Shown piece by piece: positions 1 to 32,716 of a stretch of 32,716 bases of DNA. The position numbers were made by a program, and so were the translations under genes. This DNA is from Planctomycetota bacterium. Lineage in GTDB: Bacteria; Planctomycetota; MHYJ01; WSZJ01. Where the stretch lies: positions 56,733 through 89,448 of the forward strand of contig JBBTCT010000010.1 of assembly GCA_038060895.1 (NCBI GenBank), given 5' to 3'. The first letter of the stretch is position 1, and every line of letters begins with the position of its first letter. Under the pieces are notes generated by a model. The model was not told where the DNA came from and searched no databases. It was given only the letters and a program-made list of their open reading frames with translations.

Positions 1-67
1 TGCGGCGCGCGCGTCCTTTTGTGCGCGCCACATGAGCCCTCATCTCGAGACTCACGCACGCGCGCGA

Positions 68-155
68 CGGAGGGGGTGGGATTCGAACCCACGCGGGAGT
101 TTCCCCCCAACTCGATTTCGAATCGAGCCCGTTATGGCCACTTCGGTACCCCTCC
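68..155 (-). tRNA. tRNA-Ser(CGA)
   Basis: Reverse complement GGAGGGGTACCGAAGTGGCCATAACGGGCTCGA-TTCGAAA-TCGAG...GGTTCGAATCCCACCCCCTCCG: acceptor stem, CGA anticodon, long variable arm, TTCGAAT T-loop, G discriminator; CCA not encoded. Confidence 0.96.
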
Positions 156-259
156 TGAATTGAAGAGCGCGGGATGCCTGCGCTGCGGAGAGGCGGGTCG
201 CATGGGCACCCGCTCGACCCGCCTCTACGCTGCTCCGGCATCCCGCGCTCTTCAATTCA
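156..259. repeat. Long palindromic element (rod-like hairpin)
   Basis: Perfect 23-bp inverted repeat TGAATTGAAGAGCGCGGGATGCC (156-178) / 237-259, plus inner 12-bp pair AGAGGCGGGTCG / CGACCCGCCTCT. Confidence 0.9.
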
Positions 260-273
260 CGAACGGCCAGCTT

Positions 274-744
274 TCACGGCTCCTTGCGGCGGCGGCGGAA
301 GAAGGACTTCAGAAGGTCGCTGCACTCGTGTTCCAGGACGCCGCTTCTCGAGAGAACCCGGTGGTTCAGGCGCGGCTCTTCCAGGATCCGGAAGACGCTC
401 TCGACCGCGCCGGCCCTCGGGTCGGCGGTGGCCCAGACGACCTCCTCCAGCCTGGCCAGGACCAAGGCGCCGGCGCACATCGCGCACGGCTCGAGCGTGA
501 CGTACATCCGCGCACCGGAGAGGCGCCAATTCTGCAGGTGTTCCGCCGCCGCGGTAAGCGCAATCATTTCGGCGTGGGCAGTCGGGTCCTTGAGGAGCTC
601 GCGCTGGTTGCGGCCACGCGCAATGACCTGGGCGCGGTGGACGATCACCGCCCCGATCGGCACTTCCCCCTCCGCCTCGGCCTTGCGGGCCTCGCGAAGT
701 GCCTCTCGCATCCAGGTCTGGTCGCCAGGTACCAGCAATCCCAT
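274..744 (-). CDS. tadA: tRNA adenosine(34) deaminase
   Basis: Motifs MREAL..A..A...GEVPIGAVIV, DPTAHAE, YVTLEPCAMCAGAL and C-terminal LLKSFFRRRR. Start moved to ATG 744 because the longer ORF (to 918) runs through a palindrome and the tRNA. Confidence 0.95.
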   Translation of the reverse strand: MGLLVPGDQTWMREALREARKAEAEGEVPIGAVIVHRAQVIARGRNQRELLKDPTAHAEMIALTAAAEHLQNWRLSGARMYVTLEPCAMCAGALVLARLEEVVWATADPRAGAVESVFRILEEPRLNHRVLSRSGVLEHECSDLLKSFFRRRRKEP

Positions 745-769
745 TCTCGGGAAGCCTCGGCAGAAGGTC

Positions 770-897
770 GGCGCATCGCGCGTCGATTCGCGGAAAGACC
801 GTCCTGGGGTTCGCCGTCCGGGGTGGCGCTGCCTTTCGCGCGGCCCGGACGTGCGAACCTCGGGACGGTCTTTCCGCGAATCGACGCGCGATGCGCC
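770..897. repeat. Long palindromic element overlapping the tRNA-Arg 3' end
   Basis: Perfect 35-bp inverted repeat GGCGCATCGCGCGTCGATTCGCGGAAAGACCGTCC (770-804) / 863-897, extended inward by imperfect pairing. Confidence 0.9.
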
Positions 898-965
898 CTG
901 CAGGACTCGAACCTGCAACCCTCTGGTTCGTAGCCAGATACTCTATCCAGTTGAGCTAAGGGCGC
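892..965 (-). tRNA. tRNA-Arg(ACG)
   Basis: Reverse complement GCGCCCTTAGCTCAACTGGATAGAGTATCTGG-CTACGAA-CCAGAGGGTTGCAGGTTCGAGTCCTGCAGGGCGCA: canonical cloverleaf, ACG anticodon; CCA not encoded. Confidence 0.97.
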
Positions 966-1030
966 AACTTCATGTTTTTCAAAGATTTAGGGGCGCCTGC
1001 AGCCGGCTGCAGGCCCTGACCGAGGGTGGA

Positions 1031-1058
1031 ATCTTAGCGTGCGAGAAGCGGGTGTCAA
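1031..1058 (-). promoter_or_regulatory. Sigma70-type promoter for the tRNA-Arg/tadA/tRNA-Ser unit
   Basis: TTGACA (1058-1053), 16-nt spacer, TAAGAT (1036-1031), about 65 nt upstream of tRNA-Arg. Confidence 0.75.
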
Positions 1059-1117
1059 GCACGCCGCCCGGCGGACCTCCGTCTTGATCGGAGCCGGCGC
1101 CGTCCGGTTCGCTTAGA

Positions 1118-4100
1118 ATGCGCCGGATGCCGTCCCTGGACATGGTGTGCCTCTGGTCCCTTGCTGCGATCCTGACGCTGGCACCCTTTGCGCTTTATCG
1201 GGCGCGCCACCGTTTCGGGAGCATGCCGCTCTGGGTCTGGGTGGGCGGTACGTTGATGCTCGGCGACATCGTGTCGATCGCAATCCCGATTCTCCACACC
1301 CGCGTCGCCCTCACTTCGGTCGCACTGTTCCCTTCCCTGCTCTCCATCGCCCTCCTTCTCTACATCCACTCGGGCGTCATCGAGACGCGCCGCTACATCC
1401 TCACCCTTGTCTGCGTCAGCGTCGCCTGGTCCCTCACGTGCGCGCTGATTTACGGGGCGCTGAGGGGCGGAAGAGTCGACCTGTTTGTCGCGGGTCCGAC
1501 CGGGCAGTACGCGGAGCTGGTTCTGATCACGCCGAGAACCATGGTCGCCAGCGCGGCCGCCATGCTCGTCGATCTCTTTCTCCTTCTCATTGCCTGGCAA
1601 TGGCTGCAGAACAACACGCGGCTCCCGTTCGGCGCCAGGGCTTTCCTGTCGCTGGGGCTGACCCTGTTCGCGGATTCAACGCTGTTCGTCTTCGGCGCGT
1701 TCTGGCCCGCGGATTTCGTCCCCTCCCTCTACGCCGGGCACCTCCTCGGCAAGGGCATCGCCGCCGCGGCCAATGCCCTCCTCGTCGCCGCTTATGTCGG
1801 CTTCATCGAACCGCGCGCAAAACAGCCCGAGGCACGCGGAACGCTCGACATCCTGCGGGTGAAGGAACGGCTCGAACGGGTCGAACGCGCCCTCGAGACT
1901 TCCGAACAGCGCTACCGGCAGCTCTTCGAGAACATCCTCGACGCGGTCGTGGTGATCCGGCAGGGGCGCATTTTCGACATGAACCGGCGCGCGGAAGCGC
2001 TGTTCGGAATGACGAGGGAGGATCTGAAAGTCGCGAGCGCGAGCGAGCTGGGGCTGCCGGCGGTCACGGAGTCATTTGAAGTGGCGAAGTTGAGGATGAA
2101 AGACGGACGTGAAGTGACGGTGGAGGCAGCGGGCGTTTCGATGGACATCGAGGGGGCCGAGGCCCGTCTGATCACGGTCCGCGACATTTCGGACCGCGAA
2201 CGCGCGGCGGCGCTCATCCGGCGCAAGAACCGGGAACTCGAGGCGTTGAATTCGGTGGCCGAGCTCGGGATCCGGAACGCGGCGTTGCAGGACGTGATGA
2301 ACGAGGCGGTCAAGCTGGTGCAGGGGTTGACGGGCACCGATTCGGTGGCGCTGTGCCTGTCGTCAGAGGACGGGAAGTCGTTGACGCTGGCGGCCGCGAC
2401 CGGGATGTCCGACGAGTTGAAAAACAAGGTGGGGGAAATCCGATTCGGGCTGCTCTGGAAGGTGTTCCAGTCGGGCCAGGCGCTGGTGGAGAATGACCTG
2501 CCGGGACGATCGGAGGCGCGGCGGGACCTGATGGAGAACGGAGTCGTCGTTCATGCGACGAGTGCGGCGCCGATCCAGTCGCGCGGCCGGACGATCGGGA
2601 CGCTTTCGGCTTGCTCGTACAAGCCCCGGACCTTCGCAGCGGAAGATGCCGCGCTCCTGGGAACCCTGGGCGCCCAGCTGGGCGCAGTCGTCGATAACGC
2701 ACGGCTGATCGACGCGCAGCGGGACCAGACGGAAGTCAGCGAAATCCTGCTTGCCGCGGCGACGGCGTTCGGCCGTTCGCGCACCGTGGAGGACCTGGCC
2801 GACGCGCTCCTCGAAGCCGCAACCCTGGCTTCCGGCCAGCCGGGAGTTTCCCTCCTGATTTACGACGATGAGCGGGACCTTCTGAAGTTGACGGCACTCG
2901 CCGGCATGCCGGATGAAGCGAAGAAACTGCTGCTGGGAAGAACCTGGGGGCCGAAGAACGAACCGACGCGCCAGTTGCGCGAGGGCCGTGCGACGCTGGT
3001 ACTGACACGCGAGGAAATGCGCAAGTACGATGCCGCGGCCGTCGATGTCGCGGCCCCCGCCGCGACGGTGTTCGTTCCGCTCTTTCAGCAGGAACAGTTC
3101 ATGGGTGCGATCGCCGTAAATTTCAACGACCCGCTCTGCATCGACGGGAGGACCCTTTCCCTGCTCGAGGGAATCGCCGGCCTGTGCGCCGCTTCCCTCT
3201 CGAACCTGAACCTCTGGGGCATCGCCGAGCGGCGCGCAAATCTCGGCGCGGCGCTCCTCTCCGCCGGCCAGGCGCTCGCTTCGGCGCGGGCCCCCGAGCA
3301 GGTCACCAGGGACGCTGCGGCGCTCGCCCGAAGCACGCTCAGGACGGAGGCCGCATGGGTCTGGACGGCTGCGGGCGGGAGGTTCCGTTCCGAGTCGCGC
3401 TCAGGCGGTCTGGCAGACCTCGAGGGACGCGTCCTTGAAGGAAACGAGCTCTTCGGCGGCAAGCTCCTTGACGGCGGGGGCGCCGTGGCGCTGGCGGACT
3501 CGCACGCACAGGACGCTTCCGCAGAATCCCGCGCGACGGCCCGGTTGCTGGGGGCCCGAAGCGCGCTGGCGGTTCCCCTCCGGGTCGGCGAACGCGTGCT
3601 TGGCGCGATTGCCGTCGGGGATGCCGCGCCGCGTCAATTCGTGCGTGAGGACGTGACGGCGCTCGAGACGCTGGCGACCTACACGGCGGTCTGCCTTGAA
3701 AACGCACGGCTCCTGCAGGACCTCTCGCTCTCGAACGAGGAAATCCGGGACGCGCAGGCGCAGATCGTGCGCGCCGAATCGCTCGCGGCGATCGGAAGGC
3801 TGTCGGCTGCGATCGCGCACGAAGTGCGAAATCCGCTCTCCGGGATCTCGGCGGCTGCACAGGCCCTTCTGAAATCCGTCGGCCAGTCCGGCGCCCTCGC
3901 TTCGGACGTACAGTTGCTCAACATCATCGACCGGGAATCGAAGCGACTGAACCGGATCATCACGGACTTCCTCCAGTTCGCGAGGCCCCGCACGCCGGCG
4001 TTGCGGCGGGTCGCCGTTCCCGCCCTCGTTGATTCGACCCTGGGCCTTCTTGAAAAGGACATGGCGGGACGATTCAAGGTTGAACGCGAATTCTCCGCCG

Positions 4101-4489
4101 AGCTGCCGGCGGCCCACGCGGACGGCGACCAGCTCAAACAGGTGATGCTGAACCTCATCCTGAACTCCATGCAGGCGATGCCGGCGGGCGGAACACTGTC
4201 GGTGCGCGCCCGGCCGGCGGAATTGCCCGCAGGACCCGCAGTCGAGATTTCGGTCCAGGACACGGGCCCGGGCATCCCGTCGGGCGACCTCCCGCGAGTT
4301 TTTGAGCCGTTTTTCTCGACCAAGAAGGAAGGCACGGGGCTGGGACTCGCGATCGCGCACCAGATCGTGCAGTCCCACAACGGGGTCATTACGGCGCACG
4401 GCTCCCCGTCCGGCGGCGCCCTCATCCGGGTCCTTCTTCCCGCTTCGCCGTCCCCCGCCCCCGTGGTTCAGGGAATGCGCGAGGCGTGA
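1118..4489 (+). CDS. Membrane sensor histidine kinase (VUT/YhhQ-like TM domain, PAS, three GAF, HisKA, HATPase)
   Basis: H-box AIAHEVRNPL, N-box QVMLNLILNS, G1 DTGPGI, F-box VFEPFFSTK, G2 GTGLGL; PAS (YRQLFENILDAVVV...VRDISDR); GAF ends such as AVVDNARL and CLENARL; ~230-aa hydrophobic N-terminus. True start may be ATG 1127. Confidence 0.93.
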   Translation: MRRMPSLDMVCLWSLAAILTLAPFALYRARHRFGSMPLWVWVGGTLMLGDIVSIAIPILHTRVALTSVALFPSLLSIALLLYIHSGVIETRRYILTLVCVSVAWSLTCALIYGALRGGRVDLFVAGPTGQYAELVLITPRTMVASAAAMLVDLFLLLIAWQWLQNNTRLPFGARAFLSLGLTLFADSTLFVFGAFWPADFVPSLYAGHLLGKGIAAAANALLVAAYVGFIEPRAKQPEARGTLDILRVKERLERVERALETSEQRYRQLFENILDAVVVIRQGRIFDMNRRAEALFGMTREDLKVASASELGLPAVTESFEVAKLRMKDGREVTVEAAGVSMDIEGAEARLITVRDISDRERAAALIRRKNRELEALNSVAELGIRNAALQDVMNEAVKLVQGLTGTDSVALCLSSEDGKSLTLAAATGMSDELKNKVGEIRFGLLWKVFQSGQALVENDLPGRSEARRDLMENGVVVHATSAAPIQSRGRTIGTLSACSYKPRTFAAEDAALLGTLGAQLGAVVDNARLIDAQRDQTEVSEILLAAATAFGRSRTVEDLADALLEAATLASGQPGVSLLIYDDERDLLKLTALAGMPDEAKKLLLGRTWGPKNEPTRQLREGRATLVLTREEMRKYDAAAVDVAAPAATVFVPLFQQEQFMGAIAVNFNDPLCIDGRTLSLLEGIAGLCAASLSNLNLWGIAERRANLGAALLSAGQALASARAPEQVTRDAAALARSTLRTEAAWVWTAAGGRFRSESRSGGLADLEGRVLEGNELFGGKLLDGGGAVALADSHAQDASAESRATARLLGARSALAVPLRVGERVLGAIAVGDAAPRQFVREDVTALETLATYTAVCLENARLLQDLSLSNEEIRDAQAQIVRAESLAAIGRLSAAIAHEVRNPLSGISAAAQALLKSVGQSGALASDVQLLNIIDRESKRLNRIITDFLQFARPRTPALRRVAVPALVDSTLGLLEKDMAGRFKVEREFSAELPAAHADGDQLKQVMLNLILNSMQAMPAGGTLSVRARPAELPAGPAVEISVQDTGPGIPSGDLPRVFEPFFSTKKEGTGLGLAIAHQIVQSHNGVITAHGSPSGGALIRVLLPASPSPAPVVQGMREA

Positions 4490-5511
4490 AGCCCCGGCAG
4501 GAATTCCCCGGCGCGGCGAATGACGGCGTTCCAGTCCACGGCCGCGAGGAACAGCACGGCCCATCCGCCGAAATCGATGCCCATCAGGGCGCCGATGCCG
4601 GCGTGAAACAAGGCGGCGCCGGCGAGAAGCGCGTACTGACCGGCGCGCGGCAGCACGAAGAGGAGCGCAAAACCGAGTTCCAGGAAGAGCGTGGCCCAGG
4701 AGAGTGCGACGCAGAGAGCGCGTGAGGAGCCGACCGCGCGGCCGGTAGGAGTGGACATCGTGGAATTCGCGATTCGCTCGATGCCCCAGGGATCGCGGAA
4801 TCTCGCTTCCGCCGGCGCCTCGCGGTCGGCGACAAAAAACTGCGTCGAGTCCCCCAGCCGCTTCTTGCCCGCGGTGCCCTGCAGGTACCACTGGAGAGTC
4901 CGGCCCGTGAGCCAGTCGCCGCCGGCCCAGCGCAGCTTGGCGACGCCCGCTGAGACATAAATGAGCGCGGCGGCGGCCAGAATCAGATGAACGGGCCAGA
5001 CCACGGCTGGACGGCCCGCAAGCCGTTCCGCCCAGGCGAACTTCTCGCCGCGCCTTCGGGACCGCCAGGCTTCCAGAAGCGCGTCTACCGACCAGGCCTT
5101 GACCCCGGGAGCGAAGGCGAGCACGAAGAGGGCCAGGGACGGGAGGATGCTGGCGTGCGCGACGTAGACCCACGAGCTGTGCCAGGAGCGGAGGGCGAAG
5201 TTGACGAGGGCCAGTGCGAGGAGTGAGAAGCGCGTGCCGACGCCTAGCAGGGCAAGCGGCGCCAGGATCCAGGCGAAACCCCGCAGGACTGCGAGGGTCT
5301 CGGCGGGTTCCCACGAGGCGGGGATAATCGGAGGGAGCCAGCGGTACCCGGCCGACGGAACTTCCAGACCCAATGGCCGACGCAGCAGGACATCGAGGGC
5401 AGGAAGAAAGTCGAGGAAGTCCCCGATGAACCACGCGCACAGGAAGATCCGGAATGCCCCGATGGAGTGGCGATTCGTCGTCGCGAACCAGAAGGAGGTC
5501 CAGCGCTTCAT
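4468..5511 (-). CDS. HTTM-domain membrane protein (vitamin K-dependent carboxylase/SdpB-like)
   Basis: Multi-TM; patterns IGAFRI, ALLGVGTR, AWSVDA, IYVSAGVAKL....DWLTG, ATLFLELGF, FHAGIGALMGIDF typical of HTTM proteins. Overlaps the kinase tail-to-tail by 22 bp. Confidence 0.75.
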   Translation of the reverse strand: MKRWTSFWFATTNRHSIGAFRIFLCAWFIGDFLDFLPALDVLLRRPLGLEVPSAGYRWLPPIIPASWEPAETLAVLRGFAWILAPLALLGVGTRFSLLALALVNFALRSWHSSWVYVAHASILPSLALFVLAFAPGVKAWSVDALLEAWRSRRRGEKFAWAERLAGRPAVVWPVHLILAAAALIYVSAGVAKLRWAGGDWLTGRTLQWYLQGTAGKKRLGDSTQFFVADREAPAEARFRDPWGIERIANSTMSTPTGRAVGSSRALCVALSWATLFLELGFALLFVLPRAGQYALLAGAALFHAGIGALMGIDFGGWAVLFLAAVDWNAVIRRAGEFLPGLHASRIP

Positions 5512-6407
5512 CGCGCTCTCCGGAATCGCTCTTCACGGGCGTCCCATGATCCGCATGTGACTCGCTCGACGGCGTTTCCCGCCTCGCGGACCACTTCAAG
5601 CCGGATCGCGACGGTTCCGGGCGCGAGAGCGTCCCGGTTGCGGGCTTCCCCGGCGAAGAGCGTGAAGAACCCCGACATCCGCTCCTCGAATTTCGCGGGA
5701 GTGTCTGCGGCGACGGCGCCGTACTCGTATGCAGGATCCGTTGAGCCGTAGTATTTCGCGAAGAAGACGCGCTTCAGCCGCAGCTCGGGAATTCCACACG
5801 CATCGGAGGGGATCTCGCGCTCTCTTCCCCGGTCGTCGACCGCGATAAACCGGAACGAGTAGCGGGCTCCGTCAGGCTCGACGTGGTTGGCAAACATGGG
5901 GAGGCAGGTCAGGGGCCAGCTCTCGACGCGGAGAACTGTTCCCGCAGCCGCGACGCCGAGAACGGCGCAGATCAGGAGGCTTGCGAACGCCTTGTGGAGG
6001 ATCGTCGGTTCCCCGATCCGGCAGGCCAGCACGGTCTTCCTGTGATCTGCGACCCACCGGTAAGCAGCACTCCCCGGGATGGAAACTCCCGGCAGGTGCA
6101 TCAGCGCCCCGAGCCAGCAGGTCAGCGGCCACCGGAGCATCAGAAATCGCACCGCCTCGAATCCCGCGAGCGTGCGCCCCCCGCCGGCGACGTGAATGGC
6201 GCGCTCCAGATCCTCGCGCTTCAACCCGGGATGGTCCGCCGCCACCCCTTCTTCCTGGTTCGGCCTCCACCGGAATCGGCCGAGCCAGTCGAGCCGCTCC
6301 CCGTAACAGCGCGTCGCTTCACAGATCCCGCAGTCCCCGTCGTAGATCACGTCATAGCGGGTTGTCCGCGACGGGCTGGAGGCAGGCGAGTCGGGTGCAG
6401 GTTTCAT
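5508..6407 (-). CDS. DCC1-like (DUF393) thiol-disulfide oxidoreductase fused to a TM helix and C-terminal domain
   Basis: VIYDGDCGIC, LAGFEA and AYRWVADHR are DCC-family motifs; then a TM segment and WPLTCLPMFA. Stop overlaps the HTTM start (ATGA). Start chosen at ATG 6407. Confidence 0.82.
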   Translation of the reverse strand: MKPAPDSPASSPSRTTRYDVIYDGDCGICEATRCYGERLDWLGRFRWRPNQEEGVAADHPGLKREDLERAIHVAGGGRTLAGFEAVRFLMLRWPLTCWLGALMHLPGVSIPGSAAYRWVADHRKTVLACRIGEPTILHKAFASLLICAVLGVAAAGTVLRVESWPLTCLPMFANHVEPDGARYSFRFIAVDDRGREREIPSDACGIPELRLKRVFFAKYYGSTDPAYEYGAVAADTPAKFEERMSGFFTLFAGEARNRDALAPGTVAIRLEVVREAGNAVERVTCGSWDAREERFRRAR

Positions 6408-6500
6408 GGGACGCGCCTGACACCATGGCCGGAACAAAGCGCGAGGTCAAGCACGCGGCCTCCGGGAGACCGCGCGCGCGCCTTGCCCTCGTTGCCGCTG

Positions 6501-7271
6501 CTACTTCGCCGGCGCCGGCGCCGGCTTCGCGTCGAGGTACAGGAGACGGCTGCACGAACGGCACGGAAGCGCGTCCTTGCCCTTCATGATCGTGTTGATG
6601 TCCTGGTACGTGATCCCCATCCGGCAGCAACCGCAGTGGTAACCGTCTGCTTCCTGCACCGCCGCCGCGAGGGCAACGGCATCCGGCTTTGAACGCTGGA
6701 TCCGTTCGTAGATCTTGAGGAAGTCCGCGTCCACCGACGATGCCGCGGCCGCCCGCCTCTCCCGCAGCCCCTTCAGTTCCTCGTCGATCTTCGCAATCTC
6801 CGAATCCACGCCCTTCTTGGCGTCTGCGTGCTTGCCGAGCGCCGACTCCATCGCCGACTTTGCCTCGCCCGCCATCCTGGTGGCCTCTTCCATGGAGGAC
6901 ATCAGCTTCAGGACATCCTCCTCGATCCTGCCCGCGTCGTTCCGGATCGCCGCGATCTCGACGTTGTAGCCCTGGTACTCCTTGTTCGACTTCGACTGGT
7001 CCCTCTGCCCCTCCAGGCGCTTGCGGCGCTCCTCGCGCTCCTTCAGGTCCAGTTCTTTCTTCTCCACCTCCAGCTTCGCGTCCTTCGAGAGCTTCAGTTT
7101 CCCGTCGTGCTCGGCGCGCTTCGCCGCAACTTCCTTGTCGATCGAATCGAGCGCTCGCGGTTTCTGGAGGCGGTCCTTGTTCCAGCGGAAGATCTGCTTG
7201 TCGAGGTCCTGCAGGGCGCGGAGATGCTGAATCTGCGCTTTCATGACGGGAATCGGGGGCTGCTGGTCCAT
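6501..7271 (-). CDS. Coiled-coil protein with C4 zinc ribbon (DUF164 / zf-RING_7 family)
   Basis: LRALQDLD start, long coiled coil with SNKEY motif, YERI, CGCCRM...CRSCSRLLY. GGAGA upstream of ATG 7271. Confidence 0.9.
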   Translation of the reverse strand: MDQQPPIPVMKAQIQHLRALQDLDKQIFRWNKDRLQKPRALDSIDKEVAAKRAEHDGKLKLSKDAKLEVEKKELDLKEREERRKRLEGQRDQSKSNKEYQGYNVEIAAIRNDAGRIEEDVLKLMSSMEEATRMAGEAKSAMESALGKHADAKKGVDSEIAKIDEELKGLRERRAAAASSVDADFLKIYERIQRSKPDAVALAAAVQEADGYHCGCCRMGITYQDINTIMKGKDALPCRSCSRLLYLDAKPAPAPAK

Positions 7272-7387
7272 TCCGGTGTTCGTCTCCGTGTTCTTGATCT
7301 GGATTTGCGCTTGCAATGTTATCGGTTCAACATCGAACTTTTCGACTCGCTTCCCTCGCTCAGGTTTCCTTTCCGGGCCTCGCCCGG

Positions 7388-7422
7388 AAAAGAAGAAGGG
7401 CGGGGCTTTTGGCCCCGCCCTT
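7388..7422 (-). terminator. Intrinsic terminator after rpoD
   Basis: Minus strand AAGGGCGGGGC-CAAAA-GCCCCGCCCTT followed by CTTCTTTT, immediately after the rpoD stop. Confidence 0.8.
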
Positions 7423-7425
7423 GTC

Positions 7426-9168
<1,743 letters not shown>

Positions 9169-10923
9169 GCCTTTCCCCTTCACCATCACCACGGGCACGG
9201 GCTTCAGCCCCTTCCCGGCCAAGGCGGGCGGCCTTTTCCCGCTCGGCTCCGCCTTTGATGTAGGCGAGGACGGCTTCCCAGCGGTTCTTGGGATTCCCCT
9301 GCTTGCGGCGTCCCTCTTCGACGAGGTCGGCGACGAGGGCGGAGAGTGAGGGGTCGTGCGCGACGGCCGCGAAGAGGCCGTCGGGTCCTGCGCTTCCACG
9401 TTCTTCGGCGATTCCAAGGATCAGCTCTCCCAGTTTGCGGGATTCTTCGGTTGGGAATTCTTCGAGCGACAGCGACGACCTTACGGCCTCCAGCGTTTCG
9501 CCACCCAGCAGCATCAATTCGACGATCTCTCGCCCGGCACGAACGTCCCGGTCTTCCGCGGGAGGGGCCGGAAGCGCCGCCGCCTGGGGGCGGGCGGTCT
9601 TGCCCGGCTTTTTCGCCAGTTCCTTGCGGATCGCGGTTTCCGGCACCCGGAAGACCTCGGTCACGCGGCGGATCTGGGCTTCACGCAGGACATCATTCTC
9701 AACGAGCGCGAGGGTCGAGATTATTTCCTCAACCGCCGCGGCCGCTCCTTTCGCCGTCGCCGTGTCGTGCCGGCCGCGCGCTAAATCGAGGCGGAACTCG
9801 AAGAGTTCCCGGGCCCCGGCGGCGGCCTTTTCGAACGGCTCCTTGCCCAGCTGCACGAAGCAGTCGGCCGGGTCGAGGCCGGCGGGAAGGGTCGCGATCC
9901 GGAATTCGACGTCCTCGTTGAGGAAGAAGTCGAGGGACCGCTCGCTTGCCTTCGTGCCGGCCGCGTCGCCGTCGTAAACGGCGATGACCTTCGGCGCGAA
10001 CCGCTTCAGTTGCTTCACGTGCTCTGACGCCAGCGCCGTGCCCAGGGTGGCGACGACCCATTCGTAACCGTACTGGTGCGCGGCGATGACGTCTGTGTAG
10101 CCTTCGACGATTGCCAGCTGACCTGCTTTGGAAGCGGCCTGCCGGGCGAAATTGAGCCCGTACAGGAACTCCTTCTTCTTGAACACCGCCGTCTCCGGAG
10201 AGTTCAGGTATTTCGGCTGGTCTTCGGGGTCGAGGGCGCGGGCGCCGAATCCGGCGACGCGGTCTTTGATGTCGACGATCGGGAACATCAGGCGGTTGCG
10301 GAAACGGCCGTAGTGCCCGGCCCGGCCGTCCGTCCTCGCAAGGGCCAGCCCGGCCGCCGTCAGGAGCGCGGCGTCGTAGCCCTTCACCTTCCCCTGGTCG
10401 AGAATCCACTCCCAGCTGCGGGGCGAATACCCGAGGAAAAAACGGCTCACCATGGCGTGTGAAATGCCGCGTTTCTCCACGTAGGCTCGCGCCTCCGCGC
10501 CTTCTTCCCCTTCCAACAGCTTTTTGTGAAAGAGCGCCGCAGCCCAGCGATTGACCTTGTAAATCTCCTCCCGGTAGGACGCCGCTGCGCGCTCGGCCGG
10601 GTCTGGCGGCCGAAGCGGGATGTTCGCCTTCTCAGCGAGCATCCGAAGCGCTTCCGGGAACGTCGCCTTCTCCATCTCCATCACGAACGTGAAGACATCG
10701 CCGCCCTTCTGGCACCCGAAGCACTTGAAGTACTGGTCTATCGAGTGGACATGAAACGACGGCGTTTTTTCCTCGTGGAAGGGGCAGCGCGCGACGAAAT
10801 CGTTCCCCCGTTTTGTGAGGGGAACGTAGGTCTCGATGAGCTCGACGATGTCGATTGCGCGCTTGATCTGCAGTTTGACGTCGTCGGACAGCATCGGCGG
10901 GCCGAACCTTTCGAAGACCGGCA

Positions 10924-10952
10924 AGTGTAGCGCGGCATTGGAGTTACGCCAA
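10924..10952 (-). promoter_or_regulatory. Sigma70-type promoter for dnaG-rpoD
   Basis: TTGGCG (10952-10947), 17-nt spacer, TACACT (10929-10924), 30 nt before the dnaG ATG. Confidence 0.6.
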
Positions 10953-11038
10953 GGAAAACGGCGAGTTGGGAGGATTGAGTGATGAGCAGGGAGCAGGAGG
11001 TAGTGAGCAGGGGGTAGAAACGCCCCTTCGCGGCCCGG

Positions 11039-11605
11039 TCAGAACTTGAGTTCGCCCTCTAGAACGCCGAATACCGCCTGGTCGCGCCAGCCTTCGCCTG
11101 CCTGCATGCGGTGGCGGAAGACGCCCTCGCGAGTAAATCCGCACTTTTCGAGGACGCGGGCGCTGGCGGGGTTGTCGGTATCGACGTAGGCAGTGACGCG
11201 GTGGAGTTCGAGGTTCCGGAATGCCCAGGCGAGGAGGGCACGTGCGGCCTCGGTAGCGAACCCCTTGCCGGTGCGGTCTTCCCGGATCCAGTAGCCCAGT
11301 TCGGCGGAGCGGCGGGCGGGGACGAGTTCCTCGACGGACATGTGGCCCGCGAGGCGTCCGTCGGTCTCGAAGATGCCGCGGTGGGCCTCCCCTTCCCCGT
11401 TTCGGCGCTGGCATTTGTCCACGAAGACGCGCAGGTCGGCGTGACCGCGGACGGACTCGGCCCACGGAAGGCGGAGAGTGAGGAATTGACGCGATGCGTC
11501 AATGGCATCGAAGAGCGCCGGGACGTCCGCGAATGTGAGGGGGCGAAGGACCAGGCGGGGGGTCACGATGGTGACGTCGTCGCGGGCGGGGAGTCCGAAG
11601 GGCAT
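11039..11605 (-). CDS. GNAT N-acetyltransferase, RimJ/RimL family
   Basis: TPRLVLRP, AELGYWI....GKGFATEA, LHRV, NPASARVLEKCGFTREG. Confidence 0.92.
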   Translation of the reverse strand: MPFGLPARDDVTIVTPRLVLRPLTFADVPALFDAIDASRQFLTLRLPWAESVRGHADLRVFVDKCQRRNGEGEAHRGIFETDGRLAGHMSVEELVPARRSAELGYWIREDRTGKGFATEAARALLAWAFRNLELHRVTAYVDTDNPASARVLEKCGFTREGVFRHRMQAGEGWRDQAVFGVLEGELKF

Positions 11606-11713
11606 GAGGGCATGGTATCGCGGGCTGTCTCCTCGGCGAAAAAAGCATGAGCCGCGGAGGACGCAGAGTGAGACTTTTGTGGTCCTTCTCTGTGTCCGCT
11701 GTGAACTCTGTGG

Positions 11714-12550
11714 CTACGTCTTTGTCTTGCCCTGGAGAGGAACAGCCGCCCGCCAGACCCCTTCCAGTTCCTCCGGTGACAATTGTTCGGGCCGCTTCGA
11801 AGCATGCTCCCCCTCGTACGCCAGCCCGAGTTTCTTCAATCCTCCTCCGAGCATCTTGCGGCGCTGCGAGAAGACGCTCTTCACGAAACTCTTGTACCCC
11901 TCCCAATCGCCCTCGAACTTCCGCGCGCCGAAGCGGACTCGGACCAGCGCGGAGTGGACCTTGGGCATCGGCCAGAAGAGCTGTTTCGCCACGTCCCGCA
12001 CCTTCTCGACGTCGGCGAGGCGGCGCACGAGGATTCCCAGCGGACCGTAGGCGTCCTCGCCGGGGCCGGCGGCCAGGCGTCCGGCGACCTCGTCCTGAAG
12101 CGTGCCGAGGGCGTCCGCCGCGGGGAGCCCGCCCTGCGCCAGCGCGAGCAGGATCGAGCCGCCGACGGCGTAGGGGAAGTTCGAGACAACCCGGACGCGC
12201 CGGTCCCCGGCAAACTCGAGAATGCTCTTCACGAATTCCGGATTCAGCGCGTCGCCGTCGGGGATCGCGTCGCCCAGGTGGTACTCGACGTTGCGCGCGG
12301 TGGCGCGCCCTTTCGCGAATGCGTGCAGCTTCGGGTCGATGTCGATCGTGAAGACCCGCGCGCAGCGCGCCGCGAGCAGCTCGGTCAACTGGCCCGGGCC
12401 GGTGCCGAATTCCACGACGACGTCCCCGGCGACAAGCCCCGCTTCGCGGACGAACATCTCGAGGAAGTTCGCGTCGAAGAGAAAATTCTGGCCGAACTGC
12501 TTCTTCGGCTTCCACCCAAGGTCGAGGAGCTGCCGCGCGAGGTCGTTCAC
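11714..12550 (-). CDS. rsmA: 16S rRNA A1518/A1519 dimethyltransferase RsmA/KsgA
   Basis: PKKQFGQNFL, VVEFGTGPGQLT, VVSNFPY, QDEVAGRL, FWPMPKVHS, FSQRRKML, RPEQLS. GTG 12550 overlaps the upstream stop (GTGA). Confidence 0.95.
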   Translation of the reverse strand: MNDLARQLLDLGWKPKKQFGQNFLFDANFLEMFVREAGLVAGDVVVEFGTGPGQLTELLAARCARVFTIDIDPKLHAFAKGRATARNVEYHLGDAIPDGDALNPEFVKSILEFAGDRRVRVVSNFPYAVGGSILLALAQGGLPAADALGTLQDEVAGRLAAGPGEDAYGPLGILVRRLADVEKVRDVAKQLFWPMPKVHSALVRVRFGARKFEGDWEGYKSFVKSVFSQRRKMLGGGLKKLGLAYEGEHASKRPEQLSPEELEGVWRAAVPLQGKTKT

Positions 12551-12972
12551 CGCTTGAGAAGGATCGTCGTGTAGACCTCGGACTGGTCCTTCCCGGCCTT
12601 TTTCCAGCGAATGGTGACGACCGCCTCGATTTCGTTCATGCCGACCTGCTTGAAAGTGACGTCGTAGGTGTAGCCGTCGAATGAAGCGTGGGTCTTGCCG
12701 ACCATGTTCGTGAGCACCCCGGGGTTGGGGACCTGTTCGAGCTCGGCGAGCACGGTGTAGGCCAGCTGCGCGGAGTTCTGGGAGGCGACCGCTCGGCGGT
12801 GGGAAGCGGAAGCGGCGCCGAAGAGGGCGAAGACGGAGACGAGGGAGACGATGAGGATGAGGAGGGCGATGAGGATTTCGAGGAGCGTGAAGCCGGAGTC
12901 GCGGCGGGGGTTGGGGGCGGAGTTCACGGGGAGAGGATACACGGGGAGTCGGTGGAGGTGCAGCCGACTCAT
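12547..12972 (-). CDS. Minor (pseudo)pilin, GspI/PilV-like
   Basis: Class III signal RRDSG|FTLLEILIALLIL; short globular domain ending in beta strands. Start may be GTG 12927. Confidence 0.82.
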   Translation of the reverse strand: MSRLHLHRLPVYPLPVNSAPNPRRDSGFTLLEILIALLILIVSLVSVFALFGAASASHRRAVASQNSAQLAYTVLAELEQVPNPGVLTNMVGKTHASFDGYTYDVTFKQVGMNEIEAVVTIRWKKAGKDQSEVYTTILLKR

Positions 12973-14009
12973 GGATTCTGGTCATCCTTGAAGGCCGGGA
13001 CACCGACCACCGTCGTGAACGTCTCGCCCCACCGGAGCCGCGCGCCGGACTTGTGGGTCGCGCGCGTCGTCCCGCGAAGCCCGCGCTTCACGCCTGTCAG
13101 CGCGCCCGAGGATTTTGTTTCGTAGGACATCCACTCGTCTTCGATCTTCACGAAGCCGGGCCCTTCCGGGAATCCGCGCAACAGGTCGGCGGAAAGCGTC
13201 CCGGAGTTCTTGTCGATGTCGGCGTTCAGCTTGGAGACGGCCTGGCCCGATCCCAGCGGCCGTTCGAGCGTCAGCGTGATCTCGACACGGTGGGGCAGGA
13301 TGTCGTCCAGCGGATCGTTCGCCACCATCGCGGCACGCTTCATCGAAAACTCCGTGTCCCGGCAGCGCGTCGAATCCCAGCGCAGTTCGGGACCCGGCTC
13401 GCCGCCGGTGGGATTCCAGGTCATTGTTTTCTGCGACCAGAAGCGCAGGCCGAGGTAGATCACGCCGTCTGAGAGCAACTGGACGTTCTGCGCGATCCAG
13501 TCTGTCCGCTCGAACGGCTCCAGCGGCATCTTCATGCCGTAGTCCGCGTTGAAGTCGAACCGGCCGCGATAGAGTTTTCCGGAATTGCCGTCCGGGTCGA
13601 AACAGTAGACGACCTCGTACCTTTTCATCGTGTCCGCCGCGGCGAAGAACGTGACGTCCTTGTCCTTGTAGTTGTTGGGCGCCGCCTGGAGTCCTTGCGC
13701 GGGGACAAGGCCGACGCGCGTGAAGAACAGTAGGATGCGACCGTGTTTGTCGGGGAGGCACGTGAAGTTCGGGTTGATCCCCCCCGGGTCGGCCTCGTGG
13801 TGAATCGTCGAGCAGGACAGATCGGCGCGAAGAGTGTCGAACAGGATGGAAGCGCGCTCGTAGGCGTCGCGCCGGGTTTCGCCGCGGTCCCAGATCTCGA
13901 CGCCGGAGCGCAGGAGGCCGACGAGCAGGAGCCCGAGGAGAATGAAGATGGAGATGGAGACGAGGAGCTCCATCAGGGTAAAGCCCGCAGATCGACGGAA
14001 GAGGGGCAT
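12969..14009 (-). CDS. Minor (pseudo)pilin, GspJ/PilW-like, with an inserted RG..GT..H module
   Basis: RRSAG|FTLMELLVSISI, long helix to LRADL, LPHRVEITLTL near the C-terminus, then the ~65-aa module. Confidence 0.82.
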   Translation of the reverse strand: MPLFRRSAGFTLMELLVSISIFILLGLLLVGLLRSGVEIWDRGETRRDAYERASILFDTLRADLSCSTIHHEADPGGINPNFTCLPDKHGRILLFFTRVGLVPAQGLQAAPNNYKDKDVTFFAAADTMKRYEVVYCFDPDGNSGKLYRGRFDFNADYGMKMPLEPFERTDWIAQNVQLLSDGVIYLGLRFWSQKTMTWNPTGGEPGPELRWDSTRCRDTEFSMKRAAMVANDPLDDILPHRVEITLTLERPLGSGQAVSKLNADIDKNSGTLSADLLRGFPEGPGFVKIEDEWMSYETKSSGALTGVKRGLRGTTRATHKSGARLRWGETFTTVVGVPAFKDDQNP

Positions 14010-14049
14010 CAGGGGTGAGTATAGCCGTCGGTCAAATGCCGGAAATGCG

Positions 14050-14125
14050 AACTACAACTCCAAACTCCAACTCCCAAACGCGTCAGAACTTTGGGATTTG
14101 GAGGTGGGGTTGGGATTTGGAGTTG
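14050..14125. repeat. Imperfect inverted array of short tandem repeats
   Basis: AACTCCA-like units (14050-14078) face TTGGGAT/TTGGAGT units (14090-14125); CAACTCCAAA pairs with TTTGGAGTTG. Confidence 0.7.
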
Positions 14126-14150
14126 TCCTGGCACTTTTTGATTTCCCCCA

Positions 14151-17100
14151 TCACTTCTCTTCATGCCGATGCACCACATTCTCCTGCTCATAATCCACCT
14201 CAAACCCCCGGAACTGCGGGCTTTCCTTCCACTGCCCTTTCACGTAGGCGCCATCGACGTACTCGAACATCACCCGCACGTCGAGCTGGTCCCCGACCGT
14301 CTCTCCGAGCTTGCCGCCCTTCTCGTCGTCGAACTCATGGAAACGCAGGATCCCCTCTTTCTTCGCCTTCTTGATCGCCTTCTCGTCGAGCGGCATGTGG
14401 ATCCATCTCCCGCTCCGGTCGAAGCGCACAAAGACGCGGATGTCGACCGAAGCGCCGCTGAACATCTCTTCCCACTTGATCGACTTCCAGCGCGCCCCCG
14501 TCGCCCGTGTCGTGGCCTCGAACCAGTGAAGGTCCGTGTCGTCGGCGGCGCGGGTGAAGCGGTCGTAATAGCGCCAGGGCATCGCGTAGAGCAGCGCGTC
14601 ACCCTGGTGGGACTCGGGACGAGTGCCGAACGCGCCGCGGAAATTGCATCCCGGAGGTGCCTTGAGCCAGTTGTAGGCGCGTTTCGTCCAGCCGACCAGC
14701 TCCTGGTCCACCAGGAAGTATCCCTCTTCGGGGAAACCGTGACTGTCGGCGACTTCGAAGAGATCCTCGCTCGTTTCGACGCCTTTCACCAGCGCCGCGA
14801 TCGCCAGCGCCGTCAGCGGGAACGCGATGCTGCACTTGGAGTGCGGTCGCGGCGTCGTGCCGAGATATCCGCGCTTCAGCCCCTTCAATTGCCGCTTCAT
14901 CGGGTCGTACTCGACGTACCCGATGAGTTCATCGTCGACGAGGATGGCGCCGCCGTGCTGGTCGAGGGCTTTGTAGATCACGGGCGTCTCCGTGGGTTCG
15001 GGCGGCTTGACGGGCGGAGGAGTGTATGAGCCCGGGTCGGTCGGCGGGATCCAGGGGATGTCGATCGGCGGCGGCGGGATGCCGCAGCAGTCATCGGGGA
15101 GGCGGACGCCGAAAATCAATTCGGTTTCGGTGGCGTCGAGGGCCTTCGCCAGACACCAGTGTTCGTACTCCGCGGTCGTGCACCGCAGTTCATCGATCCA
15201 GCCGCCGAGTTCCTGCGGAGCCGTGTCCTGCGCGGAAACGCCGATGCGAAGCGGCGCGGGATCGCTGTAAGGCAGCTCGCCTGACGGAAACTTGATGACC
15301 CGGGAGTACCGGCGGATGTTGAAGCGGCCCCACGACGAGGGATTGGACCTGTTGAAGGGCGGGTCGGCGACGACCTCGTCGTTGACCTTACGATCCAGGC
15401 CGGCGAGGAGGAAGGGCCACTCGGTCGTTGTGAAGACGGACAGGAGGGCAAGCGGCTTGAGCGGGGTTTTACCGCCTTCGAGCCAGACCGAGCACGCGAT
15501 CGTGGCTGCCTCGCGCTTGTCGTAATCCTTCTGAAGCAGCGTCACCGGGTCGCCCCTTCCAGCCTTGGCGTCCTCGAGGGCGAAAGTCGGGAGCACGGGT
15601 GCCGCTGCGGGGTGGGCGTCGTCCGTGGAAGAAGGGCCCCAGGAATCTCCGCGCAGCAATTGGGCCGGGACGCGCTGATTGTTGAAGTATCCCCCGAAGG
15701 CGATCCATCCGTCCGCGCCGACCTTCTGAACCGGTCCGATGAATTCGTTCCCGATGCAGAGAACCGTCGTGTCAGGGAACCCCGCGTTCGTTGTCACGTG
15801 GAAGCCGACGAGTTCGACGACCTCCCCGACGAAATGGTCGCGGTCCACCGTTTCGAACTGTCCGCGTGCAATTCCCGTGAACTGGTTCTTGTCGTGGCCG
15901 GTGTAGTGGACTATCTCGCGAGGATCCGCATTTCCGATTCGAAGCCACCCCTGGTCGGGGAATCCGGCCGCGCCGCCGGTCGAGACGCTGAGGATCATTT
16001 CCCCCTTGGCGAAGCCGACTTTCGGCGGGTCCGTTGGAGCCGGTCCCCCGACGTTCGTCATGGATTGCGGGACCGAGCCGACCGGGAATTTGAGCGCTCC
16101 CGCGTATTGCGGAATCCTGTCCCACTTGAGCGTCAGCCCGGTGAGGCCGGCCGGCGTGTAATCGAGCTTCGCCTCGACAACGTGGTCCGTGTACCCCCAC
16201 GGGGCGATCGTCTCGCCCGCCTGGTGATCCCACTTCATCGAGCCTCGCGCCCCGCGCGTGACCCCGTTGAACGATTTCCCGATCGCCGTCTGGTACTCGA
16301 TCACCTCCTGACCGAGCGTGATCGCGCCGGGGGAGGAGAAGTGCCCGACATCCACGTCGGAGTCGATTGAAATGCTCTCCTTGCTCAGGCTGTTGGAGAG
16401 GCGAACCGCGACGCCCAACTCCTTGTCCTCCTGCTGCGCCGGACCCTGCCTCACGCAACGCCAGTCGCCGACCGGCAGGCCGTCCAGCATCAGCATCATT
16501 CCGCCGTTGCGCGTGCTCTTCCAGAAGGCCCCCACGTGGTACCACTTCTTCGCAGTCAGCTGCACGCGGTGCACGATTTGCGAGAAGCCCTGCTCCAGCG
16601 TCGCGTCCTTCACGAGCAGCCGCAGGTAAGGCCCGCCCATCGCGCCGTCCGTCCCCTCGTACGTCAGGAGAATCCGGTTCGACCACTCCTCGTCCCCCGC
16701 CTCGAAAATCGTCGCGTCCTTCTCCGGCGCCTGGAACCAGAACTCCGTCGCGCCCGGCGACCAGCAGACGATCTGGCCCTTCTGGAAGGGCGGCAGCCCG
16801 GAGAAGGTCATTCCCTCCTTCACCGCCTTCCCCTCGTTATCGGGGCCGAACTGCATCGACGTCTCCCAGCCCGCGCGCTTGTCGACGCCGGTCACGCCGG
16901 TGAACCACGCGCCGCGCGTGCGTTCCCGAAGAGGCCACTCGTACGGAAACGCCGGGCCCGTGAAGATGCCGCGCGCCATGCCGCGACCCAGCACGTTCGT
17001 GAAGTCCTCCTGGCTGACGCAGCGCCACTTGAGCGTTCCTGCAGGCGCGACTTCGACAATCTCGCGGACGTCGCACTCGCCGCCGACCGTGCGGTTCGGG

Positions 17101-18140
17101 CGCTCCAGCTGGCCGCGCGCGGCGACCGTGACCAGGTTCCACGACTGAAGCGTGAAGGGCATCGTCCCGGTGCACGCGAGCTCGTAGTCGGTTGGCCACT
17201 TTGCGTTGAGCGCGATCGCCGCGTAGTCGTAGCCGCTGATGACGTTCAGCTCAAGCTGGTCGGAGAGGAAGTCGTAGAAGTCTTCCCACTTTTCGAACGT
17301 CTTCGAGACCATCGCGTTCGCCAGCTGCGTCGCCTCGTTGCGCGTGACCCGGTCGTCGGCGACGTGGGCTCGCAGCGCCAGCCCCTCGAAGCAGGCGGCC
17401 AGCGCTTCGCGGCTCGCCGTGTTGATGTTGAGCGGGTGGCGCTGCTCGATTTCCAGGAGCGCATCGACCTCCGCGGCCTCGGGCGCGCCCTTGAGCCCGA
17501 ACATGCGGAACTTCGTGTCGATGTCGAGGACCTCGGCGACCTGGACGTATTTCGCGCTGGAGATCCTGACGCGGATCCCTGGGGAGATATGCTTCATGTC
17601 GTCCAGGGCGAAGCGGACGAGGCCTTTCTGGCTCTGGTCGTCGTGGGCCCAGCGGATCGTCTGGGGAGCGATCCAGGCCGCGGGCCGCCCGCTCGCTTCC
17701 GTGAGGTAGTCGCGCACGTCGTCGACTCGCGGGTCGATGCGCTTCATGAGATTGTCGATGCACAGCTGCGTTGCGGTCCGGATGTTGATTTTCCCCTGCT
17801 CGTCGGCGACGAGCGCGCCTGTGTCGAGGCCGGGGGCCATCGGCTTGCCGGCGCGGCCGGAGGAAAATTCGTTCGGAGTGTCGCAGAAGGGCGTGTTGGA
17901 CGGGACGGGCGCGTTCTTGCGTTCTTCCATGCCCTCCCACCCCGGCACGACGGCGGCGATGGCGCGGTTGCGGGCGGCCGTGGCAGCGAAGCGGGCGTGG
18001 ACGCGGTCGTTGACGCCACGGGCGCCCTTTTCCTGCTGTCCCATGGAGAAGCAGAACGGCAGGGCGATGGCGGCGAGCAGGGCGGCGATGACGACGACGA
18101 GGATGAGAGCCATGCCGCGGTTGTGAGGACGGAGGCGCAC
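14151..18140 (-). CDS. Giant GspK/PilX-like pilin, paralogue 2 (~1330 aa; LamG plus five repeat modules)
   Basis: HNRG|MALILVVVI (no Glu5, as in K-type pilins), DEQGKINI and LNINTAS GspK motifs, LamG motifs WYHVGAFW and GWIDELR. Start GTG 18140 or TTG 18158. Confidence 0.8.
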   Translation of the reverse strand: MRLRPHNRGMALILVVVIAALLAAIALPFCFSMGQQEKGARGVNDRVHARFAATAARNRAIAAVVPGWEGMEERKNAPVPSNTPFCDTPNEFSSGRAGKPMAPGLDTGALVADEQGKINIRTATQLCIDNLMKRIDPRVDDVRDYLTEASGRPAAWIAPQTIRWAHDDQSQKGLVRFALDDMKHISPGIRVRISSAKYVQVAEVLDIDTKFRMFGLKGAPEAAEVDALLEIEQRHPLNINTASREALAACFEGLALRAHVADDRVTRNEATQLANAMVSKTFEKWEDFYDFLSDQLELNVISGYDYAAIALNAKWPTDYELACTGTMPFTLQSWNLVTVAARGQLERPNRTVGGECDVREIVEVAPAGTLKWRCVSQEDFTNVLGRGMARGIFTGPAFPYEWPLRERTRGAWFTGVTGVDKRAGWETSMQFGPDNEGKAVKEGMTFSGLPPFQKGQIVCWSPGATEFWFQAPEKDATIFEAGDEEWSNRILLTYEGTDGAMGGPYLRLLVKDATLEQGFSQIVHRVQLTAKKWYHVGAFWKSTRNGGMMLMLDGLPVGDWRCVRQGPAQQEDKELGVAVRLSNSLSKESISIDSDVDVGHFSSPGAITLGQEVIEYQTAIGKSFNGVTRGARGSMKWDHQAGETIAPWGYTDHVVEAKLDYTPAGLTGLTLKWDRIPQYAGALKFPVGSVPQSMTNVGGPAPTDPPKVGFAKGEMILSVSTGGAAGFPDQGWLRIGNADPREIVHYTGHDKNQFTGIARGQFETVDRDHFVGEVVELVGFHVTTNAGFPDTTVLCIGNEFIGPVQKVGADGWIAFGGYFNNQRVPAQLLRGDSWGPSSTDDAHPAAAPVLPTFALEDAKAGRGDPVTLLQKDYDKREAATIACSVWLEGGKTPLKPLALLSVFTTTEWPFLLAGLDRKVNDEVVADPPFNRSNPSSWGRFNIRRYSRVIKFPSGELPYSDPAPLRIGVSAQDTAPQELGGWIDELRCTTAEYEHWCLAKALDATETELIFGVRLPDDCCGIPPPPIDIPWIPPTDPGSYTPPPVKPPEPTETPVIYKALDQHGGAILVDDELIGYVEYDPMKRQLKGLKRGYLGTTPRPHSKCSIAFPLTALAIAALVKGVETSEDLFEVADSHGFPEEGYFLVDQELVGWTKRAYNWLKAPPGCNFRGAFGTRPESHQGDALLYAMPWRYYDRFTRAADDTDLHWFEATTRATGARWKSIKWEEMFSGASVDIRVFVRFDRSGRWIHMPLDEKAIKKAKKEGILRFHEFDDEKGGKLGETVGDQLDVRVMFEYVDGAYVKGQWKESPQFRGFEVDYEQENVVHRHEEK

Positions 18141-18283
18141 GAACGGGGTGTAAAGCAAACGGCGGGCCGGAGTTAGGGGAGGAGTAGGGGCTGAAACGGG
18201 GGGAAATCGAGGTCTGCGGTGAGGAGGCGGGGCGCGGCGTTGACGGATGTAGCGGAAGTTTACGACTGAGAGGTGTGTTGAGA

Positions 18284-18500
18284 TTCGAGTTCCGGAGGTT
18301 GAGTTCCGGCCTCCGCGTTCCGAGTTCCGTGTGGGGTTCGGTGTCGGGAGTTTCGAGTTGAGCCGCGCGTCGGAAGCGCGAACTCACAACCCGAAACGCG
18401 GAACCTCACACGGAACGCGGAACTCGGAACCCGGAACTCAACTTCCGGAACTCGAAACTCGCAACCCGCTGACAACTCCAAACTCCCAACCAGAAACTCC
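18284..18500. repeat. Heptamer-repeat palindromic element
   Basis: GAGTTCC-like units face GGAACTC-like units; 26-bp inverted repeat 18284-18309 / 18431-18456 with one mismatch. Confidence 0.85.
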
Positions 18501-21500
18501 CTATTTCTCCTCGTGATAGTGAATCACCGGCTCCTGCTCATACTCCACCACCAGCCCCCTGAACTGCGCACAGTCCTTCCACTCCCCGTTCGCGAACGCA
18601 TTGTCCAGCCACACGAAGTCGACGCGGACATCAATCCCGTCCCCCTTCGTGTTTCCGAGCACGCCGCCCGTCGGCGCATCGAACAGCCAGATCCCCCCGC
18701 CCTTCCCCGCCACGTACGGCCTGTTCGTCGGCACGTTCGCCCAGCGCGGCTCGGAGTTCAGACGCACGCGCACCTGGATGTCGAGAAGAGCGTTCGGGAG
18801 GAGTTCTTCCCAGGTGACTCTTCCCCATTTCGCGCCCGTCGCGCGGTGGGAAGCGCCGAACCAGGAGGTCTGGGAGTCGTCGGCGTTGGCGGTGAAGCGG
18901 TCGTAGTAGCGGAAGGGGAAGGCGTAGACGAGTTCGTACTGGTTGTGCGTGGCCGCGACGGTGCCGAACGCGCCGCGGAAATCGCAGCCATCGGGCATCG
19001 TGGGGAAGCCGGAGCCGTTGAAGGTGGTGTAGCCGATGAGTTCGGTGCCGACATAAGCGTAGCCTTCCTGCGGGAAGGCATTCGGAGCGCAGGGAATCGA
19101 CTTGTCGGCGGCGCCCATGGGGGCGGTGAGCGAGGCGATGGCGAGGAACGCCATGTTGAAGACGCGGTCCCCGAGCTCATGGACCGCCGCGGTCGTGCCG
19201 AGATAGCCGCGCGTGCAGTTCGTCAGGGTGTTGGTCCCCGCGTCGAACCCCGCGTAACCGATGATCTCGTCGCCGACCAGGATCGCGCCGCCCTCGGGGT
19301 CCATCCCGCCGACGGTGGCCATCGGAATGGTGACGACCGTGGCGTCGATCGGCGCCGACATCTGGAAGCCCAGGTTCTTCGGGCCGTTCGTCAGGCGCAT
19401 TTCATCCAGAAGCCCGCTGAAGCCCGCCGGCGCGGTCGGGATCGTCGAACCGGCAAACGTGATCAGCTGCTGCGGCACGCCCATCAGCTCGCCTGACGGA
19501 AACTTCAGGATGCGAACCCAGAGGTTGTCCGGTACCCACTCCTTCGCAGTGAAGGACGATAGCGAAGCGAGATGGAACGCCGGGGTTGCCGTTCCGATCC
19601 CGAGATTCGGGACCCACCGCACGTGCTTGATGAGCCGCTCTTCCCGCGTCGCCGGATCCTGTTCCACGAACGTCACCGTATCGCCGTCCCCTGCCTGCTG
19701 GTCTGCGAGCCCGAACGTCGGGTAGACGTTGGAGGCCGTGGCATGCGAAGCATTGAGCGTCCCGAAGAGATTCCCGGCCACGCCCGGCTGCTTGCCGCGG
19801 AACATTGGCACGGGAACCGTCATGCCGTTGCGCTGGATCACGAAGCCGCGCCACCCGTCCGTTCCTTCCTTCATCACGGGCCCGAACCACTCGTCGTCGA
19901 TGGCCAGCACCGTCGGCGTCAGGTAATTCGCGTTGGAGGTGACATGGAAGCCCCAGAGCTGCACGGTCTCGCCATCAAAGTGGTTCTTGTCCGTCGTGCC
20001 GAACAGGCCGCGCGTGAGCCCCGTGAACTGCGTCACGGAACGTCCCGTGTAGTGCATCACTTCGCCCTGCAGGCCGCTTCCGACCATCAGCCATCCGGTC
20101 GGCGGGAATTCGACGGTGATGTCGGGAGCGCCGGAAACGGGAGTCGCGACGGTCAGCATCGCGGCCGCCATCGGGAAGCCGACGGCGGGGGGCGTGGCCG
20201 GCGTGGACGTCACGACCCAGGTTGAAGTGTTCGCGCCGATCTGCCCGACGGTCTGCCCGCCGCCGACGGTGAGGCGATCCCACGTGATCGTCGGCACCGA
20301 CGGATTGGTGAACGACAGCGTCCCCGCGGCGAGCTTCGACGTGTATCCCCAGATGTTGACCCCGCAACCCAGCTGGTGCGCCTGCGCCGCCGTGCCGCGC
20401 GCGCCGCGGATGCAGCCCGTGAACGTGCTCCCGCTGACCGCCGTGTATTCGATGGCTTCGTTCCCGATCTCGATGGCGCCGGTCGCAGGGAACCCGGCGG
20501 TCGATCCGGCGCAGGTCACCGTGGTGTCGGTCGGAATCAGCGCCGTCGCCAGCGTGGTCGAGCGGATCTGCCCTGTTTCCGTACGGATCTGGTACTTCCC
20601 CACCGGCAGGCCGTCGAGCGTCATGAACCCGTGGCCGAACTTCGTACCTTTCCAGAAGGCGCCGAAGTGATACCAGCGGTCGGCCACCAGCGTGACGGTG
20701 TGGACGCATTCCGCCCAGGTGTGCTCGAGCGTCGAGTCCTTGATGCTGAACCGCAGCGCATTGCCTCCTGCAACGGGGTCGGGGCCGTAGGAGAAAAAGA
20801 GCCTGTTGCTCCACTCCTCTGTCCCCGCGTCGAAAATCGTGAAGCTGGTGCTCGACGTCTTCACCCAAACCTCCGCGGCGCCCGCTTCGATGTCGACGTT
20901 GCCGCTCACGATTTCCAGGATCGTCGCAGCGCGCTGCTGGACGGCGCCCTTGGCTGTCGAAACGCCGGAGATTGTGTTGTCGTAGTGGTTCATGATCTTC
21001 CAGTCGGCGCGTTCGTCACGGCCGAGCTTTGTCGTGACCCACGCCGGCACGCTCCGGTCGGTGGAAGGCACTTCCCGGTTCGCGACGCACGCGGGCCAGG
21101 TGACGACGAAGCGTCCCTGGGGAATGCGCAGCATGCGTTCGAAGTCATACTGCGATTTCACGCGCCACCGGAGAGTCCCCGCGGGAGCGAGTTCCACGAC
21201 CTCGCGAAGATCGGAGAGAGCGGAGACCGCGCGGCTCGGAAGGTCCTGCACCCCCTGCGCGACCACGGTGACGTAATTATCGGAAGCAAACGTAAAGGGC
21301 ATCGTCCCCGTCCCCTCCAGCCGCTTCGCGTTCGGGTTCGCGAAATTGATGATGATCGCGACCTCGTCGTTCTGGGTGATCACCGCCAGGCCGCGCTGCT
21401 CCTTGAGGAATTCGACGAACTCCTCGTACGACAGGAACTTCTTCCGGATGATCGCCGCGGCGAGGTTGTCGGCTTCTGCCTTCGTGATCACGTCCTCGGT

Positions 21501-22310
21501 CAGCTTGTTGCGCAGCCCGAGGCCTTCGAGGCACGAAGCGATGACCAGGGCGCTGGCGGTGTTCAGGTTGACCGGGTGGCGGACTTCCAGTTCAAGAAGT
21601 GCGCCGACCTGCGAATCGCTCTCCCCGATGCCGGTGACGGTCACGTCGTTCCCGTTGTCGCTGACGTCGTCCACGACGCCGTACTGCGGCACTCCGGCCC
21701 AGGTCACGCGAACCCGCGCGCCCTCGCCGTAGGAACTTGCGTCATCGACATAGAGCGTCAGGGCCGCGCCGCCGGTCGTCGCGGTCGAAGGCACGACGCC
21801 CCGGATCGTCTGCGCCGCGCCGTACGCAGTCGGCCGCCCGTTCCAGCGAGTGATGTAGTCGCGCAGGTCCTGCGTCCGCTCGTCGACGCGCGCCTTGATG
21901 CGATCCAGAAGCCGCGTCGGCGCCGTCCGTTCATTCACCTTGCCCTGCTCGTCCTGAAGCGACGAGCTCCTCAGCCGGCCCGAGCCGTCCTGCATTTCGA
22001 GCGATGCCACTGAACCGGTCCAGTTGACCGTGAATTCGTCGAGTCCGTCGGTAAAGGGCGAGTTGAACGGCGCGGTAGCGCCCCTTCCCTCCTCCGTCGT
22101 CTCGTGCCCGCGGAGAACGCCGGCCAGCGCGTGATTCCGCCCCGCGAGCGACGCATAACGCGCCTGCGCCCGGTCCATCCCCCCCTGCGCGCCCTTCTCC
22201 TGGTGCCTCATCGAGATTGCGAACGGAATCGCGATCGCCATGAGCGCGACCGAGACGACGACCACCATGATGAGCGCGAATCCGCGGCGCTTCGAACGGG
22301 AAGCGATCAT
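18501..22310 (-). CDS. Giant GspK/PilX-like pilin, paralogue 1 (1269 aa; LamG plus five repeat modules)
   Basis: ATG 22310 overlaps the upstream stop (ATGA); KRRG|FALIMVVVV (no Glu5), DEQGKVN, VNLNTAS, WYHFGAFW, FSGLLDEMRL; collinear with paralogue 2 to the shared HEEK C-terminus. Confidence 0.82.
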   Translation of the reverse strand: MIASRSKRRGFALIMVVVVSVALMAIAIPFAISMRHQEKGAQGGMDRAQARYASLAGRNHALAGVLRGHETTEEGRGATAPFNSPFTDGLDEFTVNWTGSVASLEMQDGSGRLRSSSLQDEQGKVNERTAPTRLLDRIKARVDERTQDLRDYITRWNGRPTAYGAAQTIRGVVPSTATTGGAALTLYVDDASSYGEGARVRVTWAGVPQYGVVDDVSDNGNDVTVTGIGESDSQVGALLELEVRHPVNLNTASALVIASCLEGLGLRNKLTEDVITKAEADNLAAAIIRKKFLSYEEFVEFLKEQRGLAVITQNDEVAIIINFANPNAKRLEGTGTMPFTFASDNYVTVVAQGVQDLPSRAVSALSDLREVVELAPAGTLRWRVKSQYDFERMLRIPQGRFVVTWPACVANREVPSTDRSVPAWVTTKLGRDERADWKIMNHYDNTISGVSTAKGAVQQRAATILEIVSGNVDIEAGAAEVWVKTSSTSFTIFDAGTEEWSNRLFFSYGPDPVAGGNALRFSIKDSTLEHTWAECVHTVTLVADRWYHFGAFWKGTKFGHGFMTLDGLPVGKYQIRTETGQIRSTTLATALIPTDTTVTCAGSTAGFPATGAIEIGNEAIEYTAVSGSTFTGCIRGARGTAAQAHQLGCGVNIWGYTSKLAAGTLSFTNPSVPTITWDRLTVGGGQTVGQIGANTSTWVVTSTPATPPAVGFPMAAAMLTVATPVSGAPDITVEFPPTGWLMVGSGLQGEVMHYTGRSVTQFTGLTRGLFGTTDKNHFDGETVQLWGFHVTSNANYLTPTVLAIDDEWFGPVMKEGTDGWRGFVIQRNGMTVPVPMFRGKQPGVAGNLFGTLNASHATASNVYPTFGLADQQAGDGDTVTFVEQDPATREERLIKHVRWVPNLGIGTATPAFHLASLSSFTAKEWVPDNLWVRILKFPSGELMGVPQQLITFAGSTIPTAPAGFSGLLDEMRLTNGPKNLGFQMSAPIDATVVTIPMATVGGMDPEGGAILVGDEIIGYAGFDAGTNTLTNCTRGYLGTTAAVHELGDRVFNMAFLAIASLTAPMGAADKSIPCAPNAFPQEGYAYVGTELIGYTTFNGSGFPTMPDGCDFRGAFGTVAATHNQYELVYAFPFRYYDRFTANADDSQTSWFGASHRATGAKWGRVTWEELLPNALLDIQVRVRLNSEPRWANVPTNRPYVAGKGGGIWLFDAPTGGVLGNTKGDGIDVRVDFVWLDNAFANGEWKDCAQFRGLVVEYEQEPVIHYHEEK

Positions 22311-23266
22311 TGGGAACCCCCGAGCAGGTTGACGGTGACGGAAGCGGAATCGACGGGGCTCTTGATCGTGATGGTGACGGCGGCGGTGTTGATGGCGGGG
22401 TCGAGCGCACCGGTCTCGTCCCAGCGGATTTCCGCGGGGCCCGACACCGTCAGCGGATCGCGCACGATCATCCGCGAGTCCTCGATGAGGGCGTCCACGC
22501 GCACTTCGTCGATCAACCCGTCCAGCGGCATGTCCTTGCTCCCGATCGTGAGGGGTGAGTCGCCCATCGCCAGCGTCGCCTTTCCTGCTTTCCGCGCCAG
22601 CGGGTAGTCGTTGACCAGGATTGTCAGTGAAGCGCCGTCCCAGAGAAGGGCGATCTTCGACCAGCGGGCCTCCGGGATGGCCGCGTCGGACATCGCGATC
22701 GCCACGCGCTGGGCCTCGACACCGACATAAGCCTGCAGAAACCCGGCCTTCGACACCGCGAGCCCGAACTCGCCGCTCTTCTGCACCAGAACCCGGTCCT
22801 TCTTGTGAAGTTTCGGCAAATACCAGATCTCGACGAGCAGGCCCTGGTCCTTCGAGTACATCGCGACGTTCCCGCAGTCGATGAAGCCGCCGGAGTCGGA
22901 AAAGCTCACCGCGCGGCCGACGCGGCCCCCGTCGGCGAGCTTCCCGTTGCTGATCTTCGCAAAATGCCCGAGTGCGCCCGGGGCCAGGTCGTCCTCGAAG
23001 TGCCACGCGGCCATCGGGCGGCGGACCACGGTCGAGACGTACTTTCCTTCAGGGTCGATCTTTACGGCGACCGGCGCCCGCGAGTTCCGCGCTGCGGTGC
23101 GTGCGAAGCGGCAGATTCCCAAAACGGTTGACCTGGTGGCGCGAAGTCCCATGTCCTTGTTCGATTCGGACATCATGGCCATGCCGACGCCGAGGAGGAT
23201 GGCGATGATGCTCATGACGACCATGAGCTCGATTAGAGTCACGCCGAGGGTACGTCGATGGGGCAT
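22307..23266 (-). CDS. Minor (pseudo)pilin, GspH/FimT-like, with LamG domain
   Basis: RRTLG|VTLIELMVV, FARTAA helix motif, LamG motifs AAWHFED, WSKIALLWDG, LDGLIDEVRV, and a GspH-like tail IRWDETG...VTVNLLG. Confidence 0.85.
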   Translation of the reverse strand: MPHRRTLGVTLIELMVVMSIIAILLGVGMAMMSESNKDMGLRATRSTVLGICRFARTAARNSRAPVAVKIDPEGKYVSTVVRRPMAAWHFEDDLAPGALGHFAKISNGKLADGGRVGRAVSFSDSGGFIDCGNVAMYSKDQGLLVEIWYLPKLHKKDRVLVQKSGEFGLAVSKAGFLQAYVGVEAQRVAIAMSDAAIPEARWSKIALLWDGASLTILVNDYPLARKAGKATLAMGDSPLTIGSKDMPLDGLIDEVRVDALIEDSRMIVRDPLTVSGPAEIRWDETGALDPAINTAAVTITIKSPVDSASVTVNLLGGSQ

Positions 23267-23289
23267 CGGGGCTCCGAAAAGCGAGAATC

Positions 23290-23426
23290 AGCAACTTCAA
23301 AACGACGAACTTTCAAGCAAACCGCGAACTTCAAACGGCAATTTCAGGAAGGGCCAGCCCGGCGACGTCTCCTGTTGCTGTTTTGCGTTTGCCCGTTGCT
23401 TGAAAATTCGCGGTTTTGTAGTTGCT
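23290..23426. repeat. AT-rich imperfect inverted repeat downstream of the major pilin gene
   Basis: 31-bp arms 23290-23320 and 23396-23426, 27 of 31 positions complementary by my count. Confidence 0.8.
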
Positions 23427-23476
23427 GCTTCGCGTCCGTAGGACGCGCCACCCCCCCTGTCATTACGTCCGTCGCG

Positions 23477-24127
23477 TTAGTTCCAACTCGCGACATCCTC
23501 CTCACTCCCGTTGTTGTTCTCATCATCCCCCCCCGCCGACCAAAGCATGTACTTGCCAGGCGAGTAGTAGTTCCCGGTCTTCGCGCTCTTCTGCGGCACG
23601 CACTCGACTTCCGCGCCGGCAATCGTGTACTTCCCGAACTTCGCCGGCTTCTGGTAGTCACGGCTGTGGAAGTACACGAAAGGATTCTTGAACGCGTCCC
23701 CGAGTTCCACGAGGTCGTTCTTCATGTAGTTCGAGCTGTCCGGCGGTTTAGCGGCCGCGTCAGCGTCCCCGTTGATCAGCTCGGCCTCCCAGCTGCTCAT
23801 GTCCAGGAAGGGACCGCCCTTCTGGGTCGTGAACAGGTGCCAGACGAGGCTTTCGTTTCCCTGGTTGATGTCGTTGGAGCCCTTCGTGAATCCGCCGCTC
23901 GGCGGGTAGTCGGCGAATTTCGACTCGTAGCTCGTCAGCGCGTTGTCGAGCTGGGTGATCGTCGTCCGGCAGGCGCTGACCTTCGAGCGCTTGCGCGCCG
24001 CGAACAGCGCCGGAATCGCCAGCGCGGCCAGCACGCCGATGATCGAGATCACGACCAGCAGTTCCATGAGCGTGAATCCTCCGCGGTGAGCGAGCGAAGC
24101 GAGTCGAACCGGCGGCCTCAATTTCAT
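23477..24127 (-). CDS. Major (pseudo)pilin, GspG-like
   Basis: HRGG|FTLMELLVVISIIGVLAALAIP, ALTSYESKFADYPP, DAFKNPFVY, YMLWSAGGD...EDVASWN typical of GspG. Confidence 0.88.
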   Translation of the reverse strand: MKLRPPVRLASLAHRGGFTLMELLVVISIIGVLAALAIPALFAARKRSKVSACRTTITQLDNALTSYESKFADYPPSGGFTKGSNDINQGNESLVWHLFTTQKGGPFLDMSSWEAELINGDADAAAKPPDSSNYMKNDLVELGDAFKNPFVYFHSRDYQKPAKFGKYTIAGAEVECVPQKSAKTGNYYSPGKYMLWSAGGDDENNNGSEEDVASWN

Positions 24128-24128
24128 T

Positions 24129-26585
24129 TCATTTCGCCTCGATGAGCCGGACGTTGTCGATTCCGAGCTCCCATTCGTCGCCCTTCTGCGCCAGCCCCCA
24201 AGCCCCGACTTCCAGCTTCGCGCCCCTCAACTCGGTCCGGACGGGCTTGTCGAGCACCACGCCGTTGGCCGACAGGATGAAGTCCATCGCGTTGGCATTC
24301 GCACGCTCGATCTTCAGCCGGACGGTTCCCCCAGGGCATTCTCCGAGCTGCTTCCACTGCGGCGGCGCCTGCGCGGCTCCGACCGCGACCGCGAGCTTGC
24401 CGGTCACGTCGCGGCAGAAGCGCAGCACGTTCGGGTTCGGCGTCTGCGGAGACTGCGGCAGGCCGATCGTGATCCCGGCAGTCGCGCGCCCCGACTTCGC
24501 AAAGTCGAGCTCGACTTCGAATGAGAGGAATCGGTCGCTCGTCGGCCGCACCAGTGCCGTCGCTCCGTCGTCGCGGTTCTGCTTGCCGGCGAATTGCGCC
24601 CGCCCGCTCTTCAGCGTCACCTTCAGCCCTTCCTTCTCCTTCTCGAGCCACGTGCGCCGCACCGTGTCGCCGTCCTTCCGGTCGAACTCGTCGTGCCACC
24701 AGCGGCGCGTCGTTGCTTCGCTCGCGAGTCTCTTGCCGCGCTGCGCAAACAGGTGATCCGCCACTCGGCTCAGGATTTTCTCAAACGCCTGCCGCGCCTC
24801 CGCCAGCTCGCGCCTCGCGTAGACGACCGCGGCAATGCCGCACGATGCCAGGACGTGCACCGGGCTGACCGCCGTCGCGGCGCGGAATTCCTGTTCGGCC
24901 GCCTGCGGATTGGTCGGGAGAAGGGCGAATCCGAGAAGTGCGTGGGCGTCGGGATCCGAGGAACCCTGCGCCGCGCGCCGAAGAGCCTCGACGGCGCCGG
25001 AAGTGTTCTTCATGCGAAGCCGCGCGAGGCCGAGTTCCCGGAACGCGGGGCCGCCGCCCCCCGCCTTCAGCGCCGCGAGCAGGAGCGGTTCCGCGGCGAG
25101 CGCGTCGCCGCCGTCGAGCGCGATCTTCCCCTTCCCGAGGAGCGCGAACGAACACCGCGAGTCGCGCTTCAGCGCCTCGTCCCACGCCGCGCCCGCTTCA
25201 ACCGTTTTCGCCTGCTTGAGCAGAAGCCATCCGGAGGCGGCCCAGGGATTCGGGGAGACCGGCGCCCGGTAAGCCGCTTCGTCGAAACAGGCCTGCGCCT
25301 TCACGACGTCGCCGGCGGCAGCGCAAACGAGGCCGAGGTTGAGCCAGGCGTCTATCTGGTCGGGATTGAGCTCGAGCGCGGCGCGGAATGAGATGGCGGC
25401 GTCCTTGCCGTTGCCCAGTGCTGTCTCTGCGCAGCCCAGCAGGAGCGAGCCTCCCGGGCCTGCCTGCAACAGCTCTGACTTTGCTTCCTGGAAGCGCCCG
25501 GCAAAGTACGCGTGCGTGCCGTTGGCGAGGTGGGTCTCGGGCAAATCCTTCGCCTTCAGGTCGCCGGCGAGCGCCGCGACCTGCGTCTCGGCTTCGGGAA
25601 GTCTTCCGTCGGCCGAGAGAAGCGCGACGAGCCTCTGCTTCGCCTCCGGGTAGAAAGGCGACGCCTTGATGGCATTCAGGTACGCGTCAATGGCCCGGGT
25701 CGGCAGGCCGAGCGACTCGTAGATTCGCCCGAGCCGTCCCCAGATCGCCTCGGCGCCCGAAGGACGCTTCTCCAGGATCTCGCGGTACAGGCGGATTTCC
25801 CGGTCCGGGTCCGAGAGAACCGCGTACACCTCGCCCAGCTTCAGGAGCGTCGCAGGCTTCGGGTTGATGCGCAGCGAAGACTCAAGCTCTTTCGCCGCGT
25901 TCTCGTACAGCTTGCGTTCGAAACACCACGCGGCGAGTTCCTCATGCTCCTTCGCGCTTCCCGCCTTCACCGCCGCGGCTCGTTTCTGGTACTCCTGTTC
26001 CGAAGACATTCCGTACTTGATTTCGGTGTAGTCGGCTTTCTTGTAATTGAACGTGTTCTTCGTGTCCTTCTTGCGGATCGAGACCGCGCCGTCGGCATCG
26101 ACCTTCAGGATCGTCCCGACCATCGTGCCGCCGCCGACCAGCATGATCGTGTCGAAAACCGGCTCTTCGCCCGGCACGATCGCCTCGCCGCCTGACTTTC
26201 CCGCGGCGCGCAAGGCCGTAAGCGCGGCGTCGTCGGGGAGATCCGCGGCCACTGCCACGATGGGCGCGAACGTCGCGCCGGGGCGGGCCTCCGGGCGGAT
26301 CGGGAGGGCCGGAAGCGGATTCGCCGGGAAATCGGGGATGCCGAGGTCTTCGGCCGGGAGGTCCGCCCACTCGGTGGCGGGAGCCATCGGGTCGCGACCC
26401 TCGGGCCAGGCGGAAGCAGCGTCCGCCGCGAGCCACCGCGGAGCCGGCACGGGCGCCTGCTCGTACGTGCCACGGGCAGCAACCGTGACCGGAGGCTGGT
26501 CGCCGCCGCCAGCGGTGAGGAAGAGGACGACCGCCAGGAGCGCGGCAGCCATGCCGACCATCCATTCGCGCGGGAGGTTTCTCAT
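24129..26585 (-). CDS. Membrane-anchored or exported TPR protein with C-terminal beta-sandwich
   Basis: N-terminal hydrophobic helix, Pro-rich linker, small beta domain, many TPRs (ALELNPDQIDAWLNLGLV), beta-rich tail; ATGA-coupled to the upstream gene. Confidence 0.82.
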   Translation of the reverse strand: MRNLPREWMVGMAAALLAVVLFLTAGGGDQPPVTVAARGTYEQAPVPAPRWLAADAASAWPEGRDPMAPATEWADLPAEDLGIPDFPANPLPALPIRPEARPGATFAPIVAVAADLPDDAALTALRAAGKSGGEAIVPGEEPVFDTIMLVGGGTMVGTILKVDADGAVSIRKKDTKNTFNYKKADYTEIKYGMSSEQEYQKRAAAVKAGSAKEHEELAAWCFERKLYENAAKELESSLRINPKPATLLKLGEVYAVLSDPDREIRLYREILEKRPSGAEAIWGRLGRIYESLGLPTRAIDAYLNAIKASPFYPEAKQRLVALLSADGRLPEAETQVAALAGDLKAKDLPETHLANGTHAYFAGRFQEAKSELLQAGPGGSLLLGCAETALGNGKDAAISFRAALELNPDQIDAWLNLGLVCAAAGDVVKAQACFDEAAYRAPVSPNPWAASGWLLLKQAKTVEAGAAWDEALKRDSRCSFALLGKGKIALDGGDALAAEPLLLAALKAGGGGPAFRELGLARLRMKNTSGAVEALRRAAQGSSDPDAHALLGFALLPTNPQAAEQEFRAATAVSPVHVLASCGIAAVVYARRELAEARQAFEKILSRVADHLFAQRGKRLASEATTRRWWHDEFDRKDGDTVRRTWLEKEKEGLKVTLKSGRAQFAGKQNRDDGATALVRPTSDRFLSFEVELDFAKSGRATAGITIGLPQSPQTPNPNVLRFCRDVTGKLAVAVGAAQAPPQWKQLGECPGGTVRLKIERANANAMDFILSANGVVLDKPVRTELRGAKLEVGAWGLAQKGDEWELGIDNVRLIEAK

Positions 26586-27373
26586 CTTCCGAAAATGAAT
26601 CCTCCCCCTTCGGTCCCGCCCTTGGCTTCCGGCTTCGCGTCGCTCACCTCAACGCCGCCGACCGCGATCTTCAGCGTCGCTTCAGCCTCGTCGGGCTTCT
26701 CACGCCAGATCTTCGCGCGCGGCACGATGACGAACGCCTCGCGCTGCTGAAGCGCATGCAGAAGCCGCGCAAGCGAGTCGATCGGCCCTTCGACCTCGAA
26801 CACCACCATCGTGCGCCGGACCGCGCCGCTTTCCAGCATTTCGGTGGTGAAGAAGTCGTCCCCATCCTTCGTCGCGCTGATCTGCCGGATCTTGTGGATG
26901 CCCGAGGCGACCGCGCGCCCGAGAACTTTCCTCGCGATCTCGATTTTCGTCAGGAAGAGCGGCAGGTCCTCTTCGGGATTCTTCGGGAACTGCGCTTCGT
27001 TCTCGATGATGATTCCCTGGTCCGACGAGGCCGAGTCGAGCTGCGTCTGCAGCGCGGCGAGCTGGTTTCCGTAAACAACCTTGTCCGCCCCGGCGGGCGC
27101 CGCGGGAGCATTCGACACCTTGTCCAGTTCCGCCACCCGCGCCTTCAGCGCTTCGACCTCTCCCTCCAGCTGCCGGCGCGAGGACGATGAGAGCGCGTTC
27201 CCCTCGCTCGACTTCAGCATCTTCCGGAGCTTCTCCGCCTGGTCGACCGCATCCGAAGTCGAGGACCGCGCAGGCATGGCCCCGCCCACCATGAGGACCA
27301 GCGCAACCGTGAGCATTCCGCCCGCGGCGATCACGAAGGTCCGGTGCGCAGCCCAGTACTGTTTTATTTTCAC
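26582..27373 (-). CDS. PilO/GspM-like alignment protein
   Basis: GTG 27373 overlaps the pilM stop; TM, coiled coil, then ferredoxin-like pattern FEVEGPIDSLARLLHALQ; expected position after pilM/N. Confidence 0.7.
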   Translation of the reverse strand: MKIKQYWAAHRTFVIAAGGMLTVALVLMVGGAMPARSSTSDAVDQAEKLRKMLKSSEGNALSSSSRRQLEGEVEALKARVAELDKVSNAPAAPAGADKVVYGNQLAALQTQLDSASSDQGIIIENEAQFPKNPEEDLPLFLTKIEIARKVLGRAVASGIHKIRQISATKDGDDFFTTEMLESGAVRRTMVVFEVEGPIDSLARLLHALQQREAFVIVPRAKIWREKPDEAEATLKIAVGGVEVSDAKPEAKGGTEGGGFIFGR

Positions 27374-28968
27374 TGGAGCTCCAGTTCGAATTCGAACAGC
27401 GACGTGGCCGGCTGCTTCTCGAACTTCAGGCTCCTGACGGCCAGCCCGAGCGGGTGTTTCTGAAGCGCCGCCCTGTAGTCCTCGAGACTGCCTTTTCCTT
27501 CCTGCGGGTCCTCGATCAGCCCGCGCAAGACCACCTTGTACCCGCGCGCCAGCTTCTCCTCTCCCTGCTCCGGCAGCATCTGGACCTCCGAAATCCACAG
27601 CCCCTCGGGCTTGGTTTCGCGCGCCGCCTGAAGCGCCCGCAGCAGGAATCCGCCCGCCTCCGTCTCACGGCAGAGCAGGTCCACTTTGCGGCGCAGCGTG
27701 TCCCGCTCTTCCAGAAGTTCCGCGCATCGCGCTGAATTGGCATCGAGATCGGCCTTTGCCGCCTTCACCTTGTCCAGCCGCCCCTGCGCTTCCGACTTCG
27801 CGCCGAACGCGCCCGCCGTCTGCACGAGCGCGGCCAGGAGGAGCAGCGCAGCCCCCGCGATCGCGACCGCGCCGCGGCGCTTGAAGTCCCGTGCGTCTCT
27901 CATCTGCTGCGGCAGGAACGAAAGCGTCGTCGCCGGCTTCCCGGAGGCCATGAGTGCGAGCCCGGCCGCCACGGCGAGGTCGCTCGGCGCCGCAAAGAAC
28001 CCCGGCGGAAGGTTCGAGGACTCGATTTCCCAGCCCGTGAAAGGATCGAACGCGCTGACCGGCAGTTTTACGATTTCCGACAGGAACCGGTCGAACCCGG
28101 CGAGCCGCGCGCCGCCTCCGGAGAGCAGGATGCGCGACACCGGCAGGTCGCGCTTCGTCTGCGTCCGAGCAAAATTGATCGAGCCGGAGACCAGCGACGC
28201 AATCTGCCCGGCGGAATTGAGCAGGAACTGCCGGATCTGGTCGGTGCGCTGGTCCGCCTCCCGCGCGCGCGACAGGTCCCCCGCTTCCAGCTTCGACCGC
28301 TCGCCCTCCGCGAGGGGCACTTTCAGCATCGAAGCGATCGCTTCGGAGCAAGTCTTGCCGCCGCCGCCGATGTTCCTCGCGAACGCCAGCTTCCGGTCCT
28401 CGACGATGATGATGTCGATGTTCTCGGCGCCGATGTCCGCGAGCAGCACGGTTTCGCCCGCCCTGCACTCGGGCGACTGCAGAAACACCTCGTAGAGCGC
28501 CAGCGCGTTCGGCACGACGTCCTTCACGACCGCGCGACACTGCTGCAGGAAATTCACGCGCGCGTCGGCGTACTCGGTGCGGATCAGTCCGACGAGAAGC
28601 GGCAGTTCCGCGGCGCCGGGTTCGCCCGGAAGAAGCGCCGAGTCGCAGTACACCGCGCCGGTCTTGCCCTTCACCTGCTGCACTTCGAACGCAATCAGGT
28701 TATTGAGCCCGGAAGGCACGTTCGGGACCTGTGTGAAGCGCAGGTTGACGTCCCTTCCGGTCGCGCCGGCATACGCGGTCCCGTACTTTTCTCCCGCATG
28801 GGACAGAATGGTCATGAGCGCCCGCTGCTGCGCCGCGCGGTCGTCTCCCGATCCCGAGTAATCCTGCCAGCGCACGCGACCGCCGCCGATGACGCGGACG
28901 GAGTCGCCCTTGCGCTCGATTTCGAGCACTTTGATGGAACTCGCGCCGATGTCGATGCCTAGGCCCAT
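27370..28968 (-). CDS. pilM: PilM-PilN fusion protein
   Basis: Actin-like motifs LGIDIGASSIK, LADIGAE, ILLSGGGARL, AVAAGLAL; then LSFLP (INLLP-like), TM, coiled coil and PEGLWISEV in the same frame. Confidence 0.88.
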   Translation of the reverse strand: MGLGIDIGASSIKVLEIERKGDSVRVIGGGRVRWQDYSGSGDDRAAQQRALMTILSHAGEKYGTAYAGATGRDVNLRFTQVPNVPSGLNNLIAFEVQQVKGKTGAVYCDSALLPGEPGAAELPLLVGLIRTEYADARVNFLQQCRAVVKDVVPNALALYEVFLQSPECRAGETVLLADIGAENIDIIIVEDRKLAFARNIGGGGKTCSEAIASMLKVPLAEGERSKLEAGDLSRAREADQRTDQIRQFLLNSAGQIASLVSGSINFARTQTKRDLPVSRILLSGGGARLAGFDRFLSEIVKLPVSAFDPFTGWEIESSNLPPGFFAAPSDLAVAAGLALMASGKPATTLSFLPQQMRDARDFKRRGAVAIAGAALLLLAALVQTAGAFGAKSEAQGRLDKVKAAKADLDANSARCAELLEERDTLRRKVDLLCRETEAGGFLLRALQAARETKPEGLWISEVQMLPEQGEEKLARGYKVVLRGLIEDPQEGKGSLEDYRAALQKHPLGLAVRSLKFEKQPATSLFEFELELQ

Positions 28969-28999
28969 CGGATTCCTCGCAGACTTTCGAAAACAGGAA

Positions 29000-29100
29000 G
29001 CGGGCCAGCGGGCAGGCGGGCAGGCGGGCGGGCAAAGGCAAACCCCTCAAATGAAGGAGGCCTTGGCCATTCGCCCGCTCGCCCGCCAGCCCGCTCGACC
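29000..29100. repeat. Inverted array of GCGGGCAG-like octamers
   Basis: GCGGGC(C)AG units (29000-29035) face CGCCCGCT-like units (29072-29096). Confidence 0.7.
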
Positions 29101-29107
29101 ACCGCCT

Positions 29108-31138
29108 TCACCGGTCGCTCTCCTTCCCCGCAATCCTCTGCAGCAGACTCTCCGCCCTCGCCGCCGCATCCGGGTCGTTCGTCCTGTCCTGCACCGCTTC
29201 GCAGAACGACCTGGCGAGAGCCAGACGCCCTTCGTTCAGGTACGCCTCGGCTGACGTCAGCAGCCGTCCGACCTCCGAGTCAGCCATCTCGCTCGCGATC
29301 TGCTTGCGCAATTCCTCCGTGGCTTCGCGCTCCGACCGCGCCTGGGCCGCGAATTCCGTCCCGTCGAAGTCCGTTTCGATCGCGCGATACTCCCTCACCG
29401 CATCGTCGCACGCCGTTGACTGGCCGCTGAATTCCGCATCGCTCCGGAGGTCGCGCGCCTTGCGAAGTCCCGAGTCCGCGATTTCGCGAAGCGCGTCGGC
29501 CCTTCCCGCCGCCGCCGCCCCGAGCTCGCCTTTCGGGTTTCTCTCCAGCACCGCCTCGTAAAGCGCCAGCGCTTTCCCGAACTGCCGCGCCGACTCCGCC
29601 TTTGCCGCTTCCTCTAGTCCCGCCTGCACCTTGCCGGCGCCCTCGGGGAGGAACGCGACCTCGAACTGCTCGCCGGGAAAGCGGATCACGACGCGGTTGC
29701 CCGCGAGTGAGATTTCGGCGTCCGGGCGGAATTCCAGCGCGACGCGCCCGCCGGCCTTTCCGACGACGGCGCGTCCGGTCTTGACCGCCTCGGCGACCGG
29801 CCGGCCGTCCACGAGCGCCTCGCCGGCTGCGAAGGAGAGCTGGGCGCTGCCCCCCCTGGACTTGAAGCGCATGACGAAACCGTCGCCCTCGGCATCCCGG
29901 TCTTCTTCGACCGTGACCGCGGCGCCCGAGCCCGACGGATTGGGGATTCCGTAGGAGCCGCCGGTGGCCGTGCGTTTCGCGTCGAGGGAGCAGGAAGCGT
30001 CCGCCCCGTCTACGCCTACGGCGGCGGGAATCCAGGCCGACTCGCGGGCGGCGAAATAAAAAACTCCGGGCGCTTCGAAGACCGCGCGCACGCCGCGTCC
30101 CGCGACCGGCGGCCGGTCCGCGAGCGTCGCTTCCGCCAGGTCCACGTCGTCGAACACCGCGCGCGGCGCGTCGCCCGCGACGACGCAGCTGATCTGCGCT
30201 TCCGCCGCGCCCTCCGGGACTGGCCAGGTTCCGCCCGCATCGCCTTCCTCTGCCGACAGGCCGGTGCCGCTCCACGCGAAAGGAGTGTCGCCGCCGGTGC
30301 GGCACCAGCCGATCCGCAGGCCCGCCGTGCCGCCGCTCGCACGCACGAACGCGGTCAGTCGGTACGCCTTGCGCGCCTCGACGGGCTTGCGCGGGCCCCA
30401 GGCTTCGCCCAGCCCTTTTTCCCCCGGCTTGCGCGCGACCTCCAGCCCGTTCCCGTCGCGCCCCGGGACCAGCGCCAGCGCGCTCGGCGTCCCCGGCGCC
30501 GCTTTCCAGTCCTTCGAAAAGTCGGCACCGGCCGCGTAGTCAAACGTGCGCCACGGGTCCGAAACGACGACCGGCCCCGTCTGCTTCTTTCCCTTCAGGA
30601 CCAGCGCCGCCACCACGATCACCAGCACCACGAACACCGCCCCCGCCGCAATCCCCGCGTTCCCGCCGCCGCGCTTGCCCCAGCCCACCACGTCCGACCG
30701 CGAACCGCCCGACCGCGACAGATTTTCGATCGTCTTGGCCGCTTCTTTCAGCTTCCGCGTTTCGGCGCCCTCGATCTTCGGCGCGCCCGAGCCCGACCCC
30801 GCCGAAACCTGGAGCTTGAATCCCCCTGGCTCGGCGATGACCTGGATGCGGCAGATACCGACGTCGATCCTGTCGCCGCCTTTGACCTTTGTTTCTTTCA
30901 CCGTCGCCCCGTTCACCAGCGTCCCGTTGCGGCTCGCCATGTCCTTCACGAGGATCGCCCCATCGACCGCCCGGAGCTCGCAGTGAACGCGCGACAGGCT
31001 GGCGTCCATGATCGCGATCGCATTCTGCGAAGACCGCCCGACCGTGATCGGCTCGGCGGGAAACGGGATGACACGGGGGTCGTCACCCAGCTTCATCATC
31101 AGTGGCGTCATCGCGGCGGCGGCTCCCGGAAGGACCAT
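29108..31138 (-). CDS. FHA-domain membrane protein with extracytoplasmic beta-sandwich and helical tail
   Basis: FHA motifs ITVGR, SLSRVHC, DMASRNGTLVNG; single TM; CBM-like segment (KAYRLTAFVR...AVFDDVDL); TPR-like C-terminus. Start may be 31111. Confidence 0.85.
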   Translation of the reverse strand: MVLPGAAAAMTPLMMKLGDDPRVIPFPAEPITVGRSSQNAIAIMDASLSRVHCELRAVDGAILVKDMASRNGTLVNGATVKETKVKGGDRIDVGICRIQVIAEPGGFKLQVSAGSGSGAPKIEGAETRKLKEAAKTIENLSRSGGSRSDVVGWGKRGGGNAGIAAGAVFVVLVIVVAALVLKGKKQTGPVVVSDPWRTFDYAAGADFSKDWKAAPGTPSALALVPGRDGNGLEVARKPGEKGLGEAWGPRKPVEARKAYRLTAFVRASGGTAGLRIGWCRTGGDTPFAWSGTGLSAEEGDAGGTWPVPEGAAEAQISCVVAGDAPRAVFDDVDLAEATLADRPPVAGRGVRAVFEAPGVFYFAARESAWIPAAVGVDGADASCSLDAKRTATGGSYGIPNPSGSGAAVTVEEDRDAEGDGFVMRFKSRGGSAQLSFAAGEALVDGRPVAEAVKTGRAVVGKAGGRVALEFRPDAEISLAGNRVVIRFPGEQFEVAFLPEGAGKVQAGLEEAAKAESARQFGKALALYEAVLERNPKGELGAAAAGRADALREIADSGLRKARDLRSDAEFSGQSTACDDAVREYRAIETDFDGTEFAAQARSEREATEELRKQIASEMADSEVGRLLTSAEAYLNEGRLALARSFCEAVQDRTNDPDAAARAESLLQRIAGKESDR

Positions 31139-31164
31139 CGTGGGCGCAAGTCCTTAAGGGGAGG

Positions 31165-31194
31165 ATTGTAGCGACGAAGCTCAAGCGGGGTCAA
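31165..31194 (-). promoter_or_regulatory. Sigma70-type promoter of the filament cluster
   Basis: TTGACC (31194-31189), 18-nt spacer, TACAAT (31170-31165). Confidence 0.65.
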
Positions 31195-31459
31195 ACATGC
31201 CTGCTCGTGCAACCCGCGGGCCGGACGGGGCGTGCGAAATCGCGCGAATCGGGGATAAAACGTAAGAGCCGTTAACACTCCTGCCCAAGCGCCGCTTCGG
31301 CCCGCGGCCGATCCAGGCCCATGGCAGAGCGGTGGCTCCTCCTGAAGCGAACCCTTCGTTGAACACCGGAGGCCCTGCCCGGTTGCGACGATTCAACGGG
31401 CTTCCGGGGACACTCATCTTTGCGAACCGCGAACCGCGCGCGGGCGTTAGCATCCCTGT

Positions 31460-32716
31460 ATGCGCCGCCGCGCCGCAGCACTCCTCCTGTTCGTCGCGCT
31501 CGTCCCCCTCTCCGCCGACCCGGATGTCGCGGCCCTCATCTCGAAGCTCGGCGACGACAACTGGCAAACGCGCGAGGACGCGACGTTTGCGCTGATCGAC
31601 GCCGGTGAAGCGGCGCTCCCGGCGCTCCGCGACGCGGCGGGCTCAGCGGACCCGGAAGTCCGGATGCGCGCGCGTGAAGCGATGGACGTCATTGATTCAG
31701 GCATGGGTTCGAAGGGATACCGGAAGTTCGGGAACTTGCAGCAGGCCTGGGGAGATCTTGACGGCAACCAGCGTCTGGAGATGTTCCAGCGGCTCTCGCA
31801 GGGACTGGATCCTTCGGAGCGGGCGCGGGTCTTCGCGAGGCTCGCGATCAAAGAACAGGAACCCGGCATGCGCGGGGTCCTGATCGACGGAGCGCTTCAG
31901 TCGGACGGCGCGCGGGCCATGGCGATTTTCCGCGAGAAGATCGCGACGCTTGACCCGAAGACGGATGCTTCGTTCGTGGTGAAGATCGCGGACTGGTACA
32001 ACGCGAACTCGCAGCCGGCGAAGGCGCTGGAGATCCTGGACAAGGTCTCGGGGCCGATGGATCTTCCGATCGACCTCGCCCAGAAAGTCGCGGCGGTCTA
32101 CGCCGCGAACCGCAACTGGCGGCGCGCGGCCGATGCGTTCGGGAAGCTCTCCGAGCGCGCGCCGCAGCACGACGAAGCGACGGCGGCCGGGGAACGGATC
32201 GCGTACCTGCACCTGGGCGATGACGCGAAGGAGTTCGAAGCGGCGATTGAGCTGGCGGCGCGTGCGAACCCGGATACGCGCGATGCGGCCCTGGCCGCGG
32301 CGCTCGAGAAGCTGACCCGCGAGGGCGCCGCCCGGGGCGCGCTCGCCGTCATCGAACGCGGCGCCGCGGCCGGGTCCGCCGGACAGTTCGCCGTGAAAGC
32401 AGGCCACCTCCTGATGTCGCAGGGCCGGGACGGCGACGCGCTCCTCATGTTCCGCCGCGCGCTCAAAGGCGTCGAAGTCGAGGCCGTCATGGAGTCGTTC
32501 ATCGCCGAGATCAGCAACGCCTGCGCTTCCGCCGGCGAGCAGGCGATCGCGACCCGCGAGTTCGCACTCGAGCTGAAGGACCCTTCGAAGGCGGCAGCGG
32601 CGCACGCCGCGGCCGCGCGGGCGCTGGCCGAAGCGGGCCACGCCGGCGCGGCGGCGGTCGAGTGGCGGCGCGCGGCCGCGCTCTGTCCCGGCTCGCCAAT
32701 CGCGGCGGCCGAAGCG
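31460..32716 (+). CDS. Exported HEAT-repeat/TPR protein, truncated by the window end
   Basis: Not in the ORF track; my translation gives MRRRAAALLLFVALVPLSA-DPDVAALISKLGDDNWQTREDATFALIDAGEAALPALRDAAGSADPEVRMRA, and I saw no stop before the window end. Confidence 0.85.
   Translation, partial: MRRRAAALLLFVALVPLSADPDVAALISKLGDDNWQTREDATFALIDAGEAALPALRDAAGSADPEVRMRAREAMDVIDSGMGSKGYRKFGNLQQAWGDLDGNQRLEMFQRLSQGLDPSERARVFARLAIKEQEPGMRGVLIDGALQSDGARAMAIFREKIATLDPKTDASFVVKIADWYNANSQPAKALEILDKVSGPMDLPIDLAQKVAAVYAANRNWRRAADAFGKLSERAPQHDEATAAGERIAYLHLGDDAKEFEAAIELAARANPDTRDAALAAALEKLTREGAARGALAVIERGAAAGSAGQFAVKAGHLLMSQGRDGDALLMFRRALKGVEVEAVMESFIAEISNACASAGEQAIATREFALELKDPSKAAAAHAAAARALAEAGHAGAAAVEWRRAAALCPGSPIAAAEA

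Follow-up and report, generated by a model that had tools for sequence, protein, structure and literature searches.

Proteins of the Vut_1 family (COG1738, PF02592, TCDB 2.A.88) are small membrane transporters. According to the study of YhhQ, COG1738 belongs to the VUT/ECF family of TCDB and has six transmembrane segments with a cytoplasmic C-terminus, Escherichia coli YhhQ, an importer of preQ0 and preQ1, is its only characterised member, and the group is argued to be heterogeneous in substrate (PMC5372724). A sensor design derived from such transporters has already been catalogued in Pfam as PF20973 (VUPS, vitamin uptake-like sensor) and is therefore not new; in these proteins an N-terminal membrane domain is followed by a cytoplasmic output module, in kinases such as the present one after PAS or GAF domains. 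No ligand of a VUPS domain and no paper on the family were found in the literature searched. Here, we describe a sensor histidine kinase with such a domain from a Planctomycetota bacterium (GenBank assembly GCA_038060895.1, contig JBBTCT010000010.1), encoded in a window of 32,716 nucleotides, which is the whole stretch of DNA that was analysed.

The kinase is encoded on the + strand by an open reading frame at 1118..4489 (1123 amino acids plus stop). Since the orthologues begin at an equivalent Met-Pro and the database copy has 1120 residues, the true start is likely the second methionine, with its ATG at nucleotide 1127, the position at which the initial annotation had also begun the feature. 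All domains lie on the same + strand. A membrane sensor region of seven helices (1133..1807, residues 6-230) is delimited by the VUPS and Vut_1 matches, an HHalign comparison, an AF2 model, a fold search and the loop charges, and contains the Pfam match to VUPS (1190-1798, residues 25-227). It is followed by a PAS domain, the matched part of which covers residues 264-334 (1907..2119; PAS_8 38.5, PAS 27.5 and PAS_9 22.5 bits in a fragment scan), and by three GAF domains: residues 389-526 (2282..2695; best stretches of GAF_2 and GAF), residues 555-694 (2780..3199; GAF_2 35.6 bits on the fragment) and residues 724-862 (3287..3703; GAF 47.5, GAF_2 44.5 and GAF_3 42.7 bits). With them the protein has four sensor domains in the cytoplasm, and its real input could come through these. 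The C-terminal part consists of a HisKA dimerisation and phospho-acceptor domain (3794..3991, residues 893-958; 54.9 bits) with the H-box HEVR at His901, and a HATPase_c catalytic domain (4121..4444, residues 1002-1109; 88.1 bits) with its N, G1 and G2 boxes. The architecture is thus VUPS-PAS-GAF-GAF-GAF-HisKA-HATPase_c, a multi-input sensor histidine kinase, with every one of its Pfam domains scoring above the respective cut-off.

The transmitter is of the kind found in HisKA kinases of the NtrB/AtoS/ZraS type, with all motifs intact (HEVR, NSMQA, DTGPG as G1 and GTGLG as G2) and with AtoS (246 bits) and ZraS (194 bits) as the best alignments of the core at residues 877-1111. Both scores, however, fall far short of the equivalog cut-offs (646 and 479 bits), the sensor part is built differently and, unlike in these systems, no response regulator is encoded next to the kinase. 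Receiver domains were matched 69 times in the genome, none of them on the kinase's own contig, which makes the kinase an orphan in this respect. At a genome completeness of 86.5%, the gene of the partner could be unassembled.

The membrane domain alone matches PF20973 at 67.2 bits (E 1.9e-18, cut-off 27), with profile positions 6-206 of 206 covered, and scores 62.5 bits within the whole protein; a VUPS profile search of the genome gave 67.3 bits for the kinase. By these profile scores it is a divergent member of the VUPS family. The initial annotation had read the protein as a histidine kinase with a VUT/YhhQ-like sensor domain and had proposed PF02592 as the profile to check, which matches residues 70-218 at 28.4-28.5 bits for the domain alone (E 2.5e-6), over the cut-off of 27.2, and at 24.0 bits in the whole-protein scan, just below it. 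Canonical Vut_1 members of the same phylum reach 141-191 bits. An HHalign comparison of the sensor domain plus its 144 relatives with a profile of 22 Vut_1 transporters gave a probability of 96.6% (E 4.8e-10, 167 columns). The Vut_1 sample was drawn from 120 genomes of the phylum, a locus being kept if an open reading frame matched YhhQ at E <= 1e-5 (26 loci examined, 21 used, 5 dropped); a search seeded with E. coli YhhQ itself returned enterobacterial near-copies, 87-100% identical among the 120 matches listed, which were unusable for a profile. Together with the tree described below, the profile scores and the HHalign result confirmed at the sequence level that the membrane domain is homologous to the Vut_1/YhhQ transporters, with a similarity far beyond chance, and bore out the earlier reading. 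The segments on which that reading was built all lie inside 1127-1800, namely LFPSLL (residues 70-75), SGVIETRRYI (85-94), PRTMVASAAAML (139-150), ARAFLSLGLTLFADSTLFVFGAF (173-195) and GHLLGK (207-212), and in the HHalign alignment each falls on the corresponding Vut_1 motif, in the order that had been recognised. MASE or another known transmembrane sensor had been named as the competing assignment; on the N-terminal 251 residues Pfam at E <= 10 shows just VUPS and Vut_1, and this assignment was therefore rejected.

The likeness to the Vut_1 transporters comprises the order of the helices, a beta-hairpin and a set of shared residues (G86, S145, R174, D186 and K212). In contrast to these stand-alone proteins with six transmembrane segments (about 220-260 residues; 227-282 in our sample), the domain forms the N-terminal 230 residues of a kinase of 1123 residues, carries an extra N-terminal helix, which brings the predicted helices to seven, has lost four invariant and further conserved polar residues, has no queuosine genes or riboswitch in its context and belongs to a separate clade. 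A word-index search with residues 1-250 returned 2 proteins, of which one was the window's own copy and the other was 57% identical. An exhaustive search (phmmer) was therefore needed and yielded 144 relatives, all but one of which (143) match VUPS; almost all of them are longer proteins with the domain in N-terminal position. Kinases and diguanylate cyclases prevail among them: their outputs are HATPase_c in 70 and GGDEF in 36 cases, while others have SpoIIE, a protein kinase domain or a sigma-54 activator domain, a spread that marks a sensor module. Loci sampled for VUPS come from Chloroflexota, Desulfobacterota, Bacteroidota, Proteobacteria, Planctomycetota, Acidobacteriota and others; in the organism's own phylum the domain is rare, with one match, below the cut-off, in 120 other sampled genomes. 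A FastTree tree of 96 rows, built on every second relative (71 of the 144 left out), separates VUPS from Vut_1 with full branch support (100%) and places the query inside VUPS together with the relatives P0005 and P0006 (99%). When rooted on Vut_1, the query clade is found among about ten early-branching VUPS rows (97% branch support) with long-branch joins flagged; given these joins and the subsampling of the tree, no basal position is claimed for it.

The AF2 model of the membrane domain (pLDDT 92.6, pTM 0.90) consists of the extra N-terminal helix (residues 6-28) and a six-helix core resembling Vut_1 and S-components (residues 36-230). In the fold search, 15 of the top 16 matches were S-components of ECF transporters or their solitary relatives (among them PanT, BioY, RibU, ThiT, FolT and CbiM, as well as BtuM and NikM, which we take to be structures of the S-component class), with 144-173 residues aligned, rmsd values of 3.9-5.1 A, most of each chain covered and a sequence identity of merely 6-13%; the Z scores of 8.1-10.4 fall within the range in which, as the tool warns, unrelated helical bundles can also score, and are no proof of common descent. 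In a control model of E. coli YhhQ the secondary-structure elements follow one another as in the present domain, and its top 10 matches are structures of the same kind (Z 6.5-9.0). Foldseek against the PDB gave no match at E <= 0.001, the best E being 0.3, and its weak top rows were again S-components. Sequence matches of the sensor domain and E. coli YhhQ to solved structures were limited to ATP synthase c subunits (E 0.03, 42 residues), which were treated as chance. In the model, the six-helix core appears to have the fold of the S-components, a resemblance which bears on the possible working of the domain, not on its family membership. The loop charges are consistent with an N-out/C-in topology, and D152, D186 and K212 are charged residues buried in helices. 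ECF S-components are high-affinity binders of small molecules, and the apparent S-component-like fold in combination with the buried Asp/Asp/Lys set leads to a concrete hypothesis, that of a small-molecule receptor which binds its ligand in the cavity.

We therefore favour, with a probability of roughly 60%, the view that the domain is the VUPS sensor of an orphan multi-input kinase, which no longer transports, binds a small ligand in its inherited cavity and gives its output via His901. The cavity, with D152, D186 and K212, would bind the ligand; helix 7 (residues 201-230) would relay the change directly into the cytoplasmic chain of PAS and GAF domains, and this chain would set the autophosphorylation of His901 and the passing of the phosphoryl group to a response regulator whose gene lies elsewhere.

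The divergence of the subgroup gives room for a different view, in which its VUPS domain is mainly a membrane anchor, or senses the state of the membrane or a partner protein, and the inputs are those of the PAS and the three GAF domains. Eleven residues that are conserved at 70-82% in the alignment of VUPS relatives are replaced in this kinase: Q (74%) by L46, Q (70%) by G49, S (70%) by A64, P (77%) by L65, G (82%) by T66, E (70%) by S85, G (70%) by T96, N (79%) by S101, T (70%) by A146, Y (79%) by W160 and E (71%) by Q161. With so many commonly conserved residues replaced, the binding cavity of the subgroup may be altered or non-functional. The VUPS score is over the gathering threshold as in other members and low for the family (67 bits, where the single typical member used for comparison reaches 177 bits), and a more distant member of the subgroup, P0006, with the same architecture and a full-length identity of 47%, has lost both D186 and K212. 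The presence of four sensor domains in the cytoplasm also fits an anchor. On the other hand, the kinase has all ten residues whose conservation within the family is 90% or higher (G34, G43, F71, L79, Y82, R91, D152, D186, F190 and K212), and the buried charges D152, D186 and K212 would be costly in a mere anchor. Among the same-genus orthologues the identity of the domain (55-57%) compares with 60-64% for the whole protein, which speaks for a comparable constraint. Weighing these points, we hold the anchor to be rather unlikely, and prefer the ligand-binding receptor.

Of eight residues that are invariant in Vut_1 (G45, D57, G64, S115, W140, D154, K186 and Y198 in E. coli numbering), half are kept, as G86, S145, D186 and K212, and half are lost, being T66, L79, G172 and A224 here. 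S145 aligns with a serine present in 22 of 22 Vut_1 rows, R174 and S178 with an arginine and a serine at 95% each, D186-S187 with an aspartate (100%) followed by T or S, and K212 with a lysine (100%). P72, S145 and S178 are Vut_1-like residues absent from most VUPS domains, and these few set the subgroup apart from other VUPS proteins along with its lower score and its replacements. The genus subgroup might have kept a working Vut_1-like cavity (P72, S145, S178, D186 and K212) and act as a receptor for an exogenous vitamin- or nucleobase-like micronutrient, possibly a deazapurine, that is coupled to gene expression via the orphan kinase; we regard this as quite improbable.

Still more improbable is the proposal in its specific form, as made in the initial annotation, of a receptor for a deazapurine such as preQ0, preQ1 or queuine, or for another nucleobase, with a functional tie to the neighbouring tRNA and tRNA-editing unit. 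It draws on the homology to the family of the preQ0/preQ1 importer YhhQ, on the retained D186 and K212 and the three Vut_1-like residues, and on the genome search, in which no canonical Vut_1 transporter was found. The initial annotation was correct in noting that acidic and polar Vut_1 residues are replaced: eight conserved polar or aromatic positions have changed (in YhhQ numbering, D57 to L79, E61 to I83, Q123 to L153, D126 to L156, W140 to G172, T147 to L179, Q151 to L183 and Y198 to A224), which argues against a deazapurine ligand, as does the score of 16.7 bits on TIGR00697, the NCBIfam model of queuosine-precursor transporters, whose cut-off is 50.95. According to Rfam, positions 1-1500 contain no preQ1 riboswitch, and no queuosine genes are among the window ORFs scanned. 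The tRNA-Ser/TadA/tRNA-Arg(ACG) unit lies upstream of the kinase in all three kinase-bearing genomes of the genus, which would favour the tie; apart from the present genome, the arrangement is confined to the two orthologues of the same genus and reflects synteny, not linkage. The product of TadA is inosine, not queuosine. Neither tRNA-Arg nor tRNA-Ser is a queuosine tRNA, and the substrate heterogeneity argued for COG1738 weakens the case further, both according to the study of YhhQ (PMC5372724). In the survey of neighbours that had been suggested, homologues of QueA, QueC, QueF, TGT, TadA and YhhQ were found in 0 of 80 VUPS loci (1.23 Mb with the fetched flanks), which were collected with 12 typical VUPS members as query and hence sample typical VUPS, not the present subgroup, and for which the positive controls succeeded for all queries but TGT. 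Transfer RNAs occur in 7 of these loci (10 tRNAs in 1.23 Mb, none of them tRNA-Arg(ACG)) and are not enriched. The genome itself encodes QueC, QueF and QueA, so that the host probably makes preQ1 itself; TGT was not found in the census of this genome, which at 86.5% completeness is no evidence of absence. Neither the ligand nor the tie to the tRNA unit is thus supported. Hardly credible, finally, is an active transporter that is fused to a kinase and signals while carrying its substrate, since the six-helix core, the order of elements seen in the YhhQ model and the retained D186 and K212 that it could invoke are set against the loss of most polar Vut_1 residues, the branch, supported at 100%, that sets VUPS apart from the transporters, the extra N-terminal helix and the 143 of 144 relatives that match VUPS, almost all at the N-terminus of longer proteins.

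The present analysis adds to the catalogued design a confident fold model, with its extra helix and apparent S-component fold, and the description of a divergent subgroup. As a divergent member from a phylum in which VUPS is rare, the gene itself contributes little beyond the hypothesis at the level of the family. As a membrane sensor module, VUPS is widespread across several phyla, and D152, D186 and K212 are concrete residues for mutation. If the subgroup did act as a receptor for an exogenous micronutrient, a defined ligand would for the first time be assigned to a transporter-derived VUPS receptor, and the whole family would gain a function.

The sensor kinase is encoded by a single long open reading frame (1118-4489, + strand; 1123 aa) with the sensor domain at its 5' end. 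Since the database copy has 1120 aa and the same-genus orthologues begin at an equivalent Met-Pro, the true start is probably the ATG at 1127, as in the initial annotation. According to Pfam, the protein contains a vitamin uptake-like sensor domain (VUPS, PF20973; aa 25-227), a PAS domain (aa 264-334), three GAF domains (aa 389-526, 555-694, and 724-862), HisKA (aa 893-958), and HATPase_c (aa 1002-1109), and the H box (HEVR, His901) as well as the N, G1, and G2 boxes are all intact. The VUPS model scores 62.5 bits against the whole protein and 67.2 bits against the domain alone (cut-off 27). The idea of a VUT-derived sensor is not new, as it is already catalogued as PF20973.

The initial annotation had recognized a VUT/YhhQ-like sensor domain on a histidine kinase, which was well read and is confirmed. 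The segments it quoted are each found in the kinase where it had placed them, and its motifs match the transporter family Vut_1 (PF02592, COG1738): in a profile alignment S145, R174, S178, D186-S187, and K212 fall on Vut_1 positions that are 95-100% conserved. One profile comprised the sensor domain and 144 relatives, the other E. coli YhhQ and 21 Vut_1 sequences taken from genomes within the same phylum (of 26 loci examined, 5 were set aside for lack of an ORF with a YhhQ match at E <= 1e-5). HHalign joined them with a probability of 96.6% (E 4.8e-10, 167 columns), pairing query residues 59-236 with YhhQ residues 38-211. The PF02592 scan that had been suggested as a check matched aa 70-218 of the N-terminal 251 aa (E 2.5e-6, 28.4 bits; cut-off 27.2); when the whole protein was scanned, the score was 24.0 bits against the same cut-off. 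The initial annotation was also correct about the replacement of polar residues of the family: in the profile alignment Vut_1 D57, E (position 61), Q123, and D126 correspond to L, I, L, and L in the kinase, and W140, T147, Q151, and Y198 to G, L, L, and A.

The AlphaFold2 model of the sensor domain (74 rows; mean pLDDT 92.6, pTM 0.90) begins with an extra helix (aa 6-28) that has no counterpart in the control, a model of E. coli YhhQ (P0149, 25 rows; pLDDT 82.8). Apart from this first helix the order of elements is the same in both: a helix at aa 36-55 (YhhQ 6-30), a small hairpin at about 57-64 (34-43), helices at 65-85 (44-63) and 87-116 (65-91), a short helix at 128-134 (99-105), and helices at 139-166 (108-134), 171-195 (139-163), and 201-230 (169-210). 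Arg and Lys residues cluster in loops 28-35, 89-92, and 167-174 and beyond residue 230, which fits an N-out/C-in topology with seven helices and a cytoplasmic PAS domain. Foldseek of the model against the PDB gave nothing at E <= 0.001. In a structural alignment against all representatives, 15 of the best 16 rows were ECF-transporter S-components or solitary relatives, with matches to PanT, BioY, RibU, ThiT, FolT, CbiM, BtuM, and NikM, the last two of which we take to belong to this class (Z 8.1-10.4; 144-173 residues aligned, model residues 28-238). The ten best matches of the YhhQ control were of the ECF S-component kind too (Z 6.5-9.0), and, according to PMC5372724, COG1738 is assigned in TCDB to the VUT/ECF family and has six TM segments, with its C-terminus in the cytoplasm. 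The resemblance would point to a fold class rather than prove descent, because helical bundles that are unrelated can also reach Z values of this size.

A deazapurine or nucleobase ligand and a functional tie to the adjacent tRNA/tRNA-editing unit had also been proposed. This compact unit (68-1058, - strand), upstream of the kinase, consists of a promoter-like site (TTGACA, 16 nt spacer, TAAGAT; 1058-1031), tRNA-Arg(ACG) (966-890), a long hairpin (897-770; 60-nt arms, 85% complementary, -119.5 kcal/mol, z -16.2), a TadA-type deaminase ORF (918-274, likely start near 711), a second hairpin (262-153; 48-nt arms, 90% complementary), and tRNA-Ser(CGA) (155-68). The two hairpins may be sites for RNase III-type processing, or else insertions resembling REP/MITE elements. 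Two other genomes of the genus also have both tRNAs and TadA, likewise preceding the orthologues of the kinase; around the more distant VUPS gene of another genome (G010) the context differs. Rfam found no riboswitch at positions 1-1500 of the window.

TadA makes inosine, and tRNA-Arg(ACG) is its own substrate. Queuosine is a modification of the Asp, Asn, His, and Tyr tRNAs, and not of those for Arg or Ser (PMC5372724). Because of this, the lost polar residues, and a score of 16.7 bits for the kinase on the queuosine-transporter equivalog, the deazapurine ligand and the tRNA link are unsupported on sequence grounds; what stands of the proposal is the VUT-derived sensor module. Neither the ligand nor the link fares better around 80 typical VUPS genes, which come from a wide range of phyla (1.23 Mb with 4041 ORFs >= 70 aa): phmmer queries with QueA, QueC, QueF, TGT, TadA, and YhhQ gave no match at E <= 1e-2. 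Spiked positive controls were all recovered, TGT being run without one. Seven of the 80 loci contain tRNA genes (10 altogether), none of them tRNA-Arg(ACG). In two loci the VUPS gene has a tRNA within some 0.5-0.75 kb on its upstream side (tRNA-Ser/tRNA-Pro in L065, 5132-5310; tRNA-Ser in L080, 9382-9470), and 10 tRNAs in 1.23 Mb represent no enrichment. In the window's own genome there are genes for QueC and QueF and two that resemble QueA (contigs C1, C14, C16, and C22), so that it probably makes preQ1 itself; one QueA match sits in a 583-aa open frame. TGT (PF01702) was not found in this 86.5%-complete assembly, whose incompleteness may explain the absence.

As the genome's 69 receiver-domain matches are all on contigs other than that of the kinase (C10), the kinase is an orphan. 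Two genes converge on it, encoding an HTTM-domain membrane protein (4468-5511, - strand) and a DCC1-like thiol-disulfide oxidoreductase (5508-6437, - strand); they overlap each other by 4 bases, and the 3' ends of the HTTM gene and the kinase overlap by 22 bases. Past them on the same strand follow genes for a CT398-like zinc-ribbon protein, rpoD, and dnaG. Further on, two very long ORFs (14151-18158, 1335 aa, and 18501-23006, 1501 aa; both - strand), without a Pfam match at E <= 1e-5, adjoin a gene whose product carries a prepilin-type N-terminal methylation motif (12969-14009); they lie upstream of TPR (24129-26585), PilM-like (27370-28968), and FHA (29108-31138) genes. Together these genes may form a cluster related to pili or secretion that includes giant proteins.

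With the kinase as protein query, 3 of 40 other genomes searched gave a match: 2 of the 7 others from the genus, which hold orthologues, and one from the order, which holds a distant relative. Among 120 other genomes sampled from the phylum, the VUPS model matched in only one, below its cut-off, and 29 of the 120 have canonical Vut_1 transporters. In the window's own genome (86.5% complete), the kinase gives the sole Vut_1 match. Literature searches outside subscription journals found nothing relevant on VUPS, PF20973, or YhhQ-type sensor domains in histidine kinases, and, judged from their listings, only unrelated papers for COG1738 with sensing or vitamin uptake transporters with signal transduction.

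The 144 relatives of the sensor domain came from an exhaustive search with phmmer against 1.84 billion representatives (E <= 1e-3); 8 of them reached E <= 1e-10 and 1 reached E <= 1e-30. VUPS is matched by 143 of the 144. Among the matches listed, in which rarer families may be undercounted, the relatives carry HATPase_c (70), HisKA (51), HisKA_3 (19), GGDEF (36), and Response_reg (12), at least three SpoIIE, at least two EAL, and at least one each Sigma54_activat and Pkinase, with Vut_1 matched in addition in 36; judged from these domain matches, such a spread of output domains is typical of a sensor module. In a FastTree phylogeny of 96 rows (the query, 22 Vut_1 proteins, and 73 of the 144 relatives, every second one being taken and the other 71 omitted), support for the branch parting Vut_1 from VUPS is 100%, and a group supported at 99% unites the query with P0005, a same-genus orthologue, and P0006, a more distant relative of the same architecture. 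Full-length identity to the kinase is 64% for P0004, the other same-genus orthologue, 60% for P0005, and 47% for P0006, in which D186 and K212 are lost. The kinase has all ten residues with a conservation of at least 90% in VUPS (G34, G43, F71, L79, Y82, R91, D152, D186, F190, and K212), the charged D152, D186, and K212 lying within helices. Eleven residues common to 70-82% of VUPS domains are missing, their positions being occupied by L46, G49, A64, L65, T66, S85, T96, S101, A146, W160, and Q161, and the Vut_1-like P72, S145, and S178, absent from most VUPS domains, are kept. These departures from typical residues explain the low VUPS score of 67 bits, compared to 177 bits for a typical member. 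The kinase is a divergent new member of the catalogued sensor family VUPS.

Follow-up and report, generated by a model that had tools for sequence, protein, structure and literature searches.

Evidence for a phage-tail-related module repeated in giant GspK-like pilins of a Planctomycetota bacterium

Why would the minor pilins of a planctomycete carry, eleven times over, a module that recalls the tails of phages? The question arises from a stretch of DNA of a Planctomycetota bacterium (assembly GCA_038060895.1, contig JBBTCT010000010.1, positions 56,733 to 89,448, forward strand), which is 32,716 nucleotides long and is referred to here as the window. A G-H-K-K-J-I pilin operon lies downstream of PilM in the order FHA protein, PilM, TPR protein, G-like, H-like with LamG, K1, K2, J and I. 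The module occurs in K1 (five copies), K2 (five) and the J-like pilin (one); these carriers and the neighboring pilins are all on the minus strand.

23477..24127, minus strand: GspG-like major (pseudo)pilin, 216 aa (N_methyl E 1.2e-6, T2SSG E 1.2e-4)
22307..23266, minus strand: H-like pseudopilin with LamG, 319 aa, without the barrel module (Laminin_G_3, N_methyl, GspH)
18501..22283, minus strand: K1, giant GspK-like minor pseudopilin, 1260 aa (ORF)
14151..18158, minus strand: K2, K1 paralogue with the same five-module layout, 1335 aa (ORF)
12969..14009, minus strand: J-like minor pilin, 346 aa, one C-terminal module (ORF; Pfam N_methyl)
12547..12972, minus strand: I-like minor pilin, 141 aa, without the module (Pfam N_methyl E 1.4e-5)

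20325..20546, minus strand: K1_1, aa 580-653 (nine-copy HMM, iE 7.7e-26)
19929..20162, minus strand: K1_2, aa 708-785 (nine-copy HMM, iE 6e-24)
19707..19913, minus strand: K1_3, aa 791-859, divergent, ~20 aa insertion (hhalign 94.9-97.2%)
19128..19355, minus strand: K1_4, aa 977-1052 (nine-copy HMM, iE 1.1e-23)
18894..19127, minus strand: K1_5, aa 1053-1130, directly after K1_4 (nine-copy HMM, iE 2e-23)
16173..16394, minus strand: K2_1, aa 589-662 (iE 1.9e-25; K1-only HMM 5.2e-10)
15783..16016, minus strand: K2_2, aa 715-792 (unseeded, iE 2e-12; K1-only HMM 3e-16)
15576..15767, minus strand: K2_3, aa 798-861, divergent (row of the third-position hhalign profile, 95-97%; broad HMM iE 2.3e-4)
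14790..15017, minus strand: K2_4, aa 1048-1123 (iE 1.2e-20; K1-only HMM 2.2e-4)
14556..14789, minus strand: K2_5, aa 1124-1201 (iE 9.3e-23; K1-only HMM 9.8e-9)
13002..13223, minus strand: J_1, aa 263-336 (iE 2e-23; K1-only HMM 2.7e-7)

The initial annotation had counted eleven copies, with Glu, RG and His kept in each and the third copy of each K the most degenerate. All of this held up, nine copies being found by HMM and the two third copies by profile-profile comparison, and the earlier copy coordinates agree with the HMM-based ones to ~30 nt. The nine HMM-found copies are 64-78 aa long and share the signature FP..G.i.Ig.E.I.Y...l.g..RG..GT.a..H..G..V, with G, E, R, G and H invariant in their alignment. 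A first HMM, seeded on eight copies with K2_2 left out, recovered this unseeded copy at iE 2e-12. As a noncircular test, we restricted an HMM to the four clear copies of K1 and ran it against 47,998 six-frame genome ORFs (≥60 aa); it retrieved four K2 copies (iE 5e-10, 3e-16, 2e-4 and 1e-8) and the J copy (2.7e-7), the best ORF outside the Ks and J scored E 0.38, and 0 of 2,000 K2/J shuffles reached E≤10. The nine-copy HMM found no further genome ORF at E≤1, confining the module to K1, K2 and the J-like pilin within the 5.4-Mb genome. Copies in the same position form the closest K1-K2 pairs (second, 50%; fourth, 39%; fifth, 41%), and K1_4 adjoins K1_5, as K1_2 does K1_3, without a linker.

The third copies score about zero with the nine-copy HMM, and a broad HMM yields only half-matches to them (iE 0.012 for K1_3). 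When ortholog sub-alignments were compared with hhalign, the third position matched the other four with 94.9 to 97.2% probability (E 4e-8 to 3e-11), whereas all 25 controls with non-module regions stayed at ≤1.1%. The third copies are therefore real modules, split by an insertion of ~20 aa, and E, RG and H are aligned and present in both, that is, in 11 of 11 copies.

What kind of protein carries the module? K1 runs from a pilin/alpha region through a LamG-like region and the five modules to a C-terminal beta-sandwich. The N-termini of the Ks match NCBIfam T2SS_GspK (NF037980; K1 E 1.9e-5, 24.4 bits; K2 E 6.3e-7, 29.2 bits), and the Ks also match Pfam T2SSK (PF03934; E 0.09 in K1 and 0.042 in K2), in both cases missing the cut-offs of 130 and 24.2 bits, respectively, and 19 of 24 scanned K-like cluster representatives match the first ~105 positions of T2SS_GspK (shorter in four). 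One K1 homologue carries the source name PulK. Read from the translations, the mature N-termini are F-A-L-I-M in K1 (leader RRG|FALIM) and M-A-L-I-L in K2, both without Glu at +5, and J and I have Glu there. Mature GspK is not known to carry Glu at +5. K1 and K2 are GspK-like and not equivalogs. A class III signal with a hydrophobic alpha1-N is present in all three carriers, in J by N_methyl (Pfam; E 1.2e-4, 22 bits, above the cut-off of 21.2) and in the Ks by the GspK-type N-terminus and G|F/M-A-L-I leaders. The J-like pilin misses the cut-offs of gspJ (TIGR01711; 17.4 versus 64.85 bits) and TIGR02599 (Verru_Chthon cassette protein C; 30.2 versus 256.5 bits, over the N-terminal 62 residues only), and E292, R309 and H319 of its module are invariant in 16 aligned homologues.

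The I-like pilin, whose gene overlaps the end of J by 4 nt, gives weak PilV, GspH and GspI matches, and the H-like protein matches Laminin_G_3 (E 1.3e-11), N_methyl (E 2.2e-6) and GspH (E 8e-7). LamG is a weak assignment in the Ks, with Laminin_G_3 at E 0.04 in K2 and nothing in K1 in the same Pfam search, and the C-terminal sandwich has structural matches of Z 5.4-6.6 only, a range that may reflect a mere common arrangement. Orthologues at 52 to 86% identity occur in other metagenome-assembled genomes. The window has PilM but showed neither a secretin nor GspE/F, and the filament type is therefore given as T2SS or T4P-like. The barrels and LamG-like region sit on a pilin chain beside G-, H- and I-like pilins and PilM, and we regard it as an even call, taken jointly with the tip and scaffold reading set out below, that the carriers are modular minor pilins of such a type IV filament.

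The module itself is, on its models, an autonomous small beta-barrel of ~65-75 aa. An AF2 model of K1_1 alone has seven short strands (pLDDT 89.9), and a 701-aa K1 model (pLDDT 87.7, pTM 0.73) has scores consistent with fixed packing. The PDB search that the initial annotation had proposed for a single module placed phage virion chains in all of the top four positions among 48,161 chains (9in6_M, Z 9.0; 8vjh_A, Z 8.7; 8rk3_o, Z 8.3; 8jov_1, Z 7.7). Within the 701-aa model, K1_1 superposes on residues 479-557 of the JBD30 hub (8rk3_o) with Z 9.6 and 1.9 Å over 73 residues at 23% identity, K1_2 matches 8jov_1 (Z 10.3) and 9in6_M (Z 10.2), and lambda gpJ 489-563 is weaker than JBD30 (Z 6.6). The megatron-like baseplate chain 8gtc_M of phage R4C (1195-1298) falls in a middling Z range, at Z 6.6 with an rmsd of 2.5 Å over 73 aligned residues and, against the single-module model, at Z 5.2 with an rmsd of 5.9. 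The module superposes on the small six-stranded barrel typified by JBD30 gp53 domain VI, which extends from the FN3-like domain V, touches domain VII and stabilizes the baseplate (PMC11445458).

Sequence comparisons also support the phage link. The initial annotation had likened the module to phage tail and baseplate proteins, including the C-terminus of Rcc01698, and both likenesses were recovered, the first in PHROG families, hub and tail-tip folds and viral predicted structures, the second below threshold. Of the eight PHROG families matched by K1, five are tail or virion structural, three are unknown and none belongs to another category; E values reach 9.5e-14 (tail protein), 9.3e-12 (tail fiber) and 1.6e-10 (baseplate wedge), and the phrog_1101 tail protein covers K1 aa 967-1042, the K1_4 region. 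BFVD, a set of viral predicted structures, gave seven matches at E≤1e-3 (TMq 0.79-0.85, 28 to 48% identity). Rcc01698_C (PF23666) is the sole Pfam family touching the module, with K1 at 19 bits (E 0.0018; K1_4, aa 999-1041) against a cut-off of 27 bits and nothing at E≤0.1 in K2 or J; among single copies, three of nine match at E≤1 (best, 0.0049). Four of 45 other module-bearing proteins exceed the cut-off (28.8-32.4 bits), and the module family therefore overlaps Rcc01698_C at its edge. The nine-copy profile reached the PDB sequences 8vjh_A (E 0.086) and 8rk3_o (E 0.63) at nonsignificant values only, and phmmer of K1 560-1260 found no solved chain at E≤1; the link to solved hub chains rests on fold, motif and PHROG/BFVD intermediates. 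That the module and the barrels of phage tail hubs, tail fibers and baseplate wedges make up one domain family, with Rcc01698_C as a distant relative, is a proposition we hold jointly with the explanation below, and it stands about midway between doubt and acceptance.

The module is neither rare nor restricted to pilins. It was present in 28 of 31 genomes of the class, and the order H-K-J-I, with five modules in K and a single one in J, recurred in all four distant loci fetched, preceded by a G-like pilin ORF in both of those extending that far; the five-plus-one layout is conserved across the class. Overall, the module occurs in at least 9,174 protein clusters (50% identity), among them pilins, FlgE hooks, cytochromes and RHS proteins, and its carriers include giant flagellar hook proteins, PilX-like pilins and outer-surface cytochromes. 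Copies number from 1 to 29 per protein, in the company of Kelch, TIG, PKD, Big, cadherin, beta-helix and DUF11 domains, and among classifiable matches cellular surface proteins are at least as common as virion proteins. Of the earlier inference, a phage-tail-related binding module recruited to a pilus tip, the phage relation gains support, whereas recruitment from phages stays conjectural, given the layout shared by distant relatives and this frequency among cellular proteins. Glu is kept in 731 and Arg in 728 of 734 copies, counts that are partly circular in that HMM selection rewards these residues, and both are conserved more strongly than the hydrophobic core positions. His is present in 91% and missing from 67, of which 45 have Tyr, Gln or Phe in its place. 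Along the Ks, conservation is even, with no hypervariable domain among orthologues.

What might the array do? Our leading explanation, which we put at an even balance, is that these are modular minor pilins in which phage-type barrels serve as rigid blocks of a head displayed at the tip. If the GspI-J-K complex is taken as a guide, the filament tip would hold K1, K2 and the J-like pilin along with the I- and H-like pilins, and the five barrels of each K, together with the LamG-like domain, the C-terminal beta-sandwich and the J barrel, would place a head of ~900 aa there. The barrels would mainly act as rigid scaffolding or spacers, supporting and orienting their neighbors, as JBD30 domain VI does; ligand contact would more probably fall to the LamG-like and C-terminal sandwich domains, with adhesion as the presumed output. 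The scaffold reading is preferred because the module occurs in 1 to 29 copies with varied partner domains, abuts without linkers and tolerates Tyr, Gln or Phe for His, and because the 701-aa model is confident and the Ks are evenly conserved.

A weaker but serious contender, to which we give perhaps half the credence, is that the barrel itself binds ligand, for example through a lectin-like Glu/Arg/His site, eleven copies then allowing multivalent tip adhesion as on phage tails; this is the binding module of the initial annotation. Across 734 copies drawn from widely differing proteins, Glu and Arg are near-invariant and His stands at 91%, which would suit a functional site under conservation and is unusual for a pure spacer, although the count is biased by HMM selection, and that 45 of the 67 copies lacking His have Tyr, Phe or Gln instead suggests packing over chemistry. 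The module does belong to receptor-contacting virion parts (tail fiber, baseplate wedge and tailspike families), its multicopy arrays are typical of avidity-based binders, and lectin-type LamG domains accompany it in K and H; yet the described solved instance, JBD30 domain VI, has a structural role (PMC11445458), no ligand is known for any module member found, and orthologues show no hypervariable surface.

It seems unlikely, though conceivable, that the barrel is a protein-docking module that attaches a partner to the tip or locks J onto K, in the manner of the RcGTA megatron and its tail fiber or of CofB and CofJ. The fiber-binding role of the C-terminal region of the megatron favors docking over scaffolding, its fiber-binding domain (985-1304) being the fiber attachment site, but that domain is a computed model and not resolved density (PMC7296036). 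The name of the Pfam relative, Rcc01698_C, the interdomain contact of JBD30 domain VI (PMC11445458), the single J barrel alongside five K barrels in four of four distant loci and the CofB-CofJ adapter precedent (PMC8179133) point the same way; against this, no candidate partner gene was found in the window, and many single-chain surface proteins without an obvious partner contain the module as well. An equally doubtful extension of the binding idea makes the five K barrels and one J barrel a phage-baseplate-like receptor-binding head, with a Glu-Arg(-His) site, probably for glycans, common to phage tails, pilus tips and flagellar hooks. We reject as extremely improbable that chance or base composition in a GC-rich genome (60 to 71% GC in the window, many spurious overlapping ORFs) produced the repeats or that the ORFs are not pilins, e.g., a prophage remnant, given the K1-only HMM recovery of the K2 and J copies with its shuffles, the orthologues, the confident AF2 folds, the pilin N-termini and operon and the lack of other phage-like genes noted in the window.

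The modular build of pilins accounts for the way in which simple filaments acquire functions. What has been grafted on in the present case is a domain whose other known settings include the hubs and fibers of phage tails; it comes as a fixed array, conserved in a Planctomycetota class with little-studied pili. The sole Pfam model touching the module misses these pilins, and thousands of proteins would gain an annotation from an adequate domain model. The Glu/Arg/His signature bears on whether phages and bacterial appendages share a tip-building or a tip-binding element; if the receptor-binding head were true, the module would mark out a superfamily of "appendage-tip lectins" that comprises >9,000 clusters at 50% identity and for the most part lacks annotation.

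Among known systems, JBD30 gp53 domain VI (8RK3; equivalents in phage Chi, 8VJH, and lambda gpJ, 8IYK) is the same small beta-barrel of ~75 residues, and its HMM alignment with the nine-copy profile has the common pattern D-E...RG...T..A.H..G at a nonsignificant E of 0.63. In both the JBD30 hub and K, the barrel is set among other beta domains in an extracellular tip structure (a location that K would share by analogy), but the tail hub, a trimer, has a single barrel, inserted in an FN3-like domain, whereas here there are five per K and one on J, on a type IV pilin. The alignment to Rcc01698_C, from the RcGTA "megatron" g15, spans profile positions ~31-97 of 98, the E...RG..GT..H part; that family is defined on the C-terminal end of J/megatron-type tail proteins, whereas our copies are internal repeats in pilins. 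GspI-GspJ-GspK offers a like gene set and order, H-K-J-I beside a G-like major pilin, and a like pattern at +5, with Glu absent from K and present in J and I; relative to the T2SS tip complex, K is duplicated, about four times the size of GspK and below every curated cut-off. As in other modular pilins (PilB and PilC of Streptococcus sanguinis, CofB, ComZ and GspK), non-pilin modules are grafted onto a pilin module and presumed to be tip exposed, LamG/ConA-type lectin modules included (PMC8179133). The modular design itself is already known; of the extra modules named in the passages covered from that source, none is this barrel. What sets the Ks apart is the barrel array on a modular pilin, in proteins of 1260-1335 aa that are far larger than known modular pilins, with a fixed set of five barrels on each K and a sixth on J.

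The barrel described here is carried by pilins encoded in a type IV filament operon. Two of them are giant GspK-like minor pilins, K1 and K2, and the third is a GspJ-like pilin, J. The genes of the window that matter to the argument, along with some neighbors, are as follows.

12547-24127, minus: pilin operon (GspG-like, H-like, K1, K2, J-like, I-like)
23477-24127, minus: GspG-like pilin
22307-23266, minus: H-like pseudopilin with a LamG domain
18501-22283, minus: K1, 1260 aa
14151-18158, minus: K2, 1335 aa
12969-14009, minus: J-like pilin, 346 aa
12547-12972, minus: I-like pilin
26582-27598, minus: 338-aa ORF between the PilM-like and TPR genes, no Pfam match at E ≤ 1e-3
7243-9258, plus: 671-aa ORF, no Pfam match at E ≤ 1e-3
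1118-4489, plus: histidine kinase with VUPS (vitamin-uptake-like sensor), GAF, and PAS domains, unrelated to the barrel finding

On the upstream side of the operon, the same strand encodes a TPR protein, the 338-aa ORF, a PilM-like protein, and an FHA protein; the 338-aa product may be a component of the PilN/O type. NCBIfam T2SS_GspK is matched over its N-terminal part by K1 (E = 1.9e-5) and by K2 (E = 6.3e-7), in both cases far under the curated cut-off. As read from the translations, the predicted mature J and I pilins have Glu at position +5, and K1 and K2 lack it there. Metagenome-assembled genomes of Planctomycetota supply the nearest homologs of both K1 and J, and one K1 homolog bears the source-given name PulK. 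The J-like and I-like genes overlap by 4 nt (12969-12972), which suggests translational coupling; the intergenic spacing is 342 nt for K1-K2 and 141 nt for K2-J. With its clear LamG/ConA-like domain (E = 1.3e-11), the H-like pseudopilin is a modular pilin too, and at least four of the six pilins of the operon carry extra modules.

The initial annotation had counted eleven copies of the module, five in each K and one in J, with Glu, Arg-Gly, and His kept in all of them and the third copy of each K the most degenerate. All of this is borne out by our analysis, and its coordinates differ from ours by ~30 nt at most. Nine copies are established by HMM. A seed HMM of eight obvious copies picked up K2's second copy, which was not in the seed, at iE 2e-12. 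In an independent test, an HMM of the four clear K1 copies only was run against every six-frame ORF of the 5.4-Mb genome (47,998 in total). It detected four of the K2 copies (iE 5e-10 to 2e-4) as well as the one in J (2.7e-7), and the next-best ORF of the genome had an E of 0.38. Shuffled K2 and J sequences gave 0 of 2000 matches to this HMM at E ≤ 10, and the nine-copy HMM found no further match at E ≤ 1 in the same genome outside K1, K2, and J. Five residues (G, E, R, G, and H) are invariant in the nine-copy alignment. The two third copies, K1_3 and K2_3, score about zero with the plain HMM and appear as half-matches only with a broad one (iE 0.012 and 2.3e-4, respectively). When the five positions were cut from a 42-sequence K-like alignment and compared by hhalign, the third matched the first, second, fourth, and fifth with 96.5, 94.9, 97.2, and 95.4% probability (E 9e-10 to 3e-11), versus ≤1.1% in 25/25 controls pairing module positions with non-module regions. 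In this pairing, E, RG, GT, and H each line up with their counterparts around an insertion of ~20 residues. Between K1 and K2, copies at the same position are the most alike (second, 50% identity; fourth, 39%; fifth, 41%), which indicates that K2 is a whole-gene paralog and that the barrel had multiplied before K was duplicated.

The AF2 model of a single copy has seven short strands (pLDDT 89.9), and K1 560-1260 (701 aa) also yields a confident multi-domain model (pLDDT 87.7, pTM 0.73). Foldseek found nothing at E ≤ 1e-3 in the PDB for either the 701-aa model or the single module; VIA-align against 48,161 PDB chains gave the following matches.

VIA-align matches (query and matched chain; target residues; Z; rmsd)
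Single module, 9in6_M (phage VP1 capsid); 70-152; Z 9.0; 2.0 Å
Single module, 8vjh_A (phage Chi tail tip); 495-584; Z 8.7; 5.1 Å
Single module, 8rk3_o (JBD30 hub); 486-564; Z 8.3; 4.9 Å
Single module, 8jov_1 (phage GP4 portal-tail); 16-101; Z 7.7; 2.4 Å
701-aa model, first copy, JBD30 hub; 479-557; Z 9.6; 1.9 Å (73 residues, 23% identity)
701-aa model, second copy, 8jov_1; 8-92; Z 10.3; 1.8 Å
701-aa model, second copy, 9in6_M; 62-146; Z 10.2; 2.1 Å
701-aa model, lambda gpJ; 489-563; Z 6.6; 2.6 Å
701-aa model, R4C chain M; 1195-1298; Z 6.6; 2.5 Å

All top four matches of the single module are phage virion chains, followed at Z 4-5 by generic barrels such as the N-terminal domain of F1/V1 ATPase subunits and pyruvate kinase domain B. 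The comparator in the JBD30 hub, domain VI, is described as a small six-stranded beta-barrel that emerges from the FN3-like domain V and touches domain VII (PMC11445458). In passages of the GP4 capsid paper (PMC9698820), the 116-residue chain 8jov_1 is not identified, and the cement protein has 157 aa. The best profile match in PDB sequences was the BMC-H shell protein 6ner_A (E = 0.0033), via an ELIGY...RG string; because no BMC-H chain is among the structural matches, we rejected it as a chance match to a short motif.

Sequence comparisons point the same way as the fold. Through the module, K1 matches eight PHROG families (four "tail," one "virion structural protein," three unknown), the best being the tail protein family phrog_1101 (9.5e-14). 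BFVD gave seven matches at E ≤ 1e-3 (TMq 0.79-0.85, identity 28-48%), with cyanophage structural proteins, a baseplate wedge initiator, and tail fiber proteins among the weaker ones. The only Pfam family that touches the module is Rcc01698_C (PF23666), for which K1 reaches 19 bits, short of the 27-bit cut-off; at E ≤ 1 the family matches three of nine single copies, and at E ≤ 1e-3 it matches 6 of 45 other module-bearing proteins, four of them over the cut-off. Fold, PHROG, BFVD, and sub-threshold Rcc01698_C matches thus agree on the likeness to phage tail and baseplate proteins and to the Rcc01698 C terminus that had been noted initially, and the module can be described as a repeated barrel, modeled as folding autonomously, of a family shared with phages. 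The initial annotation further proposed that a phage-tail-related binding module may have been recruited to a pilus tip. Two further searches carry less: an ESM Atlas search by features provides leads only (best named cluster 0.90, viral, with T4-gp15_tss on 15% of members; the rest <0.9), and a tblastn search with K1 modules 1-5, too insensitive for counting phages, hit only three of 50,697 phage records, each covering 9-11% of the query.

Of 1.84 billion cluster representatives, 9,174 match the profile of the nine copies at E ≤ 1e-3 (1,554 at ≤1e-10 and 145 at ≤1e-30), with up to 29 matched stretches per protein. We inspected the best 150 of the 9,174, a sample biased to multi-copy proteins and K relatives, and 76 of these have a K-like N-terminal region; T2SS_GspK was matched at E ≤ 1e-5 in 19 of the 24 K-like representatives scanned, mostly at positions 1-105 and always under the cut-off. 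Annotated virion families (tail spike, tail fiber, baseplate wedge, Prophage_tail, virion structural protein) are matched outside the module by 8 of 45 shorter non-K proteins; of the same 45, about a dozen have cellular surface domains (multiheme cytochrome, Kelch+TIG, LVIVD, cadherin/Big_9, PKD/Big_7, DUF11, RHS+peptidase C39), and two have pilin-like N termini. Virion matches outside the module also occur in seven of nine giant proteins scanned, three of which are full-length phrog_4406 members. Giants of 3800-8000 aa (P0033-P0043, P0064, P0099) hold 10-29 copies, and all four of those scanned match tail spike, tail protein, or virion structural families outside the module. A relative of the window's genome contains an 8478-aa open frame with at least three copies (G015:C88).

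Also among the hits of the K1 homolog search are FlgE hook proteins of Alphaproteobacteria, 1034-1558 aa long, in which an insert holds 3-4 copies (P0021, P0025, P0028, P0031, and P0032, 1552-1558 aa; P0026 and P0027). This insert of ~1000 aa separates conserved N- and C-terminal parts, ends that NCBIfam confirms for P0021, so that the hook would display the phage/pilin module on its surface. Three to five copies occur in PilX-like pilins as well; the giants P0018, P0023, and P0091 (1092-1158 aa) weakly match cyanobacterial HpsA in NCBIfam (E 1.5e-10 to 3.3e-8, far under the cut-off). HpsA functions in hormogonium polysaccharide secretion, and HpsA-type proteins may carry the same barrel. Since P0022 (1035 aa) is a multiheme MtrC/c7-type cytochrome with five copies and P0157 (1401 aa) is an RHS-repeat protein that combines the module with a peptidase C39 domain, the barrel is also found on proteins of the extracellular electron-transfer and polymorphic-toxin types.

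Within the class, the module is present in 28/31 genomes (the window's own included) and in 7/7 of the same genus. All four distant loci analyzed, which are from other families, have a K-like frame of 1346-1398 aa with five copies and, next to it, a frame of 333-402 aa with one copy near the C terminus; these are flanked by an H-like pilin on the upstream side and an I-like one on the downstream side, neither of which carries the module. A regex for N-terminal pilin motifs matched three of the four K-like and three of the four J-like frames, and in three of the K-like frames the third copy gives the weakest match (third-copy E in the four frames, 3.9e-5, 0.022, 6.6e-8, and 0.0011). The layout of five barrels on K plus one on the neighboring J is therefore conserved and old in this lineage, and the K duplication alone appears to be lineage specific. 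One same-genus genome (G002:C13:18025-19782) has 13 module matches and an extra 1414-aa K-like frame on another contig, which may be a third K paralog or a second locus. Identity is evenly spread along K: for K1 and its distant relatives it is 0.31-0.38 in the modules and 0.26-0.30 in other regions, and only the linker 654-707 falls lower, to 0.18; no hypervariable receptor-binding part stands out along K in this comparison.

How might these barrels serve a pilus? K, J, and I, with H, would serve to prime the filament or to cap it, in the manner of GspI-J-K (summarized in PMC8179133), and the ~900 extra residues of each K, together with the J barrel, would form a head at the tip in which the barrels act as scaffold or spacer blocks. 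To this reading as a whole we would give even chances. The scaffold role is favored because the JBD30 barrel is described as structural, with a stabilizing role in the baseplate (PMC11445458), because copy number varies and Ig-like domains are among the partners, because copies abut without linkers, because aromatic residues can replace His, and because the multi-domain model is confident. We would go only so far as to infer that the head is adhesive, since the K1 C-terminal domain (aa 1130-1251) matches beta-sandwich binding modules (collagen-binding/PPC domain, CBM61, GOLD domain, PM2 spike) at Z 5.4-6.6 only and the K LamG match is weak.

It seems doubtful that the barrel itself binds a ligand via Glu, Arg, and His, well conserved as these residues are. 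The consensus over 872 distinct copies is.i.v....gFP..G.i.Ig.E.I.Yt...g..ltg.tRG..GTtaa.H..G..V, and of the 734 copies in which none of the three columns is empty, 731 have Glu, 728 Arg, and 667 His, counts obtained with a selecting HMM that rewards these residues; in J homologs, E292, R309, and H319 are invariant in 16/16 aligned sequences. The substitutes for His in the same 734 copies are mainly Tyr (20), Gln (13), and Phe (12). Docking of a partner protein, which we consider improbable, has a precedent in the megatron C-terminal region that holds the tail fiber: residues 985-1304 of the RcGTA megatron are named the fiber-binding domain in PMC7296036, where this part was a computed model and not resolved density. 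Chance or a non-pilin artefact deserves practically no weight, being refuted by K1 homologs in other genomes, the confident AF2 fold, and the recovery of K2 and J copies by the K1-only HMM.

Literature searches on Rcc01698_C, Verru_Chthon/TIGR02600, and planctomycete GspK pseudopilins found no description of the pilin architecture reported here; the supplementary dataset of PMC8179133 could list such proteins. Because the three pilins score below the curated Rcc01698_C, GspK, and GspJ cut-offs, we file them as "like" those families, without membership. Their closest parallels are of three kinds: the modular pilins described in PMC8179133 have the same overall design as K1, K2, and J; the barrels of phage hubs are the same type of module; and Pfam Rcc01698_C is a marginal relative of that module.
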